Source: Chromatiales bacterium | GTDB lineage: Bacteria; Pseudomonadota; Gammaproteobacteria; JAGRGH01 | NCBI GenBank assembly: GCA_020445605.1 | Contig: JAGRGH010000037.1 | Coordinates: forward strand, 177,949 to 241,948 | Length of the DNA stretch: 64,000 nt | Direction: 5' to 3' | Shown here: in pieces, positions 1-64,000 of the stretch | Position numbering within the stretch: position 1 is the first letter of the stretch | Layout of the letters: the number at the start of each line of letters is the position of its first letter | Translations under genes and position numbers: made by a program | The notes under the pieces: generated by a model | The model's input: the letters and a program-made list of their open reading frames with translations, nothing else | Told to the model about the DNA's origin: nothing | Database searches by the model: none

Positions 1-104
1 CGGGTATCATACCGGCGGTTCCGGGCCGGTGGCGGTTCGGGACAGTCCAGAGCGGGGCGATTCGCGCGCGTTTCGTCCCGTTTCGTTTGTCAGGCCCCCA
101 CCCA

Positions 105-1259
105 ATGATCCTTGATCCGAAAACACGACCGGCCCTGCTCGCGCTCGCGGACGGCACGGTGTTTCGCGGCCGCGCGGTCGGCGCGGACGGCGTCAGCGCC
201 GGCGAGGTCGTATTCAATACGGCGATGACGGGCTATCAGGAGATCCTGACGGACCCGTCCTACGCCCAGCAGATCGTCACGCTGACTTATCCGCACATCG
301 GCAACACCGGCTGTACGGACGAAGACGATGAGTCGGCCGGGACGTACTGCGCGGGCCTGATCGTGCGCGATGTTCCACGCCGGCACTCGAACTGGCGTGC
401 GCAGACGGCGCTGCCCGCCTGGCTCGCCGAGCGCGGGGTCGTCGCCATCGCGGATATTGATACGCGCAGCCTGACCCGTATTCTGCGTGACCGCGGCGCC
501 CAGCACGGTGCAATCGTCGCGGGACCGGATGCTGTAGATGCCGATGCCGCGATCGCCGCCGCGCGCGCGTTCCCGGGGCTGGTCGGGCGCGACCTGGCCG
601 CCGAGGTTTCCACTCCTGAGGAATACGCCTGGACCGCCGGCGTCTGGAAACTCGGCGCAGGGCATCCGCAAGCGAAGTCCGGGCCCTATCAGGTCGTGGC
701 CTACGACTATGGCGTCAAGCGCAACATCCTGCGCCTGCTGGCCGATCGCGGCTGCACGGTGACAGTGGTGCCGGCCGCGACGCCGGCCGCCGCTGTACTG
801 GCGCGCAGGCCGGATGGCGTGTTTCTGTCCAACGGCCCCGGCGATCCGGAACCCATCGGCTACGCAATCGACGCGATTCGCACCATCGTCGACTCCGGCA
901 CGCCGACCTTCGGTATCTGCCTCGGGCACCAGCTGCTCGGTCTGGCCAGCGGGGCACGCACGGTCAAGATGAAATTCGGTCACCACGGCGCGAACCACCC
1001 GGTGCAGGAACTCGCAACGCGGCGCGTGCTGATCACCAGCCAGAATCACGGCTTTGCCGTTGATGAATCGACACTGCCCGATACCCTGCGCGCGACCCAT
1101 CGTTCGCTGTTCGACGGGTCATTGCAGGGCATCGAGCGAACCGACCGGCCGGCGTTCAGTTTTCAGGGGCATCCGGAGGCGAGCCCCGGGCCGCATGACC
1201 TGACGCCGCTGTTCGATCGTTTCATCACGTCCATGCGCGCACGGCGCGAGGGTGGCTGA
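105..1259 (+). CDS. carA: carbamoyl-phosphate synthase small (glutamine amidotransferase) subunit
   Basis: N-terminus [27 protein letters not shown]...[21 protein letters not shown] matches CarA. The ORF track begins at 87 (TTG); the ATG at 105 fits the conserved CarA N-terminus. Followed directly by carB. Confidence 0.93.
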
Positions 1260-1262
1260 GCC

Positions 1263-4487
<3,225 letters not shown>

Positions 4488-4509
4488 ACAGGCATTGGGG
4501 GAAGCAACG

Positions 4510-4986
4510 ATGAACAAAGTACCGTTGACCGTGCAGGGCGCCGAGCGACTGCGTGCCGAGTTGCAGGAACTCAAGACCGTCGCGCGCCCGCGCATCATCG
4601 CGGCCATCGCCGAGGCGCGTGCGCATGGCGATCTGAAGGAAAACGCCGAGTATCACGCCGCCCGCGAACAACAGAGCTTTGCCGAGGGTCGCATCAAGGA
4701 GATCGAGGCCAAGCTCAGCAATGCCCAGATCATCGACGTGACCAAGCTGGCCGCCAGCGAGCGGGTCGTTTTTGGTGTCACGGTGGTGCTGGTGGACCTC
4801 GGCTGTGACGAGGAGCGCACCTACCAGATCGTCGGCGAGGATGAGGCCGACATCAGGCAGGGCAAGATATCGTTCAGCTCGCCGCTGGCGCGCGCGATGA
4901 TCGGCAGGGAATCGGGCGATGCGTTCGTGTTCGAGGCGCCCGCGGGTGCCTGTGAATACGAGATCGTCGAGGTTCGTTATATCTGA
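4510..4986 (+). CDS. greA: transcription elongation factor GreA
   Basis: [22 protein letters not shown]...[18 protein letters not shown] is the GreA family signature. ATG at 4510 chosen inside the longer ORF; conserved carAB-greA arrangement. Confidence 0.9.
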
Positions 4987-5027
4987 GCGAGGCCCGATCG
5001 GTCCGCGGCGGATCGATCAGGGCGTGA

Positions 5028-5339
5028 TCAACGGCGTTCCGGTTTCGGCAGCACAATGCGCGGCTGTTTCGGGTTGACCCGATACAGCAGCACGACATGG
5101 CCGATCTTCTGTATCGCGACAGCGCCGGTACGCTCGACCACGGTTGCAACCATCGCATCGCGTTCCGCGCGTTCGGCGCCGCTGACGCGCAGCTTTACGA
5201 GTTCGTGCGCATTGAGCGCGGCTTCGAGTTCGGTGAACACGCCGTCGGTCAGCCCGTGCTGTCCGATCATCACGACCGGTCGCAGTTGATGGCCGAGACC
5301 GCGCAGGTGGCGGATTTGCTGGGCGTCGAGTGATTTCAT
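5028..5339 (-). CDS. yhbY: ribosome assembly RNA-binding protein YhbY (CRM/CRS1 domain)
   Basis: 103 aa with KSLDAQQIRHLRGLGHQLRPVVMIGQHGLTDGV (CRS1/YhbY fold). Divergent from rlmE as in enteric synteny. Confidence 0.8.
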   Translation of the reverse strand: MKSLDAQQIRHLRGLGHQLRPVVMIGQHGLTDGVFTELEAALNAHELVKLRVSGAERAERDAMVATVVERTGAVAIQKIGHVVLLYRVNPKQPRIVLPKPERR

Positions 5340-5419
5340 CGCTAAAGTTTATCAAGTTCCAGTGGATTTCCCGCATGCCTGACGCTGATTGTCTGGCCGC
5401 CCCCTGAGACGCCCGCACG

Positions 5420-6079
5420 ATGCGCCGAAGCACCAGCAGCCGCCGCTGGCTCGAACGCCAGCGCAAGGACCCATACGTGCAGGCCGCCCGGTCGGCCGGC
5501 TGGCGTTCGCGCGCCGTGTACAAACTTGAGGAAATCGACCAGCGCGAACGTCTGTTGCGCCCGGGCATGCGCGTGGTCGATCTCGGTGCCGCGCCGGGCG
5601 GGTGGTCGCAGTACGCGGCACAGCGCGTCGGGCGCGGCGGGCAGGTCATCGCGCTCGATGTTCTGGAGATGCCGCCGATCGACGGGGTCGGGTTCATCCA
5701 GGGCGACTTCCGGTCCGACGAGGTGCTCGCAAATCTGGAGCGTGCGCTCGCCGGCAGGCGCGTGGACCTTGTGTTGTCGGACCTCGCCCCCAATCTGAGC
5801 GGGGCGCGCACGATCGACCAACCGCGGGCGATGTATCTTGCTGAACTGGCGCGGGATTTTGCCGTCCAATGGCTGAACCAGGGTGGCACGCTGGTCATCA
5901 AGGCCTTTGTTGGCGATGGCTTCGAGACCCTGGTGGCGGACCTGCGCAAGCGCTTCGCGCGCGTGGTGCAGCGCAAGCCCGCAGCCTCGCGGGACCGTTC
6001 GCGGGAACAGTACGTGATTGCGCGCGACTATCGCGGCGGTAGCGAATCCTCATCGCCCGAGGCCGCCGAACGCGGCTAG
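5420..6079 (+). CDS. rlmE: 23S rRNA (U2552-2'-O)-methyltransferase RlmE/FtsJ
   Basis: [35 protein letters not shown]...[14 protein letters not shown]; FtsJ SAM motif; upstream of ftsH. Confidence 0.92.
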
Positions 6080-6141
6080 AATGCCGGTATCCGAAGCCGA
6101 ATCTCCCCGTGGTCCGCGTGACCTTTCCGGAGATCACACCA

Positions 6142-8082
<1,941 letters not shown>

Positions 8083-8142
8083 CCGGACTCTGATCCCCCG
8101 CAGCGACGGCCGGTTTGCCGGCCGTCGTCTTTCCAGCCTGCC

Positions 8143-8997
8143 ATGATCGATCAACTCGACTGCGCCGGGCGCGTGCTGGACCTGCGCCGGGCCGCGGTCA
8201 TGGGTGTGTTGAACGTCACGCCGGATTCATTCTCCGACGGTGGGGTCCACGTCGGCACGACCAAGGCGATCGACCGCGCTGCGCAGATGCTTGCCGAGGG
8301 CGCGGCGATCATCGACGTGGGTGGCGAATCCACCCGCCCCGGCGCCGCCGAGGTGTCGGTCGAGGCAGAGCTCGAGCGCGTGGTTCCGGTCATCGAGTCG
8401 CTGCACGCGCGCCTCGATGTTCCCATCTCAGTCGACACCTCCAAGCCCGAAGTCATGCGCGCGGCGGTTGCCGCTGGCGCGGGCTTCATCAACGACGTGC
8501 AGGCCCTGTGTCGCGACGGTGCGCTCGCGGCCGCCAGTGAGTTGGCGGTGCCCGTGTGCCTGATGCACATGCGCGGAGAGCCGCGCACCATGCAGGCCGA
8601 TCCGCGTTACGGCGATCTGATTGGCGAGATTCTTGGGTTTCTGTCCGGCCGCATCGACGCGGCGCGGGTTGCCGGCATCCCGCGCGAACGGTTGGTCATC
8701 GATCCAGGATTCGGATTTGGCAAGACCGTTGCGCACAACCTGGAACTGACCGCGCGGCTGGATGCCTTCGCGGGCCTGGGCTGCCCGATCCTGTACGGCG
8801 CTTCCCGCAAGTCCACGATCGGCAGCGTGCTGGATCGGCCCGTTGGCCAGCGCCTCGCCGGCGGTCTGGCATTGGCCGTCCTGGCGGTGGAGCGCGGCGT
8901 GCGGATCGTGCGAACGCATGACGTGCGAGCCACGTTCGACGCCATTAGAATGACCGAAGCCGTGCTCCACGGCGCTGCCCCGGTCCCGGTTCCGTGA
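8143..8997 (+). CDS. folP: dihydropteroate synthase
   Basis: [16 protein letters not shown] and pterin-binding domain motifs; conserved ftsH-folP-glmM order. Confidence 0.92.
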
Positions 8998-10340
8998 GTC
9001 ACGAGCGCCGTTTTTTTGGTACCGACGGAATTCGCGGCCGCGTCGGCGAACCGCCGATCACGCCGGAATTCGTGATGAAGCTTGGCTGGGCCGCCGGGCG
9101 CGTGCTGGGCCGCGGTGCCGGCTCGCGCGTGCTGATCGGCAAGGACACCCGAATCTCCGGCTATGTCTTCGAGTCGGCACTCGAAGCCGGGCTGGCGTCC
9201 GCCGGTGTCGACGTCGGCCTGCTTGGCCCCATGCCCACGCCGGCAATCGCCTATCTGACGAGGACGTTCCGCGCCGACGCGGGAATCGTGATTTCGGCCT
9301 CGCACAACCCGTTCCACGACAACGGCATCAAGTTCTTTTCCCCGGAAGGACAGAAGCTGCCGGATGAAGTCGAACTGGAGATCGAGCGGGCGCTGGAGCT
9401 GCCGCTGGAAATGGTCGCGGCCGAGCGCGTGGGCAAGGCGCGGCGCATCGATCACGCCGCTGGTCGCTATATCGAGTTCTGCAAGTCCACGGTGCCGATT
9501 TCCACCTCCCTGGAGGGGCTGCGCATCGTGCTCGACTGCGCGCACGGAGCGACCTATCACATCGCCCCGCACGTGTTCGGCGAACTGCGCGCGCGCGTAA
9601 CGACCATGGGCGTCAGCCCGGACGGGCTGAACATCAACGCGGACTGCGGGTCCACACGCCCACAGGCCCTGCAGAGGGCGGTCGTCGAGGCGCGAGCCGA
9701 TCTCGGTATCGCGCTCGACGGTGACGGCGACCGGGTGGTGATGGTCGATGATCGCGGCGAGGTCGTCGATGGCGACGAACTGCTCTACATCATCGCCCGT
9801 GGACGTTACGCGGCCGGCGAACTGCATGGCGTGGTCGGCACCGTCATGAGCAACTTCGGGCTCGAGGAGGCGCTGAATGCGCTCGACGTGCCGCTGTCGC
9901 GCGCCCAGGTCGGAGACCGCTACGTGCTCGAAAACCTGCGCGCCAACGGCTGGACGCTGGGGGGCGAGTCCTCTGGCCACATCATCTGCCTGGATCGCAC
10001 GACCACGGGTGACGGCATTGTCGCGGCGCTGCAGGTGCTCGCCGAGATGCGTCGCACCGGCAAGTCACTGCGTGAGCTGCGCACCGAGATGCCGCGCTAT
10101 CCGCAGGTGCTGGTCAACGTCAGCGCGGAGGACAAGAAGGCCGTGCTGAACGCCGAGTCCGTACAGCGGGCCCTGGCGGACGCGGAAGCCGAACTGAACG
10201 GCCACGGCCGGATCCTGCTGCGGCCGAGCGGTACCGAGCCGCTGGTCCGCATCATGGTCGAGGGGCGTGATGCCGCAAACGTCGAGCGCATTGCGCTTGA
10301 GCTGAAAGGCGTGATCACTGGAGTGACCGGCGCGGCCTAG
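8994..10340 (+). CDS. glmM: phosphoglucosamine mutase
   Basis: [29 protein letters not shown] and the active-site region [14 protein letters not shown] (E. coli: ASHNPFYDNGIKFF). GTG start overlapping the folP stop (GTGA). Confidence 0.95.
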
Positions 10341-10343
10341 TGT

Positions 10344-10497
10344 CCTGTTGAAAAGACACGTCCGGGCTTTTCAGTAACAACCGGAAAGGGCGGTTTTCGG
10401 CTGCTCACGAAAATCAACCACTTGCGTGTTCGATTTTCGGGCGAGACGTCCCTGTCTCGCGATATCAGGCTGTTGAAATTCTCTTTTCAACAACCTG
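10344..10497. repeat. MITE-like palindromic repeat, copy 1
   Basis: ~155 bp in the glmM / PGPGW-gene spacer. Ends carry gttgaaa..tttcaac hairpins; the right end is TTTTCAACAACCTG. A ~93% identical inverted copy lies at 55203..55364. Confidence 0.75.
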
Positions 10498-10938
10498 CTA
10501 GAACCAGCCACTCACCCATGCGAAGGCCCAGCGCGCGAGCAGAATCAACACCACCAGGCTTGTGAGGCCGATCAGGATCACGACCGTCCAGCGTTTCGCT
10601 GGCGGCGTACGCACCCACCAAGCGTGAATCCGTCCCGCCCAGGCGCGCAGCAGCAACTCGCCGCGGTCAAGCAATCTCGCGACTACGCGAAACTCCTGAC
10701 CGATCAGCGCCAGCCCCACGACCAGCACCAGTAATCCGGGGCCGGGCGTCACCAGCATGACCAGCCCGGCCGTGATCAGCGCAGAACCCGAAGCGATCGC
10801 AATCAGGCTGCCGAGGCCGAACCAGCGTGGCCCCTCGCCGTGCCGCCGCCGGAAGCGGTCCTCGAAGCGCTGGCCCGGCCGGCTCGCGGCAAGTTCGTGC
10901 CAGTGCGCCTTGATCGTTTCGCGAATCTTTGTCCACAT
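10498..10938 (-). CDS. PGPGW-family small transmembrane protein
   Basis: 146-aa C-terminal part of a long ORF (MWTKIRETIKAHW...LVTPGPGLLVLVVGLALIG...) with two hydrophobic hairpins. The upstream extension of the same ORF (to 12438) runs antisense through tpiA/secG/tRNA and is rejected. Confidence 0.55.
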   Translation of the reverse strand: MWTKIRETIKAHWHELAASRPGQRFEDRFRRRHGEGPRWFGLGSLIAIASGSALITAGLVMLVTPGPGLLVLVVGLALIGQEFRVVARLLDRGELLLRAWAGRIHAWWVRTPPAKRWTVVILIGLTSLVVLILLARWAFAWVSGWF

Positions 10939-11091
10939 CGGGCGCGCACGATACGGGCGTGGGTGCCGGAACCGCAACGTCGATTGCCCCTGCGGGCGCC
11001 GCGTCCGGCCGCCGCCGCCGCGGTGTGGATTGATCAAAGCGACCCAAAAAAGGTATCCTGCGCGGCCTTTTTGACTGTGTTGGAGAGACCG

Positions 11092-11844
11092 ATGCGGCAG
11101 CCGCTGGTGGCCGGCAACTGGAAAATGAACGGTTCGCGCGCCAGTGCGCGGGAGCTGTTGGGCGGCGTGCTTGAGGGCCTCGCCGCCACGCCGGTCGCAT
11201 GTGAGGTTGCGGTGTTCGTGCCCTACGTGCTGCTCCAGCAGGTCTCCGAACAGCTCGCGGGCAGCGCCGTCACCTGGGGGGCGCAGAACCTTTCCACGGA
11301 AGCCAAGGGCGCGTTCACCGGCGAGATTTCGGCCGCGATGCTCAAGGAGTTTGGCAGCACGAGCGTCATCGTCGGTCATTCCGAGCGGCGCTCGCTGTAT
11401 GGCGAGACCGACGCGGTGGTCGCTAAGAAGTACCAGGTTGCGCGTGCCGCGGGGCTGCGGCCGATTTTCTGCATTGGCGAGACACTCGACGAGCGCGAAT
11501 CCGGCATCACCAACGAAGTCGTGGCACGCCAGATCGACGCGGTGATCGAGCTCGAAGGCGTGGCCGCGCTGGCCGACGGCGTGATTGCCTACGAGCCGGT
11601 CTGGGCGATCGGCACGGGTCGTACCGCCACACCCGAACAGGCGCAGGCCGTGCATGCGTTCATCCGTGGGCGCATCGCCGACCGCGATGCCACGGTGGCC
11701 GAGGGCGTGCAGATTCTCTACGGTGGCAGCATGAACGCCAAGAATGCCGCAGAGTTGCTTGCCCAGGCGGACATTGATGGGGGCCTGATCGGCGGTGCTT
11801 CGCTGATCGCGGCTGATTTTCTGACAATCTGTCGAGCTGCCTGA
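11092..11844 (+). CDS. tpiA: triosephosphate isomerase
   Basis: MRQPLVAGNWKMNGS...VIVGHSERR...AYEPVWAIGTG. The ATG at 11092 lies inside a longer frame-sharing ORF. Confidence 0.95.
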   Translation: MRQPLVAGNWKMNGSRASARELLGGVLEGLAATPVACEVAVFVPYVLLQQVSEQLAGSAVTWGAQNLSTEAKGAFTGEISAAMLKEFGSTSVIVGHSERRSLYGETDAVVAKKYQVARAAGLRPIFCIGETLDERESGITNEVVARQIDAVIELEGVAALADGVIAYEPVWAIGTGRTATPEQAQAVHAFIRGRIADRDATVAEGVQILYGGSMNAKNAAELLAQADIDGGLIGGASLIAADFLTICRAA

Positions 11845-12249
11845 ATGTTGCTGACCGTACTGCTGGTGGTGCATGTGATGCTGGCCGTGGGCCTTATCGC
11901 GCTCGTGCTTTTGCAGCACGGTCGCGGCGCCGACATGGGTGCGGCGTTCGGCAGCGGTGCGTCGGCGACCGTGTTCGGCGCACGTGGCGCGGCCTCGTTC
12001 CTGACGCGGACCACGGCGCTCCTGGCCACCGGCTTTTTCCTGACCAGCATGGCGCTCGCCTGGCTCGCGACCCGGCCCGCGCCACGCACCGACATCATGG
12101 AAGGCGTGGGGTTGCCGGCCACCGAGATCGCGGCTCCAGCCGCGGAGGCGACCGATGCCGCGCCCGCCGTGACGGTTGCACCGGATGCGCCGCCGCCGGC
12201 CAGCGATCAGGGTGCGGGCATTTCCGCGCCGCCGCCGGCCGCCGACTGA
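11845..12249 (+). CDS. secG: preprotein translocase subunit SecG
   Basis: LLQHGRGADMGAAFGSGASATVFGARGAASFLTRTTALLATGFFL matches SecG; Ala/Pro-rich low-complexity C-terminal tail. tpiA-secG-tRNA-Leu synteny. Confidence 0.88.
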   Translation: MLLTVLLVVHVMLAVGLIALVLLQHGRGADMGAAFGSGASATVFGARGAASFLTRTTALLATGFFLTSMALAWLATRPAPRTDIMEGVGLPATEIAAPAAEATDAAPAVTVAPDAPPPASDQGAGISAPPPAAD

Positions 12250-12352
12250 TCCAAGACCTTGAGTGCGGGACAACGGAACCGTTCCCGCGGATTGGCCCGT
12301 GTCACCGGGCATTCGCGCAGTGTCGCGACAGTTTGTGGACAGCTCTGACTCC

Positions 12353-12437
12353 GCCGACGTGGTGGAATTGGTAGACACGCCGTCTTGAGGGGGCGGTGGC
12401 GCAAGCCGTGCCGGTTCAAGTCCGGCCGTCGGCACCA
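12353..12437 (+). tRNA. tRNA-Leu (anticodon GAG)
   Basis: GCCGACGTGGTGGAATTGGTAGACACGCCGTCTTGAGGGGGCGGTGGCGCAAGCCGTGCCGGTTCAAGTCCGGCCGTCGGCACCA. Long variable arm; anticodon loop TTGAGGG; homologous to E. coli leuU, which also follows secG. Confidence 0.9.
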
Positions 12438-12512
12438 TTCGAGTCAGAATTCGTTGCGGCTCATCTGTCGCGGTTCGCAGCCGCAGGCGCTGAAATCGGC
12501 ACTGGGCGCATG

Positions 12513-12546
12513 GAAACGGTATCCGTTTGACGATACCGTTTTTTTA
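12513..12546 (+). terminator. rho-independent terminator after tRNA-Leu
   Basis: GAAACGGTATC-cgtttgac-GATACCGTTT followed by TTTTT. Confidence 0.7.
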
Positions 12547-12604
12547 TGCCCGGAAAAGCAAACTAAGCCGATGAAAAATAAAGAAATTCGGACCATGGCC
12601 CGGG

Positions 12605-12634
12605 TTGACAGTCTGCGCGGCGCATCGCTAGACT
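12605..12634 (+). promoter_or_regulatory. candidate sigma70 promoter of the nuo operon
   Basis: TTGACA at 12605 and TAGACT at 12629 with an 18-bp spacer, ~70 nt upstream of nuoA. Confidence 0.45.
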
Positions 12635-12704
12635 TTCGCCTCTTTCCTGCCCGCACTGCTGTGGGCGGATAGCGCCGCACGGGCCGCGACGAGACAGCAG
12701 CGTC

Positions 12705-13061
12705 ATGCTAGAAAACTATCTTCCGGTGCTGATCTTCCTCGTCATTTCGGGTGGCGTTGCGCTTGTATTGCTCGCCGCCGGGTTTGCGCTCGGCCAGCGC
12801 AAGCCGGACCCGGCCAAGCTCTCCCCGTACGAATGCGGCTTCGAAGCCTTCGAAGACACGCGCATGAAATTCGACGTGCGCTACTACCTCGTCGCGATCC
12901 TGTTCATCCTGTTCGATCTGGAGATAGCGTTTCTCTTTCCGTGGGCCGTCGTTCTCGACCAGATCGGTTGGGTCGGCTTCTGGGCGATGATGGTGTTCCT
13001 GGGCATCCTCGTCGTCGGTTTCATATACGAGTGGAAACGTGGTGCTCTCGAGTGGGAATAA
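12705..13061 (+). CDS. nuoA: NADH-quinone oxidoreductase subunit A
   Basis: 118 aa; [12 protein letters not shown]...[21 protein letters not shown]. Confidence 0.93.
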
Positions 13062-13545
13062 CGCGGCCTCGGTAGAGGGCGCGCTGCGCGAGGGCTTCCT
13101 GACGGCCAGGCTCGACGACCTGGTGAACTGGGCCCGGACCGGCTCGATGTGGCCGATGACCTTCGGCCTGGCCTGCTGTGCGGTCGAGATGATGCACGCG
13201 GCTGCGGCGCGCTATGACATGGACCGCTTCGGCATGCTGTTTCGCCCGAGTCCGCGTCAGTCCGACGTCATGATCGTCGCCGGCACGCTGGTCAACAAGA
13301 TGGCCCCGGCCCTGCGCAAGGTCTACGACCAGATGGCCGAACCGCGCTGGGTGATCTCGATGGGCTCCTGCGCGAACGGTGGCGGCTACTACCACTACTC
13401 CTACTCGGTCGTGCGGGGCTGTGACCGGGTTGTGCCCGTGGATGTCTATGTGCCGGGTTGTCCGCCAACCGCCGAGGCATTGCTCTACGGCATCCTGCAG
13501 TTGCACAACAAAATCCGCCGCTCCGGCACCAGGATCGCGCGCTAG
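13039..13545 (+). CDS. nuoB: NADH-quinone oxidoreductase subunit B
   Basis: [13 protein letters not shown]...[13 protein letters not shown]...[13 protein letters not shown]...VPGCPP. GTG start overlapping the nuoA end. Confidence 0.93.
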
Positions 13546-14271
13546 ATGGCTGATCCGTCCACGGCCGTCGCGACCGAACGCCGCGTCGATCGCCTGCACG
13601 CGGTCGTTGCCGAGCGGTTTGCGGGGCGTGCGATAGAGATCGTGAGCGCCTACGGGGAACTGAACCTCGAGGTGGGCGCGGCAGACTGGCGAGCCGTTTG
13701 CACCGCGCTTCGAGATGACGCGGATCTTGCTTTCACCCAGCTGACCGATCTGACTGGCATCGACTATCTCGGATATGCAAGCGGTGAGTGGAACACCGCG
13801 TCGGCCAGCGTCACCGGGTTTTCGCGTGGCGTCGAGTCATCGGCATCGGTGGGCGCCTGGCCGCTGGACCGGCGTTTCTGCGTCGCGGCGCAGCTCCTTT
13901 CTGTTGCGCACAACTGGCGCATGCGCGTGAAGGTGTTCCTGCCCGACGGCCTGCCGCGTGTTGATTCGCTGGTGCCGGTATGGCCGGCGGCGAACTGGTG
14001 CGAACGCGAGGCCTTCGATCTGTTCGGCATTCTGTTCGACGGCCATCCGGACCTGCGCCGCATCCTGACGGACTACGGTTTCATCGGGCATCCCTTCCGC
14101 AAGGACTTTCCGCTGTCCGGGCATGTGGAAGTTCGCTACGACCCGGAAAAACAGCGGGTCGTCTACGAGCCGGTTTCCATTGAACCGCGCGTGCTCGTGC
14201 CGCGCGTGATTCGCGATGACCATCGCTATCTAGTGGATCGCCCGCTCGCGGAAGGCGACGCGAATGGCTGA
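13546..14271 (+). CDS. nuoC: NADH-quinone oxidoreductase subunit C
   Basis: 30-kDa subunit motifs (ERE(AV)FD(LM)[12 protein letters not shown]); separate from nuoD (not fused). Confidence 0.9.
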
Positions 14272-15517
14272 GATCCGCAACTACACCATGAACTTCGGGC
14301 CGCAGCACCCGTCGGCGCATGGTGTGCTGCGTCTGGTGCTGGAACTGGACGGCGAGGTCATCGAGCGCGCCGATCCGCACATCGGGCTCCTGCATCGCGC
14401 AACGGAAAAGCTCGCGGAATCGAAACCCTACAACCAGTCGATCGGCTACATGGACCGGCTCGACTACGTTTCGATGATGTGCAACGAGCATGCCTACGTC
14501 GCGGCAATCGAGCGCCTGCTTGGCATCGAGCCTCCGCTGCGCGCGCAGTACATCCGTGTCATGTTCGACGAGATCACGCGCATCCTGAACCACCTGATGT
14601 GGATCGGCACGCATGCGCTGGATATCGGCGCGATGACCGTGTTCCTGTATGCGTTTCGCGAGCGCGAGGACCTCATGGACTGCTATGAGGCGGTCAGCGG
14701 CGCGCGCATGCATGCGACCTACTATCGTCCCGGTGGCGTGTACCGCGATCTGCCCTCGCGCATGCCGAACTACGAAGCGTCGCGCTGGCACAACGAGAAG
14801 GATGTCCAGCGCATGAACGCCGCGCGTGCCGGATCGCTGCTGGATTTCATCGAGGCGTTCACCGATCGGTTCCCCGCTTGCGTGGACGACTACGAAACCC
14901 TGCTGACCGACAATCGCATCTGGAAGCAGCGCACGGTCGGTATCGGCGAGGTCACCGCGGAGCGCGCACTCGCGCTCGGCTTCACCGGCCCCATGCTGCG
15001 TGGCTCCGGCATTGCATGGGACCTGCGCAAGAAGCAGCCCTACGAGGTCTATGATCGGCTGGAGTTCGATATTCCGGTCGGAAAAAACGGCGACTGCTAC
15101 GACCGCTACCTCGTGCGCATGGCCGAGATGCGTGAGTCCAGCCGCATCATCCGCCAGTGCATCGAGTGGCTGCGCGCGAACCCCGGCCCGGTGATGCTCG
15201 ATGATCACAAGGTTTCGCCGCCGCCGCGCGCCACCATGAAAAGCGACATGGAAGCGCTGATTCACCACTTCAAGCTGTTCACCGAGGGCTATTGCCCGCC
15301 GCCCGGCGAGGTTTACGCGGCGGTCGAGGCCCCGAAGGGCGAGTTCGGCGCATACATCGTCTCGGACGGCGCGAACAAGCCGTATCGACTCAAGCTGCGT
15401 GCGCCCGGCTTCATGCATCTGTCCGCGCTCGACGAGATGGTCCGCGGCCACATGCTTGCGGACGTGGTTGCCGTGATCGGAACCCAGGACATCGTCTTTG
15501 GGGAGGTCGACCGATGA
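14264..15517 (+). CDS. nuoD: NADH-quinone oxidoreductase subunit D
   Basis: 49-kDa subunit: [23 protein letters not shown]...HRATEKL..., ending ...VDR. Overlaps nuoC by 8 nt. Confidence 0.95.
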
Positions 15518-16026
15518 GCGTGATGGTCGCCGCGCCCCGGGACAAGTCCACGCTGTTCGACACGAAGCTGCGTGCAGCGATCGATCGAGAGGTCGCGAAG
15601 TATCCGAAGGAACGTCGCCAGTCAGCCGTCATGGCCGCACTCACGCTGGTGCAGAACGCGAACCGCGGTGCGCTGACCGAGACGCTGATGAATGACGTGG
15701 CTGCCTATCTGGATATGCCGCCGATCGCGGTCTACGAGGTCGCGACGTTCTACTCCATGTACGAACTCAAGCCCGTCGGTCGTCACAAACTCTGCATCTG
15801 CACGAACATCTCCTGCTGGCTGCGCGGTTCCGACATGATTGTCGAGCACCTGCGCAAGCGGCTCGGAATCGGGCTCGGCGAGACGACCAACGACGGCCGG
15901 TTCACCCTGAAGGAAGTCGAGTGCCTCGGCGCCTGCGTGGGCGCGCCCATGCTGATGCTCGGCGACACCTATCACGAAAACCTGACGCCGGAGCGCATCG
16001 ACGCGCTGCTGGACGAGCTGGGCTGA
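15514..16026 (+). CDS. nuoE: NADH-quinone oxidoreductase subunit E
   Basis: 24-kDa 2Fe-2S subunit ([14 protein letters not shown]...[11 protein letters not shown]). ATG at 15514 overlaps the nuoD stop (ATGA); the longer ORF from 15292 shares the frame but its N-terminus is not NuoE-like. Confidence 0.9.
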
Positions 16027-16032
16027 GCTGCG

Positions 16033-17322
16033 ATGCCGGAATTCAAACTCTGTCTCGACGGCATCGACCTCGCCACGGCGGACCAGGACAAACCGTGGAC
16101 GCTGGAACGCTACCGCGCGCGTGGTGGTTACGAGATGCTCAAACGTGTGCTTTCCGAACGCTGGGAGGCCGAGCGGATCATCGCCGAACTGAAGACCTCA
16201 TCGCTGCGTGGCCGCGGCGGGGCGGGCTTTCCGACCGGGCTCAAGTGGAGCTTCATCCGGCGCGACATTCCGGGCCAGCGCTATCTCGTCTGCAATTCCG
16301 ATGAGGGCGAACCCGGCACCTGCAAGGACCGTGAGATCCTGCGCTACAACCCGCATCTGCTGATCGAGGGCATGGCCATCGCCGGCTACACGCTGGGCGC
16401 AAGTGCCGGCTACAACTACATCCGTGGCGAGTTCATGGAACCGATCCGTCGGTTCGACGCGGCGCTGGACGAGGCGCGGGTGGCGGGGCTGCTCGGCAGC
16501 AACATTCTCGGCAGTGGCTTGGACTTCGATCTGTATTCACACGCCGGTGCCGGTGCGTACATCTGCGGGGAGGAAACCGCGCTGATCGAATCGCTCGAGG
16601 GCAAGAAGGGACAACCGCGTTTCAAGCCGCCGTTTCCCGCGAACTTCGGCCTCTATGGCCGCCCGACGGTCGTCAACAACACCGAGACCTATGCCTCCGT
16701 GCCGGCGATCCTGCGCAATGGCGGGCAGTGGTTTCTGGACATCGGCAAACCGAACAACGGCGGGCCGAAGCTGTTCTCCGTGTCCGGGCATGTCGAACGC
16801 CCGGGCAACTTCGAGGTGCCGCTCGGCACGGCGTTCAAGGAACTGCTCGCGATGGCGGGCGGAGTCTGGAAGGGGCGCAAGCTCAAGGCCGTGATCCCCG
16901 GCGGGTCTTCCGCGCCGGTTCTGCCCGGCGAGATCATGCTCGGCTGCAACATGGATTTCGATTCGCTCGCAAAGGCCGGTTCCATGCTCGGCTCCGGCGC
17001 GGTCATGGTCATGGATGAGAGCACGGACATGGTGCGGCTGCTCTATCGCATCGCGCATTTCTACTTCGAGGAATCCTGCGGACAGTGCACACCGTGCCGC
17101 GAAGGCACGGGCTGGATGGCACGCGTTGTGAAACGCATCCTCGATGGCAGGGGCCGCAGCGAGGATCTGGCCCTGCTCGACGACGTCTCGCGGCGTATTG
17201 AAGGCCGCACAATCTGTGCGCTCGGCGACGCGGCGGCCTGGCCGGTGCAGAGCTTCATCCGTCACTACCGGCACGAGTTCGAGTACTACATCGAACATGG
17301 CCGCAGTCTGCTGGCAGCCTGA
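16033..17322 (+). CDS. nuoF: NADH-quinone oxidoreductase subunit F
   Basis: 51-kDa subunit: [18 protein letters not shown] site, [13 protein letters not shown] 4Fe-4S motif. Confidence 0.95.
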
Positions 17323-17336
17323 GCGCGGATATCCGG

Positions 17337-19727
17337 ATGAGCGACGAGAAGATCACGATCGAAGTCGACGGGTGCACACTCGAGGCGCGTCCCGGACAGA
17401 TGCTCATCGAGGTCACCGATGCCGCCGGCATCGACGTGCCGCGCTTCTGCTATCACAAGAAGCTTTCCATCGCGGCAAACTGCCGCATGTGCCTGGTCGA
17501 CGTCGAAAAGGCGCCGAAACCGCTGCCGGCCTGTGCAACGCCCGTGACCGCCGGAATGATTGTGCGCACGCGCTCGAACCGCGCGCTGGAAGCGCAGAAG
17601 GGCACGATGGAATTCCTGCTGATCAATCACCCGCTGGACTGCCCGATCTGCGACCAGGGCGGCGAATGCGAGCTGCAGGATGTCGCAATGGGCTATGGGC
17701 GCGATGTGTCGCGCTTCGTGGAGCGCAAGCGTGTCGTCGCCGATCCGGATCTCGGCCCGTTGATCGCCACCGACATGACGCGCTGCATCCATTGCACGCG
17801 CTGTGTGCGCTTTGGCGAGGAGATCGCCGGCATTCGCGAACTCGGTGCGACCGGCCGCGGCGAACACACGCGTATCGGCACCTATGTCGAAAAGACCGTC
17901 GATTCGGAACTGTCCGGCAACGTCATCGATCTTTGCCCGGTCGGCGCGCTGACCGCAAAGCCGTTCCGCTTCCAGGCGCGCGCCTGGGAGATGCTGGCAC
18001 GCAATGCGATCGCCGCGCACGACGGCGTGGGTTCGAACCTGCAACTGCATGTGCGCCGCCAGCGTGTGCTGCGGGTCGCGCCGCGTGACAACGAGGCGAT
18101 CAACGAGACCTGGATCTCCGACCGCGACCGCTATTCCTACGAGGGTCTCGCGAGCCCCGATCGGTTGCTGATGCCGCAGCTGCGCGTCGACGGACGCTGG
18201 CGCGAGGCGGGCTGGGACGAGGCGCTGGGTTTTGCCGCTGAACGGCTTGATGCGGTGCGCAAGTCGGCTGGCGGACCGGCGATCGGCGCGCTGGCGCACC
18301 CGATCGCAACGGTCGAATCCCTGTTCCTGTTGCAAAAGCTCGCGCGCGGGCTCGGATCGAACAATGTCGATCACCGCCTGCGCCAGGCCGATTTCAGCGC
18401 GGATGCACAGGCGCCGGTTTTCCCGTGGCTCGGCCAGACCATGGCGGAGCTCGAGCAGTGCGATGCGGCGCTGGTGGTCGGTGCAAACCTGCGCAAGGAA
18501 CAGCCGCTGCTCGCGCATCGTCTGCGCAAGACCAAACTCCGCGGTGGCTGGTTCGGGGTCGTGAACCCGGCGCGCTATGCGGTATCGCATGAGCTGGATG
18601 CCGAGTGGATCGTCGCACCCCAGCACATGACGGGCGCGCTGGCATCCATTGCACGCGCCGTTGCGGACGCGACCGGAACGCGACCGGCGGCCGGGATCGC
18701 GGGCATCGTCGAGCGCGCGGACGTTGACGATTCGACGCGTTCCATTGCACGCGCGCTGATCGAGGCCGAACGCGCAACCCTGTTGCTTGGCGCGCTTGCT
18801 ACCGCGCATCCCGAATATGCCACGCTCGCCTCGCTTGCGGATTTCATTGCGCATCAGACGGACGCGCGTTTCGGTCAGCTGCCACCGGGCGGCAATGCCG
18901 CTGGCGCGTGGATTGCCGGCTGCGTACCGCATCGCGTCGAGGCGGGGGTGGCCGTGGACGGTCCGGCCGGACTGGCGGCGCGGTCGATGCTGGACGCCGG
19001 ACTCGAGGCCTACGTGCTGCTGCACGTCGAACCCGATCGCGACCTGCTCGACCCGCGCGCGGCGATGTCCGCGCTGGCCGCGGCCGACTGTGTGGTCGCG
19101 CTGACGGCATTCGATTCGCCCGCGCTGCGCGCCGTGGCGAGCGTCATGTTGCCCGTCGGTGTCTGGGTCGAGACGCCTGGTACTTGGGTCAACTGTGCCG
19201 GGCAGTGGCAGGGCGAGGCCGCGGCGATCAACCCGCCCGGCGAAGCACGTCCGGCCTGGAAGGTGCTGCGCGTACTCGGTGAGCGGCTCGGGGTCGAGGG
19301 CGTCGCGTTCGATCGCTCCGAGGACGTGCGTAATGCGCTGGTCAGCGCCACCGCGGACCTGGTTCCCGAGGTCGGACTGCGTGGCAGTGTGGCGAGCGAA
19401 ACACCGCCTGCGGCGCCGATGTGGCGGGTCGGCGAAGTGCCGATCTACGCCGTTGATGCCGTCGTGCGTCGTGCGGAGGCCCTGCAGGCGACGCGCGATG
19501 CCGTGACTTCGACCAGCGTCGGGCTGTCGCCGGCCGATGCCACGCGCCTGGGGCTCGATGATGGCGCGCACGTGGAGGTGCATCAGGGCAATGCGCTGAC
19601 GGTGCTGCCGGTGCGCATCGATGCGGCACTGCCGGAGGGCGCGGTGGCGATCCCGTCCGGTGTCGCGGGCAGCGAGATGCTCGGCGCACAGGTCGGACCG
19701 GTGACCATCAAGGCGATCCGTGAATGA
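17337..19727 (+). CDS. nuoG: NADH-quinone oxidoreductase subunit G
   Basis: 796 aa. N-terminal 2Fe-2S and 4Fe-4S cysteine clusters ([41 protein letters not shown]); molybdopterin-like C-terminal domain. Confidence 0.95.
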
Positions 19728-20782
19728 TTGACAAGATCGTCGAGTTCTGGAACTGGCTGCCGGTATGGACGCATACGGTCGTCTATGTCGTGATGATTCT
19801 CGTGCCGCTGATGCTGTCGGTTGCGTACCTGACCTTTGCCGAGCGCAAGATCATCGGTTACATGCAGGTGCGCATCGGGCCGAACCGCGTCGGTCCCCGT
19901 GGCTGGCTGCAACCGATTGCCGATGCGCTGAAGCTGATGGTCAAGGAGATCGTCATCCCGACCGGCGCAAACAAGTTTCTGTTCATCCTCGCGCCGGTCA
20001 TCGCGATGGCGCCGGCGCTGGCGGCCTGGGCGGTGATTCCGTTTGATGCCGGCATCGTGCTCGCGGACATCAACGCCGGACTGCTGTATCTGCTGGCGCT
20101 GACCTCGGTCGCGGTCTACGGCGTGATCATCGCCGGCTGGGCATCCAACTCGAAGTATGCGTTCCTTGGCGCGTTGCGTTCGGCGGCGCAGATCGTCTCG
20201 TACGAAATTGCGATGGGCTTTGCGCTGGTCGCGGTGCTGATCGCGGCCGGCAGTCTGAACATGGGCGAGATCGTTCGCGCGCAGCAGGGCAGCCTGCTGC
20301 ACTGGTATTGGCTGCCGCTGTTGCCGATCCTGGTCGTGTATTTCATCTCCGCGGTCGCCGAGACCAACCGCGCGCCGTTTGACGTCGCCGAGGGTGAATC
20401 CGAGATCGTCGCGGGCTTCCATGTCGAGTACTCCGGCATGGCCTTTGCGGTGTTCTTCCTTGCCGAGTACGCGAACATGATCCTCGTCTCGGCACTGAGC
20501 GCGGTCATGTTCTTCGGCGGCTGGCTGTCGCCGTTCGAGGGCATTCCGTATCTCGAGGACTGGTTCGCCTGGGTGCCGGGGCTGTTCTGGCTGGTCGGCA
20601 AGACCGCCGTCTTCCTGTTCCTGTTCCTTTGGTTCCGTGCAACCTTCCCGCGCTATCGCTACGACCAGATCATGCGACTGGGCTGGAAGGTTTTCATTCC
20701 GATCACGATTGTGTGGCTGATCGTGGTCGCGGTCATGGTGCTCGGTGAAATGCCCTGGTGGTTCGACCGGAGGGCGGCATGA
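19724..20782 (+). CDS. nuoH: NADH-quinone oxidoreductase subunit H
   Basis: Polytopic membrane protein with ND1 motifs ([12 protein letters not shown]...[25 protein letters not shown]). Confidence 0.95.
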
Positions 20783-21270
20783 TCGGCACCTTCTGGCGCT
20801 ATCTGCGCAGTCTGACGCTCGCTGAGCTGCGGCGCGGGCTCGGCGTCACGGGCCGGCACCTGTTCGCGAAGAAGTTCACGCTCCAGTACCCGGATGAGCG
20901 TGCGCCGCAGTCGCCGCGCTTCCGCGGACTGCATGCGCTGCGCCGCTACCCGAACGGCGAGGAGCGCTGCATCGCCTGCAAGCTCTGCGAGGCGGTCTGT
21001 CCGGCGCTGGCGATCACGATCGAGGCCGCACCGCGGGCCGACGGCAGCCGCCGCACCACGCGCTACGACATCGACCTGTTCAAGTGCATCTACTGCGGAT
21101 TCTGCGAGGAGGCGTGTCCGGTCGATGCCATCGTCGAGACCCGCGTGTATGAGTACCACTTTGAAAATCGCGGTGAGCATGTGATGACTAAGGACATGCT
21201 GCTGGCCATCGGCGACCGGCACGAAAATCAGCTCGCCGCCGACCGCTCGGCCGACTCGGCGTATCGGTAG
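20779..21270 (+). CDS. nuoI: NADH-quinone oxidoreductase subunit I
   Basis: Two CxxCxxCxxxCP ferredoxin motifs ([24 protein letters not shown]). ATG overlaps the nuoH stop. Confidence 0.93.
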
Positions 21271-21285
21271 GGCTCGGGGGCGAAC

Positions 21286-21891
21286 GTGGAACTGACCGAC
21301 ATCCTGTTTTACCTGTTTGGCGCAAACCTGCTGTTCGCGGCGGTCATGGTGATCACCGCGCGCAATCCCGTGCATTCCGCGCTGTTCCTTGTCTACGCGT
21401 TTTTTTCCAGCGCGGCGCTGTGGCTGCTGCTGGAGGCGGAGTTTCTCGCCATCGCGCTGGTGCTGGTCTACGTCGGTGCCGTGATGGTGCTGTTCCTGTT
21501 TGTCGTCATGATGCTGGACATCAACATCGCCGCGCTCCGGGCTGGATTCATACGCTACCTGCCGGTCGGCATCTTCGTGGCCGTGGCCATCGTCGCGCAG
21601 ATGGCGCTGGTCGTCGGGCCCGAGGCCTTCGGTCTCGGGCGTTTCGGTGCGCCCGGCGCCCATCCGGCCGGCTACAGCAACACCGAGGAACTCGGTGCGG
21701 TGCTGTACACGACACACATGTTCGCGTTCGAGGTGGCCGCGGTGATCCTGCTCGTTGCCATCGTGGCGGCGATTGCGCTGACGCTGCGCCGGCGCGTGGG
21801 CACGCGCAGCCAGGACCCCTCGAAGCAGGCGTCGGTGCGCGCCGCGGATCGCCTGCGCATGGTCTCCATGCCACCCGAGCGCAAGGAGTAG
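21286..21891 (+). CDS. nuoJ: NADH-quinone oxidoreductase subunit J
   Basis: 201-aa membrane subunit at the expected position; GTG start. Confidence 0.85.
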   Translation: MELTDILFYLFGANLLFAAVMVITARNPVHSALFLVYAFFSSAALWLLLEAEFLAIALVLVYVGAVMVLFLFVVMMLDINIAALRAGFIRYLPVGIFVAVAIVAQMALVVGPEAFGLGRFGAPGAHPAGYSNTEELGAVLYTTHMFAFEVAAVILLVAIVAAIALTLRRRVGTRSQDPSKQASVRAADRLRMVSMPPERKE

Positions 21892-21894
21892 GGC

Positions 21895-22200
21895 ATGGTC
21901 AGTCTGGCGCACTACCTGATTCTGGCGGCGATCCTGTTTGGCCTGAGCATCGCGGGCATTTTCATCAACCGCAAGAACGTGATCCTGCTTCTGATGTGCA
22001 TCGAGCTGATGCTGCTCGCGGTGAACATGAACTTCATCGCGTTCTCGCGCTATCTCGACGACACGACCGGTCAGGTGTTCGTGTTCTTCATCCTTACGGT
22101 GGCTGCCGCCGAGGCCGCGATCGGGCTGGCAATCCTGGTCGTGCTGTTCCGCAACCGGCGCACCATCAACGTCGCCGACCTTGGCGAGCTGAAGGGCTAG
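21895..22200 (+). CDS. nuoK: NADH-quinone oxidoreductase subunit K
   Basis: 101-aa ND4L-like 3-TM protein ([12 protein letters not shown]...[13 protein letters not shown]). Confidence 0.93.
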
Positions 22201-22203
22201 GGC

Positions 22204-24192
22204 ATGCGTGAAGTATTGCTGACCGTCATCCTCGCGCCGCTGATCGGCGCCCTGATCGCGGGGTTCTTCGGACATCGAATCGGCCGGCGCGGTGCGCACA
22301 CGGTGACCATCGCCGGCGTGGCCGCCGCGTGTGTCGCAAGCTTCTACACGCTCAAGCGGCTTGCGCTCGATGGCGACCCCGCGATCGAGATGAGCCTGTA
22401 CACCTGGGCACTCAGCGAGGGCGTGCGCTTCGAGATCGGCTTCCTGGTCGACCGGCTCACTGCGCTGATGATGGTGGTCGTGACCTTCGTGTCACTGATG
22501 GTGCACATCTACACCATCGGCTACATGGCGCACGACGAGGAGAACTGGCCCGACGATTCGCGCGTGCGCAAGCACGGCTATCAGCGGTTCTTTTCCTACA
22601 TCGCGCTGTTTACGTTCTCGATGCTGATGCTGGTCATGTCGAACAACTTCCTGCAGCTGTTCTTCGGCTGGGAGGCGGTCGGGCTGGTTTCGTATCTGCT
22701 GATCGGGTTCTACATGACGCGCGAGTCGGCGATCCGCGCGAACCTCAAGGCATTCCTGGTCAATCGGGTCGGCGATTTCGGCTTCCTGCTCGGTATCGCG
22801 GCGATCTACTACTACTTCGGCTCGCTGGATTACCGGACGGTGTTCGCGGCCGCTCCGGGTCTCGGCGATGCGACGATCCAGGTGTTCGGCGCTTCGTCCT
22901 GGTCGGTCATGACGCTGATCGGCATCCTGCTGTTCATCGGCGCGATGGGCAAGTCCGCGCAGATGCCCCTGCACGTCTGGCTGCCGGATTCCATGGAAGG
23001 CCCGACGCCCATCTCCGCGCTGATCCACGCCGCGACCATGGTCACGGCCGGGGTGTTCATGGTCGCGCGCATGTCGCCGCTCTACGAGCTTTCGGAGACT
23101 GCGCTGTCGTTCGTGCTGGTCATGGGCGGTCTTACCGCATTCATGATGGGTCTGGTCGGCATCGTGCAGAACGACATCAAACGGGTCGTCGCGTACTCGA
23201 CACTCTCGCAGCTCGGCTACATGACCGTCGCGCTCGGGGTGTCGGCCTACGCGGGCGCCATCTTCCACCTGATGACGCATGCGTTTTTCAAGGCGCTGCT
23301 GTTCCTGGCGGCCGGTTCCGTGATCATCGCGATGCACCATGATCAGGACATCCGCAACATGGGTGGTCTGCGCAAGTACATGCCGATCACCTACTGGACC
23401 TCACTGATCGGTTCGCTGGCCCTGATCGGTACGCCGGGTTTTGCCGGGTTCTTTTCCAAGGATGCGATCATCGAGGCGGTGCACCACTCGAGCCTGCCCG
23501 GAGCGGGGCTGGTCTACTGGCTGGTTCTCGGCGGCGTGTTCGTTACGGCGTTCTATTCGTTCCGGATGTTTTTCTTGGTGTTCCACGGCGAACCGCGGAT
23601 GGATGCCCACACGCGCGAGCATCTGCGCGAGTCGCCGGCGGTCGTGACCATCCCGTTGATCCTGCTCGCGATTCCGTCCGTGATGATTGGCGCGGTCACG
23701 ATCGGTCCGTTGCTGTTCGACGGCTGGTTCGGTGAGGCGATCGTGGTCTCCGCGCGGCACGATGTGTTGGCCGAACTCGGCAAGGGCTGGCATGGCGTGC
23801 TCGGCTTTGTGCAGCACGGTCTGATGGGGCCGGCGTTCTGGCTGGCCGCGGCCGGCGTGCTGGCGGCCTGGTATCTCTACCTGCGTCAGCCGGCGCTGGC
23901 CGAAACACTGCGCCAGCGTTTCTCGTTTATCCACACGATCCTCGATCGCAAGTACTGGTTCGACGAGATCTATCAGTCGCTGTTCGCCGGTGGCGGACGC
24001 GGGCTGGGGCGTGCGCTGTGGCGTGGTGGCGACGCGACACTGATCGACGGCGTGGTCGTGAACGGCTCGGCAAATCTCGTCGGTCGCATTGCCGCGGTCG
24101 TCCGTCGCGTGCAGACCGGCTATCTGTACCACTACGCATTCGCGATGATCGTCGGTCTGCTCGTGCTGCTGTCCTGGTACCTGAACGGTTGA
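22204..24192 (+). CDS. nuoL: NADH-quinone oxidoreductase subunit L
   Basis: 662-aa ND5-like antiporter subunit (WLPDSMEGPTPISALIHAATMVTAGV). Confidence 0.95.
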   Translation: MREVLLTVILAPLIGALIAGFFGHRIGRRGAHTVTIAGVAAACVASFYTLKRLALDGDPAIEMSLYTWALSEGVRFEIGFLVDRLTALMMVVVTFVSLMVHIYTIGYMAHDEENWPDDSRVRKHGYQRFFSYIALFTFSMLMLVMSNNFLQLFFGWEAVGLVSYLLIGFYMTRESAIRANLKAFLVNRVGDFGFLLGIAAIYYYFGSLDYRTVFAAAPGLGDATIQVFGASSWSVMTLIGILLFIGAMGKSAQMPLHVWLPDSMEGPTPISALIHAATMVTAGVFMVARMSPLYELSETALSFVLVMGGLTAFMMGLVGIVQNDIKRVVAYSTLSQLGYMTVALGVSAYAGAIFHLMTHAFFKALLFLAAGSVIIAMHHDQDIRNMGGLRKYMPITYWTSLIGSLALIGTPGFAGFFSKDAIIEAVHHSSLPGAGLVYWLVLGGVFVTAFYSFRMFFLVFHGEPRMDAHTREHLRESPAVVTIPLILLAIPSVMIGAVTIGPLLFDGWFGEAIVVSARHDVLAELGKGWHGVLGFVQHGLMGPAFWLAAAGVLAAWYLYLRQPALAETLRQRFSFIHTILDRKYWFDEIYQSLFAGGGRGLGRALWRGGDATLIDGVVVNGSANLVGRIAAVVRRVQTGYLYHYAFAMIVGLLVLLSWYLNG

Positions 24193-24199
24193 TCCGCGA

Positions 24200-25708
24200 A
24201 TGAACGGCTGGCCCCTGCTCAGTATTGTCATCTGGCTGCCGATCATCGGCGGTGCGCTGGTCATCGCGCTCGGCGAGCGCCGGTCCTCGGCGCGCTGGGG
24301 GGCGCTTGCGGTTGCGCTGGCGACGTTTGTTCTGAGCCTGCCGCTGTACACGAGTTTCGATACAGCGTCCGCGGCCATGCAGTTCGTCGAGCGGGTCGCA
24401 TGGATCGAACGCTTCTCGATCTACTACCACCTTGGCGTGGACGGGTTTTCGGTGCCGCTGATTCTCCTGACGACCTTCACCACGGTGCTGGTCGTGATTG
24501 CAGGCTGGGAGGTGATCACGCGCCGTACCGCGCTGTACATGGGGGCGTTCCTGGTCATGGAAGGCTTCATGAACGGGGTGTTCGCCGCGCTGGATGCGAT
24601 CCTGTTCTACGTGTTCTGGGAAGCGCTGCTGGTGCCGATGTTCCTGATCATCGGCATCTGGGGCGGACCGCGACGCGTGTACGCAACGCTCAAGTTCTTT
24701 CTGTACACGTTCTTCGGCTCGGTGTTCCTGCTCGTCGCGTTGATCTACATGTATGTGCAGTCTTCTAGCTTCGCGATCCTGGACTTCCATGCCCTCGGTC
24801 TGGGCATGACGGCGCAGACCCTGATTTTCCTCGCGTTCCTGATCGCGTTCGCGGTCAAGGTGCCGATGTGGCCGGTGCACACCTGGCTGCCGGACGCGCA
24901 CGTCGAAGCCCCCACCGGGGGGTCGGTCATTCTGGCGGCGATCATGCTGAAGCTCGGGGCCTACGGCTTCATCCGGTTCGCGCTGCCGATCACCCCGGAT
25001 GCCAGCGCGCATCTCGACTGGCTGGTGATCGGCCTGTCGCTGGTCGCCGTGGCCTACATCGGTTTCGTGGCGCTGGTCCAGGAAGACATGAAGAAGCTCA
25101 TTGCGTACTCGTCGATTGCGCACATGGGTTTCGTCACGCTCGGTCTGTTCATCGTGTTTCGCATCCTCGCGAACACCGGTGACATCCAGGACGCCCAGCT
25201 CGGGGTCGCGGGCGGGGTCGTGCAGATGATCTCCCACGGTTTCATCTCCGGCGCGCTGTTCCTGTGCGTGGGTGTGCTCTACGACCGTGTGCACAGTCGC
25301 CAGATCGCCGACTACGGTGGCGTGGTGAACACCATGCCGGTGTTCGCCGCATTCATGGTGTTCTTCGCGCTGGCGAATTCCGGCCTGCCCGGCACCTCGG
25401 GATTCGTCGGCGAGTTCATGGTGATCCTGTCGAGCTTCAAGGCCGGATTCTGGATCGCGTTCGTCGCGGCCACGACCCTGATCCTGGGCGCGGCGTATTC
25501 TCTGTGGCTGGTCAAGCGCGTGGTGTACGGGCCGGTCGGCAACGACAAGGTCGCAAACCTGCAGGATCTCTCCGCGCGCGAAGGCCTGGTGCTCGCGACC
25601 CTCGCGGTGCCGGTGCTGGTCTTCGGCGTTTGGCCTGCGCCACTGATCGAGCTGATGCAGGGGTCGGTCGAACACCTGCTCGCACACCTGACGGTCTCCA
25701 AACTCTAG
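24200..25708 (+). CDS. nuoM: NADH-quinone oxidoreductase subunit M
   Basis: 502-aa ND4-like subunit (WLPDAHVEAPTGGSVILAAIMLKLGAYG). Confidence 0.95.
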   Translation: MNGWPLLSIVIWLPIIGGALVIALGERRSSARWGALAVALATFVLSLPLYTSFDTASAAMQFVERVAWIERFSIYYHLGVDGFSVPLILLTTFTTVLVVIAGWEVITRRTALYMGAFLVMEGFMNGVFAALDAILFYVFWEALLVPMFLIIGIWGGPRRVYATLKFFLYTFFGSVFLLVALIYMYVQSSSFAILDFHALGLGMTAQTLIFLAFLIAFAVKVPMWPVHTWLPDAHVEAPTGGSVILAAIMLKLGAYGFIRFALPITPDASAHLDWLVIGLSLVAVAYIGFVALVQEDMKKLIAYSSIAHMGFVTLGLFIVFRILANTGDIQDAQLGVAGGVVQMISHGFISGALFLCVGVLYDRVHSRQIADYGGVVNTMPVFAAFMVFFALANSGLPGTSGFVGEFMVILSSFKAGFWIAFVAATTLILGAAYSLWLVKRVVYGPVGNDKVANLQDLSAREGLVLATLAVPVLVFGVWPAPLIELMQGSVEHLLAHLTVSKL

Positions 25709-25715
25709 TCGCGCC

Positions 25716-27161
25716 ATGAGTCTGATGAACGCCGACCTGCAAACCGTGTTGCCCGAGATCGTTCTGCTCACCGCGGCCTGTGTGATCCTCGTGGTGGACG
25801 TGTTTCTGGACGACCGCCGCCGCGCTTGGACCTATGCGCTGTCACAGATCACCCTGCTCGGGCTGGTCGGTCTGCTGGTGGCTGGTTATTCGAGCGAGGT
25901 ACGCACGGCCTTTTCCGGCGCCTATGTGCGCGATCCGATGAGCGATCTGCTGAAGATCGCCAGTGCCCTGGCCACGGTCGGCGTATTCGCCTATGCGCGG
26001 GATTACCTGCGCGACCGCGGCCTGCTGAAGGGCGAGTTCTTTGTGCTCGGGCTCATGGCCCAGCTTGGCACGATGGTGATCATTTCCGCGCACAGCTTCC
26101 TGATTGCGTATCTCGGCCTGGAACTGCTGTCGCTGTCGCTGTATGCGCTGGTCGCGTTCGATCGCGATTCGGGGCTTGCGAGCGAATCGGCGATGAAGTA
26201 TTTCGTGCTTGGCGCGATCGCCTCCGGCCTGCTGCTGTACGGCATATCCATGATCTACGGGGTCACGGGCAGCGTGGATTTCGCCGAGGTTTCCCGGGCG
26301 CTGACCGATGGCAACGCCGGACCGCGCATCGTGCTGGTGTTCGGTCTGGTGTTCATCGTCGTCGGCGTCGCGTTCAAGCTCGGCGCCGTGCCGTTCCACA
26401 TGTGGGTGCCGGACGTCTATCACGGCGCGCCGACTGCGGTGGCCGCACTGGTCGGCAGCGCACCGAAGATCGCCGCCGTCGCGCTGGCGCTGCGAATTCT
26501 GGGCGACGGCTTGCAGAGTCTGCATGAGGACTGGTCGGGAATGCTCGTGGTGCTGTCGGTCCTGTCGCTGGCGATCGGCAATCTGGTTGCGATTGCGCAG
26601 ACCAACATCAAGCGCATGCTGGCCTATTCGACGATCTCGCACGTCGGTTTCATCGTGCTCGGCATCCTGTCCGGAAACGAGGACGGCTATTCGGCCGCCG
26701 TGTTCTACGCCATCGTCTACGCGTTCATGGCGCTCGGTGCCTTCGGCATCGTCATTGCCCTGTCGAAGGCCGGATTCGAGGCCGAGTCGCTGGACGACTA
26801 TCGCGGGCTCAATGAGCGCAGTCCGTGGCTCGCATTCCTGATGCTGCTGATCATGTTCTCGATGGCGGGCGTGCCGCCGACCGTGGGCTTCTACGCGAAG
26901 CTGGTCGTGCTCGAGGTCGTCGTGGACGTGGGCCTGGTGTGGCTCGCGATTGTTGCTGTCGTATTCTCGGTGATCGGCGCGTTTTACTACCTGCGTATTG
27001 TCAAGCTGATGTATTTCGACGAAGCGCGCGGCGAGGCGCCCGCGCGCGGTGCGATGGATACGCGCGTGATCCTCGGCATCAACGGGCTGGCCATGCTCGT
27101 GGCCGGCGTGTTCCCTGGCGGGCTGATGGGGCTGTGCCAGACCGCGGTCGCGGCCGGCTAG
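25716..27161 (+). CDS. nuoN: NADH-quinone oxidoreductase subunit N
   Basis: 481-aa ND2-like subunit (MWVPDVYHGAPTAVAALVGSAPKIAA); last canonical nuo gene. Confidence 0.93.
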   Translation: MSLMNADLQTVLPEIVLLTAACVILVVDVFLDDRRRAWTYALSQITLLGLVGLLVAGYSSEVRTAFSGAYVRDPMSDLLKIASALATVGVFAYARDYLRDRGLLKGEFFVLGLMAQLGTMVIISAHSFLIAYLGLELLSLSLYALVAFDRDSGLASESAMKYFVLGAIASGLLLYGISMIYGVTGSVDFAEVSRALTDGNAGPRIVLVFGLVFIVVGVAFKLGAVPFHMWVPDVYHGAPTAVAALVGSAPKIAAVALALRILGDGLQSLHEDWSGMLVVLSVLSLAIGNLVAIAQTNIKRMLAYSTISHVGFIVLGILSGNEDGYSAAVFYAIVYAFMALGAFGIVIALSKAGFEAESLDDYRGLNERSPWLAFLMLLIMFSMAGVPPTVGFYAKLVVLEVVVDVGLVWLAIVAVVFSVIGAFYYLRIVKLMYFDEARGEAPARGAMDTRVILGINGLAMLVAGVFPGGLMGLCQTAVAAG

Positions 27162-27177
27162 GTCGGTCGAACGCCTC

Positions 27178-28497
27178 GTGTCGGGCGCCCGCCCACCGCT
27201 GCCGGCTTCCTGCACCAATCTCTGGCTGAACCTCGGCGGCTTGGCCTGTGGCATGGCTGCGATGGTGTTCGTCGTGCGCATGCCGGAGCTCGACGTCGCC
27301 GTCGCCGCGATGATCGTCATGGCGGCGGCCGCCGGTTTCATTGCCACTGGCGAGGTGTTGCGTCTGCGCGGGCGCATGCTGCGCAACGCCGGTCTGGCCG
27401 CGGATCCGCCCAACGAGTTTGACCTCAACCGCGTCGGTCTCAAACTTCTGGGGCTGTATGGCACCTTCGTGTGCATCGGTTTCGTGTACTGGCTGCTGCA
27501 CGAGTACCACGGCTCGTTCTACGCGCCGTTCTGGCGCATGCTGCGCCTCGCGCTGCCGGCGCTCATCGTGCTGGCGGTGCCGTATTTCTTCTGGACCGAC
27601 CGGCGACAGAGCGCGCCGCATGACGGCTACTATCATGCGGGCCTTTTGTTCGCGGGGCGCTGGAAAGGGCTGAACCGCCAGGTGCTCAAACAGCACGCGC
27701 TCGGCTGGGGGGTGAAGGCGTTCTTCCTGCCGCTGATGCTGGTGTTCTTCACCACGGATATCCATTTCTATCGCGGCTTCGACTTCACCCACATCTGGGA
27801 CGAATTCCGGCTGTTCTACGATCTCAGCTACCGATTGCTGTTCAGCATGGACCTGCTGTTCGCAACCTTTGGATACGTCACCACACTGCGGCTGTTCGAC
27901 GCGCACATCCGCTCGACGCAGTCGACCCTGGTCGGCTGGCTGGCGGCGCTGATCTGCTATCAGCCGCTGTGGTCGTTCGTCTATCGCACGTATCTACCGT
28001 ATGAAGACGGCGCGCGCATGTGGGGTCCGTGGCTTGCGAACGGCGAGCCCTTCGTCTGGGGCGCGACCGCGCCGTACCTGTTCTGGGGCGGCGCGATCCT
28101 GCTGCTGCTGGCGATCTACGGACTGGCCACGGTCGCATTCGGCCTGCGGTTTTCAAACCTTACGCATCGCGGCATCATCACCGGCGGTCCGTATCGTTAC
28201 TCGAAGCATCCGGCGTACTGGTCGAAGAACCTCAGCTGGTGGTTGATCAGCGTTCCGTTCATCACGCTCGGCAGCGCCGCGGACGCGGTTCGGCACTGTC
28301 TGATGCTGTTGATGCTGAACGGCATCTACTGGCTGCGCGCCTACACCGAGGAGCGGCACCTGTCCGGCGATCCGGTGTATGTGGAGTACGCGCTGGCGAT
28401 GAACGAGCGCAGCTGGCTGGCGCCGCTGGTGCGGCGCTTTCCCGTGCTGAAATTTCTGAACTACCGTCCACCCGCGCCGGAGCGGGCCGGGCGTTGA
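27178..28497 (+). CDS. polytopic membrane protein with C-terminal ICMT/PEMT-like (class VI) methyltransferase domain
   Basis: 439 aa, many TM segments. C-terminus GGPYRYSKHPAYWSKNLSWW...LRAYTEERHLSGDPVYVEY matches the G-x-Y-x-x-x-RHP-x-Y and EE..L..Y signature of isoprenylcysteine carboxyl / phospholipid methyltransferases. 16 nt after nuoN. Start codon uncertain (GTG at 27178 or a downstream ATG). Confidence 0.5.
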   Translation: MSGARPPLPASCTNLWLNLGGLACGMAAMVFVVRMPELDVAVAAMIVMAAAAGFIATGEVLRLRGRMLRNAGLAADPPNEFDLNRVGLKLLGLYGTFVCIGFVYWLLHEYHGSFYAPFWRMLRLALPALIVLAVPYFFWTDRRQSAPHDGYYHAGLLFAGRWKGLNRQVLKQHALGWGVKAFFLPLMLVFFTTDIHFYRGFDFTHIWDEFRLFYDLSYRLLFSMDLLFATFGYVTTLRLFDAHIRSTQSTLVGWLAALICYQPLWSFVYRTYLPYEDGARMWGPWLANGEPFVWGATAPYLFWGGAILLLLAIYGLATVAFGLRFSNLTHRGIITGGPYRYSKHPAYWSKNLSWWLISVPFITLGSAADAVRHCLMLLMLNGIYWLRAYTEERHLSGDPVYVEYALAMNERSWLAPLVRRFPVLKFLNYRPPAPERAGR

Positions 28498-28520
28498 GGC
28501 GGCGGCGGGCGCGGCCGGTC

Positions 28521-29381
28521 TCAGTCGTCGGGGTCGGTGGTCTGCGCGGGTTCCGTATCTGCGGGCGGGTGGCTGGTCGTTGCGCGCATGCCGCCGAGAT
28601 AGCCGGCCATGGTACGCAGGAGTTCCCGGTGCACCTTCAGGTTGCCGGCGACGATGTTGCCGGTTTCGAAGAACCCCTCGCCACCGTCGACATCCGTGAC
28701 GATGCCACCGGCCTCGCGCACCAGCAGCGTGCCGGCCGCGAAATCCCAGGGGGCGAGCCCGAATTCCCAGAATGCGTCGTAGCGGCCGCTGGCGACCCAG
28801 GCGAGATCCAGCGAAGCCGAGCCCGGACGACGCAGTCCGGCGGTGCGAATCAGCAGTGCGCGGAAGATTTGCAGATAGCGGTCGACGTTGTCGGCATCGC
28901 CGGCACGGTATGGGAAGCCGGTGCCGATCAATGCGCCGTCCAGAGTGATGCGCTTGGTTACGCGGATGCGTCGATCGTTCAGGTACGCGCCACCGCCACG
29001 CGAAGCGGTGAACATCTCTTCGCGCAGCGGATCGTAGACGACCGCCTGATCAAGCCGGCCGCGCACGCGCAGCGCGATCGACACGCCGAACTGCGGCACG
29101 CCGTGCAGGTAGTTGGTCGTGCCGTCGAGCGGGTCGATGATCCATTCGTATTCGTTACCGGCCTGCTGGCCCGACTCCTCGGCGAAGATCGCGTGCTCGG
29201 GATAGGCCTTGTGGATCTCGTGGATGATGGCGGCCTCGGCCTCGTGGTCGACGCGCGAGACGAAGTCGTTGTGTCCCTTGACACTGACGGCGAGGTCCTC
29301 GACCCGGTCGAAGTTGCGCAACAGGACACGCCCGGCCTGACGGGCGGCGCGGATCGCGATATTGAGGCTGGCGGCTTGCAT
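28521..29381 (-). CDS. suhB: inositol-1-monophosphatase
   Basis: MQAASLNIAIRAARQAG...AEESG...WIIDPLDGTTNYLHGVPQFGVSIAL (IMPase motifs). ATG at 29381 chosen inside the longer ORF; suhB/trmJ divergent pair as in E. coli. Confidence 0.9.
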   Translation of the reverse strand: MQAASLNIAIRAARQAGRVLLRNFDRVEDLAVSVKGHNDFVSRVDHEAEAAIIHEIHKAYPEHAIFAEESGQQAGNEYEWIIDPLDGTTNYLHGVPQFGVSIALRVRGRLDQAVVYDPLREEMFTASRGGGAYLNDRRIRVTKRITLDGALIGTGFPYRAGDADNVDRYLQIFRALLIRTAGLRRPGSASLDLAWVASGRYDAFWEFGLAPWDFAAGTLLVREAGGIVTDVDGGEGFFETGNIVAGNLKVHRELLRTMAGYLGGMRATTSHPPADTEPAQTTDPDD

Positions 29382-29428
29382 GGGGCGCGCACAATACCGC
29401 AAACGCGCCGGTCGGCGCAGATTTCCCG

Positions 29429-30172
29429 GTGAGCACCGATCGGCTGGCGGGCGTACGCATCGTGCTGGTCGGCACGACCCATCCCGGCAATATCGGCGGG
29501 GCGGCCCGTGCGATGCGCGCGATGGGCCTGCGCGAGCTGGTGCTCGTCGACCCGAAGCGCTTCCCGGACCCGGACGCCAGTGCCCGCGCCGTGGGTGCGC
29601 TGGACGTGCTGGAATCCGCGCGCGTGATCTCGACCCTGGACGAGGCGCTGGCCGGCTGCGTGCTGGCCGTCGGCACCTCGGCCCGCCTGCGCGGGCAGGC
29701 CGCCTGGCGGGTGCTCGACCCGGCCACTGCGGCGCCCGAACTGCTGGCGGGGGCCGCCAAAGGGCCGGTGGCCGTGGTCTTCGGGCGCGAGAGCAGCGGC
29801 CTGTCGAACGAGGAAATGGACCGCTGTCATGCCATCCTGCACGTGCCGGTGGCGGCCGATTTCAAATCGCTGAATCTGGCCTCGGCGGTGCAGATCGTCG
29901 CCTACGAGCTGTTCCGCCATTCTGGCGTCGCCGAGGCAATTCCCCCCGCGCGCGATGCGGCGCCGGCCGAGAAGCTCGAAGGCCTGTTCACCCATCTGCG
30001 CCAGGTCGCCGAGGACACCGGCTTTGCGCCGGGCCAGCGCGCCGACTCCCTGGTGCGCAAGCTCCGCCGGATGTTCTTTCGCGCGACCCCGACCGACCAG
30101 GAGGTCGACATCCTGCGCGGGCTGTTCAGCGCCTGTCAGGGGCGCAAGTCGGCCCGGCGGGGCGGGGAGTAG
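29429..30172 (+). CDS. trmJ: tRNA (cytidine/uridine-2'-O)-methyltransferase TrmJ (SpoU family)
   Basis: VRIVLVGTTHPGNIGGAARAMRAMG..., SPOUT knot motifs. GTG start; divergent from suhB. Confidence 0.8.
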   Translation: MSTDRLAGVRIVLVGTTHPGNIGGAARAMRAMGLRELVLVDPKRFPDPDASARAVGALDVLESARVISTLDEALAGCVLAVGTSARLRGQAAWRVLDPATAAPELLAGAAKGPVAVVFGRESSGLSNEEMDRCHAILHVPVAADFKSLNLASAVQIVAYELFRHSGVAEAIPPARDAAPAEKLEGLFTHLRQVAEDTGFAPGQRADSLVRKLRRMFFRATPTDQEVDILRGLFSACQGRKSARRGGE

Positions 30173-30268
30173 CAGCGAACCCGTCGGCTTGCCCACGGTT
30201 CCGGATCCGGGCGCTCAAGGTCGCCCTGATACACTGATCGAATCGATTCAGTGTCCCGTGGCTGCCTG

Positions 30269-31114
30269 ATGTTCAACGGAATCCGAGACGCCGTACGTGC
30301 CGCGCGTGAGCGCGACCCGGCCGCGCGCAATGCGTTTGAGATTCTCACGACCTATCCGGGTGTCCACGCGCTTCTTTTTCATCGGCTGAATCACGCGCTG
30401 TACCGAATTGGTCTGCGCTGGCTGCCGCGCTGGCTCGCGCACCTTTCGCGCTGGCTCACCGGGATCGAAATTCACCCGGGCGCGAAGATTGGCCGACGGT
30501 TTTTCATCGATCACGGCATGGGTGTCGTCATCGGTGAGACCGCCGAGATCGGCGATGACTGCACGCTGTATCACGGCGTCACCCTGGGCGGCACGAGCTG
30601 GCAGAAGGGCAAACGCCATCCGACGCTGTGCGCGGGCGTGATCATCGGTGCCGGGGCGAAGGTGCTCGGGCCGATCGAGATTGGCGCAGGCGCGCGCATC
30701 GGTTCGAACGCCGTGGTCGTCAAGCCGGTGCCGGCGGGTGCCACGGTCGTCGGTGTGCCCGGGCGTATCGTGACGGCCCAGCCGGCGACCGAGCCGGTCG
30801 CGCACGCCGGCCGCCAGGCCATTGCCGCGAAGATGGGCTTCGATGCCTACGGCACGACGCGCGACATGCCCGATCCGGTCGCCGTCGCCATCAACGGCAT
30901 GCTCGATCACATCCATGCGATGGACACCCGCCTGGAACAGCTCTGCGAGGCGCTGAAGAAGATGGGGCTCGATCCCGGCGAACTGGGCCTGCCGGCGCTC
31001 GAGGGCTGCGAGATCGCGACCGAGCCGCGCCGGATCGACGCCGGTACCGCCGCCGCGGATTCCGCGCCACCTGACGGAAACCCGGATGCCGGCGACGCGG
31101 GCGATCGGGCTTGA
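30269..31114 (+). CDS. cysE: serine O-acetyltransferase
   Basis: N-terminal SATase domain ([34 protein letters not shown]). Hexapeptide repeats [28 protein letters not shown]...[13 protein letters not shown], plus a ~60-aa acidic C-terminal extension. Confidence 0.9.
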
Positions 31115-31183
31115 ATCGGCCGCCCTGAGAACCCATAGTCTTAAAGTTGCCGGGCGCAACGTCGCCGGAGGAGATCCACAGTC

Positions 31184-31507
31184 ATGTCCGTAACCATCAC
31201 CGAAGCCGCCGCGAAGCATATTCGCAATACGCTGGCCGAGCGCGGACATGGCATGGGCTTTCGCGTCGGCGCGAAAAAGTCCGGCTGTTCCGGCTACATG
31301 TATGCGCTGGATTTCGTCGATGAACTCGAGCCGGCCGATGCGGTCTTTGAGCAGCATGGCGTGAAGCTCGTCGTCGATCGCGACAGCCTGGCCCTGATCG
31401 ATGGCCTGCGGCTCGATTTCGTCAGCGAGGGCCTGAACCAGGTCTTCCGCTTCGAGAATCCGAACGTGAAGGCGACCTGCGGCTGCGGCGAGAGTTTCGC
31501 GGTCTGA
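31184..31507 (+). CDS. iscA: iron-sulfur cluster insertion protein IscA (A-type carrier)
   Basis: 107 aa, close to E. coli IscA across its length (MSVTITEAAAKHIRNTLAERGHGMGFRVGAKKSGCSGYMY...NPNVKATCGCGESFAV). Confidence 0.9.
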   Translation: MSVTITEAAAKHIRNTLAERGHGMGFRVGAKKSGCSGYMYALDFVDELEPADAVFEQHGVKLVVDRDSLALIDGLRLDFVSEGLNQVFRFENPNVKATCGCGESFAV

Positions 31508-31598
31508 CACTCGCGGGTGCGGGATCGTCCCGTGCCGTCGAGGACCTGCTTACACCGGCTGATTCCGTATTCCACTGTGTGCGTTTCGGAGTGCGTGC

Positions 31599-32477
31599 AT
31601 GAAACGAATCCTGCTGTTTGTCCTGACCAACGTTGCCGTGCTCGCGGTGATCAGCGTCGTATTCAAGCTGCTCGGTCTCGAGAGCTATTTCGACGAACAG
31701 GGCGGCCTCAACCTGACGGCATTGCTGATCATGTCGGCCATCATCGGCTTTGCCGGATCGCTGATCTCGCTGGCGATGTCCAAGGCCGCAGCGAAGCGCA
31801 TGATGGGCCTCAAGGTCATCGAAAAGCCGGCCAACCGTACCGAGACCTGGCTTGTCGAAACCGTGCGCCGGCAGGCCGAAGCCGCGGGTATCGGCATGCC
31901 CGAGGTCGCGGTTTTCGATTCGCCGCAGCCGAACGCCTTTGCGACCGGCGCGCGCCGCGATGCGGCGCTGGTCGCGGTATCCACCGGCCTGCTTCAGCAG
32001 ATGCAGGCCGACGAGGTCGAGGCCGTGCTCGGCCACGAGGTCTCGCACGTGGCGAATGGCGACATGGTGACCATGGCGCTCATGCAGGGTGTCGTGAACA
32101 CCTTTGTGGTGTTCCTGTCGCGTGTGATCGGCGTGGTGGTTGATCGTGTGGTGTTCAAGGTCGAGCGTGGCCACGGTCCGGCGTTCTTCCTGGTGTCGCT
32201 GGTTGCGCAGGTGCTGCTCGGCATTCTCGCGACGATGATCGTGATGTGGTTCTCGCGTCATCGTGAGTTCCATGCCGACGCCGGCGGCGCGCGTCTGGCC
32301 GGGCGCGAGGAGATGATCCGCGCGTTGCAGCGGCTGGGCGGCCCGGCCGCGGACGACCTGCCGGATCAGCTTGCGGCGTTCGGCATCACTGGGCGGTTCG
32401 CTTCGGGTATCAAGCGGCTGTTCCTGTCGCATCCACCGATTCCCGAGCGCATCGCGGCCCTGCGCGCCGCGCGCTGA
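31599..32477 (+). CDS. htpX: protease HtpX
   Basis: N-terminal TM helices; [10 protein letters not shown] zinc motif; M48 family signatures. Confidence 0.92.
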
Positions 32478-32578
32478 ACGGGGCGGCGGTGATACGGTAG
32501 CCGCGTGACGATCCGGCCCCAGCGGACGGGTCGTGCGCGAACCCGTTTTCTGAACCGATCCGAGTCGAAGGCGAGACC

Positions 32579-33814
32579 ATGTCCCTGATCCGTCCCATTG
32601 CCGGTCTGCGTCCCGCGCCCGGGCGTGCGCAAGACGTCGTGGCGCCGCCGTATGACGTGCTCAATCGTGCCGAGGCCACGCAGCGTGCGCGCGGCCGGCC
32701 GCACAGCTTTCTGCATGTCTCCAAGGCGGAGATCGATCTGCCGGACAGCGTGGACGCCCATGATCCTGCCGTTTACGCAAAGGCCGCCGCGAACCTCGCG
32801 GCAATGGTCGACGCCGGCGTGCTGGTGCGCGATCCCGCGCCGTACTACTACGTGTACCGGCTGGTCATGGATGGTCGCGCCCAGACCGGCATCGTCGCGG
32901 GCGCCTCGGTGCGTGCCTATGAGGCCGAACGCATTCGCAAGCACGAGTTCACGCGACCCGCGAAGGAAGACGACCGGGTGCGGCAGATCGAGGCGCTGAA
33001 TGCCCAGACCGGGCCGGTGTTTCTGGTCCATCGCACCAACGCCGATGTGGATGCGGTCACCGCGGTGGTACTGGAGACGGCGCCGGATGTGGATGTTGTC
33101 GCCGACGACGGCGTGCGTCACAGCCTGTGGGTGATACACGACCTGGCGGTGATCGACCGTCTGACGCATGCGTTCGAACGTATGGCGGCCCTGTATGTGG
33201 CGGATGGCCATCATCGCTCGGCGGCGGCGACCCGCGTTGCCCAGGCGCGCCGGTCTGGTCACGACGCTCCCGATGCGAGTCACGAGTATTTTCTGGCCGT
33301 CGTCTTTCCGCACGACCAGCTGCGCATCCTCGACTACAACCGCGTGGTGCGCGACCTGAACGGTCTGGACGACGCGGGCTTTCTGGCCGCGCTCACCGAA
33401 CGCGTGGGCGTTGCGCAGGAGCCGGGCCCGGTCGCCCCGCGCGCGAGCGGTGAATTCGGTCTGTATCTGGCCGGGCGCTGGTATCGTCTGACGATGGATG
33501 CCGCGGCGCTTGCCGACGACGACCCCGTCCGGCGCCTGGACGTCAGCCTGCTGCACGACCGGATCATCGCGCCGGTGCTCGGCATCCACGACCCGCGCCG
33601 CGACGAACGCATCGATTTCGTCGGTGGCATCCGGGGTCTCCGGGAACTCGAGCGCCGCGTCGATTCGGGCGAGATGCGCGCGGCGTTTTCGCTGTATCCC
33701 ACCCAGCTTGAAGCGCTCATGGACGTGGCCGACAGCGGCCAGGTCATGCCGCCGAAATCCACCTGGTTCGAACCCAAGCTCGCCGACGGGCTGGTCTCGC
33801 ACGTTCTGGACTGA
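32579..33814 (+). CDS. DUF1015 domain-containing protein (function unknown)
   Basis: 411 aa with PYDV motif near the N-terminus and ADGHHRSAAA; resembles the PF06245/DUF1015 family. Ends 9 nt before relA. Confidence 0.65.
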   Translation: MSLIRPIAGLRPAPGRAQDVVAPPYDVLNRAEATQRARGRPHSFLHVSKAEIDLPDSVDAHDPAVYAKAAANLAAMVDAGVLVRDPAPYYYVYRLVMDGRAQTGIVAGASVRAYEAERIRKHEFTRPAKEDDRVRQIEALNAQTGPVFLVHRTNADVDAVTAVVLETAPDVDVVADDGVRHSLWVIHDLAVIDRLTHAFERMAALYVADGHHRSAAATRVAQARRSGHDAPDASHEYFLAVVFPHDQLRILDYNRVVRDLNGLDDAGFLAALTERVGVAQEPGPVAPRASGEFGLYLAGRWYRLTMDAAALADDDPVRRLDVSLLHDRIIAPVLGIHDPRRDERIDFVGGIRGLRELERRVDSGEMRAAFSLYPTQLEALMDVADSGQVMPPKSTWFEPKLADGLVSHVLD

Positions 33815-33822
33815 GGACGGTC

Positions 33823-35979
33823 GTGGTGCAGCGCACCGCCGACCCCGCTGCCCGGGGCATCGTCTCCGGCTCCGGATTCGATCCTGCCGAACGCGAGCGT
33901 ATCGCGGCTGCGCGCGCTCTCGCACTGCAACGCTGCGGCGAACGTCTGGCGCCAGCCGACCTCGACGCGGTCGCGTCCATTCTCATGGGCCTGCGCGCGG
34001 ACGCGGTGACCGTATCCGCCGGGCATCTGTACGCCGCGGTGCTGGGCTGCGGAGCCAGCGTTTCCGAAATCGCCAGCGACGACCGTGAGGCCGTGCGCCT
34101 GGTCGATGCCGCCGCGCGACTGGATCACTTCGCGGCTGCCGAGCGGGGCAGCCAGGACCCGAAGCGCGCGGCCCAGTACGCCGAGAACCTGCGCAAGATG
34201 CTGCTCGCGCTGGTCGATGATGTGCGCGCGATTCTGGTCGCACTCGCGCACCGTCTGCACGCACTCAGAACCGCGCCGCGCCGGCCCGAGGCCGAACGCC
34301 TGCGCCTGGCCCGGGAAACCCAGACGGTGCATGCGCCGATCGCCAATCGGCTCGGCATCTGGAGCCTCAAGTGGGAACTCGAGGATCTCGCGCTGCGCCA
34401 CAGCGAGCCCGAGGCCTACCGACGCATCGCGCGCGAACTCGACGAACGACGCAGCGACCGCGAAGACTATGTCGCGAGCTTCATGGATGCACTGCGCGGG
34501 CTGCTTGCGGATGCCGGTATCGACGCCGAGGTCGCCGGTCGCGCCAAGCACATCTACAGCATCTACAAGAAGATGCGCCGCAAGGACGCTTCGTTCGACG
34601 AGCTTTCGGATATTCGCGCGGTGCGCGTGCTGGTGGATACCGTTGCCCAGTGTTACGCGGTGCTCGGCATCGTCCACAGTCATTGGCGTTACCTGCCCGG
34701 TGAATTCGACGACTACATCGCGCGACCGAAGCCGAATCTGTATCGCTCGCTGCACACCGCTGTGATCGGTCCGGGCGAGAAGCTCGTCGAGGTGCAGATT
34801 CGCACCCACGAGATGCATCGTCACAGCGAACTCGGCATCGCCGCGCACTGGCGCTACAAGGAAGGCACGCATCACGATCCGGGTTTCGAGCAACGCCTGG
34901 TCTGGATGCGCCAGCTGCTCGATCCGCGAGACGGTGACCATCCGGCCGAACTCGTTGAAGGTTTTGACGAGGCGATCGGCACCGAACGCGTCTATGTCAT
35001 GACGCCACAGGGCGATGTCATTGACCTGCCGGCCGGCTCGACGGTGCTGGATTTCGCCTATGCGATCCATACCAACATCGGTCACCGTTGCCGTGGCGCC
35101 CGTGTCGATGGGCGCATCGTGCCGCTGACCCAGGTGCTGGAAAGCGGGCAGCGCGTGGAGATTCTCACGCACAAGCACCCGCAACCCAGCCGCGACTGGC
35201 TGAGTCCGCATCTGGGCTATCTGAAGACCCCGCGCGCACGCAATCGCGTTCGGCAGTGGTTTCGACAGCTCGACTACGATCGGCACGTCGCCGACGGGCG
35301 TGAACTCGCCGAGCGTGAGTTCAAGCGCCTCGGCGTCGCCGATCCCGTCTGGCCGCGGCTGCTCGAGCGGTTTCGTCTCGCGCGCGCAGAGGATGTCTAC
35401 GCCGCGCTCGGTCGCGGGGATGTCTCGGCCGCACAGCTTGCCGCCGCACTGGACGAACCCGTGGTGCGGCCGCCGCTGGAGATCCGCTCGCCCCGCAAGC
35501 GGCGCGCGGTGCCGGCGGCCAATCCCGCGCGGGACGGCGTGTCGATTCGTGGCGTCGGCAACGTGCTTACAAACATCGCGCGTTGCTGCCGGCCGGTGCC
35601 GGACGACCCGATCGTCGGCTACATCACGCGCGGACGCGGCGTGACGATTCACCGTCGCGACTGCCCGACGTTGCGCAATCTGCGCGAGGTCGATCGCGCG
35701 CGCATGATCGACGTTTCGTGGGCGGACCGTCCAGAGCAGCGCTACCCGGTCGATCTGTTCGTGCGCGCCTACGACCGCAAGGGGTTGCTCGGTGATGTCA
35801 CGACGGCGATTGCCGCCGAAAACATTGAGCTGACCGACGCACACACCCACAGCGACCGCAAGCAACTGACCGCGACCATGACGCTGACGGTGGAGATCTC
35901 CGACAACGCCCAGCTCAGCCGGCTCATCGACCGTATTGCCCGGGTGCCGAACGTTGTCGAGGTGGCTCGCCGGCGTTGA
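33823..35979 (+). CDS. relA: GTP pyrophosphokinase RelA ((p)ppGpp synthetase I)
   Basis: RelA/SpoT synthetase core (HIYSIYKKMRRKDASFDELSDIRAVRVLVD...GEFDDYIARPKPNLYRSLHTAVIGPG...EVQIRTHEMHRHSELGIAAHWRYKEG), TGS and ACT domains, degenerate HD region. N-terminal start codon uncertain (GTG at 33823). Confidence 0.87.
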   Translation: MVQRTADPAARGIVSGSGFDPAERERIAAARALALQRCGERLAPADLDAVASILMGLRADAVTVSAGHLYAAVLGCGASVSEIASDDREAVRLVDAAARLDHFAAAERGSQDPKRAAQYAENLRKMLLALVDDVRAILVALAHRLHALRTAPRRPEAERLRLARETQTVHAPIANRLGIWSLKWELEDLALRHSEPEAYRRIARELDERRSDREDYVASFMDALRGLLADAGIDAEVAGRAKHIYSIYKKMRRKDASFDELSDIRAVRVLVDTVAQCYAVLGIVHSHWRYLPGEFDDYIARPKPNLYRSLHTAVIGPGEKLVEVQIRTHEMHRHSELGIAAHWRYKEGTHHDPGFEQRLVWMRQLLDPRDGDHPAELVEGFDEAIGTERVYVMTPQGDVIDLPAGSTVLDFAYAIHTNIGHRCRGARVDGRIVPLTQVLESGQRVEILTHKHPQPSRDWLSPHLGYLKTPRARNRVRQWFRQLDYDRHVADGRELAEREFKRLGVADPVWPRLLERFRLARAEDVYAALGRGDVSAAQLAAALDEPVVRPPLEIRSPRKRRAVPAANPARDGVSIRGVGNVLTNIARCCRPVPDDPIVGYITRGRGVTIHRRDCPTLRNLREVDRARMIDVSWADRPEQRYPVDLFVRAYDRKGLLGDVTTAIAAENIELTDAHTHSDRKQLTATMTLTVEISDNAQLSRLIDRIARVPNVVEVARRR

Positions 35980-36009
35980 GTCGTTTGTGCTGGACCCCGC
36001 GCGATGTGA

Positions 36010-36876
36010 TCAGCTGAACACCACGGTGCGGTTTCCGCACACCAGGATCTTGTGCTGGAGGTGGTGCCAGATGGCCCGCGCAAGAACGATCTTTTCCAGA
36101 TCGCGACCCTTGCGCACCATGTCGTCGATCGAATCCACGTGACTGACTGCAACGGTCTCCTGCGCAATGATCGGACCTTCGTCGAGGTCGTCGGTGACGA
36201 AGTGGCTGGTCGCACCGATGAGCTTGACGCCGCGACGATGCGCCGAGTGATATGGGCGCGCGCCCGCGAACGCCGGCAGAAACGAGTGATGGATGTTGAT
36301 CACGCGGTTTGGAAACGCCGCGACGAAAGCCGGCGAGAGCACCTGCATGTAGCGTGCGAGCACGACGAAGTCGATCTGGTGTTCGCGCAGCATTGCGATC
36401 TCGCGCTGCTCCTGATCGGCCTTGCTGGCCGGGTCGATGGCGAACTCGTGATAGGCGATGCCGAACTGGGATGCGATCGGACTTGCATCGGCATGGTTGC
36501 TTACGATCAGCGGAACTTCGACTGCCCACTCGCCGCAGGCAACCCGCGCCAGAATGTCGTACAGGCAGTGCGTCAGCTTTGAGACGAACACCGCCATGCG
36601 CGGACGCACATCCGAGAAGTGCAGGCGCCAGCTGAGCTTGAGCGGTTCGGCGACCTCCTGGCCGAAACGTGCGGCGATGGCCTCACGCTCGATCGCGAAC
36701 CCGTCGAGTTCCCATTCGATGCGCAGGAAAAACCAGCCCTGGTCGGTGTCCACATGCTGATCGAGATAGACGATGTTGCCGCCGTGCTCATGCAGGAAGC
36801 GGCTGATCGCGGCGACCAAGCCCGGGCGGTCGGCACAGTGGACGAGCAGGATGGCGGTGGTGGCGGGCATGGGCAT
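36010..36876 (-). CDS. purU: formyltetrahydrofolate deformylase
   Basis: N-terminal ACT domain plus formyltransferase core (VINIHHSFLPAFAGARPY...GATSHFVTDDLDEGPIIAQ). Confidence 0.92.
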   Translation of the reverse strand: MPMPATTAILLVHCADRPGLVAAISRFLHEHGGNIVYLDQHVDTDQGWFFLRIEWELDGFAIEREAIAARFGQEVAEPLKLSWRLHFSDVRPRMAVFVSKLTHCLYDILARVACGEWAVEVPLIVSNHADASPIASQFGIAYHEFAIDPASKADQEQREIAMLREHQIDFVVLARYMQVLSPAFVAAFPNRVINIHHSFLPAFAGARPYHSAHRRGVKLIGATSHFVTDDLDEGPIIAQETVAVSHVDSIDDMVRKGRDLEKIVLARAIWHHLQHKILVCGNRTVVFS

Positions 36877-36935
36877 GGACGGGCTTTCGTGGTGACCGAG
36901 CGTAAGATTGTAGCGAGTGGTCCGAGGCGCGTTGT

Positions 36936-37088
36936 ATGGAAGTGCTGTATTTCATGATTCCGCTGGCGATCGTGCTCGTCGCGCTCGTTGCCGGCCTGTT
37001 TTTCTGGGCCGTGCGTTCAGGCCAGTTCGACGACCTGGAAGGCCCGGCGCACCGTATCCTCGACGACGACGATTCCTCCCCGCGATAG
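36936..37088 (+). CDS. ccoS: cbb3-type cytochrome oxidase maturation protein CcoS/FixS
   Basis: 50-aa single-TM peptide MEVLYFMIPLAIVLVALVAGLFFWAVRSGQFDDLEGPAHRILDDDD, near-consensus for the CcoS/FixS family. Missing from the ORF track because it is under 60 aa. Confidence 0.7.
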   Translation: MEVLYFMIPLAIVLVALVAGLFFWAVRSGQFDDLEGPAHRILDDDDSSPR

Positions 37089-37399
37089 CCGGCCGTCGGC
37101 GCGGCGATTTCCGCTGGGGAAGCGCTGACCAATCCGTCGAAGGAAGGCCGGGGCGCGGAGTTCGCATGGCTGGTCTTTCCGATTTGTCTTTTTTTTCAAT
37201 GGCTTGCATCCGTCGAAAATTGGCGATTGGTTTCTCTATGCGGGAAACGCCGAGCGGTTTGGCCTTTCCATCTCCTTTGTCAGATTTCGTGGCACTTGCA
37301 TCGGTTGTCATGGAACCATATATAAGCATTCGGTAAAATGTTTATTCATTAGCCTGATCGCTGCCCGCGGTCCGGCCACCCCCGTCAGAACCAGCCGCT

Positions 37400-38107
37400 A
37401 TGCAGACCGCACGAATCGAGTCCGCCTGGTCCAGACCGCAGGAATGCGAGGCCTGCGGCGTGCGCCAGCTCGTGCTTTTTTCGGACCTCCAGCACAACGA
37501 CTTCCGGCTGATTCACGAGCCGATCGACGATCTGCATTTCGACGCCGGCGATTCGCTGTTTCGCGCCGGGGACTCCGCCCGGCACGTCTATACCATCCGT
37601 GGCGGCCTGGTAAAGCTCGAACTCATCCTGCGCGACGGTACCTCGCGCATCGTGCGCCTGCTTCGGCAGGGCGATGTGGCGGGGCTGGAGGCGCTGACCG
37701 ACTCGCCGTACGCGCAGGACGCCGTCGCGCTCGAACCGGTGGACGTCTGCCGTATTCCGTCGGCGACCGTGAACCGGCTCAACGAGGAAACCCCGCGACT
37801 GCACCGGCAGCTTACCCGGCGCTGGCAGGAGGCCGTCCACGACGCCGATGCCTGGCTGACCGATCTGATGTCCGGCTCGGCGCGGATGCGCGTGCTGCGC
37901 CTGCTGCGACACCTCGCCGGCCTCGCGGATGCGCAACGTTTCTACCTGCCAAGTCGCGAGGACATCGGTGCGATGCTCGCGATCACGACCGAGACCGCCT
38001 CGCGCATCGTCGCCGAGCTGCGTCGCAACGGTGTTCTGACCGTCCTCGACGCCCACCACGCGCGCGCGGATCTCGCCGCGATCGAGCGCCTGCTGGCCGC
38101 CGAGTAG
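37400..38107 (+). CDS. Crp/Fnr-family transcriptional regulator
   Basis: cNMP-binding-like beta-roll plus C-terminal HTH (REDIGAMLAITTETASRIVAELRRNG). N-terminal CEAC pair (Cys16, Cys19) plus Cys117 suggests an incomplete FNR-type Fe-S ligand set. Preceded by an AT-rich 300-bp leader. Confidence 0.75.
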   Translation: MQTARIESAWSRPQECEACGVRQLVLFSDLQHNDFRLIHEPIDDLHFDAGDSLFRAGDSARHVYTIRGGLVKLELILRDGTSRIVRLLRQGDVAGLEALTDSPYAQDAVALEPVDVCRIPSATVNRLNEETPRLHRQLTRRWQEAVHDADAWLTDLMSGSARMRVLRLLRHLAGLADAQRFYLPSREDIGAMLAITTETASRIVAELRRNGVLTVLDAHHARADLAAIERLLAAE

Positions 38108-38200
38108 ACCTGCGCCGGGCGACGGCGCGGCTTGTCGCTCCAGGGGGCGCGCGGTAGACTGCGCGGACTTTTCCCCGCCCCACTTCCAGGCACTTAGCCG

Positions 38201-39076
38201 ATGTATTCCGGCAGTTTCGTCGCGCTCATCACACCGATGCACGACGACGGTTCGATTGACTATTCCGCGCTGGCGCGACTCGTCGAATTTCACGTCGAGC
38301 AGGGCAGCGACGGCATCGTTGCCGTGGGCACCACGGGCGAGTCGGCCACCCTGGATTTCGACGAGCACTGCCAGGTCATTCGAGAGGTGGTCAGCGTCGC
38401 CGCCGGCCGGGTGCCGGTGGTCGCGGGGACCGGCGCGAATTCGACCAGCGAGGCGATCGAGCTGACCGAGTGCGCACGCGAGGCGGGCGCCGACGCGATG
38501 CTCTCGGTTGTGCCCTACTACAACAAGCCCACCCAGGAAGGCCTGTATCGGCACTTTCGCGCGATTGCCGGGGCCGTGGACGCCCCGCTGATTCTCTACA
38601 ACGTGCCGGGCCGCACGGCGGTCGACATGCTGCCCGAGACCGTCGCCCGACTCGCGCAGATCGACAACATCGTCGGACTGAAAGAGGCATCCAGCGATCC
38701 GGCCCGGGTGCCGGCCGTTGTCGCGCGGGTCGATCCTGGCTTCATGGTGATGTCTGGTAATGACGACATGGCGCGCGAGGCGATCTACGCGGGTGCCACG
38801 GGCGTCATATCGGTCACCGCGAACGTGGCCCCGCGTGCGATGCACGAGATGTGTGCCGCGGCGCTTGCCGGTCAGCGCAACGTTGCCGATGTCATCGACG
38901 CGCGCCTTGCACCGCTGCACGCGGCGCTGTTCTGCGAGTCCAATCCGATTCCGGTGAAATGGGCCGTGCACCATATGGGACTCGCGGGTCGCGGCATACG
39001 CCTGCCGCTGACCTGGCTCACCGAGTCCTGCGAACCCAAACTGCGCGCGGCGCTGGAGGCCAGCGGTGTTGACTAA
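38201..39076 (+). CDS. dapA: 4-hydroxy-tetrahydrodipicolinate synthase
   Basis: GSFVALITPMHDDGSIDYSALARLVEFHVEQGSDGIVAVGTTGES...; DapA/NAL family with conserved lysine region. Confidence 0.95.
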   Translation: MYSGSFVALITPMHDDGSIDYSALARLVEFHVEQGSDGIVAVGTTGESATLDFDEHCQVIREVVSVAAGRVPVVAGTGANSTSEAIELTECAREAGADAMLSVVPYYNKPTQEGLYRHFRAIAGAVDAPLILYNVPGRTAVDMLPETVARLAQIDNIVGLKEASSDPARVPAVVARVDPGFMVMSGNDDMAREAIYAGATGVISVTANVAPRAMHEMCAAALAGQRNVADVIDARLAPLHAALFCESNPIPVKWAVHHMGLAGRGIRLPLTWLTESCEPKLRAALEASGVD

Positions 39077-40241
39077 GTTTTCGCAATTGCACCGTGTCGT
39101 GGCCTTCGTGCTTTCGGCATCGGTCGTATGGCTCGCCGGTTGTAGCGCCGTTTCCGAGAACCTGCCCGACCGCCGCGTCGATTACAAGAAGGGCCGGGTC
39201 GAGGGCAATCCGCTCGAACTGCCGCCGACGGTGTCGTCCTCGCAGTTCGACCCGCAGCTCGTCGTGCCGTCGGCAGATGGCACCGGTACGGCGCGCTACT
39301 CGGAATTCGCCAGCGGTGGTGGCCCGGTGCTGGCGACTGGTCGTTACTCGAACGTGTTGCCGGCCATCGAGGCGGTGCGTCTGCGCAAGGACGGGCAGCT
39401 GCGCTGGCTCGAGGTCGACGGATCGATCGAACGGGTCTGGGACCGCACACGCGAGTTCTGGGCCGAACAGGGCTTCAAGCTCATCGAGGCGGATCCCGCC
39501 GCGGGCGTCATGGTCACGGGCTTCAAGGAGAATCGCGCCGACATTGCTGATGACTTCATCACGCGCACGATTCGGCAGGTCGCGGACTTCGCCTACTCGG
39601 CCGCAACCCGCGACCAGTACCGCGTGCGCATCGAGCGCGGCGCGAGCGATGCGATCGCCGAGGTGTATCTGACGCATCGGGGTCTCGAGGAAGTCGTGAC
39701 TCGCGACGCCGGCAACAACGCCGACGGCACCATCTGGAAACCGCGCGATACCGATCCGGTCCTGGAGGCCGAGATGATCGCGCGCCTGCAGGCGCATCTC
39801 GGTCAGCAGGAGGTCGCCGACCGGCGTGCAGCCGGTGCCACCCAGGCCAGCGAATCGCTGACGAAGTTCGAAGCCGATGCGGCAAGCCCCCTGATCCATG
39901 TGGCCACGGGTTTCGATCGCGCCTGGCGCATGGTCGGGCTGGCGCTCGATCGCAGCGGCTATGTGATCGAGGACCGTGACCGTTCGCTCGGCAACTACTA
40001 CGTGCGGTTCATCGAGACCGACGTGGTCAACGCCAAGGAAGACGAGGGGTTTCTCTCGAAGCTCGCTTTTTGGCGTTCGAGCAAGAAGCCCAAGGTCGAA
40101 GATGCCCCGTTGTATGTCGTCAATGTGCGTGGCGATCGTGAGCGTTCACGGGTATCGGTGCTCGACGGCAATGCGCAGGCGCCCAGCACCGCGGCAGACG
40201 CGAAGACCCTGCTCACGGTCGTCTATGGCGCCCTGAACTGA
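39066..40241 (+). CDS. bamC: outer-membrane protein assembly factor BamC (NlpB) lipoprotein
   Basis: Lipobox LAGCS after the signal peptide. Immediately downstream of and overlapping dapA, as in the gammaproteobacterial dapA-bamC pair. Assigned by size, position and lipoprotein features. Confidence 0.65.
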   Translation: MLTKFSQLHRVVAFVLSASVVWLAGCSAVSENLPDRRVDYKKGRVEGNPLELPPTVSSSQFDPQLVVPSADGTGTARYSEFASGGGPVLATGRYSNVLPAIEAVRLRKDGQLRWLEVDGSIERVWDRTREFWAEQGFKLIEADPAAGVMVTGFKENRADIADDFITRTIRQVADFAYSAATRDQYRVRIERGASDAIAEVYLTHRGLEEVVTRDAGNNADGTIWKPRDTDPVLEAEMIARLQAHLGQQEVADRRAAGATQASESLTKFEADAASPLIHVATGFDRAWRMVGLALDRSGYVIEDRDRSLGNYYVRFIETDVVNAKEDEGFLSKLAFWRSSKKPKVEDAPLYVVNVRGDRERSRVSVLDGNAQAPSTAADAKTLLTVVYGALN

Positions 40242-40361
40242 CAAGGCCGATCCGCCTTGGATTGGTAATGCGAACAAGGCGAGAAATCCCGCTGTTTCGC
40301 GTTCTTCGAAACTGACTGACCTGTTGCGAGACCATCGCGGGTCGAGATCCAGGATGCGAGC

Positions 40362-43300
40362 ATGAACGCGTTGACGAAATTCACCGGTCGCGCCGCGTTG
40401 TCGCCGTTCCGTCTGGCGCGGCTGGCCGACCGTATCGAACGTGCGACCGGCCAGCGACCGGACATCTCCGCGCGCTTCGTGCATTTCGTGGAGTCCTCGC
40501 GCGCGCTGGATGCCGCCGAGTCCGCGATCATCGAGCGTTTGCTCGATTACGGTCCCGACTACCGCCAGGACGAGGTCGATGCGCCGCTGCGTCTGGTCGT
40601 GCCGCGGCCCGGCACGATCTCGCCGTGGTCCAGCAAGGCGACGGACATCGCCCACAACGCCGGTCTCGCACAGGTGGTCCGCATGGAGCGCGGAACGGTC
40701 TATCGCGTGGCCGGTGTGACCGAGGCGCATGCCGTGACGGTCGACGCGCTGCTGCACGACCGCATGACCGAGACCGTGTTCGACGATCTCGACGCCGCCG
40801 CCCGACTGTTTCATCACACCGAGCCGCAGCCGTTTTCCACAGTGGACCTGCTGGGCGGCGGACGTGCGGCGCTGATCGACGCCGATCGTCGCTACGGGTT
40901 CGCGCTTTCGGCGGACGAGATCGACTATCTGGTCGGGCGTTTTTCGGCGCTGGGTCGCAACCCGACGGATGTCGAGCTAATGATGTTCGCGCAGGCGAAC
41001 TCCGAGCACTGCCGGCACAAGATCTTCAATGCCGAATGGGCCATCGACGGCGTCGACCAGGGCGAGTCGCTGTTCGGCATGATTCGCAACACCTCGAAGT
41101 TGTCACCCTACGGGCTGCTGTCGATCTATCGCGACAATGCCGCGGTGTTCGCCGGTCCCCGCGCGCTGCGTTTCCGGCCCGATCCGCAGACCGGCGAGTA
41201 CCGTGCGCGCGAGGACGAACTGCACATCCTGTTCAAGGCCGAGACCCACAATCATCCGACGGCGATCGCGCCACATCCAGGTGCGGCAACGGGTTCGGGT
41301 GGCGAGATCCGCGATGAAGGCGCGACCGGCCGCGGTGGTAAACCCAAGGCCGGCTGGTGCGGATTTTCCGTTTCGAACCTGCGCCTGCCCGGCTTCGAGC
41401 AGCCTTGGGAAACCGATTTCGGGCGACCGGGGCGTATCGTCTCGGCGCTGGACATCATGCTGGAAGGCCCGATCGGCGCCGCGGCATTCAACAACGAATT
41501 CGGCCGGCCGAATCTCGCTGGCTGGTTTCGAACCTACGAGGCCGAAGTGCCCGGTCCGCACGGTCCGGAACTGCGCGGGTACCACAAGCCGATCATGCTC
41601 GCCGGCGGCGTTGGCAGCGTGCGCGACGGGCTGGTCGAGAAAGGCCGTCTCGCACCGGGTGCGCCGGTCGTGGTGCTGGGCGGACCGGCCATGCTCATCG
41701 GGCTCGGTGGTGGCGCGGCGTCGTCCATGCTGAGCGGCGCGAGCAGCGCCGACCTGGATTTCGCGTCCGTGCAGCGCGGTAACCCCGAGATGCAGCGTCG
41801 CTGTCAGGAGGTCATCGACCGCTGCTGCGAACTCGGCGACGAGAGTCCGATCGTATCGATTCACGATGTCGGCGCGGGTGGGCTTTCAAATGCACTGCCG
41901 GAGCTCGTCAACGACAGCGGTCGAGGTGCGCGCTTCGAACTGCGCGAGGTGCCGAACGACGAACCCGGCATGACACCGCTGGAACTGTGGTGCAACGAGG
42001 CGCAGGAACGTTACGTGCTGGGCATCGATGCCGAACGGCTGGCGGTGTTCGAGGCGCTGTGTGCGCGCGAGCGAGCGCCATACGCCGTGATCGGGCACGC
42101 GGGCGCGGAGCAGGACCTCGTCGTCGATGACCGGTTCTTTGACCATCGTCCCATCGACATTCCCCTGTCGCTGCTGTTCGCGGACACCCCGCGCATGCGT
42201 CGCGACGTGCACCACTTCAGCTTTCCCAAGCCCGAGATCGACACCGGGCGAATCACGCTTGAGAAGGCCGCCGAGCGTGTGCTGCGGCTGCCCGCGGTGG
42301 CCGACAAGACCTTCCTGATCACCATCGGCGACCGATCCGTGACGGGGCTCGTCGCGCGTGACCAGATGGCGGGGCCGTTCCAGGTGCCGGTCGCGGACTG
42401 CGCGGTGACGCTCGCCGACTACCACGGTCATGCGGGCGAGGCCATGGCGCTCGGCGAACGTACACCGCTTGCGCTTGTGCATGCCCCGGCCGCCGCGCGC
42501 ATGGCGGTCGGCGAGGCAATCACCAACCTCTTGTCCGCGCCGATCGAAAGGCTCGGCGATGTGCGGCTTTCGGCGAACTGGATGGCTGCGGCGGGTCATC
42601 CCGGCGATGATGCGGCGCTGTTCGACAGCGTGCGTGCGGTCGGGCTGGAACTGTGCCCGGCGCTCGGCATCGCAATCCCGGTCGGCAAGGATTCCATGTC
42701 CATGAAGACGGTCTGGGAGCACGGCGGCGAGCGCCGTGAAATGACCGCGCCCGTATCGCTGATCGTTTCCGCCGTGGCACCCGTCACCGACGCACGCCGC
42801 GCACTCACGCCGGCGCTGCGTCTGGATTGTGGTGACACCGATCTCGTGTTCGTCGATCTGGGCAAGGGCCGTCAGCGCATGGCGGCCAGCGCCTATGCGC
42901 AGGTCACCGGACAGCTCGGCCATCACGGGCCGGACCTCGACGATCCGCACGCGCTCGCTGCGCTGTTCGACGTCGTTCAGGAAATGAATGCCGACGATCT
43001 GCTGCTTGCCTGTCACGACCGATCCGACGGTGGCCTGTTTGCCTGTGTAGGTGAAATGGCGTTCGCCGCGCACGTCGGTGTCGATATCGATCTGGACGAT
43101 CTCGGCGACGACGATGTTTCCGCGCTGTTCTGCGAAGAGCTTGGCGTGCTGTTGCAGGTGCGCCATCACGACACCGACGAGGTGCTCGACCGTCTGGCCG
43201 ATGCCGGGCTTGCACGGCACAGCTTCGTGCTCGGCACGACCAATGACGACGATGTGATCCGGTTTCTTCGCGGCGACAATGCGGTGCTGGCCCGCGCACG

Positions 43301-44246
43301 CTGCGAGTGGCAGCGCCTGTGGTCGGAGACCAGTTGTCTGATGCAACGCCTGCGCGACAACACCGAATGCGCGGCGCAGGCGTTCGCGCGGGTCGTCGAG
43401 GACGATCCGGGCCTGCACGCCAAGCTGACCTACGATCCCGACTTCGACACGACCGCGCCGTACATCGGTGTCGGTGCCGCGCCGCGAGTCGCAGTCCTGC
43501 GCGAGCAGGGGGTGAACGGCCAGATCGAGATGGCGGCCGCGTTCGACCGCGCGGGCTTCACCGCCGTCGATGTGCACATGAGCGACATCATCGCCGGGCG
43601 CGTGGATCTGGGCGGATTTCATGGCCTGGCCGCCTGTGGCGGCTTTTCCTACGGAGACGTGCTTGGCGCCGGCGAGGGCTGGGCGAAGACGATCCTGTTC
43701 AATGACCGCGCGCGGGACGGGTTCGAGCAGTTCTTCGCGCGCACAGACAGCTTTGCGCTGGGCGTCTGCAACGGCTGTCAGATGTTGTCGAACCTGCGTG
43801 AACTGATTCCGGGCAGTGCGCACTGGCCGCACTTCGTACGCAACTTCAGTGAACAGTTCGAGGCGCGACTGGTGATGGTCGAAGTCCAGAAGAGCGCCTC
43901 GGTGCTGTTGCGGGACATGGCCGGTTCGCGCATGCCGATCGTCGTGGCGCATGGCGAGGGGCGCGCCGAGTTCCGCGACCCGGCGCAGCTCGTGGCCGCC
44001 GAACCGCATGTCGCGCTGCGTTACGTCGATCACTGGGGTCGAACCGCGGAAACCTATCCGTCCAATCCGAACGGCTCGCCGCATGGCATCACCGGGCTCA
44101 CGAGCACGGATGGACGCGTGACCATCATGATGCCGCACCCCGAGCGGGTGTTTCGCAGCGTGCAGTTTTCGTGGTGTCCGCCGGACTGGGGCGAGGCCTC
44201 GCCGTGGCTGCGCATGTTCCGCAATGCGCGGACCTGGCTGGCCTGA
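40362..44246 (+). CDS. purL: phosphoribosylformylglycinamidine synthase (single-chain, large form)
   Basis: 1294 aa; FGAM synthetase N-terminal, AIRS-like and C-terminal glutamine amidotransferase domains (GVCNGCQML...HGEG). Confidence 0.97.
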
Positions 44247-44291
44247 CCGCAAACGACGTTTGTCAGTTCGCCTCTGGGTCAATCCACGGGC

Positions 44292-45014
44292 TTGCCGATG
44301 CGACTGACTCCCATCCTGACATTGACCATCGTGCTTGCGACGATGGTGAGCGGCTGTGCCGTTCGTGAGACCACGCTCCCCGATCATGAAATCGATGCGC
44401 CGCGCTGGTGGCGCGTGCGCTATCTCATGCACTGGCCAGAGGATTCCGGGCCGCTGCTATATCGCGACACCCTGATTGCCAATGAGATCGTTGCGCCGGT
44501 GCTCGAGACCGAGCGCGATGCGATCGTTGCGTGGCGCATGCATCGTCGCGCGCACCGCGAAACGGGCGGTCATGCGTTCAGCTTTTTGTATTACTCGAAT
44601 GCCGCGGACGGCCCGCGGATTGCGCGCGAATTGATGGAATCGCCACTGCTTGAGCGACTGCTCGCCGCGGGCGTGGTCGAGCGGGCGTGGTCGGAGTGGG
44701 GGCGGGCGATCGAGGATTCACCCATCGAGGCCACGAGCGACCCGAGCTGGTCGCCCGCGATGGCGCGCCACTGGCCGTGGTTCATCATGGGTGTGAGCGA
44801 GACCTGGCTGCGTCTGATCGCCGATTTCGCAGGCCCGCGTGCCACAAGTGCGGATGTGAATCTCGAAGCACTGGATGAACGGTACCTGAGGGTCAGCGAA
44901 GCGGTGACCGAACGCTGGGCCGGGGAGGGCGGCCATGCATTCCTGCATCACCTGAATGCCGTGTTCGGCTACGCGCCGGTGCAAACCGGCCCTGATGAGT
45001 GGCAGCGTTTCTGA
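44292..45014 (+). CDS. hypothetical lipoprotein
   Basis: Signal peptide with lipobox (LTIVLATMVSGCA); 240 aa. Only family-level resemblance (DUF2515-like?) and no firm family call. Confidence 0.45.
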   Translation: MPMRLTPILTLTIVLATMVSGCAVRETTLPDHEIDAPRWWRVRYLMHWPEDSGPLLYRDTLIANEIVAPVLETERDAIVAWRMHRRAHRETGGHAFSFLYYSNAADGPRIARELMESPLLERLLAAGVVERAWSEWGRAIEDSPIEATSDPSWSPAMARHWPWFIMGVSETWLRLIADFAGPRATSADVNLEALDERYLRVSEAVTERWAGEGGHAFLHHLNAVFGYAPVQTGPDEWQRF

Positions 45015-45026
45015 GCGGGCCTGGGC

Positions 45027-45125
45027 AAAAAAATGCGCCGCGTCCCTGCGGCGCCATGCGCGGACAAAGCCGGCCAGACAGTCCTTGTGCGGGACGAAAA
45101 CGAAAAAGCGCGGTTTTTCGTTTTC
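45027..45125. terminator. convergent terminator region (two hairpins)
   Basis: GC hairpin GCGCCGC-gtccct-GCGGCGC preceded by AAAAAAA (a T-run on the minus strand), serving the secreted-protein gene. Second 12-bp hairpin GAAAACGAAAAA-gcgcgg-TTTTTCGTTTTC plus T-rich tail, serving the + strand. Confidence 0.55.
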
Positions 45126-45207
45126 TTACATTTTCAGTGGCTTAGGGACATTGAAAGTGGTGGCACGTCCCTGTGCCACGGGAAACTCTGAATTGATCAG
45201 AGTTTCC

Positions 45208-46791
45208 TTAGAGATCCCACCAGTCGAAATCGAAGTTCGTACCGAGCAGAGGGTCGATATAGATCGCGAGAAGCTGTCCGTACTCGACCAGCGCCGCGTC
45301 CGGATGATCCTCGTGGGCCTGTACGTCAAACATATACCAGCCGGCGCCGAGCACATCGTGCATGTCGGTGATGCCGGAGGATTCCTCGTCGGTCGTGATG
45401 AACTCGGCTGCGCCCTCGGAGAAGTAGCGGGGGTCGTGCGCCGCGACTTCGATCAGCTCCTGGGTCTCGATGCCGTAGAGCCAGATCTTGCCCAGACGCG
45501 CATTGCCGCCGACGTCTTCCTGCATGACGATTCGGCCGTAGATGTCGACCGTCAGGTTGTCGAGCATCTGGTGACCTTCGTCACCGTCGAGCAGCAGTTC
45601 AATCGTGCCTCCGTAACGGAACGGATCATCGACATCACGGAAGCGCAGTTGCCACAAGCGACTGGCGAGGTTGCTCGCGTCCCCGGCGCCACGGAAGTTG
45701 CCGGTCGTCACGAAATAGAAGTCGTTCTCGTGGCCGGGACGGGGATCCCATGCGCCGTCCTCGATGCGCTGAAAACGCGTAACGTCGCCCGCAATCGATT
45801 CGGCCTGAAGTTCGGCGCCAGTCTTGTTTGCGACCCATCCATGATCAACCAGGGTGAACTGCGCGCGCCGAACAAAGCCCATCTCGGCATTGCCGAGACC
45901 GAATTCGTTGCTTTCCTCTGGAATTGCGTCACCAGCCTGATACACGCGTACGCCACGCAGTATGCCGTTGAGGAGTCCCGCGCGCGCGACCACGTTGCCG
46001 GTCGTCTGCTTCCAGCCAGCGTAAACATAGAGCTCTGACGGCGCGTCGGTGCTGGCAGGGTCGGTCACACGATCCGCGTCGTCGAGTCCGATCACAAGTG
46101 TGCGCATGCGCGAGTGCGGGTGCGGCGCGATGTTTTCAAAAGCCATCTTCCCGAGCGTCGGCAGTTCATAGAGCTTGCCGGCTTCGGGGCCCGTCGCAAC
46201 GTATGCGAACCCGCGGCCGTGGTCGTCGGAGAACGGCGGACGGGTTTCCTCTCCGGTGAGAAAGATTCGATCTGCGGTACCGTAGGTTTCGCCGTTTTCA
46301 AAAATGAACGCCTGTGGTGAAGCGAGGGTGGCCGAACAGAACCGGTTGAAAGCGTCGGTTCCGCTGACAAACCACTGGCTGTCGGTGTCCCAGGTATTGA
46401 CGTCGGTGCCGCTTGCGACCGCATCGCGACCACTGAGCACCTCGAGGTTTGTATTGCGGATCTTCCAGCGCGACAGGAACGAGCCGGTTGAACCATGTGC
46501 ACGCACGGTGCCGGCCTCCGGCCCAAACTCGTGATTCAGGATAAGGTCGAACGTGCCGTCGCCGTTGTTGATGCCACCCAGACCATCGGGGATTCCAGCC
46601 ATTGTGTAGCCGCCGATTGTATCGCCGACGGTCAACACAGAGATCACGGCCACGCGGTCGCCGAGCAGCGGGTTTGCCTTCATGTACGGTTCGGCAGCGG
46701 TGCTTGGCCCGATATTGGCTGCACTGACCGCGGTCGAGGCTACGCCGATCGCCATCGCGATCGCGGAGCGACATACGCTATGAATTTTCAT
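45208..46791 (-). CDS. secreted hypothetical protein (possible beta-propeller / PhoX-like fold)
   Basis: Signal peptide MKIHSVCRSAIAMAIGVASTAVSAANI with an SD GGTGA 7 nt upstream of the ATG at 46791. Gly/Asp-rich repeats (FQRIEDGAWDPR, YFVTTG) are compatible with DUF839/PhoX-like propeller proteins, but the family assignment is not secure. Confidence 0.5.
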   Translation of the reverse strand: MKIHSVCRSAIAMAIGVASTAVSAANIGPSTAAEPYMKANPLLGDRVAVISVLTVGDTIGGYTMAGIPDGLGGINNGDGTFDLILNHEFGPEAGTVRAHGSTGSFLSRWKIRNTNLEVLSGRDAVASGTDVNTWDTDSQWFVSGTDAFNRFCSATLASPQAFIFENGETYGTADRIFLTGEETRPPFSDDHGRGFAYVATGPEAGKLYELPTLGKMAFENIAPHPHSRMRTLVIGLDDADRVTDPASTDAPSELYVYAGWKQTTGNVVARAGLLNGILRGVRVYQAGDAIPEESNEFGLGNAEMGFVRRAQFTLVDHGWVANKTGAELQAESIAGDVTRFQRIEDGAWDPRPGHENDFYFVTTGNFRGAGDASNLASRLWQLRFRDVDDPFRYGGTIELLLDGDEGHQMLDNLTVDIYGRIVMQEDVGGNARLGKIWLYGIETQELIEVAAHDPRYFSEGAAEFITTDEESSGITDMHDVLGAGWYMFDVQAHEDHPDAALVEYGQLLAIYIDPLLGTNFDFDWWDL

Positions 46792-47003
46792 GCATTCACC
46801 TTGCATTGCCAGCAGATTGATGTTTTCCCGGCATCAGGTCCGGGGCGGCAAAGCTTGCCGGCGCGAGGTGACGCGTCGTTGACGCGCGATTTACGAATAC
46901 ATCATTGTTTTGCTGCGCTACGGTTGCGGGTGAAATATCGCGGACATGCCGATGAAACATCGGCATCTCAATTGGCGGCGTTCGGTCGCCGGTCTGCGAT
47001 CGG

Positions 47004-47555
47004 TCAGGCTGTGGCGGGGGCGATGGGCCAGTCGGCGAGGCAGCGATAACGCGTTCCGCTGCGTTGAGGCGCGGATTCGTAGAGTCCGAATCGCGTGACA
47101 TTCCAGATCCACGAACCGTGTGAATCGAGATCCGGCGCAGTCGCCGCACCCCGTATGAGGGTGAGGTGCGGCTGGTACGGACGATCATCGAGCGCAAGCG
47201 CGCAGGCATCGAGTGCAGCGGCCATCGTCTCGGCCAGCATGTGCAGGGCCGCGGGGGTTTCCGCCGGCGCGGCCCAGACGACGCGCGGTCGTGCCCACCA
47301 GCCGAGGCGCGTGATCGCAAGATCGAACGGCGCGCCGCGGTAACGATCCGCCGCTGCGATGAGGCAGTCGCGCTGTGCGGCAGTGCAATTGCCCGCGAAC
47401 GCGAGCGTCAGATGAATGTCCGCCGGCGCAATCACACGGGCGCGATCGCCGGCAAGCGATGCACCGATCTCGGCGAGTGCCCGTGCGAATTCCGGCGACG
47501 GCCAGCATGCGAAAAACAGCCGCTGGGTGGGCTGCGTGGCCGCAGCCGTGTTCAA
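47004..47555 (-). CDS. thpR: RNA 2',3'-cyclic phosphodiesterase ThpR (LigT, 2H phosphoesterase)
   Basis: QRLFFACWP...HLTLAF...HLTLIR (two H-x-T-x motifs) and a C-terminus like E. coli ThpR. No in-frame ATG; the likely start is the TTG overlapping the stop of the upstream GGDEF-EAL gene (TTGA). The long upstream ORF extension is rejected. Confidence 0.8.
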   Translation of the reverse strand: MNTAAATQPTQRLFFACWPSPEFARALAEIGASLAGDRARVIAPADIHLTLAFAGNCTAAQRDCLIAAADRYRGAPFDLAITRLGWWARPRVVWAAPAETPAALHMLAETMAAALDACALALDDRPYQPHLTLIRGAATAPDLDSHGSWIWNVTRFGLYESAPQRSGTRYRCLADWPIAPATA

Positions 47556-49522
47556 GTCTGAACGATACGCAGATCGCCGCGACCTGGATTCGTCCGGCTC
47601 GAAAACTGGGCGAGCGGCTGTGCCACGCCCAGATGCACGCCCTGCGCGAAGTCGACGCCGACCTTGCGCACCGCCTCCAGCACCGCGTCGGATTCCACGA
47701 ACTGCGCGACGCTCTGGCGTCCGAGGGCATGCACGATGTCGTTGATCGACTTGAGCAGCGTCAGGTTGGTCGAAGAAAGCATCTCGCCGTGCAGTACGCC
47801 GGTGCCGATTTTGATCAGGTCCACGGGCAGACGCGACAGATGTCCGAACGAGGTCTTGCCCGAACCGAATCCGTCGAGCGCGAAACGGCAACCCAGGCCC
47901 CGCAGCAGGTCGGCCACCCGCCGCACGCGATTGACCTGTTCCAGCGCGCGTTCCGAGATCTCGAAACACAGCCGGTCGGCGAGCCCGACCTCACTGGAAA
48001 GCAGGTCGACCAGGGCGCCGATTGCGCGCGAGTCGCCGATCGTCTGCGGCGACAGATTGATATGCAACTGGGTGACGCGCCCGACACGTTCGGTCTGGCC
48101 CTGCAGCCAGCGCAGCGCGGCCTCGACGACCCAGCGGTCGATCTCTGCCATCAGACCGTAACGCTCGGCGATCGGCACGAACGCACGCGGCGACACCATG
48201 CGGTCGTTCGGGGCATGCAGACGCGCGAGGATCTCATAACGAGGTTGCAGGTCGCGCGCGGCGATCGGCACGATGGGCTGGGCAAACAGCGTGAAGCGGT
48301 TGTGTGCAATCGATTCGCGCAACACCACCGCAAGCTGGTTCTGGCGGACTGAATCGTTGCGCGATTCGCGCCGCACCTGGTCGTAGGCGAGCACGCGATT
48401 GCGTCCGGCGTCCTTGGCCGCATAGCAGGCGATGTCCGCAGCCTTCAGCGCTTCGGCGCGCGACATGCCGCGTTCGAGCGTGACCACGCCGACGCTGGCG
48501 CCCACGGTGTACTCGCGATCCTCCCAGAGCAGACGGTAGCGCTCGACCACGCCGCGAATGCGCTCACCGAGTGCCATGCCGGCTGCGCGGTCGCAGTCGA
48601 CCGAGACAATCGCGAACTCATCGCCGCCGATCCGGGCCAGCAGGTCGCCGCCGAGCAACACCCGGCTCAGTCGTTCGCCGAGTTCACGCAGCAACTGGTC
48701 GCCGGCGGCATGGCCCTCGCTGTCATTGACGAGCTTGAATCGATCCAGGTCGATGAACAGCAGCGTCGCTGGCGCAAGTGCCGGATCTGCGAGCACGGAG
48801 TCCAGATGTCGGTCGAACGCGGCCCGGTTCGGCAGGCGGGTCAGAGCATCGTGTTCGGCCTGATGGGTGATTTCGTGATTCTTGCGGCGAACCGTTGCAA
48901 TCACGAACCAGCCCACCAGCGCGCTGGCCGTCAGGGTCGCAGCGATCAGACCAATGATCTTCAGTTCGGTCGCGTGCATCTGCGCATTGCTCTGTGCAAG
49001 CGCGGCGGCCGAGTTCCGGGCCTGGAGTGCGACCAGTTCGTCGAGTACGCCCAGGACCTCGATCTGCGCGGTGTCGCCCGCGTCGATCGTTGCGTCGAGC
49101 AGGGCAGATTCGCCGCCGCTTTGCAGCAGTATCACTGCACGGTCATTCAGCGGCTGGGCGATGCGCAGCCGGTCGCGCAGCTCCTTGGCCAACAGCGCCT
49201 CCGCGCCGGCCAGCGGACGGTTTTCCCAATCGACCCTTGCCTCCAGGAACGCACGGGCGTGACCGTAATAGCGCTGTGCCTCGGCGTCACGCTCGAACGG
49301 ATCGGCGGCTCCACGCAGCAGCACGATGGAGTGCGCCCGCTGGCGAATGGCGTCGCGCATGCGGTGCACCGCAGCGGTCTTGGCCTGGGTGTCTTCGACG
49401 AGCGTGGCGATTCTGGCGTTGGTCTGGGCGACCTGGTCCAGGGCGATCGCACCGACCGCGACAATCATGAGCGCCGTCAGGGCAAAGCCTGCCGCGATGA
49501 TTGAACCCGATGCGTTACGCAC
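47552..49522 (-). CDS. membrane sensor diguanylate cyclase/phosphodiesterase (GGDEF-EAL)
   Basis: Two TM helices flank a ~170-aa periplasmic helical sensor region. GGDEF domain (RIGGDEFAIV) and EAL domain (EISER...DGFGSG). GTG start. Confidence 0.9.
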   Translation of the reverse strand: MRNASGSIIAAGFALTALMIVAVGAIALDQVAQTNARIATLVEDTQAKTAAVHRMRDAIRQRAHSIVLLRGAADPFERDAEAQRYYGHARAFLEARVDWENRPLAGAEALLAKELRDRLRIAQPLNDRAVILLQSGGESALLDATIDAGDTAQIEVLGVLDELVALQARNSAAALAQSNAQMHATELKIIGLIAATLTASALVGWFVIATVRRKNHEITHQAEHDALTRLPNRAAFDRHLDSVLADPALAPATLLFIDLDRFKLVNDSEGHAAGDQLLRELGERLSRVLLGGDLLARIGGDEFAIVSVDCDRAAGMALGERIRGVVERYRLLWEDREYTVGASVGVVTLERGMSRAEALKAADIACYAAKDAGRNRVLAYDQVRRESRNDSVRQNQLAVVLRESIAHNRFTLFAQPIVPIAARDLQPRYEILARLHAPNDRMVSPRAFVPIAERYGLMAEIDRWVVEAALRWLQGQTERVGRVTQLHINLSPQTIGDSRAIGALVDLLSSEVGLADRLCFEISERALEQVNRVRRVADLLRGLGCRFALDGFGSGKTSFGHLSRLPVDLIKIGTGVLHGEMLSSTNLTLLKSINDIVHALGRQSVAQFVESDAVLEAVRKVGVDFAQGVHLGVAQPLAQFSSRTNPGRGDLRIVQT

Positions 49523-49629
49523 GCGCCGTCCTCCTTGTGACGGACCGGTGCGCGGCGCGCGCCCGGCTCCCGACCCAAAAAATAAGACTAGCCCGGATTT
49601 TTCACAATTTTGAGAACTGCGTCACAGTT

Positions 49630-50880
<1,251 letters not shown>

Positions 50881-50893
50881 GGGCGGGGGCGCA

Positions 50894-51700
50894 TCATAGC
50901 GCCGGGGGCCTGGCGTCACCGAGCGCATGTGCCACCGGCGCCTGTTCGAGCAGCCAGGTCGCGATGGCGCCGCGGTCGAACGCGGTCAGCTTCGAGGTCG
51001 AGCGGTCGACGACCTCGGCCATGGTGTCGCCGACGTAGTCACCGTTGGGCAGCGCGCCGGATTCGAGCAGGTCGAGCAGGTCCGTGCGGCTCCATTTGCC
51101 GATGCCGGTCTCGCGGTCCGGGGTGATGTTCGGCACCTTCTCGCCGGATGGCCCCTGTGCCGTGCCGGCCAGGCGACGGAACACATCGGGCTCTCCGAAC
51201 AGGCCGCGCGGGGTGTGGCACTCGTCGCAGTGGCCAAGCACTTCCACGAGGTACGAGCCACGGTTGTAGGCGTCCGTGCGCGCCGGGTCCGGTCGCCAGC
51301 GGCGCTCGCGAAACACCCTCGCACGCCACAGGTTCAGTCCTGGACGCCAGCCAAACGGCCAGTCGAGTTCGTGCGCGCGGTTCGCCTGCCGCACGGGCTC
51401 GAGCGAGCGCAGGTAGGCCCACAGATCGGCGAGGTCCGCGTCGCTCATCCCCGTGTAGCGCAGATACGGCAGGCTCGGATAGTACGGCCGGCCGTCCGGG
51501 CGCAGCCCCTGGCGAAGCGCGCGATACAGATCGGCGCCGCTCCAGCGGCCGATGCCAGTCTCGGGGTCGGGCGTGATGTTCGGCGCATAGAAAATGCCGA
51601 AACCGGTCTCCAGCGCCCGGCCACCGGCCAGCGGTGGCTGATCCTTCGCGCTGTGACAGCCCGCGCAGCCGGCGGCGGCGAAGACATATTCGCCGCGCAC
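50894..51700 (-). CDS. membrane-anchored dihaem cytochrome c
   Basis: Two CxxCH sites (CAGCH, CDECH), each followed by N(I)TPDxETGIGxWS, as in the cytochrome c subunits of CcoP/ADH/GADH. The in-frame upstream region to 51808 encodes a TM anchor (RRLVVAIGLVGAIAAFFYWP) but has no canonical start codon. Confidence 0.8.
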
Positions 51701-51811
51701 GGCGTCGCCGCCTTCCAGCGCCGGGGCCGAGCCGCCGCGAGGCCAGTAGAAAAACGCCGCGATCGCGCCGACCAGGCCGATCGCGACGACGAGTCGCCGG
51801 GCGCGAATGGC

Positions 51812-52252
51812 TCAGCGCTCCGTTTTCTTGCGGAAGTCCTTGTGACAGTCCTTGCAGGTCGATTCCAGATCGTTGAAGGCCTTGGCGGTATCGCCGCCGG
51901 CGAGTGCGCGCTCGTAGGCCAGCGCGGCGTCCTGCGACTGTTTCACGACCTTTGCGAACGCGTCGGGCTTGGCCCAGATCGCCTCCAGCGCGTCGGTTTC
52001 GCCGAAATCGCTGCCTTCCGGAAAGATCTGGTCCAGTTCGCCGGTGAGTTCCACCATCGCGCGGGCGTGGTGGGCGCGGCTCGCGGTGAAATCCACGCGG
52101 CCCTTCTCGATCGACTTCAGTGCGCCGGTGTGGCCACCGATCGCGCGCATGATGGATTTGCGGTAGCCGATGACCTGTTCCGGGTCCGATGCCAGCAGCG
52201 GCGTGGTCAGGCCGACGGCCAATACGGCAACAACGAGGCGAACGGGCAACAT
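51812..52252 (-). CDS. cytochrome c' (class II cytochrome c)
   Basis: Signal peptide, four-helix-bundle-type sequence and a C-terminal CKDCH haem site. ATG at 52252. Confidence 0.85.
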   Translation of the reverse strand: MLPVRLVVAVLAVGLTTPLLASDPEQVIGYRKSIMRAIGGHTGALKSIEKGRVDFTASRAHHARAMVELTGELDQIFPEGSDFGETDALEAIWAKPDAFAKVVKQSQDAALAYERALAGGDTAKAFNDLESTCKDCHKDFRKKTER

Positions 52253-52402
52253 TTCAGTCTCCAGGATGCAGAGGAGGGGAAACAATTATATGAAACCGCC
52301 GAGCGGCGCCCGGGTTTCCGCGTTTGTGAGCCATGAGCAGGCCGAAGTTCCCTTGAATCGCGGCGTCCGGATCGGCATATTTCAGCGTTTGCTAATTTTC
52401 CC

Positions 52403-53275
52403 TTGGACCCCAACATGGCCAACTCGCCGCATATTTACGAAGTCACCGAAGCCACGTTCGACGCCGAGGTGATCGCCCGATCGCACGAAGTGCCCGTGCT
52501 CGTGGACTTCTGGGCCGACTGGTGTGCGCCCTGCCGCATGCTCATGCCAGTGCTCCAGGCAGTCGTGGACTCGCACGCCGGCCAGGTCGTACTCGCGAAG
52601 GTCGATACCGACAAGGAACAGCGCCTCGCCGGCACGCACCGCGTGCGCGGCCTGCCGACCGTGCGGCTCTACAAGGACGGCAAGGTCGTCGAGGAGTTCA
52701 CCGGCGCGCAGCCGGAATCCGTCGTGCGTGCCATGGTCGAGCGTCATCTGGCGCGACCGGGCGATCCGCTGCGCCACGAGGCGCGCTCCGCGCTCGCCGC
52801 CGGCAACGCAGAACACGCCGTGCAGTATCTGACCGAGGCCCTGTCGCTGGACCCGGACAACGGCGAAATCCAGGTCGAACTCGCCGAAGCGCTGGCCCAG
52901 CAGGGCGACCTGGATGCCGCGCAGGAACGACTGGATGCATTGCCGCTACAGATTGCCGAGACCGAACCCGCGCGCCGACTGCGTGCGACGCTGATGTTCG
53001 CGCGCGCCGCCGGCACCGGCGGCGATGCGGACATCGCGGCAATGCTTGCGGCCGATCCGAACGACAGCGAGGCGCTGTACCGCCGCGCGGCGCAATCGGT
53101 GGTGCGCGGCGAATACCCGGAAGCCCTCGAAGACCTGCTCAGCGTGCTGCGCAACGATCGCGGCTTTCGCGATGGCGCCGCGCGTGAAGGCATGCTCGCC
53201 GTGTTCGAGATTCTCGGCCCGCAACATGAACTCGCCGCCCAGTTCCGCCGCCGGATGGCCGCGGCACTGAACTGA
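52403..53275 (+). CDS. thioredoxin-TPR fusion protein (YbbN/CnoX-like co-chaperone)
   Basis: N-terminal thioredoxin fold with an intact WCAPC active site. C-terminal TPR-like helical repeats resembling E. coli YbbN. Confidence 0.8.
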   Translation: MDPNMANSPHIYEVTEATFDAEVIARSHEVPVLVDFWADWCAPCRMLMPVLQAVVDSHAGQVVLAKVDTDKEQRLAGTHRVRGLPTVRLYKDGKVVEEFTGAQPESVVRAMVERHLARPGDPLRHEARSALAAGNAEHAVQYLTEALSLDPDNGEIQVELAEALAQQGDLDAAQERLDALPLQIAETEPARRLRATLMFARAAGTGGDADIAAMLAADPNDSEALYRRAAQSVVRGEYPEALEDLLSVLRNDRGFRDGAAREGMLAVFEILGPQHELAAQFRRRMAAALN

Positions 53276-53278
53276 GCA

Positions 53279-53300
53279 AGCGGCCGCTTTTGTGACACAA
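53279..53300 (+). terminator. candidate intrinsic terminator after the thioredoxin-TPR gene
   Basis: AAGCGGC/GCCGCTT hairpin followed by TTTGTG. Confidence 0.4.
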
Positions 53301-53395
53301 CCAACCCGGAGACTGCCGTGCGCGGATGGCCGAGGTTGGGAAGCAGGTTCGTGTCGCTGGCTGTTGGACGAGCCCGAAAACAAGGCAGGTAACCA

Positions 53396-54199
53396 ATGCT
53401 CGCGACCATCCGCTACTACTATTCAAGGTTTGGAATCCCCGGCGTGTGGTCGGCCACCAAATTGAAGCTCGGCGGTTCGGATCATCTCATCGAGGTCAGA
53501 AAGCGCGGGGTCAAGGCGCCGTTTTTTCTCCGACTGCGAACCAGTGACCTGCCGACCTTCGAGCAGATTTTTGTCCGCCAGGAGTACGACTTTCTTGCCG
53601 GGTCCCCGCCGAAGGTGATCGTGGATGCAGGCGCAAACATCGGGCTCGCGTCGACCTGTTTTGCAAACAGGTTTCCACTTGCAAAGATCATCGCGATCGA
53701 GCCGGAAGACAGCAATTTCAGATTGCTGGAACGCAACGTCTCGCCTTATCCGAATGTGGTTCCCGTTCAGGCGGCATTGTGGAACTCCAATGGCGAGATC
53801 AGCCTGGTTGACCCGGGATATGGCAAATGGGGGTACATGACGAGCGATGATGAAGCTGCCCAGAGGAGCGTCAATCAGGTTTGTCATCCGGTGGCGGCCA
53901 TGACGGTGGACCGGGTGATGCGCGACTTTGGCCTGGACAGGATCGATATCCTCAAAATGGATATCGAGGGCGCCGAGCGGGAGGTGTTCGCCGGTTCTTC
54001 GTCCTGGATTGAAAGCGTCGAGTCAATCATTGTTGAACTGCACGAGCGGTTGAAACCCGGCTGTAATCGAAGTTTCTACAACGGTACCAACGGATTCGAC
54101 TCGGAGTGGAGGCAAGGGGAAAGGATCTATCTTTCAAGACGCGGGGTCATCCGTCCGGGCCCCGGCGCAGGTCGGACCAGAAGGGCTGCCGTCGCATAG
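53396..54199 (+). CDS. FkbM-family SAM-dependent methyltransferase
   Basis: VIVDAGANIGLASTCFANRFP...IIAIEPEDSNFRLLERN...IDILKMDIEGAEREVF (Methyltransf_21/FkbM signature). GC ~56%, well below the flanks. Confidence 0.85.
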   Translation: MLATIRYYYSRFGIPGVWSATKLKLGGSDHLIEVRKRGVKAPFFLRLRTSDLPTFEQIFVRQEYDFLAGSPPKVIVDAGANIGLASTCFANRFPLAKIIAIEPEDSNFRLLERNVSPYPNVVPVQAALWNSNGEISLVDPGYGKWGYMTSDDEAAQRSVNQVCHPVAAMTVDRVMRDFGLDRIDILKMDIEGAEREVFAGSSSWIESVESIIVELHERLKPGCNRSFYNGTNGFDSEWRQGERIYLSRRGVIRPGPGAGRTRRAAVA

Positions 54200-54381
54200 G
54201 GTTCCGGCGTTCGGCCGACTCACCGGTTGCGCTATGCGGCGCTTCAGTGCTGCGGTCGTGGCGGTTTGCGTCGAAACAAGATGCCACAGGCAGGAACGGA
54301 ATTCCCTGCGCGGTTTCCGGATTGCGCGGTCGGCACGTATGCTGTGCGGCACGTGATTCGCATCCTTCCGGTCGGCGAGCG

Positions 54382-55170
54382 ATGGGCATTCTCAGAAAAC
54401 TGGCCAGAATACGGAGGTATGGGCTGACTGGTGCGCCGATCAGGCAAGACCGTCTCATCGTATCCGCGGAGAAACGTCTGGTTGTCGGTTTCACGCCCAA
54501 GGCGGCCTGTACGGTCGCCAGCAAGCTGTTCTTTCATACGATCGGAAAGCTGGACGAAGCCCGGGATCAATCGGACTGGATCCATGATTACAGGGAGGTT
54601 TACTGTGAGAAAAACCCGGTCCGCTATGTCCACCTGGTGTCCAGGTCATTCCTGAAAATCAAGTTTGTTCGGAATCCATTCCACCGTGCGGTAAGCAGCT
54701 ACATCCATGCGATGAGGTACGGGTACGTGGGCGCGGAAATCGAAAGGTCGCTCCGTCTGGGGGATTTCCGGGATGCGTCGTTTCGGGACTTCGTCCGCTT
54801 TCTCACCATGGAGGACCTGCATCGTTCGAACGTCCACCACGATTACCAGAAACTACGGCTCGAAGGTGTCGCGTTTCACTTCGACCACATAGTCCGGGTG
54901 GAAAATATTCTGGAACGGCTCAGTCAGATCAAAGCAGCCGATGGACGCGGCCTGGACTGGAACGAATCGTTGCTGAGCAGTCGACATCACACCAAGAAGA
55001 AGTGCGGGGAACAGGTGGCGGCGTTCGACCTGCCCTTCAAATCGCTCGTTGAGACGGGCGCTGGCTTTCCGGATTACAGCCGGTTTTACGATCCGCAATT
55101 GCTGGATGCGGTATACGAATTGTATAAGGTCGATTTTGATGCGTACGGATACGCTCGCGGGAAGCTTTGA
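54382..55170 (+). CDS. carbohydrate-sulfotransferase-like protein (Sulfotransfer_2-type motif)
   Basis: 5'-PSB-like GFTPKAACTVASKLFF and 3'-PB-like KFVRNPFHRAVSSYIHAM mirror the VPKVACTNW / FVREPFERLVSAYR motifs of HNK-1/chondroitin-type sulfotransferases. GC ~54%. ATG at 54382 inside the longer ORF. Confidence 0.6.
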   Translation: MGILRKLARIRRYGLTGAPIRQDRLIVSAEKRLVVGFTPKAACTVASKLFFHTIGKLDEARDQSDWIHDYREVYCEKNPVRYVHLVSRSFLKIKFVRNPFHRAVSSYIHAMRYGYVGAEIERSLRLGDFRDASFRDFVRFLTMEDLHRSNVHHDYQKLRLEGVAFHFDHIVRVENILERLSQIKAADGRGLDWNESLLSSRHHTKKKCGEQVAAFDLPFKSLVETGAGFPDYSRFYDPQLLDAVYELYKVDFDAYGYARGKL

Positions 55171-55202
55171 ATCGTTCAGTCTTTGCCGGGACAGGTCGTT
55201 GG

Positions 55203-55364
55203 CAGGCGGTTGAAATTCTGATTTCAACGGCCTGATATCGCGCGACAGGGACGTCTCGCCCGAAAATCGAACACACAAGTGTTTGATTTTCGTGAGCAAC
55301 CGAAAACCGCGCTTTTCGGTTGCGATGTTGAAAAGGCCATGGATGGGCCGTTTTCAACAACCTG
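55203..55364. repeat. MITE-like palindromic repeat, copy 2 (inverted relative to copy 1)
   Basis: ~160 bp with terminal hairpins GTTGAAATTCTGATTTCAAC and GTTGAAAAGGCC..GGGCCGTTTTCAAC. Right TIR TTTTCAACAACCTG abuts the stop codon of the downstream minus-strand gene. Core is ~93% identical to the reverse complement of 10381..10471. Confidence 0.75.
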
Positions 55365-56066
55365 TTAGCGCATGCGCACGACGGCATATAGATCGTAGGG
55401 GTCGCGGAAGGTCCACATGCAGTCGGCAAACCCGGCGCGCGCGGCGATGGCCTCCCAGCTCGGGATGGATTCCGGGTGATCCTGATTCAGCACGTGGGCG
55501 CTGACGCGGCTCAACTGGTCCTCGCTCAGATCGGCCCACTGATCGCGAAAGCAGCGCACGCTGCGTTCGAGAAACTGTTCGCGGGTCTCGTCGTCGCGAC
55601 GGAACACGTCATAGACGAAGATCTCACCGTCGTCGGTCAGCTGGTCGTGCATCCACGCGAGCAGTTCGCGTTTCTCGTCGTTTTCCAGATGATGCATGGA
55701 ATAGCCGGCGACGATCAGGTGGTACGGCCGGTCGGCGTAGTCGGCCGACCGCTGCATGGTGTCGGCGTGTAGCTGGATGTCACGCACGCGGCCGTCCAGG
55801 TTCTTGCGGGCGAACTCCAGCGCCGGCGCGGACAGATCGATCCCGCGATAGTGCGCGATCTCGTTGCCTTCGAGCGCCTGGCTCAGCACGTAGGCATCGC
55901 CACAGCCGACCTCGAGCACGTTCATGTCCACATGCAGCAGGCCGCCGAGCGCCCGACGCATCTGGTCGGTGATCTCGTTGTGCAGCATGTAGTTGCCGGC
56001 AATGACCTGCTGGTAGAGCTGCCAGCCTTCGAAGAAGGACTGGATGTCTTTGTCGTCCTGGTTCAT
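55365..56066 (-). CDS. class I SAM-dependent methyltransferase
   Basis: Motif I VLEVGCGDAYVLSQAL, acidic motif II, ~233 aa. Co-oriented downstream of glgB-glgA. Confidence 0.75.
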   Translation of the reverse strand: MNQDDKDIQSFFEGWQLYQQVIAGNYMLHNEITDQMRRALGGLLHVDMNVLEVGCGDAYVLSQALEGNEIAHYRGIDLSAPALEFARKNLDGRVRDIQLHADTMQRSADYADRPYHLIVAGYSMHHLENDEKRELLAWMHDQLTDDGEIFVYDVFRRDDETREQFLERSVRCFRDQWADLSEDQLSRVSAHVLNQDHPESIPSWEAIAARAGFADCMWTFRDPYDLYAVVRMR

Positions 56067-56209
56067 CGCATGTGGCCCCAGACGGTTGTGGATGACGGCC
56101 GGCCTCGTGCGCGGTGGCGGCCAGTTGTGCGGCCGGCGTCGGGCGTTGCAGAAATATGGCACGCCGGCCGGTACATGTCACGTCCCGGTTATTACCCGGG
56201 CACGGCGGC

Positions 56210-57658
56210 TCAGGGACGTTGCAGGAGGTCTTGGTACAGGGCCGAATAGCGCTGGGCGCTGGCCCGCCAGCTGAAGTCGCGCTGCATGGCGTTGCGCTGC
56301 ATCTGGCGCCAGACGGACGGTTCGCGCCAGACGGCGATGGCCTGTCGGAGCGCGCCGGCCAGGTCTTTCTGCGTGGCCTCGCCGAATGAAAAGCCGGTGG
56401 CGGTTTCCAGGTTCGAACGCTTGACGTCGAGGCCGGTCACGGTGTCCGCAAGCCCGCCCGTGGCGCGCACGATCGGCAGCGTGCCGTAGCGCATGGAGTA
56501 CATCTGGTTCAGCCCGCAGGGTTCGTAGCGCGAGGGCATGACGAAGGCGTCCGCGCCCGCCTCAATGCGATGCGCGAGCTGTTCGTCGTAACCTAGGCGC
56601 ACGGCCACCGCGTCCGGAAAGCGCGTGGCGAGCGATGACAGGGTCTGTTCGAGTTCGGGATCGCCACTGCCGAGCACGGCGAGCTGTGCGCCCTGCTCGA
56701 TCAGCGCGGGCAGGGTCTGCACGAGCAGATCGATGCCTTTCTGGTAGGCGAGCCGGCTGACCACGCCGAACAGCGGCGCCTCCAGATACGGACGCAGGCC
56801 GAGCGCCTGTTGCAGCAGTTCCTTGTTGCGCTGTTTGTAGCCGAGCCGCGCGGCGCTGTATTTGCGCACGACGTGCGGATCGCCAGCAGGATCCCACACG
56901 CGCGTGTCGATGCCGTTGACGATGCCGGTCAGCGCGTCCGCGCGCTTGCGCAGCATTCCGTCCATGCCAAATCCAAAGTCAGCGGTCTGGATCTCTTCGG
57001 CATAGGTCGGGCTCACGGTCGTGATCGCGTCGCTGTAGACGATGCCGGCCTTCAGGAACGAGAAATGCCCGTAGAACTCCGCGCCATCCGGTGTGTAGAC
57101 CGACCACGGCAGCCCGAGCGTGTCGACACTTTGCGGTGCGAAATTGCCCTGGTAGCCGATGTTGTGGATGGAGAACACCGAGCGCACCCCGGCGACGGGT
57201 TTCAGCCGCAGCCATAGCGCGGCGGGGCCGGTCTGCCAGTCGTTCAGATGCAGGATCTGCGGCCGCCAGTCGCCGGGCAACCCGCCCACGCAGAGCATGG
57301 TCGCGACTTCCGAGAGCAGGCCGAACCGGATCGCGCTGTCGGCGTGCTCCTGACCCTGCTCGTTCAGGTACGGACCACCCGGTCGCTCGTACAGGGCGGG
57401 TGCGATCAGCGTGTACACCGGGACTTTCGTATCCGGCATGCGGTATTCGCCGATCTCCACCGGCCCGACGCGGGTTTGCAGCGTCGCGGTCGCGCGTGCG
57501 CGCCCGAGGGCCTTTGTGACCGCCGGATACGCTGGCAGCAGGATGCGGCAGTCGTGGCCGGTTTCGACCAGCGCCGCCGGCAGGGCGCCGGCGACATCGG
57601 CGAGACCGCCGGTCTTGACCAGCGGCTGCACCTCGGAGGCGACGAACAGGATGCGCAC
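56210..57658 (-). CDS. glgA: glycogen synthase (ADP-glucose type)
   Basis: MRILFVASEVQPLVKTGGLADVAGALPAAL... (GT5 KTGGL motif). Confidence 0.95.
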   Translation of the reverse strand: MRILFVASEVQPLVKTGGLADVAGALPAALVETGHDCRILLPAYPAVTKALGRARATATLQTRVGPVEIGEYRMPDTKVPVYTLIAPALYERPGGPYLNEQGQEHADSAIRFGLLSEVATMLCVGGLPGDWRPQILHLNDWQTGPAALWLRLKPVAGVRSVFSIHNIGYQGNFAPQSVDTLGLPWSVYTPDGAEFYGHFSFLKAGIVYSDAITTVSPTYAEEIQTADFGFGMDGMLRKRADALTGIVNGIDTRVWDPAGDPHVVRKYSAARLGYKQRNKELLQQALGLRPYLEAPLFGVVSRLAYQKGIDLLVQTLPALIEQGAQLAVLGSGDPELEQTLSSLATRFPDAVAVRLGYDEQLAHRIEAGADAFVMPSRYEPCGLNQMYSMRYGTLPIVRATGGLADTVTGLDVKRSNLETATGFSFGEATQKDLAGALRQAIAVWREPSVWRQMQRNAMQRDFSWRASAQRYSALYQDLLQRP

Positions 57659-57672
57659 GTCGGCCGGGTCGG

Positions 57673-59835
57673 TCAGTCCTGCACCAGGATCAGCCCGCCG
57701 AGCGGTGGCAGGTTCAGCCGGATGCTGAACGGCCGGTGCATCTCGGCGTGTTCACCGGCGATGAATTCCACGCCGGCCGGGTATTCGCTGCCGCCGTAAC
57801 AGGCGGCGTCGCTGTTCAGCGCGACACGGTAGCGCCCGGCACGCGGCACGCCGAGCGCGTAGTCGTTTCTCGGCACCGGCGTGAAATTCAGCACGACGAT
57901 GCACAGCGAATCGCCGGCACGACGCAGGAAGCTCAGCACCGACTGGCGCGCGTCGTCGCACTCCAGCCACTCGAAGCCCTGGGCCTCGAAGTCGTGCGCG
58001 TGCAGTGCGGTCAGGTCGCGGTACAGGTGGTTGAGATCGCGCACCAGTGACTGCACGCCGCGATGCGGCCCGCGTTCGAGCAGGTGCCACTCCAGCGCGG
58101 TTTCGGAATTCCATTCCAGCCCGTGCGCGAAATCGCTGCCCATGAACAGCAGCTTCTTGCCCGGATACGCCCACTGATAGGTGTAGAGCAGGCGCAGGTT
58201 CGCGAACCGTTGCCAGGTGTCGCCCGGCATCTTGTCCAGCATGGAACGTTTGCCGTGCACGACTTCATCGTGCGAGAGCGGCAGCACGAAGTTTTCCGTC
58301 CAGCTGTAGAGCATGCCGAAGGTCAGCCGGTGGTGATGCCAGGGACGGTGCACGGGATCGCGCTCGAGGTAATCGAGCGTGTCGTGCATCCAGCCCATGT
58401 TCCATTTCATGGAGAAGCCGAGCCCACCGTGATCGACCGGACGCGAGACCTGCGCCCAGGCCGTGGATTCTTCGGCGACGATCACCGCGCCCGGATGCTG
58501 GGCGTGGGCAACGCTGTTGAGCTGCCGGATGAACTCGATCGCGTCGAGGTTCTCGCGTCCGCCGTGTGGGTTCGGCAGCCATTCGCCCTCGCGTCGCGAG
58601 TAGTCGAGATACAGCATGGAGGCGACCGCATCCACGCGCAGGCCGTCGATGTGCATTTCGTCGAGCCAGTACAGCGCGCTGGAGAGCAGGAAATTGCGCA
58701 CCTCGTTGCGGCCGTAGTTGAAGATCAGCGTGCCCCAGTCGGGATGCTCACCGCGGCGCGGGTCGGCGTGTTCGTACAGCGCGCTGCCGTCGAAGCGCGC
58801 GAGCGCAAAGTCGTCGCGCGGGAAATGCGCCGGCGTCCAGTCCAGCAGCACGCCAATGCCGTGCTGGTGCAGGCGGTCGACGAAGGCGCGGAACTCGTCG
58901 GGCGTGCCGAAGCGCCGGGTCGGCGCGTAGTAGCCGGTCGTCTGGTAGCCCCAGGAGGCGTCGAACGGGTGTTCCATGACCGGCAGCAGTTCGACGTGGG
59001 TGTAGCCCATGTCCGCCACGTATCCGGCGAGCCGGTCGGCGAGTTCCAGGTAGTTCAGGAACTGGCCGTTGGCGTCGCGTTGCCATGAGCCCAGGTGCAC
59101 CTCGTAGACCGACATCGGCGCGTGGCGCCAGTCGCGCGCGGCGCGCCCGGCCATCCAGTCCTGGTCGGCCCATGCGTACCGCCCTTCGGCGGTGACCACG
59201 GATGCCGTGGCCGGGCGCAGTTCGAACGCGCGGCCGTAGGGATCGCTCTTCAGCCGCAGCGCGCCGTCGCGGGTGCGGATCTCGAATTTGTACAGGGTGC
59301 CGGCACTGACGCCCGGCACGAACAGCTCGAATACGCCGCTGGCGCCGCGCGAACGCATGGGGTGGCAGCGGCCGTCCCAGCGGTTGAAGTCGCCGACGAT
59401 GCTGACGCGCTCGGCGTTCGGCGACCACACCGCGAAGCGGGTGCCGGCGAAGCCGTCGACGGTCGCCTCGTGCGCGCCGAGGAACCGCCAGGCATGCCAG
59501 TGCTTGCCCTGGCCGAACAGGTGCAGATCGAATTCCGAGATCTGCGGCGGAAAGCAGTACGGATCATGGCGGCGGTGTTTGCCGCCGTCGTGGTCGCGCC
59601 AGACGATCTCGTAGCGCTCGGGAACACACCCGGCCGGGCCGGTCCACTCGAACAGTCCGGCGGGCTTGGCCTGCACCAGTTCGGGGCCGTCCGCGCCGAT
59701 CCGTGCACTGCTGGCGTGCGGCAGCAGGACGCGTACGGTCACATTCGCGCCGTGCGGGTGCCGGCCCAGCACCTCGAACGGGTCGTGGTGGCGGGCTTCA
59801 ACAATGCGATGTCGTGCGTCTTCGCTGGCGGCCAT
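57673..59835 (-). CDS. glgB: 1,4-alpha-glucan branching enzyme (GH13)
   Basis: GH13 catalytic regions ([28 protein letters not shown]) and N-terminal CBM48 region. ATG at 59835 inside the longer ORF. Confidence 0.95.
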
Positions 59836-59989
59836 TGCTCGATAGCATCGCGGGTTCGTACCCGCAGGGGATTGCGATAGGTCAAGCCTCGGCGAGTTAC
59901 GCCCGTGCATGGCTTGGCCGTGGGAGGGGCGATAGTATACTTACCGTCGTTCTCCGGCATCCCCGACCACCACCCCTCGCGAGCACTCC

Positions 59990-61258
59990 ATGGTTCAGGA
60001 AACCGGGCGGCGTTTTGTCAGCCGTCTGACACGTGAAACGCTGGCGCTGATTCTTGCCGGCGGGCAGGGCACCCGGCTGGCGGGGCTCACGCGCTGGCGC
60101 GCGAAGCCAGCCGTACCATTCGGCGGCAAGTTCCGCATCATCGATTTTCCGCTGTCGAACTGCATGAACTCCGGCATCCGCCGAATCGCGGTGCTGACGC
60201 AGTACAAGTCGCATTCGCTGATCGGCCATATCGTCAACGGCTGGTCATTTTTACGTGGCGAATTCGGCGAATTCGTTGAATTGTTGCCTGCGCAACAGCG
60301 CCTGAATCAGTCCTGGTATGCCGGTACGGCCGATGCGGTCTATCAGAATCTGGACATCATTCGTTCGCACGCGCCGGGTTATGTGCTGATCCTCGCTGGT
60401 GACCACATCTACAAGATGGACTATGGTCCGATGATCGCCGCGCACGTGGAGTCGGGCGCGGATCTCACGATCGGCTGCATCGAAGTGCCGATCGACCGGG
60501 CGAACCAGTTCGGCGTGATGTCGGTGGATTCCGACAACCGGATCATCGCATTCCAGGAAAAGCCCGCGGAGCCACCGTCCATGCCGGGGGACCCCACCCA
60601 GGCGCTGGCATCGATGGGCATCTATGTCTTCAATGCTCGCTTCCTCTACGAACAGCTGATCCGCGACGCCGATGAGCCGCGTTCCACGCATGATTTCGGC
60701 AAGGACGTCATTCCGCGGCTGATCGATCGTTACCGCGTGCTCGCGTTTCCGTTTCGCGATGCGAGCACCGGCGCGCGCGCCTACTGGCGTGACGTTGGCA
60801 CGGTGGATGCATTCTGGCAGGCGAACCTGGAACTGATTGGCGTGACGCCGGAGCTGAACCTGTATGACGATGACTGGCCGATCTGGACCTACCAGGCCCA
60901 GCTGCCGCCGGCGAAGTTCATCTTCGACGACGACAACCGGCGAGGCATGGCCGTGGATTCCATGGTCTCCGGCGGGTGCATCATCTCGGGCGCGTATCTG
61001 CGTCGCTCGCTCTTGTTCTCGCATGTGCGCGTGGAGGCCTCCAGCCGTGTGCTGGATTCCGTCGTGCTGCCCGATGCCATCATCGGCCAGAACTGCCGGA
61101 TTCAGCGCGCGGTCATCGACAAGGGCTGTTCCATCCCCGATGGCACGGTCATCGGCGAGGATCGTGCCGAGGACCGGCGCCGGTTCCATGTTTCAGAAGG
61201 CGGGGTTGTGCTCGTGACGCCGGAGATGCTCGGCGTCGAACTGCACCATGCGCGGTAG
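59990..61258 (+). CDS. glgC: glucose-1-phosphate adenylyltransferase
   Basis: [47 protein letters not shown], near-identical to the E. coli GlgC core. Confidence 0.95.
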
Positions 61259-62966
61259 CGAAGGCGCCGCGGCACGACTGAAGGTCGTGCTGTGCTGGCA
61301 CATGCACCAGCCGGTGTATCGCGACCCGGCGGGTCGCTGGCGCCAGCCGTGGACCTATCTGCACGCGATCAAGGACTACAGCGACATGGCGGCCTATCTG
61401 GAGGCCGAACCCGCCGCGCGCGCCGTCGTCAACTTCGCACCGGTCCTGCTTGAACAGATCGAGGCCTACGCGCGCGAACTGCGCGCGATGCTCGACGGCG
61501 GTGCGCCGGTCGGCGATCCACTGCTCGCGGCGCTCAGCGAGCACGCACTGCCCACCGACGCACGGCCACGCGCGGCCCTGATTCGAGCCGCGTTGCGCGC
61601 GAACGAACAGCGCGTGATCGGTCGTTTCAAGCCGTTTCACGAACTCGTTGCCCTGGCGCATGCGGCACTCGATCTTGAAGCGCCTGCATCCAACGCCTGC
61701 TACCTCAGCGATGCGTTCGTCCATGACCTCGTGGTCTGGTATCACCTCGCGTGGATGGGTGAGAGCGTGCGCCGGGCACATCCGCTGATCGGCGAGCTGG
61801 AGAAGACCGCGCGTGGATTCACCGTCGGTCAGCGTCGGGCACTCGCGGAACTGATTCACGAGGTGATCGCGGGCATCATCGCGCGCTATCGCGCGCTCGC
61901 TGATTCGGGGCGCGTGGAGCTGTCCGTTACGCCCTATGCGCATCCGATCGTGCCGTTGCTGCTGGATTTCGAAACCGCGCGCGAGTCCATGCCGACCGCG
62001 CCGTTGCCGGAAGGCGAATATCCCGGTGGGGAGGCACGTGCACGCCGACACATCGAACATGGAATCGGGGTGTTCGAACAGTATTTCGGGCATCGTCCGC
62101 AGGGCTGCTGGCCTTCGGAAGGCGCGATCGATTCCGGTACCGCGCGTCTGCTCGGCGAATACGGCTTCCGCTGGGCCGCGACCGGCGAAAGCGTGCTGAC
62201 GAACACACTTGGGGATGCACGCTCGAAGTATCGCGGCAAGAGCTGGCTGTATCGGCCGTGGCAGCCGGATGAAACTCCGCTGGCGATGTTCTTTCGCGAC
62301 GACGGGCTTTCCGACCGCATCGGCTTTCAGTACGCGAGCTGGCATGCGGACGATGCGGTTGCCAACCTCACGCACGCACTGGCCGACATTGCCGCGCATT
62401 GCAATGATCCATCCCGGCGCGTGGTGTCGATCATTCTCGATGGCGAGAATGCCTGGGAGTACTACCCGGAAAACGCGCGCTATTTCCTGCCGGCCCTGTA
62501 CAAGAGCCTCGGCGAACACCCGGCGCTGGAACTGACGACCTTCAGTTCCGCGCTGAAGACCCTCAGGACCGAAACCCTGCCCACACCGCTGGTGGCCGGC
62601 AGCTGGGTGCATGGCACGCTCGCGACCTGGATCGGCGCGTTCGACAAGAACCGCGGCTGGGATCTGCTGGTCGCGGCCAAGAAGGCCTTCGACGAGGCCT
62701 GCGAAAGTGGTCTGAAAGGCGACCGGCTGGCGGCAGCCGAACAGCAGCTCAGCGTGTGCGAGGGCTCGGACTGGTTCTGGTGGCTCGGAGACTACAATCC
62801 GGGCGAAGCGGTGAGTGATTTCGAGCGCCTGTATCGCGCGCAACTGCGCGAGCTGTACCGGCTGATCGGGGTCGAGCCGCCGGCGGCGCTCGATGCCGTG
62901 CTCTCGACCGGCACCGGCACGCCGGCGACCGGAGGCGTCATGCGAACGGGACAAGCGACCGCGTGA
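61248..62966 (+). CDS. glycoside hydrolase family 57 protein (alpha-glucan branching/amylase-like)
   Basis: [12 protein letters not shown] and a (beta/alpha)7 barrel-type sequence typical of GH57. Overlaps the glgC end by 11 nt and the malQ start by 4 nt. Confidence 0.8.
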
Positions 62967-64000
62967 ACGGCATTGGTACGCAGCGCCGTGCCGGCGTGCT
63001 GCTGCATCCGACTGCGCTGCCATCCGGGCGTCTCGACGGCGACGCAACGCGGTTCATCGACTGGCTCGGCGAGTGTGGCTTCGGCGTCTGGCAGATGCTG
63101 CCGCTGGGGCCACCGGTGGTCGGGCTCTCGCCATATTCATCCGCCTCTGCGTTCGCGGGGCATGCCGGCCTCGTGCCCGCCGAGTCAGCCGCACAGGCCA
63201 GTCATTCGGACATTCCGGTCGCCGATGTCTGGCTCGACGATTACGTTCTGTTTGCCACGCTCAAACAGCGCCTCGGCGGTGCGCCGTGGTGGCAGTGGCC
63301 GGAGCCACTGCGTGAACGCGAGCCGGGCGCGCTGGCACAGGCGCGCGAATCGCTCGCCGTGCAGATACAACAACTGAAATCCGAACAGGCGGAGTTCTTC
63401 GGGCACTTTGCGCGCTTGCGCGCACTCGCGCATGCTTCGAGCGTGTCCCTGTTTGGCGATCTGCCGCTGTTCGTCGCCGATGACAGCGCCGATGTCTGGG
63501 CCCATCCGCAGTGGTTCAAGCTGCATCGTGACGGGCCTGAACGTGGACGTCCGCGCGTGGTGGCGGGGGTGCCGCCGGATTATTTTTCCGCGACCGGGCA
63601 GCGCTGGGGCAATCCGATCTACGACTGGGACGCGCTCGCGCGCGATGGCTTCCGCTGGTGGCTGGATCGCGTGGCCGTGCAGCTTGCGCAGTTCGACCTG
63701 ATCCGGATCGATCATTTTCGCGGGCTCGCGGCGAGCTGGGAGATTCCCGCTGCCGATCCGGTGGCGACCGGCGGGACCTGGGTCGAGGTGCCGGGGGCGG
63801 CGCTGCTCGACGCAGTCAACGCCAGCCTTGGCGAGGTGCCGTTCGTGGCCGAGGACCTCGGCATCATCACGCCCGATGTCGAGCGCCTGCGTGAACGCCA
63901 CCAGTTGCCGGGTATGAAGATCCTGCAATTCGCCTTCGACAGTGACGATCTGAATCCGTATCTGCCGGCGAACCACGTCGAAAACTGCGTCGTCTACACC
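62963..64000 (+). CDS. malQ: 4-alpha-glucanotransferase (amylomaltase, GH77), 5' partial in window
   Basis: GTG start overlapping the GH57 stop (GTGA). RAGVLLHPTALPS...GFGVWQMLPLGP...SPYSSASAFAG...CVVYT(GTHDN expected just beyond the window). Runs off the window end. Confidence 0.85.
   Translation, partial: MNGIGTQRRAGVLLHPTALPSGRLDGDATRFIDWLGECGFGVWQMLPLGPPVVGLSPYSSASAFAGHAGLVPAESAAQASHSDIPVADVWLDDYVLFATLKQRLGGAPWWQWPEPLREREPGALAQARESLAVQIQQLKSEQAEFFGHFARLRALAHASSVSLFGDLPLFVADDSADVWAHPQWFKLHRDGPERGRPRVVAGVPPDYFSATGQRWGNPIYDWDALARDGFRWWLDRVAVQLAQFDLIRIDHFRGLAASWEIPAADPVATGGTWVEVPGAALLDAVNASLGEVPFVAEDLGIITPDVERLRERHQLPGMKILQFAFDSDDLNPYLPANHVENCVVYT

Follow-up and report, generated by a model that had tools for sequence, protein, structure and literature searches.

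A family of five-hairpin MITEs with a 4-bp YTAR target-site duplication, often placed on stop codons, in uncultured Gammaproteobacteria

Short mobile repeats of bacterial genomes are told apart largely by their ends and by what they do to their targets. REPs have neither inverted-repeat ends nor a target duplication and carry a conserved GTAG head. Among insertion sequences, IS630 duplicates TA, IS200/IS605 leaves no target duplication, and IS481-like elements have the 6-bp target NCTAGN. IS5 duplicates 4 bp with the consensus YTAR (PMC5009759), and IS711, which belongs to the IS5 family, duplicates only the TA of YTAR (PMC2266754). The Correia/NEMIS elements of Neisseria and the ERIC/IRU MITEs are co-transcribed with neighbouring genes into structured RNA (PMC10969869); stop codons and CsrA are both absent from this review of prokaryotic MITEs, published in 2024. 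For CsrA itself, the consensus selected by SELEX is RUACARGGAUGU, with GGA placed in a hairpin loop (PMC4347634).

The repeat family described here shares features with several of these systems without coinciding with any of them. Like Correia/NEMIS and ERIC/IRU, it consists of non-coding units in the range of ~100-160 bp, present in many dispersed intergenic copies, each ending in inverted repeats and flanked by a target duplication with TA at its centre (PMC10969869). It differs from them in having a 4-bp YTAR duplication instead of TA, inverted repeats of unrelated sequence, five local hairpins rather than one long fold-back, no promoter-like site detected by scanning, a strong preference for stop codons and the 3' ends of genes, and GGA loops on one strand. 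The 4-bp YTAR duplication is that of IS5, a DDE-transposase element (PMC5009759), but unlike IS5 no transposase gene is associated with it here. With REP/BIME and the RAYT-mobilised REPINs it has in common an intergenic mosaic of short palindromic units that often lie between convergent genes and can be added or nested; the original prediction had called the element REP-like, a label at odds with its inverted-repeat ends and 4-bp duplications, which set the family apart from REP. It resembles CsrB/RsmY/RsmZ in having hairpins in series whose loops read A(N)GGA on one of the two strands, with 8-12 such hairpins in its long variants, whereas the best Rfam RsmY match reaches 23 bits against a threshold of 57, a promoter of its own was not found in a scan, and its units are copies of a mobile element that face either way with respect to genes. 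Finally, SPRITE/BOX/RUP of Streptococcus pneumoniae are also small modular repeats that nest in each other, and SPRITE resembles terminators (PMC10969869), but they belong to another phylum and have other sequences; moreover, neither of the two copies from which this work started holds a canonical stem-plus-T-run terminator (0 in each), contrary to the earlier suggestion that the element may supply terminators.

These two copies lie in the window, a stretch of 64,000 nucleotides from a contig of a Chromatiales bacterium (JAGRGH010000037.1), and represent one ~160-bp element in inverted orientation relative to each other. Copy 1 spans 10341..10497 (157 bp; nhmmer E 3e-27) and copy 2 spans 55203..55364 (162 bp; nhmmer E 1e-31). 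The strand with GGA loops, designated strand A, is the minus strand in copy 1 and the plus strand in copy 2. Over the whole element, the alignment of copy 1 with the reverse complement of copy 2 gives 86% column identity (83.5% over 158 nt by BLAST), and the core 10378-10469 agrees with the reverse complement of 55231-55322 at 86/92 positions (93.5%), very close to the ~93% over a ~95-nt core at 55231..55322 that had been predicted. The window contains exactly two occurrences of a 26-nt core common to both copies, and none of 100 shuffles contains it. The termini of the window element are CAGGnTGTTGAAA...TTTCAACAnCCTG. As had also been noticed, the same end sequence directly adjoins the stop codon of a minus-strand gene in both copies: TTTTCAACAACCTG forms the last letters at 10497 and at 55364, followed at once by the triplets CTA and TTA, respectively. 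Because the copies are inverted, this sequence is the left end of the element in copy 1 and the right end in copy 2. The terminus across from it has degenerated in both (TGTCCTGTTGAAAA in copy 1, CAGGCGGTTGAAAT in copy 2), so that an inverted repeat of 14-16 bp is clear at the family level only; the 14-bp terminal inverted repeats proposed from the sequence hold for the family and not for the window copies, each with one decayed end. Both window copies are old, with one end eroded in each.

Copy 1 takes up the entire 157-nt spacer between glmM and the PGPGW gene, and lies between a CTAG at 10337..10340, which contains the glmM stop TAG (10338-10340), and a second CTAG at 10498..10501, whose CTA (10498-10500) gives the minus-strand PGPGW gene (10498-10938) its TAG stop. 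Of the extent first proposed, 10344-10497, the right end is correct and the left end moves to 10341, next to the CTAG flank. Once the boundary has been set by alignment the flanks of copy 1 match exactly (CTAG/CTAG), although CTAG is a palindrome and this copy alone cannot tell a direct from an inverted repeat. In copy 2, the left flank TTGG (55199..55202) agrees at three of four positions with the right duplication TTAG (55365..55368), whose TTA (55365-55367) is the TAA stop of a minus-strand SAM-methyltransferase gene (55365-56066).

On strand A each window copy is made up of five hairpins in series, in the order H5-H4-H3-H2-H1; the terminal hairpins originally reported do exist, but they account for only part of this body. 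In H5 the left inverted repeat is paired with an inverted copy of itself alongside (10466-10497 in copy 1, where the 5' arm is the left terminal inverted repeat CAGGTTGTTGAAAA at 10484..10497 of the minus strand; 55203-55234 in copy 2). H4 has a G+C-rich stem of 6-7 bp and the loop AGGGAC, and reads GCGAGAC-AGGGAC-GTCTCGC in copy 1 (10441..10460, minus strand; copy 2, 55240-55259). H3 is A/T-rich, with stem arms of up to 14 nt (CGAAAATCRAACAC-loop-GTGTTYGATTTTCG); in copy 1 it has a GCAA loop and two mismatched inner positions (10408..10439, minus strand; copy 2, 55261-55292). H2 has the form AACCGAAAA...TTTTCGGTT and is partly decayed in copy 1, where it reads CAGCCGAAAA...CCGGTTG (10378..10403, minus strand; copy 2, 55296-55323). 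H1, which is GTTGAAAA-GGCC-ATGGAT-GGCC-TTTTCAAC, is followed by the final 6 nt of the right inverted repeat. In copy 1 this portion covers 10341..10374 of the minus strand, with the hairpin at 10347-10374 and the degenerate right terminus TTTTCAACAGGACA at 10341-10354, while in copy 2 the hairpin lies at 55327-55358 and the right inverted repeat at 55351-55364, on the plus strand like the other hairpins of that copy. The window loops are ACAGGGACGU in H4 and CCAUGGAUGG in H1.

The family extends well beyond the window. In an exact scan of species-representative genomes, a degenerate H3 pattern found 30 loci in 11 other gammaproteobacterial MAGs, which include Acidiferrobacterales, Halothiobacillaceae/Halothiobacillus, Porticoccaceae and unclassified Gammaproteobacteria. 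There were up to 11 loci per MAG, every one at an unrelated position, and hairpin order and ends were alike at all 30 loci of this genome set. In the Halothiobacillaceae and JBGFRC populations the copies differ very little from one another and are therefore recent. The H1 pattern matched at least 120 contigs in JGI metagenomes, and from among the matches listed a metagenome set of 75 non-identical elements with both ends was drawn, ascertained independently of the genome set. Element lengths are 150-165 bp, with modes at 152 and 161 bp in the metagenome set. Fifty-six diverse elements can be aligned end to end, and across them the family inverted repeats of 15-16 bp, CAGGnTGTTGAAAAA...TTTTTCAACAnCCTG, are nearly invariant. 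The elements are non-coding, the flanking ORFs terminating within the flanks. No match was obtained in a plasmid database searched with the whole element, in viral contigs searched with the H3 and H1 patterns, or in JGI metagenomes searched with a window-specific 25-mer core. Multiple copies elsewhere, conserved ends and statistically supported target-site duplications bear out the view of a dispersed non-autonomous mobile element with which this locus was first put forward, and the alternative named beside it, a simple duplicated intergenic segment, is set aside by the further copies in other genomes and metagenomes together with their conserved ends.

Evidence for the duplication comes from both sets. 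The 4-mers on the two sides were identical in 12 of 25 elements of the genome set, copy 1 among them (permutation p<1e-5). When elements with CTAG on the left were left aside, 6/16 still matched exactly (GTAG twice, TTAG twice, ATAA and CAAG; p=1e-4), and in most of the remaining ones the flanks agreed at 3/4 positions. The metagenome set had 33/75 exact matches against 14.9+-2.9 expected, a further 29 elements matching at 3/4. Duplicated 4-mers included TTAG, CTAG, TTAA, CTAA, ATAG and GTAG, and the consensus is YTAR, with TTAG and CTAG prevailing. In one MAG (SDAY), nearly identical copies have different but internally matching flanks (GTAG/GTAG, CAAG/CAAG, TTAT/CTAT), which indicates a duplication made by staggered cuts rather than a fixed, guide-specified target. 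Two other lengths were considered and rejected, namely a 3-bp TAG duplication, given that the first base of the 4-mer is duplicated too and that no length other than 4 bp makes the inverted repeats symmetric, and a 6-bp NCTAGN duplication of the IS481-like kind, which by inspection does not fit the flanks. The elements are MITEs with a 4-bp YTAR duplication and a five-hairpin body; from the target motif and the duplication length only, we infer a link to IS5.

Since TAG or TAA is part of the duplicated target, elements often coincide precisely with a stop codon. For ORFs of at least 90 codons, 9/25 elements of the genome set have a left duplication that provides the in-frame stop of a same-strand ORF, and 7-8/25 have a right duplication that terminates a convergent one. 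In the metagenome set, the duplicated TAG/TAA coincides with the stop of a flanking ORF at 26/150 ends. Stop-codon ends are distributed as 19 left versus ~24 right. Copy 1 is an example of both at once, its duplicated CTAG supplying the stop for the two convergent genes glmM and PGPGW; removal of the element and of one CTAG leaves ...GCGGCCTAGAACCAG..., in which the glmM TAG and the CTA of the PGPGW gene overlap by two bases. Elements between divergent genes are nearly absent (0/24 and 1/37), most being found between convergent genes or downstream of a gene. Orientation in tandem contexts is near random (16 sense versus 10 antisense, plus 6-7 versus 2-3), which fits neutral insertion and speaks against each copy being a selected cis-regulator.

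A diverged sister family with the same five-hairpin plan has the termini GGAAACTCTGA...TCAGAGTTTCC. One of its elements lies on the minus strand of the window at 45027..45210 (E 2.8e-4), with the order H5-H4-H3-H2 kept: the hairpin 45181-45207 (GGAAACTCTGA) adjoins the TAA stop (45208-45210) of the minus-strand gene 45208-46806 and is followed by H4 with its GGA loop, an H3-like unit and H2. The other end of this element (45027-45054) is a GGA-loop hairpin, GCGCCGC-AGGGAC-GCGGCGC, followed by T7, and was flagged as terminator-like by the scan. Two tandem copies of the sister family (L164 8886-9133) lie on the same contig ~1 kb upstream of the window start; together they occupy the whole of a 315-nt spacer that separates a methyltransferase gene from a convergent short-chain dehydrogenase gene, with CTAG flanking each.

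Variant forms of several kinds were also encountered. In the Acidiferrobacterales MAG CAMYII there are expanded elements at L001 3214-3605, L002 2896-3279 and L012 1202-1659, of 384-458 nt, with 8-12 extra hairpins between H3 and H1, nearly all of them having A(N)GGA loops on one strand; within the first, an RsmY match at L001 3359-3443 scored ~23 bits (23.3), below the gathering score of 57. In MAG JBGFRC, the copies in L003, L004, L009, L010, L013, L018, L019, L020 and L023 share an 84-nt insertion in H4 that forms three further hairpins and gives a 235-bp element, and the one in L019 has in addition a duplicated H2-H1 end (309 bp). The same MAG carries other MITE families that have the termini and H1 in common and a different interior, at L003 5313-5545, L022 3835-4066, L019 2087-2255 and L018 7284-7462, with target duplications of TTAA, TTAG, TTAG and CTAA, respectively; the first of these elements is only 16 bp from a family-1 copy. 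At the other extreme, minimal forms were met at L081 ~1795-1845 and also in L128 and L051: one is a solo H1 unit of ~45 bp with TTAG on both sides, and others are short H5-H4-H1 versions, one of them with an inverted H1 loop (CCATCCTTGG).

Folding z-scores of the window copies, on both strands, range from -3.8 to -7.3. RNAalifold predicted five helices on the 56-sequence alignment, with double changes in 23/31 pairs. In this alignment 94.8% of the cells were paired, compared with 73.5% in shuffles and 39-51% with slid partners, and 377 cells had double changes, whereas shuffles gave 122 and slid controls no more than 146. Paired changes in DNA palindromes could also come from template-switch correction of one arm, and covariation alone is therefore no proof of RNA function; an initial reading of it as such was abandoned, since in the template-switch examples L011 and L030 the change includes the flank. 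At these loci (L011 6160-6320, L030 7349-7510) the 4 nt after H5 and the left target duplication show a joint change that the right duplication, still in its older form, does not share. Among 100 elements, the 4 nt inside the element after H5 were the reverse complement of the left flank in 20, versus 9.4 expected.

The loops behave differently from the stems. They are the most conserved internal feature of the elements, though they were not used in finding them, and this conservation is confined to one strand. GGA is present in the H4 loop of 50/56 elements and in the H1 loop of 52/56, with CA(N)GGANG in the H4 of 42/56. Of 87 distinct H1 inner sequences, 50 have CA(N)GGANG on strand A and a single one has it on the opposite strand, and the H1 stems vary while the loops stay (GTCC, GCCC, GGCC, CGCC, CGAT and others). 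For all hairpin loops of the genome set, GGA occurs in 62/159 on strand A versus 3/167 on strand B. Strand A also folds better in 43/56 elements (mean ddG -4.2 kcal/mol), with 111 G-U pairs against 71. By motif comparison the H4 and H1 loops match the CsrA/RsmA ligand motif on one strand and are putative binding sites. No sigma-70-like promoter was found in either window copy by a consensus scan; in Rfam searches at the gathering score and at a relaxed E-value the window gave only tRNA and sub-threshold noise, the CsrB/RsmY/RsmZ covariance models at gathering score leaving it without a match, and no csrA was recognized by motif in the sequences scanned, an outcome that is uninformative. Selfish double-stranded DNA (cut-and-paste) transposition leaves the one-strand loop conservation unexplained. 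Such conservation needs a strand-specific selective agent, for which an RNA-binding protein (CsrA, for example) and a single-stranded mobilisation intermediate are the candidates; in a variant of the carrier reading taken up in the closing paragraph, one-strand loops may be required for mobilisation itself, via a single-stranded DNA or RNA intermediate.

Three other origins were weighed against a MITE family moved by an IS5-like enzyme. In one of them the repeats are a REP/BIME-like mosaic of palindromic units spread by a single-strand-specific HUH transposase (RAYT or IS200/IS605-type). The element does consist of independent palindromic units in a row, some copies have gained further or nested hairpins (the 84-nt H4 insert of one MAG, the 384-458-nt arrays of another), the 4 nt after H5 tend toward complementarity with the left flank, and loops conserved on one strand while stems covary are what an enzyme reading single strands would select. 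However, the flanking 4-mers covary within one subfamily in a single genome (the SDAY MAG), the ends are clear inverted repeats of 15-16 bp, absent from REPs and IS200/IS605, the conserved GTAG head is missing, and no Y1/RAYT gene was seen in the genome fragments scanned. This origin has a small chance of being correct, and the IS200/IS605 partner envisaged by the original prediction is likewise hard to reconcile with a 4-bp target duplication at YTAR. The IS630 partner offered in the same place is countered by the duplication being 4 bp at YTAR, outer bases included. Were the family a Tc1/IS630-type MITE that duplicates only TA within CTAG, the frequency of CTAG flanks with a central TA would be accommodated, and IS711 does duplicate TA within YTAR (PMC2266754). 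A TA-only duplication was nevertheless rejected, as the outer bases of the 4-mer are duplicated too, in GTAG/GTAG, ATAA/ATAA, ATAG/ATAG and CTAA/CTAA as well as in CAAG/CAAG, which lacks TA altogether; of the origins considered, this one is highly improbable.

The remaining possibility dispenses with selfish transposition and regards the repeat as primarily a regulatory RNA of the host, a module of 3'-UTRs or an sRNA whose hairpins would bind CsrA/RsmA, kept by its RNA function and repeated through recruitment. It draws on the match of the H4 and H1 loops to the CsrA SELEX consensus RUACARGGAUGU, on the better folding of strand A in 43/56 elements, on the L001, L002 and L012 arrays with their 8-12 GGA hairpins, one of which arrays has a sub-threshold RsmY score of 23 bits, and on the GGA-loop terminator that ends the sister element at 45027-45054. 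Its prospects are slim all the same: the elements have transposed, as their inverted-repeat ends and target-site duplications show, they face the flanking genes in nearly random directions, and the window copies have no promoter-like site and belong to no Rfam family at threshold. The favoured explanation, to which we assign a probability of about 0.82, is a non-autonomous MITE family with a 4-bp YTAR duplication and five hairpins that is moved in trans by an IS5-like DDE transposase.

In the mechanism proposed for such a MITE family, a DDE transposase acting in trans would cut YTAR with a 4-bp stagger, in the manner of IS5. TAG or TAA being within the duplicated target, an element that enters precisely at a stop codon would leave a restored stop on either side. 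Insertions of this type would be harmless and would persist, which may account for the position of the elements at the 3' ends of genes and between convergent ones. The most likely target of copy 1 was a CTAG shared by the overlapping stops of glmM (TAG) and of the PGPGW gene (CTA), each gene now having its own CTAG. Transcription of the flanking genes into the element would produce an RNA that folds into the five hairpins and that probably protects the 3' end of the flanking mRNAs. As judged from the motif match, RNA of strand A would expose a pair of CA(N)GGANG loops such as CsrA/RsmA binds.

A source of the presumed transposase was sought in the window and in other sequences. The transposase search recommended with the original prediction, with IS200/IS605 or IS630 in mind, came out empty, no transposase domain being present among the 26 window ORFs scanned with Pfam. 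A search of ~1 Mb of sequence for an autonomous partner gave no ORF-enclosing pair of inverted repeats 0.6-3.5 kb apart with matching flanks, and yielded one 630-bp chance pair only; at this coverage the negative evidence is weak. Candidates for a more distant partner upstream of H1 matches turned out to be other MITEs, degenerate H5 units, and truncated or solo-H1 forms.

The window itself is core genome (carAB, greA, ftsH, folP, glmM, tpiA, secG, the nuo operon, relA/spoT and glgB/A/C) of an organism without close relatives: its GlmM is 100% identical to a protein that NCBI lists under a 'Chromatiales bacterium' MAG, and the next-best GlmM has 66-70% identity. In ~74 kb sampled of this organism's own genome there are 2 copies of the family and 3 of the sister family. 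All contigs read with an identical GlmM (24/24) have the same 157-nt spacer, and all those read with an identical methyltransferase (24/24) have the same 194-nt spacer, from which it follows that both window copies are fixed in the population. Look-ups with GlmM, the methyltransferase and CarA returned filled sites only, with neither empty sites nor presence-absence polymorphism. Copy 2 is at the distal end of a glycogen gene cluster (window 55365-62966) comprising glgA (56210-57658), a glgB-like gene (57673-59910), glgC (59990-61258), a GH57 gene (61248-62966) and the methyltransferase gene; transcripts of this cluster would carry strand B of copy 2, with UCC loops, and not the GGA strand. 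Behind the PGPGW gene, a minus-strand frame of 646 codons (10498-12438) is spurious past ~146 codons, as it crosses tpiA and secG on the opposite strand as well as a tRNA gene at 12353-12434 (Rfam, 50.6 bits). Window positions 20001-28000 have an AT skew of -0.24 to -0.28, the rest of the window being near -0.05, and long ORFs of the plus strand, situated downstream of the nuo genes that were called, fill this stretch.

In summary, the repeats belong to a known class, that of MITEs, and are unusual in the occupancy of stop codons at both ends, the modular five-hairpin body and the CsrA-like loops. They apparently represent an undescribed and large MITE superfamily of uncultured sulfur- and iron-cycling Gammaproteobacteria (Acidiferrobacterales, Halothiobacillaceae and 'Chromatiales' MAGs): a literature search found no paper tying MITEs to these taxa, and the phrase 'miniature inverted-repeat' is absent from a mobile-element paper on Acidiferrobacter. 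Preference for YTAR together with its duplication offers a clean example of a transposon that lands on stop codons and leaves both convergent genes unharmed. For the annotation of such MAGs, the family accounts for many contig breaks and for many 'sRNA-like' intergenic regions with a high degree of structure. A further reading, suggested by the loop motifs and held to be rather unlikely, is that the family acts as a mobile carrier of predicted CsrA/RsmA-binding hairpins, the expanded copies being CsrB/RsmZ-like sponges. If this were true, each insertion would add two high-affinity CA(N)GGANG loops to transcripts running through strand A, and a transposable element would rewire or titrate a global post-transcriptional regulator.

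Follow-up and report, generated by a model that had tools for sequence, protein, structure and literature searches.

A two-gene islet of foreign composition encoding a predicted methyltransferase and a sulfotransferase in a housekeeping region of an uncultured gammaproteobacterium

Methylation and sulfation meet on one sugar in Sinorhizobium fredii NGR234, in which the fucose of Nod factors is methylated by the 2-O-methyltransferase NoeI and sulfated by the sulfotransferase NoeE (PMC4881576, PMC4659905), both enzymes decorating a single glycoconjugate residue (PMC4881576). Sulfotransferases of PF03567, PF00685, and PF13469 have been placed in cyanobacterial polysaccharide clusters (PMC8205485); XssA and XssE of the Synechocystis synechan (xss) cluster are PAPS-type enzymes of this set of families, for which a cytoplasmic action on a glycan intermediate is predicted. 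FkbM-family methyltransferases occur in O-antigen, flagellin-glycan, and other glycan loci, and their genes are listed in LPS and flagellin-glycosylation islands (PMC4875605, PMC5109656).

The 64-kb stretch of DNA analysed here (the window) contains a gene pair that resembles each of these systems in part. The pair is predicted to combine the same activities as NoeI and NoeE. This likeness is functional only: the window lacks nod genes, and tblastn of the sulfotransferase (E ≤ 1e-3) against a plasmid collection that includes pNGR234a returned matches in Bacillus and Priestia only and nothing on pNGR234a itself. NGR234 is also absent among the 60 FkbM matches listed. The sulfotransferase is likened to XssA and XssE by family, not by sequence, and its homologues are found among glycosyltransferases; unlike the xss genes, it lies outside a polysaccharide cluster, beside one methyltransferase in a housekeeping region of a gammaproteobacterial host. 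The methyltransferase, like those of glycan loci, scores above the PF05050 and TIGR01444 thresholds and has an intact SAM motif, but it belongs to a tight cross-phylum subfamily of ~257 aa. The features of the locus are as follows.

52415-53275, + strand, thioredoxin-TPR (CnoX/YbbN-like) gene, 286 aa, left native flank (PF00085 3.6e-27, PF14561 1.6e-25; GC3 0.82, CAI 0.71; start according to metagenome contig gene calls)
53276-53395, no strand, left junction, 120-nt intergenic (GC 61.7%; fold z = -0.15 over the whole stretch)
53396-54199, + strand, FkbM-family SAM-dependent methyltransferase gene by family, 267 aa, MCB1865389.1, foreign composition
54200-54381, no strand, spacer between the FkbM and sulfotransferase genes, 182 nt, GC 64.8%
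54382-55170, + strand, Sulfotransfer_2-family (PAPS-type) sulfotransferase gene, 262 aa, MCB1865390.1, foreign composition
55203-55364, no strand, MITE/REP-like dispersed repeat copy 1 (five hairpins, imperfect 14-nt terminal inverted repeats, GC 50.6%)
55365-56066, - strand, class-I SAM methyltransferase gene, 233 aa, right native flank (PF08242, PF13649, and PF13489 at ~1e-13; GC3 0.85, CAI 0.71; metagenome contig gene calls)
10341-10497, opposite orientation to copy 1, MITE/REP-like dispersed repeat copy 2 (93% identity over 102 nt; terminal motif at 10484-10497)

The sulfotransferase gene starts at ATG 54382, according to the gene calls in all independent metagenome contigs and the homologue alignment; on the same grounds, a longer ORF from GTG 54106 was rejected as the gene. 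The spacer has no Rfam match, and the upstream extension of the ORF has no Pfam match. A first-pass annotation of this DNA had placed the pair between a redox chaperone gene and the glycogen locus. The left side of this placement stands, but the immediate right neighbour is a native class-I methyltransferase gene rather than a glycogen gene; it is the last gene of a co-directional glgB-glgA-methyltransferase string. The junctions of the islet are identical (100%) in contigs of many independent assemblies, indicating that the islet is not an assembly artefact. All contigs of the organism that span the site carry it at 100% identity, and no islet-free population variant was found among them. In a single divergent contig of the organism, the differences are confined to glgB.

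Composition across the window, recomputed for GC in sliding windows and for codon adaptation as the annotation had proposed, is uneven, and the islet is its extreme. The 2.1 kb in question (53276-55364, measured as 53300-55380) has 56.6% GC, the minimum for any 2 kb in a scan of the 64-kb window, and its tetranucleotide distance is the maximum in the window (z = 6.2). The low GC reported at first pass is thus real, but the background is 65.2% (window mean) rather than ~67%. The FkbM gene has 57.0% GC and a GC3 of 0.69 (z = -3.0), and the sulfotransferase gene 54.8% GC and a GC3 of 0.68 (z = -3.4), against a GC3 of 0.82 ± 0.04 (minimum 0.72) in the 45 other genes of the window. The codon-adaptation index is 0.44 and 0.45, respectively, compared with 0.70 ± 0.03 for native genes. 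In accordance with the atypical codon usage ascribed to both coding sequences beforehand, each lies under all 45 other genes in GC3 and in codon adaptation, the latter by ~7 sd. First-codon-position GC is 0.56-0.60 in the islet genes versus 0.64-0.79. Lowered GC3 (0.72-0.75) is also seen in some native genes of the window.

The phyletic pattern of the FkbM protein is also atypical. It shares 55-65% identity with ~1,700 proteins from Planctomycetes, Verrucomicrobiota, Methylobacter, and Cellvibrionales-type genomes, and a protein search for the origin of the best matches leads to unrelated phyla at 65% identity, whereas the glgA and thioredoxin-TPR proteins of the host match nothing above 51% anywhere. 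Horizontal acquisition of the islet, as claimed at first pass, is therefore well supported on two independent grounds, composition and phyletic pattern. The accompanying claim that it was relatively recent is not supported: identity to the nearest homologue is no higher than 65% for FkbM and 42% for the sulfotransferase. The GC3 of the window genes (~0.68-0.69) falls between that of the homologues (0.24-0.50) and that of the host (0.82), which suggests long residence and partial amelioration of the pair; it is from these values that we infer the timing.

Across GTDB representatives, JGI metagenomes, and a set of 5.8 billion proteins, the host has no close relative, the nearest being ~50% identical and non-syntenic. 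Scanned with glgA, the GTDB representative genomes reached 51% identity at most, and none of 80 loci has the thioredoxin-TPR, methyltransferase, or islet genes so arranged. A thioredoxin-TPR search reached 49-51% identity at best; neither of the two contexts examined is syntenic, and the nearest thioredoxin-TPR loci (47-49%) lack both islet genes. The native methyltransferase, used as query against JGI metagenomes, found no relative. The borders of the islet show no integrase, tRNA, or flanking direct repeats, the sole tRNA of the window being at 12353-12437, and the plasmid search yielded no DNA-level donor. Carriage by phage was rejected: viral contigs hold only distant relatives, at ≤43% and ≤34% identity.

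On the 5' side of the islet, an intrinsic terminator had been proposed after the thioredoxin-TPR gene. The palindrome AAGCGGCCGCTT at this site forms no stable hairpin (MFE -3.8 kcal/mol, z = +1.75), and a terminator scan found no site in the left junction (53276-53395); the proposal is not supported. On the 3' side, the ~160-bp palindromic, MITE-like repeat described at first pass is real, and it has a second copy elsewhere in the window. Copy 1 folds into five hairpins of -13 to -17 kcal/mol each, with an overall MFE of -87.9 kcal/mol (z = -6.5 on the plus strand and -6.9 on the minus strand). Its ends read CAGGCGGTTGAAAT and, in reverse complement, CAGGTTGTTGAAAA; 12 of the 14 positions agree. 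Three occurrences of the terminal motif CAGGTTGTTGAAAA were counted, compared with 0.07 expected, and in copy 1 it occupies 55351-55364. Copy 2, 93% identical to copy 1 over a 102-nt core, fills the entire gap between the convergent genes for glmM and a PGPGW membrane protein. Copy 1 begins 32 nt past the sulfotransferase stop codon and at its other end meets the native methyltransferase gene directly at the stop codon of the latter (TAA + CAGGTTGTTGAAAA); the arrangement at copy 2 is identical (TAG + CAGGTTGTTGAAAA). As to a target-site duplication, copy 2 has CTAG on either side, in each case a stop codon, whereas copy 1 has TTGG and TTAG; these flanks come from two copies only.

The element shares with MITEs and REP/BIME-type repeats its length of ~160 bp, its lack of coding sequence, a structure of stacked hairpins bounded by terminal inverted repeats, a copy number of at least two, and a position between convergent genes. 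It differs from them in that both copies start right after a stop codon, no partner transposase (IS or RAYT) is seen, and matches are lacking in Rfam, plasmids, and JGI metagenomes, the last searched with its 21-nt core. No further copy is present in the loci of other organisms that were examined, and the window contains no transposase. Since copy 2 lies in an unrelated housekeeping gap and copy 1 adjoins a native stop codon as copy 2 does, the hairpin element is a native intergenic repeat of the dispersed type, distinct from the islet, which it adjoins by position only. Accordingly, the description of the islet as bounded by a MITE-like element is correct as to position, but it applies to one side only: there is no significant local alignment to the repeat in 53276-53395, and nothing links the element to the insertion.

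Profile searches confirm the two family assignments made at first pass, FkbM methyltransferase and carbohydrate-sulfotransferase-like protein. The sulfotransferase matches PF03567 at 8e-15 with 56 bits (cutoff 22) over profile positions 2-252 of 252, and has the sulfotransferase (P-loop-like alpha/beta) fold. In an alignment of nine sequences, the 5'-phosphosulfate loop, of consensus PKxxxT/S, is present as T38-P-K40-A-A-C-T with K40 invariant, and the 3'-phosphate motif, of consensus RxPxxRxxS, is invariant as V96-R-N-P-F-x-R102-x-V-S105. From established knowledge of the fold, we take both conserved motifs to bind PAPS.

The FkbM protein matches PF05050 at 2e-18 with 67.5 bits (cutoff 22.7) and TIGR01444 at 2e-28 with 99.5 bits (cutoff 37.7). 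It has a class-I Rossmann methyltransferase fold with a glycine-rich SAM-binding motif that is invariant in the alignment of the subfamily, and is predicted by family to be a SAM-dependent O-methyltransferase. Mean column identity within the subfamily is 69% across phyla; structure and sequence searches found no member with a solved structure or a described substrate. A 10-residue GC-rich C-terminal tail is unique to the window copy. In both high-GC foreign loci examined, the FkbM homologue is a strong low-GC3 outlier (0.32 versus 0.62-0.90 in L101; 0.45 versus 0.68-0.75 in L108), which points to repeated transfers of this gene. A search of solved structures by sequence gave nothing informative for either islet protein. 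A role in anti-phage defence was rejected, neither protein having a PADLOC match.

What the pair might act on can be approached through the neighbours of its homologues. Two of three metagenome contexts of sulfotransferase homologues lie among glycosyltransferases and one is a lone gene; the neighbours include GT2-GT2-methyltransferase, GtrA, and GT1/GT4/GT2 genes. A Bacillus plasmid homologue is accompanied by a glycosyltransferase, two further sulfotransferases, and a TauE exporter. FkbM homologues lie in glycan clusters in two of five metagenome contexts, at the edge of Wzx-type polysaccharide clusters that also hold a PF13469 sulfotransferase, and are lone genes in unrelated neighbourhoods in the other three. 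Glycan clusters thus account for four of eight metagenome contexts, the others being lone genes. This mixture favours decoration of a polysaccharide made elsewhere in the genome, and it is on this basis that we infer the class of substrate. Within the 64-kb window there are no glycan-assembly genes, only housekeeping and glycogen genes, and the earlier suggestion that the substrate is made by neighbouring functions finds no support. The same annotation spoke of a glycan decoration cassette. Glycan decoration is plausible, given the four metagenome contexts and the Bacillus plasmid, but "cassette" overstates the case: the two families are never adjacent or fused in the eight metagenome and one plasmid contexts, and the ten longest relatives of the sulfotransferase combine ST with ST or with TPR, none of them with FkbM. 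Joint action on one molecule is therefore an assumption.

Taken as a whole, the locus is probably best explained as a fixed piece of foreign DNA that encodes two tailoring enzymes for a glycan made elsewhere, with the repeat as a separate element. According to this explanation, 2.1 kb of foreign DNA would have become fixed among the housekeeping genes of a deep-branching gammaproteobacterium that is uncultured and carries the NCBI label "Chromatiales bacterium". It would encode two soluble cytoplasmic enzymes, an FkbM-type methyltransferase using SAM and a Sulfotransfer_2-type sulfotransferase using PAPS. Most likely, they would methylate and sulfate the sugar residues of a glycan specified by genes elsewhere in the genome. 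This glycan could be a repeat unit of O-antigen, capsule, or exopolysaccharide that is tailored on the cytoplasmic face and then exported, and the outcome would be altered surface charge and antigenicity.

Two alternatives dispute the origin of the islet. The genes could be native, their low GC reflecting weak expression or relaxed codon selection; the few native genes with lowered GC3 and the lack of mobility genes or border repeats are in line with this idea. We regard it as very improbable, because weak expression would have to account for GC3 and codon adaptation below those of every other gene, for low GC at the first codon position as well, for an FkbM protein nearer to those of other phyla than the housekeeping proteins are to any relative, and for FkbM homologues that are low-GC outliers in other high-GC hosts. 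Alternatively, the hairpin element could be the vehicle of the islet or a sign of where it integrated, the whole being a MITE-flanked or MITE-targeted mobile unit. Its position so close to the sulfotransferase stop codon, its terminal inverted repeats, and its occurrence in at least two copies invite this reading, which is nevertheless extremely doubtful: the islet has a single copy and no 5' remnant, copy 2 sits in a housekeeping gap devoid of foreign DNA, copy 1 meets the native stop codon in the register of copy 2, and no transposase is nearby.

The other alternatives concern what the two genes do together, if anything. Separate arrival of functionally unrelated genes, side by side only because the spot downstream of a convergent gene pair tolerates insertions, is rather unlikely. 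The families are non-adjacent in the eight metagenome and one plasmid contexts and no fusion protein is seen, the FkbM subfamily often travels alone, and the GC-rich spacer, with its host-like 64.8% GC, leaves room for two arrivals. Against this stand the nearly identical GC, GC3, and codon adaptation of the two genes, their common strand, and the FkbM homologues found alongside another sulfotransferase family in two polysaccharide clusters; the pair may have arrived together. Tailoring of a small molecule or natural product (a polyketide, lipid, or lipo-oligosaccharide signal) in place of a polysaccharide is unlikely. The FkbM family is named after a polyketide O-methyltransferase, FkbM itself acting in FK506 biosynthesis, and three of the five FkbM-homologue contexts are not glycan clusters. 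NoeI and NoeE provide a precedent on rhizobial Nod factors (PMC4881576, PMC4659905). However, the window contains no PKS, NRPS, or nod genes, a natural-product cluster appears in none of the eight metagenome contexts nor in the Bacillus plasmid context, and no similarity to the sulfotransferase was detected on pNGR234a. It is extremely improbable that the pair, together with the native methyltransferase of the glgB-glgA string, modifies alpha-glucan to give a methylated and sulfated glycogen-like polysaccharide, a proposal whose sole support is adjacency. The methylated-glucan logic is comparable to that of the mycobacterial methylglucose polysaccharides. A sulfated glycogen-like product, if true, would be an unusual bacterial example; to our knowledge, sulfated polysaccharides are hardly documented outside cyanobacteria.

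Small glycan-tailoring islets are a routine bacterial means of surface variation, and decoration of a glycan made elsewhere, the explanation we favour, would be ordinary in kind. Two side results may be useful. One is the FkbM subfamily itself: its conservation extends across phyla, its members frequently stand alone, and both in the window and in the two GC-rich foreign hosts that were compared it is a marked outlier with low GC3. The other is a hairpin-rich intergenic repeat that fits precisely between stop codons. Carbohydrate sulfation has been little mapped in bacteria other than rhizobia, mycobacteria, and cyanobacteria (PMC8205485). The value of the locus as a lead lies in a PAPS-type sulfotransferase with intact motifs that is stably kept in an uncultured, phylogenetically isolated gammaproteobacterium.

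The islet, a low-GC stretch at 53276-55364, contains two genes whose coordinates are reproduced by independent gene calls in metagenome contigs. The features discussed here are as follows.

52415-53275, + strand: thioredoxin-TPR gene, left neighbour
53396-54199, + strand: FkbM methyltransferase, 267 aa (PF05050 2e-18, TIGR01444 2e-28; MCB1865389.1)
54382-55170, + strand: Sulfotransfer_2 sulfotransferase, 262 aa (PF03567 8e-15, full profile length; MCB1865390.1)
55203-55364: repeat copy 1, ~160 bp, five hairpins (MFE -87.9 kcal/mol, z = -6.5)
55365-56066, - strand: native class-I SAM methyltransferase, right neighbour (GC3 0.85)
10341-10497: repeat copy 2, inverted orientation, 93% identity over 102 nt

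The first-pass annotation described the islet as low in GC with atypical codons, and our measurements agree. The GC content of the window is 65.2%, and 53300-55380 (56.6%) is the lowest of all its 2-kb stretches. GC3 is 0.69 (z = -3.0) for the FkbM gene and 0.68 (z = -3.4) for the sulfotransferase gene, compared with 0.82 ± 0.04 (minimum 0.72) for 45 other genes. Codon adaptation relative to the native genes is 0.44 and 0.45, respectively, compared with 0.70 ± 0.03 for the other genes of the window. Tetranucleotide distance in 2-kb windows is maximal at 53501-55500 (z = 6.2). Given the high GC3 of the native methyltransferase gene next door, the atypical DNA ends sharply on the right. The 182-nt spacer between the islet genes (54200-54381) has a host-like GC content of 64.8%, and the last 10 residues of the FkbM protein form a GC-rich tail not present in homologues; spacer and tail may reflect a remodelled junction or separate arrivals. 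After the islet, GC content in the window is lowest at 44292-46806 (60-61%), where neither of two ORFs matches Pfam: 44292-45014 (+) and 45208-46806 (-), the latter called as 527 aa in metagenome contigs.

For the FkbM protein, 1,669 homologues are found, many of them 55-65% identical and of nearly uniform length (~257 aa), from Planctomycetes, Verrucomicrobiota, Methylobacter, and Pseudomaricurvus; mean column identity in this very conserved subfamily is 69% across phyla. In contrast, the best match is at most 51% identical for host glgA (185,579 species representatives) and at most 49-51% for the thioredoxin-TPR protein (5.8 billion proteins). The homologue loci have a GC content of 34-58%, and the homologous genes themselves a GC3 of 0.24-0.50. 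We examined FkbM homologues in five foreign loci (L098 699-1466, L107 150-923, L100 8001-8774, L101 8001-8810, and L108 8001-8843). In all five, the FkbM gene lies 7-22 GC points under the remainder of its locus, and in the two high-GC loci, L101 and L108, it stands out by a strikingly low GC3 (0.32 versus 0.62-0.90; 0.45 versus 0.68-0.75), as the window's gene does. Therefore, both the cross-phylum identities, higher than those of host housekeeping proteins, and the low-GC3 outlier pattern argue that the islet was horizontally acquired, and its foreign origin is well supported. The FkbM gene looks like a serial horizontal traveller. The best match of the sulfotransferase is 42% identical, in a clade that is not tiny (425 representatives, E<=1e-30). 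The acquisition had also been called relatively recent; this is unsupported, because the islet genes have a composition intermediate between that of the homologues and that of the host, and no close donor is found.

Judged from sequence matches, the uncultured host, named 'Chromatiales bacterium' at NCBI, belongs to a phylogenetically very isolated lineage. Its species is absent among the GTDB representative genomes searched, and no collection searched contains a syntenic relative of the islet site. The islet is present at 100% identity in every contig of the organism that covers the site, so it is not an assembly chimera. Its borders lack an integrase, a tRNA, and flanking direct repeats. The islet proteins have no PADLOC defence-system matches and no close viral relatives. 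A viral contig (IMGVR_UViG_3300033149_002876; L158 974-1291 and 6001-6483) carries distant members of both families (28% and 23% identity), ~5 kb apart amid short co-directional genes. A 120-kb metagenome contig (L002/L008) equals the window sequence up to ~58500, has 104 differences in 500 nt from window 58500-59013 within glgB, and then runs into genes other than those of the window (glycogen phosphorylase, ABC transporter). This contig represents either an assembler-joined second glgB paralogue or a recombinant strain.

Repeat copy 1 lies within the 194 nt that separate the convergent sulfotransferase and native methyltransferase genes, and folds similarly on the opposite strand. Copy 2 fills the entire gap from the stop codon of glmM (+) to that of a PGPGW membrane-protein gene (-), with CTAG on both sides. 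The element terminates in imperfect inverted repeats with the pattern CAGGTTGTTGAAAA (3 matches, 0.07 expected), and in both copies one end directly follows a minus-strand stop codon (TAA or TAG, then CAGGTTGTTGAAAA). Size, inverted repeats, and copy number are those of a MITE; no partner transposase is seen, and the element could equally be named REP/BIME-like. It has no match in Rfam, the plasmid collection, or JGI metagenomes. The hairpin element reported to bound the islet is present, but on one side only. Because the islet has a single copy, with no second copy or remnant at its 5' border, and this copy has the same register to the native gene as copy 2, we read the repeat as a native intergenic element, next to the islet by chance, rather than an insertion vehicle. 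The intrinsic terminator proposed after the thioredoxin-TPR gene does not hold up: the palindrome (AAGCGGCCGCTT with TTGTG) has no stable fold (MFE -3.8 kcal/mol, z = +1.75) and is missed by the terminator scan. Elsewhere in the window, tRNA-Leu(GAG) (12353-12437, +) extends into the 5' end of a long minus-strand ORF (10498-12438), whose actual start must therefore be further downstream.

Both islet proteins look functional. The FkbM protein retains the invariant DAGANIG and DIEGAE motifs, and its structure model has a class-I methyltransferase fold. Both enzymes use cytoplasmic cofactors and lack a signal peptide-like N-terminus; they should therefore act inside the cell.

Sulfotransferase relatives follow a GT2-GT2-methyltransferase fusion near GtrA (metagenome locus L094), lie amid GT1/GT4/GT2 genes (metagenome locus L096), or accompany a glycosyltransferase, two further sulfotransferases, and a TauE exporter (Bacillus plasmid); one is a lone gene. 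Some are fusions of two sulfotransferase domains or of TPR and sulfotransferase (P0256, P0257, P0267, P0280, P0284, P0325, P0327). Of five FkbM relatives, two are at the margin of Wzx-type polysaccharide clusters that include a PF13469 sulfotransferase, and the other three are lone genes. Across the subfamily, lone genes are frequent, with MazEF/RHS, Lhr helicase, or truA as neighbours. Sulfotransferases of these Pfam families reside in polysaccharide clusters, where the lipid-linked repeat unit is modified on the cytoplasmic side (PMC8205485). From these contexts and publications, glycan decoration, as first proposed, is the best-supported role of the pair, plausible rather than proven. NoeI/NoeE of NGR234 are a good parallel in function (PMC4881576), but a relationship to the pair in sequence is not detected. 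FkbM-sulfotransferase adjacency or fusion is never found in the homologue contexts and fusion proteins examined.

The substrate had been attributed to neighbouring genes. However, the 64-kb window has no glycan-assembly genes except the glycogen set, so a surface glycan substrate must come from elsewhere in the genome. Nor do the glycogen genes directly adjoin the islet: the native methyltransferase, the final gene of a co-directional glgB-glgA-methyltransferase string, intervenes. Adjacency is the sole argument that the pair and this methyltransferase act on alpha-glucan, which we consider highly improbable. Beside glgA, 80 other genomes and the JGI metagenomes yielded no homologue of this native methyltransferase. 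The sole PADLOC match of the native methyltransferase is mad2 (6e-15), over the generic methyltransferase domain.

Overall, the original observation is largely correct once the terminator is dropped and the bounding repeat and glycogen adjacency are amended; of its interpretation, foreign origin and plausible glycan decoration remain, without recency or a neighbour-made substrate. A small compositional islet with tailoring enzymes beside a dispersed intergenic repeat is an already well-known type.

Follow-up and report, generated by a model that had tools for sequence, protein, structure and literature searches.

Sulfotransfer_2 (Pfam PF03567, InterPro IPR005331) is the family of the animal enzymes HNK-1ST (CHST10), the chondroitin/dermatan 4-O-sulfotransferases (CHST11-14) and HS2ST. 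Among bacteria, NodH (Sulfotransfer_3, PF13469) and the mycobacterial Stf0 (1tex) are PAPS-dependent sulfotransferases of glycolipids and oligosaccharides. Sulfated glycans have biotechnological value and, to our knowledge, very few of the bacterial enzymes that sulfate polysaccharides have been characterised, which makes a Sulfotransfer_2 enzyme that is compact and soluble a sensible choice for enzymological study. The published definition of Sulfotransfer_2 combines a lysine in the 5'-phosphosulfate-binding (5'-PSB) element with a PxxRxxS helix in the 3'-phosphate-binding (3'-PB) element (PMC11625862). Loci for sulfated polysaccharides have been described for synechan in Synechocystis (xss; PMC8205485) and for the sulfated capsules of Vibrio and Cobetia (PMC11641403, PMC11766843), and they contain glycosyltransferases, Wzx/Wzy or ABC exporters and, often, cysDNC and cysQ. 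In the present study, we analysed a sulfotransferase gene in a 64,000-nucleotide stretch of DNA from a Chromatiales bacterium (the window), at a locus that has none of these. We propose that its product could nevertheless act as the enzymes of those loci do, as a cytoplasmic PAPS sulfotransferase tailoring the repeat unit or chain of a polysaccharide, the likeness being one of logic.

The sulfotransferase gene lies at 54382..55170 on the plus strand and encodes 262 aa from an ATG start to a TGA stop, in agreement with the start and length of the public gene call. A longer reading from an upstream GTG at 54106 is mechanically possible, but the 262-aa product is preferred because the public gene call and all homologues back it. 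The earlier note on this DNA had called the product a Sulfotransfer_2-type enzyme and asked for a Pfam HMM search, which bore out the assignment: PF03567 was matched at E 8.2e-15 with 56 bits against a gathering cut-off of 22, over positions 2-252 of a 252-position model, and it was the sole Pfam family matched, with nothing else at E<=1. No NCBIfam model matched the protein, and the NodH-type (Sulfotransfer_3) and Stf0-type families gave no HMM match to it; the overall fold class is common to NodH, Stf0 and the window protein. The nr database of NCBI already holds the identical protein, from a Chromatiales MAG, as "sulfotransferase family 2 domain-containing protein", and the protein was identical on all 24 of the contigs read, which came from several samples. 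The gene is thus a real and intact bacterial member of Sulfotransfer_2, and its product is very probably a sulfotransferase.

The AlphaFold2 model of the protein, built on nine homologues, had a mean pLDDT of 81.8 and a pTM of 0.81 and displayed the sulfotransferase alpha/beta fold, with both motif segments in the predicted places of the classical 5'-PSB and 3'-PB elements. The first segment, GFTPKAACTVAS (54487..54522, plus strand; residues 36-47), falls in a strand-loop-helix with a predicted strand at 33-36, the TPKAAC loop, a helix at 43-53 and K40 as the conserved lysine. The second, KFVRNPFHRAVSSY (54661..54702, plus strand; residues 94-107), falls in a strand-turn-helix with a predicted strand at 91-96 and a helix at 99-113, and it carries the PxxRxxS signature as P99, R102 and S105, with R97 in addition. 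The PSB lysine and the PxxRxxS PB helix of the published definition are therefore both present. K40 was invariant in nine sequences, and conservation was further scored over 109 members of the subfamily with 25-42% identity to the window protein. Across these 109 relatives P99, R102, F134, H152, Q156 and D251 were invariant, and K40, H68, R71, R97, S105, E161, S200 and H202 were conserved in at least 90%. A structure prediction had been suggested as a check on the two segments, and the predicted strands and helices, together with the conservation of K40, R97, R102 and S105, agree with their reading as 5'-PSB and 3'-PB elements.

From these features we propose that the protein is a soluble, cytoplasmic PAPS-dependent O-sulfotransferase. 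The K40 loop would bind PAPS, presumably the donor, at its 5'-phosphosulfate, and R97, R102 and S105 would bind its 3'-phosphate. A conserved histidine would then deprotonate the hydroxyl of the acceptor for in-line sulfuryl transfer. Judged by conservation, the candidates for this catalytic base are H152, which is invariant, and H68, which is nearly so. H68 stands in a WIHDY context, and both this context and the distance of H68 from the PSB lysine resemble those of the catalytic histidine of HS6ST. Single-protein and profile searches of PDB chains gave no match of sequence-level significance. The best profile match was to the 3'-PB helix of an Alicyclobacillus sulfotransferase (3rnl, RNPVDRAFSAYMH), at E 0.053, and it aligned with KFVRNPFHRAVSSY. 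Matches to phycobilisome linkers in the single-protein search were spurious. In some relatives, TPR repeats or another sulfotransferase domain are fused to the protein, and we found no demonstrated activity in the literature for any member of the subfamily. It is improbable, in our judgement, that the gene was merely carried along in a transfer event and is now inactive or decaying, or that it encodes a sulfotransferase-like P-loop fold that works with a different nucleotide and a different chemistry.

The comparison with the animal enzymes showed both likeness and difference. The full-length HMM match, the alpha/beta fold and, by inference, the PAPS donor are common to both. The lysine loop reads PKAACT in the window protein and PKVACTNW in the consensus given in the earlier note, and the 3'-PB helix reads RNPFHRAVSS as against R(E/D)PFERLVSA. 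No transmembrane segment was found in the protein, whose maximum 19-residue hydropathy is 1.29, at the PSB strand, and whose N-terminus is basic and helical. Since it has no hydrophobic segment, the protein would be soluble and cytoplasmic, in contrast to the Golgi-luminal enzymes of the HNK-1ST / CHST8-14 type, with their N-terminal type II anchor and stem. The description of the enzyme as eukaryote-like holds at the level of family homology only. The window protein was also compared with bacterial proteins that bear the standard PGAP name, such as WP_411845340.1 of Roseibacillus persicicus and those of B. thuringiensis plasmids. These are of the same subfamily, soluble and about 230-280 aa in length, and they have the invariant P99, R102, H152, Q156 and D251 in common with the window protein. 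Many of them are found inside glycosyltransferase, EPS or O-polysaccharide clusters, whereas the window gene stands alone with an FkbM gene between housekeeping genes.

Bacterial members of this family had been described in the earlier note as uncommon, and our searches contradict this. An exhaustive profile search, counted in clusters at 50% identity, returned 425, 2,334 and 11,281 of them at E<=1e-30, E<=1e-10 and E<=1e-3, respectively. A word-indexed search gave nine relatives only, the nearest of them just 42% identical to the window protein, and any impression of rarity probably comes from such a yield. The strict peptide VRNPFxR[AV]VS, in a scan of one genome per species, was found at 46 loci in 46 GTDB species, with hosts among the Bacteroidota, Planctomycetota, Halieaceae, Dongiaceae, Caulobacterales, cyanobacteria, Chloroflexia and Bacillus. 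In addition, homologues annotated as "sulfotransferase family 2 domain-containing protein" were present on 43 Bacillus and Priestia plasmids. A rhizobial symbiotic-plasmid sulfotransferase (e.g. NoeE) was also considered as a relative and rejected, the plasmid tblastn having given Bacillus and Priestia plasmids only. The relatives that these searches gave by name were all bacterial. A survey of 2026 counted 5,051 Sulfotransfer_2 entries in five bacterial phyla, with 3,866 in Proteobacteria (PMC13449962). In view of these thousands of clusters, the 46 species, the plasmid copies, the survey counts and the existing nr entry, the statement on rarity was wrong, and the sulfotransferase is an ordinary member of a populous and already annotated family. 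As a genomic observation it is routine, because bacteria have many members of this family, the correct annotation already existed and the window has no sign of a new pathway.

The gene order around the sulfotransferase gave information on its origin. On the plus strand it is preceded by a thioredoxin-TPR gene (52403-53275) and by a gene for an FkbM-family SAM-dependent methyltransferase of 267 aa (53396-54199; PF05050 67.5 bits, TIGR01444 99.5 bits). It is followed on the minus strand by a class I SAM methyltransferase of 233 aa (55365-56066), glgA (56210-57658) and glgB (57673-59910), and then on the plus strand by glgC (59990-61258) and genes for GH57, GH77 and ROK proteins. The FkbM and sulfotransferase genes alone occupy a low-GC islet of about 2.2 kb with approximate boundaries at 53200..55400, flanked on one side by the thioredoxin-TPR gene and on the other by the end of the glgB-glgA-methyltransferase unit. 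Sliding-window GC was 0.53-0.60 at about 53200-55400 and 0.64-0.72 around it. Likewise, GC3 was 0.694 for FkbM and 0.673 for the sulfotransferase, against 0.82-0.86 for the thioredoxin-TPR, class I methyltransferase, glgA and glgB genes. With GC and GC3 below those of their neighbours, the two genes form a compositionally foreign islet, and the sulfotransferase most likely arrived by horizontal transfer jointly with the FkbM methyltransferase. The edges of the islet were searched for direct and inverted repeats, IS elements and integrases, with a negative result. The window copy of FkbM has a C-terminal extension of 10-15 residues that reaches into a GC-richer spacer.

The remainder of the window is of housekeeping character, with carAB, greA, ftsJ, ftsH, folP, glmM, tpiA, secG and nuoA-N, and also a purU-like gene, dapA, purL, a gene for a GGDEF-EAL protein, ispG and genes for cytochromes c. 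Three further ORFs, at 27178-28497 (plus), 45208-46806 (minus) and 44292-45014 (plus), are sizeable and have coding-like GC3, with no Pfam family at E<=1e-5. The earlier note had stated that genes for PAPS synthesis were missing from the window, and this was confirmed: neither cysD, cysN, cysC and cysQ nor other PAPS-synthesis domains were found among its annotated genes. Wzx, Wzy, ABC-exporter and polysaccharide-export genes were absent within 10 kb and across the window, and no glycosyltransferase other than GlgA was found in either range.

The neighbourhoods of homologues gave evidence on the acceptor. In a jackhmmer screen, a GT2 or GT4 glycosyltransferase was present within 6 kb at 23 of 42 homologue loci, as a raw count uncorrected for background. 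Among 83 immediate neighbours at 23 homologue loci, the commonest were GT2 (8 proteins) and GT1/GT4 (4). A locus in Planctomycetota encodes a 1,688-aa GT2-GT2-GT1 triple glycosyltransferase with AsnB, a sulfotransferase and an ABC ATPase; a gammaproteobacterial locus has a Sulfotransfer_3 gene, a sulfotransferase and a double GT2, and a Pseudohoeflea locus has a GT61/GT2 fusion. An EPS cluster of Roseibacillus persicicus (L069, 1-20000) contains five sulfotransferase genes, namely four Sulfotransfer_1 and one Sulfotransfer_2, along with GT2, GT4s, an epimerase, the exosortase genes EpsH/EpsI, Wzy_C and a priming transferase. In its own right, this cluster from a cultured verrucomicrobium is a strong candidate for the synthesis of a heavily sulfated EPS. 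Embedding in a sulfated-polysaccharide locus, with glycosyltransferases, exporters and PAPS genes, was seen there and at further homologue loci such as L016, and not in the window.

The same survey of neighbourhoods also gives weight to a different acceptor. The enzyme could be a PAPS-dependent sulfotransferase with a non-glycan acceptor, for which lipids or hydroxy fatty acids, small metabolites and peptides are candidates; FkbM would then act on the same molecule or on something unrelated. There was no glycosyltransferase within 6 kb at 19 of the 42 loci. The closest homologues (Bacteroidota, 35-42% identity) and the Dongiaceae and Bacillus copies had no glycosyltransferase neighbours, and for this reason the family is not uniformly linked to glycans. 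The closest relatives adjoin peptidase-like, ABC-2 membrane, squalene-hopene-cyclase-like and Kelch/T9SS proteins, and the B. thuringiensis plasmid copies flank a TauE/SafE exporter without glycan genes. Sterols and hydroxy fatty acids are documented substrates of bacterial sulfotransferases (PMC13449962), and the window sulfotransferase itself has no glycan genes nearby. On the other side, carbohydrate sulfotransferases dominate the seed set of Sulfotransfer_2 (PMC11625862), glycosyltransferases abound at about half of the homologue loci, with one locus being plainly an EPS cluster, and polysaccharide clusters are where the nearest FkbM relatives of informative context are found. Taken together, a non-glycan acceptor is a serious rival to a surface glycan, although we hold it to be rather unlikely; that the acceptor is a glycan seems to us evenly balanced.

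The Bacillus copies showed one further arrangement. On plasmid pCT281 of B. thuringiensis CT-43 (L068, 6238-8720), two sulfotransferase family 2 genes lie around a gene of the TauE/SafE sulfite-exporter family. The pair adjoins tyrosine recombinases and IS231C, and the same pair occurs on many plasmids of B. thuringiensis and B. cereus.

The FkbM methyltransferase is the probable functional partner of the sulfotransferase. Its protein group is very large, with 1,669 matches at 55-65% identity across phyla. Members of the group are about 257 aa long and unusually well conserved, with hosts in Gammaproteobacteria, Verrucomicrobiota and Planctomycetes. Of the three contexts examined for FkbM relatives, two, those of relatives at 65% and 61% identity, were polysaccharide clusters with Wzx, glycosyltransferase and epimerase genes, and the third was uninformative. 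Both Wzx/glycosyltransferase clusters also encode a weak Sulfotransfer_3-like protein. These proteins were considered as homologues of the window sulfotransferase, and hhalign gave no relationship. Methylation and sulfation thus co-occur in the loci of FkbM relatives, but with a different sulfotransferase. Beside other homologues of the window sulfotransferase no FkbM pairing was seen, except for distant FkbM matches about 8-9 kb away at one locus (L049).

On the preferred reading, the sulfotransferase and the adjacent FkbM methyltransferase would have been acquired together as a two-gene tailoring module, in which the two enzymes would cooperate. The module would most likely place sulfate and O-methyl groups on a sugar residue, which would be part of a cell-surface polysaccharide, an O-antigen or a glycolipid. 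The genes for the glycan backbone and for the supply of PAPS would be encoded elsewhere in the genome, and the neighbouring glycogen genes would be bystanders. As a whole, this explanation, a PAPS-dependent O-sulfotransferase co-acquired with FkbM for the tailoring of a surface glycan encoded elsewhere, is one that we narrowly favour.

A functional link of the sulfotransferase to glucan metabolism had also been implied in the earlier note. In its fullest form, the sulfotransferase and one or both methyltransferases would modify the GlgA/GlgB alpha-glucan to give a sulfated and/or methylated intracellular glucan, a product loosely analogous to the polymethylated glucans of mycobacteria, with a gammaproteobacterium as the host here. 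GlgA is only 1 kb away and is the sole glycosyltransferase within 10 kb, glgA is followed by a co-oriented class I methyltransferase gene, and the sulfotransferase would be cytoplasmic, as glycogen is. However, GlgA is encoded on the opposite strand, beyond hairpins, and has native composition. The sulfotransferase is convergent to the glgB-glgA-methyltransferase unit, and its foreign composition differs from that of the native glg and class I methyltransferase genes (GC3 0.67 against 0.85). It consequently has neither the co-orientation nor the shared composition of a glycogen-cluster gene, and a conserved linkage with glgA, glgB or glgC was not found. No glgA was present within 10 kb of other homologue loci, and a tblastn of the homologue loci with GlgA matched only contigs of the organism itself. 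The class I methyltransferase has relatives of 58% and 42% identity in unrelated contexts, so its linkage to glgA is not conserved either; a scan of metagenome contigs with this methyltransferase gave no match.

The convergent spacer at 55171-55364 is AT-rich (GC 0.515) and contains three consecutive hairpins with 14-nt arms (inverted repeats I16, I17 and I18, at 55203-55234, 55261-55292 and 55296-55323), each 93% complementary. They are probable transcription stops between the sulfotransferase and the opposing methyltransferase gene, a role that is inferential because a consensus terminator scan left them unflagged. A possible fourth hairpin is located at about 55331-55356.

Because the composition is foreign, the genes are convergent and the adjacency was seen in a single organism, the glycogen-gene neighbourhood of the sulfotransferase looks coincidental, and the proposed link to glucan metabolism was not sustained. 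We regard a modified intracellular glucan as very improbable. Even when it is joined with a weaker version, in which the subfamily with invariant H152, Q156 and D251 would use an acceptor class new to Sulfotransfer_2, the likelihood is similarly slight. The useful outcome of this work is that the claims on rarity and on glucan linkage are corrected, and that the sulfotransferase is placed in a two-gene and likely horizontally acquired tailoring module.

Some minor observations concern the glycogen locus itself. The class I methyltransferase gene, 143 nt downstream of glgA and in the same orientation, has native composition and may be co-transcribed with glgB-glgA. A public contig (ena:ERZ27309265:k141_774672; L002) matches the window identically up to 58650, inside glgB, and from its position 14269 on it diverges, with genes for glycogen phosphorylase and an ABC transporter in place of glgC-GH57-malQ. 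Possible explanations are an additional glgB paralogue, strain variation and a chimeric assembly. The locus as a whole (56210-64000) encodes a GH13 GlgB and a GH57 protein, with glgA, glgC, a GH77 amylomaltase and a ROK-family protein, and since it has both the GH13 GlgB and the GH57 protein, two branching-type enzymes may coexist there.

Follow-up and report, generated by a model that had tools for sequence, protein, structure and literature searches.

Correia/NEMIS elements of Neisseria and the BIME/RIP repeats of E. coli are intergenic repeats of ~100-160 nt, with inverted ends and a central IHF-type site, that are transcribed together with neighbouring genes as stable hairpins. Correia elements have a TA duplication and form one long hairpin. 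BIME/REP sequences make no duplication of the target and rely on a transposase of the Y1 (RAYT) type; the hallmarks of REP/REPIN repeats are this lack of duplication, a conserved 5' tag of the GTAG/CGTC type and a RAYT gene with repeats on either side. Among other structured repeats, the attC stem runs RYYYAAC...GTTRRRY, and CRISPR repeats occur in arrays. The Correia/BIME-type class of intergenic repeats has been reviewed (PMC2229807). The closest described relative in kind of the element considered here is MITEPsy1 of P. syringae pv. phaseolicola, a 100-nt MITE derived from IS5/ISPsy2 that makes a 4-nt CTAG/YTAA duplication and has been shown to transpose (PMC3189936). IS5 itself duplicates a YTAR target of 4 bp (PMC5009759).

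The element is a 162-nt repeat that occupies exactly positions 55203-55364 of the window (the whole 64,000-nt stretch of DNA that was analysed), in the A-to-E orientation on the minus strand. It begins 32 nt past the stop codon (55168-55170) of a plus-strand Sulfotransfer_2 gene (54382-55170) and abuts the stop codon (55365-55367) of a convergent, minus-strand SAM-methyltransferase gene (55365-56066). This sequence, copy 2, is the reverse complement of copy 1 (10341-10497). The two copies are inverted with 44.7 kb between them, and their 121-nt arms are 88% complementary when aligned. A GTTGAAA..TTTCAAC motif and a common 28-mer each occur twice in the window against an expectation of 0.00 from shuffled sequences, so the match between the copies is far above chance. 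The preliminary description had placed a second, inverted copy of a palindromic element between the two convergent stop codons; its coordinates coincide with the ends of the element, and its estimate of about six core mismatches is close to the seven that the alignment gives for the B-D core. The 162-nt sequence is non-coding, as a short MITE should be; the only long open reading frames that cross it, two on the minus strand (54853..55299 and 55037..55429), are spurious frames antisense to the sulfotransferase gene.

Either strand of the element is predicted to fold into five tandem hairpins, lettered A to E as they follow one another in copy 1, with folding energies of -57 to -78 kcal/mol and z-scores of -3.8 to -7.5; the element at 55203-55364 gives -74 to -78 kcal/mol and z of about -7. 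All five lie on the minus strand in copy 2. Hairpin E (55203-55234) combines the terminal inverted repeat with an internal inverted copy, CAGGCGGTTGAAAT..ATTTCAACGGCCTG. Hairpin D (55240-55259) has a 7-bp stem and a hexaloop that reads GTCCCT on the A-to-E strand and AGGGAC on the plus strand. Hairpin C (55261-55292) forms the centre of the element and carries AATCAAACACTTG (plus-strand 55276-55288), which fits the IHF consensus WATCAANNNNTTR exactly (PMC8942017). Hairpin B (55296-55323) is built as GCAACCGAAAA-loop-TTTTCGGTTGC, and all of its helix pairs (11/11) show compensatory changes across the family. In hairpin A with its outer terminus (55327-55364), the terminal repeat CAGGTTGTTGAAAA (minus strand, starting at 55364) is paired to an inverted copy of itself further inside the element, around the loop CATCCAT. 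The two ends of copy 2, CAGGTTGTTGAAAA and CAGGCGGTTGAAAT, match at 11/14 positions and constitute terminal inverted repeats of the kind that define a MITE; the family consensus at both ends is CAGGnnGTTGAAAAA. The terminal palindrome that had been taken for an extra and perfect hairpin of copy 2 is hairpin A itself (55327-55358). It contains one bulged base and has a decayed homologue at ~10347-10378 in copy 1; hairpin A of copy 2 is better preserved than its counterpart rather than extra.

Copies 1 and 2 both have type 1 termini and are recovered by covariance model R1, built from 24 family members, with scores of 121.1 bits for copy 2 (E 9e-35, model positions 1-162) and 98.1 bits for copy 1 (E 1e-27). 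Copy 2 is flanked on the right by TTAG (55365-55368), a YTAR target duplication whose first three positions, 55365-55367, are the TAA stop codon of the minus-strand SAM-methyltransferase. On the left is TTGG (55199-55202), the other copy of the duplication with one substitution; its reverse complement, CCAA, recurs in the family as a variant of the E-side flank. In copy 1, on the plus strand, the A terminus has decayed, with TGTCCT in place of CAGGnT. Its left CTAG (10337-10340) holds the TAG stop codon of glmM (10338-10340), and its right CTAG (10498-10501) holds the stop codon (10498-10500) of a minus-strand PGPGW-family gene. Because both stop codons lie inside these duplications, the convergent glmM and PGPGW-family genes would have had a single CTAG in common before the insertion.

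A search of the window with the covariance model revealed a third copy (45079-45207, plus strand; 48.7 bits, E 2e-12) that the preliminary description does not include. It is a decayed member that retains hairpins B, C and D, has an E hairpin of the form GGGAAACTCTGA-attga-TCAGAGTTTCC and has lost its A end; its ends of the GGAAACTCTGA type place it in the type 2 subfamily. The TTAG that follows (45208-45211) holds the stop codon of the minus-strand gene at 45208-46806. This gene (532 aa) and the plus-strand open reading frame at 44292-45014 (240 aa) match no Pfam family and have GC3 values of 0.73 and 0.75, against 0.82-0.85 in typical neighbours; they may be a second compositionally odd patch beside a MITE copy. 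Just upstream of copy 3, at 45035-45054, we also observed an isolated hairpin, GCGCCGC-GTCCCTG-CGGCGC, with the loop motif of hairpin D. A hairpin at 16438, GAACCG-ATCCGT-CGGTTC, resembles it and may be a chance occurrence.

A further 9 kb of sequence to the left of the window contains two more copies, of type 2 and in tandem (L145:7675-7996), located on the same contig ~1.1-1.4 kb from the start of the window. Their flanks are TTAG, CTAG and CTAG, the middle CTAG being common to both copies. The pair lies between convergent methyltransferase and short-chain dehydrogenase genes, with both stop codons inside duplications. All five copies seen in the source organism are thus at junctions of convergent genes, with stop codons within the duplications. 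The source species was sampled through ~30 metagenome contigs encoding proteins identical to those of the window. Copies 1 and 2 occupy identical positions, with the same gene order, in every readable contig, and no insertion polymorphism of either copy was seen among the sampled strains. The strains do vary in the vicinity of glgB: on one contig (ERZ27309265 k141_774672), genes for an ABC transporter and glycogen phosphorylase lie beside glgB and the LigT-like gene is missing (L002/L127 vs L001/L128), and the other strains have glgC, GH57, GH77 and ROK genes at that position.

The terminal hairpin is far more widespread than the window copies. The pattern CAGGnnGTTGAAA-loop-TTTCAACnnCCTG was found at no fewer than 120 loci in GTDB species representatives; the matches listed include Sedimenticola, Halothiobacillus, Thiofaba, Immundisolibacter, Muproteobacteria and other Gammaproteobacteria. 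One Sedimenticola MAG and several Halothiobacillaceae MAGs contain many copies each. The complete gammaproteobacterial element is 159-165 nt long and has five hairpins, and copies that are nearly complete, at 150-165 nt, are present in many genomes. Sequence likeness is confined to the termini: BLAST of the element against the collected family loci gave matches limited to the terminal hairpin. An exact 22-mer from the core, CGATTTTCGGGCGAGACGTCCC, had no match in GTDB genomes and JGI metagenomes, collections that lack the source species. Whole-element BLAST against plasmids returned no match with either type 1 or type 2. A comparison of the window and five loci with Rfam, at both gathering and E-value thresholds, yielded nothing relevant. 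The type 1 terminal hairpin is also found beside other internal modules in Binatia, Planctomycetota and Deltaproteobacteria, and type 1 ends appear to be common to several MITE families. At three Binatia and three Planctomycetota loci, for instance, a CTAG-flanked type 1 hairpin is joined to very different modules such as CTCCCTCTCTCGCGTCTCCCCC..GGGGGAGA.

Model R1 recovers 59 strong full-length matches, and in the alignment of these members fitted to the model 93.6% of cells are paired, compared with at most 51% when the structure is slid along the alignment. Changes on both sides of the helix are present for 42/51 pairs, and 0/500 shuffles reach the observed values. Two results are independent of R1: single-sequence folds give five hairpins in most members, and RNAalifold applied to a plain MAFFT alignment finds 18/40 pairs compensated. 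The loops are constant. TCC is present in loop A of 54/59 type 1 and 64/69 type 2 members, with GGA almost never on that strand, and in loop D of 54/58 and 69/73 members, respectively, again in a strand-specific manner. Hairpin C, centred at position ~78, has TCAA-N4-TTR in 38/59 members; both type 1 copies in the window match the full IHF consensus, a likeness at the level of the consensus.

Type 2 elements have different ends, GGAAGCTCTGA.../...TCAGAGTTTCC (GGAAnCTCTGA), which resemble the ISPsy2/MITEPsy1 repeat and the inverted repeat of IS5 itself, and the same five hairpins and loops as type 1. A metagenome scan with the type 2 hairpin gave 120 loci or more (at least 120), among which ~45 full-length copies measure 149-152 nt and have duplications that are mostly perfect TTAA, CTAA, TTAG or CTAG. 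These members score 50-90 bits with the type 1 model, and their own alignment has 94.7% of cells paired, again compared with at most 51% for the slid structure, and 49/51 pairs compensated. Types 1 and 2 co-occur on single contigs. The alignments indicate that one five-hairpin scaffold is carried by two different IS5-type sets of terminal repeats. Our literature search found no description of this superfamily with two end classes, and a search with the terminal-repeat sequence returned chance primer matches only. Longer type 2 variants of 216-253 nt, on six metagenome contigs, contain extra internal hairpins (e.g. GCCCTGTTGC..GCAACAGGGC) and look like nested insertions or gain of modules. A second dispersed repeat, which starts with GCCCGGATTTCTCACCGG and has long inverted pairs, often adjoins the MITE copies at four loci of Sedimenticola sp. 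356-308.

Evidence for the origin of the element comes from its flanks and ends. Among 56 near-full copies, 24 are bounded by perfect 4-bp direct repeats and 15 by repeats with one mismatch. The left flank fits YTAR in 38 of the 56 and the right flank in 36; YTAR is the target that IS5-group elements duplicate. Non-palindromic CTAA/CTAA pairs are frequent, which establishes a direct 4-bp duplication and excludes both a TA-only duplication and a simple extension of the stem; these flanks also rule out a MITE of the IS630/Tc1-mariner type with its TA duplication. Within the window, copy 1 has CTAG/CTAG, and TTGG/TTAG of copy 2 agree at 3/4 positions.

Intact IS5-family insertion sequences (ISs) in rhizobial plasmids have terminal repeats that match the ends of the element, CAGGnnGTTGAAAA. 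When plasmids were searched by short BLAST with the terminal hairpin, there were half-matches that proved to be the two ends of such ISs: a 1516-bp IS in Mesorhizobium sp. AR02 plasmid pMspAR02c (349159-350674; L135:1004-2519), with transposase WP_258580758.1, and one of 1511 bp in an S. medicae plasmid (L136:2505-4015). Each has the form ctag-CAGGCTGTTGAAAAAGG...TTCAACAGCCTG-ctag and carries the annotation 'IS5 family transposase'. The transposase of a third related IS copy matches NCBIfam NF033581 (IS5 transposase) with 209 bits, above the cutoff of 140, and Pfam assigns DUF772 and DDE_Tnp_1 to the IS5 transposase. On a Ralstonia megaplasmid, a 47%-identical transposase lies in a sequence that terminates in the same repeat. 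These ends also bound ordinary fold-back MITEs, one of 172 nt in a P. aeruginosa plasmid and one of 132 nt in a Methylomonas plasmid.

The family also behaves as a mobile one, with dispersed loci, multi-copy genomes and a site that is filled in one genome and empty in another. This orthologous site, in two Sedimenticola species, holds the element in L021 and lacks it in L039; the insertion is composite, and the flanks are ~80% identical. An unrelated ~230-nt palindromic repeat (L021:7452-7680) lies beside the MITE within the insertion absent from L039. Solo E hairpins and forms with internal deletions are found, as expected of decaying copies. Directly after the accC stop codon, one genus has a full element (L042:3430-3591) and another has the E hairpin alone (L060:663-697); this pair is either an ancient, retained insertion or the same stop codon struck repeatedly.

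We therefore regard the element as very probably a MITE, a non-autonomous DNA transposon that descends from an IS5-group element and would be moved by a DDE transposase of that group supplied in trans. This makes the earlier label 'MITE-like' specific: an IS5-group-derived MITE with a YTAR target duplication. Some observations fit this reading less well. The duplication of copy 2 is imperfect (TTGG/TTAG), and a terminus of copy 1 has decayed. Neither copy 1 nor copy 2 varies in position among the sampled strains, and the single filled-versus-empty comparison concerns a composite insertion. The ~84 kb read from the source organism contain no same-ended transposase gene, tblastn of the IS5 transposase against all collected loci detected none, and the same-ended ISs come from Alpha- and Betaproteobacteria rather than from MITE-bearing lineages. 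Where half-sites lie 0.6-4 kb apart in the collected loci, a full-length IS was sought between them, and all such pairs were separate MITEs flanking housekeeping genes. In a protein search with the rhizobial transposase, the matches listed were all at least 88% identical; those named were rhizobial, and most were metagenome proteins.

We propose that an IS5-group transposase would recognise the terminal inverted repeats CAGGnnGTTGAAAA and put the element into a YTAR tetranucleotide, duplicating those 4 bp. Because YTAR holds TAA or TAG and is rare in a 65% G+C genome (28 sites in the 64-kb window), the usable targets would lie largely at stop codons. Insertions between convergent genes would be harmless and would persist, since the duplication restores the stop codon. 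Insertion into stop codons that are regenerated in this way would explain why copies pile up between the convergent genes of G+C-rich genomes. Copy 2 would have gone into the TTAG that holds the SAM-methyltransferase stop codon, and it is by now a decayed, old and fixed copy, probably immobile. The central IHF-like site could bend the ~160-nt element so that its ends meet.

The setting of copy 2 invites two other explanations. The FkbM-type methyltransferase and Sulfotransfer_2 genes to its left (53396-55170) have a GC content of 0.55-0.57 and GC3 of 0.67-0.69, against GC3 of 0.82-0.85 in their neighbours, and the element begins 32 nt beyond the last of them; the preliminary description placed it at the 3' boundary of a low-GC islet. 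It went on to suggest that the element mediated or marks the insertion of the islet, but the two copies, being 44.7 kb apart, do not bracket these genes. The lone copy at the islet has its own near-intact duplication (TTGG/TTAG), as for a simple insertion into a stop codon, and it encodes nothing. By eye and by covariance model, the opposite islet boundary (53276-53395) contains no second MITE copy or IS. The gene beyond the element has a normal GC3 (0.85), and its stop codon was the insertion target. Every other copy in the organism is at stop codons of convergent genes, most at gene ends free of any compositional anomaly; only copy 3 adjoins low-GC DNA. No strain of the species that was sampled lacks the islet genes. 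The collections searched contain no islet-free or element-free close relative, since all readable contigs of the species have the same gene order and the element, and the nearest homologue of the flanking thioredoxin-TPR protein beyond the species is 50% identical. That the element brought about the acquisition of the FkbM-methyltransferase and sulfotransferase genes, or is a scar left by it, has in our judgement a probability close to nil, and copy 2 should not serve as evidence for the arrival of the adjacent low-GC genes. A main role as a bidirectional terminator, or as a REP-like protector of mRNA 3' ends between the convergent sulfotransferase and methyltransferase genes, would account for very stable hairpins on both strands, for the position of 5/5 copies in the organism between convergent genes and for the E hairpin kept directly after the accC stop codon in two genera. 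The terminator proposed earlier is nevertheless not supported by the sequence: hairpins A to E of copies 1 and 2 lack the combination of a G+C-rich hairpin with a T-run that marks an intrinsic (Rho-independent) terminator, no T-run follows any hairpin on either strand, and a terminator scan was empty for both copies. Elsewhere, copies are also found upstream of genes and in every orientation, and the target (stop codons), together with tolerance of insertions there, accounts for the position at convergent ends. We consider such a main role very unlikely, and a REP-like effect on mRNA 3' ends, suggested by analogy, possible.

Derivation from an IS5-group element gives by itself no explanation for covarying internal stems and constant loops across two end classes, and the interior merits separate consideration. 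Read on the opposite strand, loops A and D give C-ANGGAU-G, and ACANGGAUGU, found in 12/59 type 1 and 40/73 type 2 members, agrees at 10/12 positions with the CsrA SELEX consensus RUACARGGAUGU (PMC7652899). The five-hairpin interior might accordingly be read as a selected, mobile structured module instead of filler, with loops A and D of the form RTCCnT and a complement resembling a preferred CsrA/RsmA ligand; we hold this to be a rather unlikely reading. If true, the MITE would be distributing hairpins that bind CsrA (or another factor) among the mRNA ends of many environmental Gammaproteobacteria. A stronger version makes the scaffold primarily a functional RNA or ssDNA that spreads by means of transposon ends, for example through the two C-ANGGAU-G hexaloop hairpins A' and D' of an E-to-A transcript, which look like high-affinity ligands of the global regulator CsrA/RsmA and would recruit or titrate it. 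It draws on stems that covary around constant loops (93.6%/94.7% paired; 42/51 and 49/51 pairs compensated), on the strand specificity of TCC in loops A and D, on the near-consensus ACANGGAUGU in the 12/59 and 40/73 members, and on the sharing of one scaffold between two unrelated IS5-type sets of terminal repeats. Against it, orientation shows no bias relative to flanking genes (27 vs 19 single-side calls, a comparison of low power made with gene calling that was crude in both of two rounds), G-U and A-C mismatches show no strand preference (62 vs 81), and no promoter, terminator or Rfam match was found. The CsrA likeness is a resemblance of motif, and correction of quasi-palindromes during replication could keep the stems paired without selection. 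This version, too, seems improbable to us, and an IS5-group-derived MITE remains the preferred reading.

As a locus, a single copy such as copy 2 is ordinary. The wider interest lies in the family, a widespread MITE superfamily of uncultured sulfur-cycle and groundwater Gammaproteobacteria with two IS5-type end classes and a YTAR target. Its interior of five hairpins with constant loops is unusual for a MITE and provides a testable case of selection on the structure of a mobile element, which might act through IHF-assisted synapsis or by recruiting an RNA-binding protein. In practice, the repeats can serve as markers when MAGs are annotated, and they can cause assembly breaks.

Comparison with known systems separates the element from several classes of structured repeat. 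The family features exclude attC sites, whose polarity is opposite, and CRISPR repeats, which form arrays. REP/REPIN repeats mobilised by RAYT are excluded by the presence of target duplications, by ends that read CAGG and by the open reading frames between element pairs, which are housekeeping genes. Hairpin loops of the ANGGA type are shared with sRNAs of the CsrB/RsmZ type. The element differs from these CsrA-sequestering RNAs, and was rejected as one of them, in having two such loops (ANGGAU) per copy, on the E-to-A strand, neither a promoter nor a terminator of its own, no Rfam match and hundreds of dispersed copies in either orientation. It resembles Correia/NEMIS and BIME/RIP repeats in its intergenic position, inverted ends and central IHF-type site, the last being here a consensus match only. 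Unlike Correia elements, with a TA duplication and one hairpin, and BIME/REP, with no duplication and RAYT, it has a 4-bp duplication and five hairpins.

The IS5-family ISs of rhizobial plasmids are identical to the element over the first 16-19 nt of the terminal repeats (CAGGCTGTTGAAAAAGG) and share the CTAG duplication. They differ in being ~1.5 kb long, in encoding a 367-aa DDE transposase and a small ORF, in having no five-hairpin interior and in belonging to a different bacterial class. MITEPsy1 and the element are both non-coding and multi-copy; each has short terminal inverted repeats of the IS5 type and duplicates 4 nt of a CTAG/YTAA-type target. The type 2 termini, GGAAGGTCTGAAcAAG.., nearly match the MITEPsy1 repeat GGAAGGTCTGAAAAAGCC, whereas the repeat of copy 2, CAGGnnGTTGAAAA, differs from it, and the five conserved hairpins are a feature of the element. 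MITEPsy1 is 100 nt long, occurs in few pseudomonads and has experimentally demonstrated mobility; the present element is ~160 nt long and is dispersed across many environmental lineages, where we infer its mobility from the distribution and flanks of its copies.
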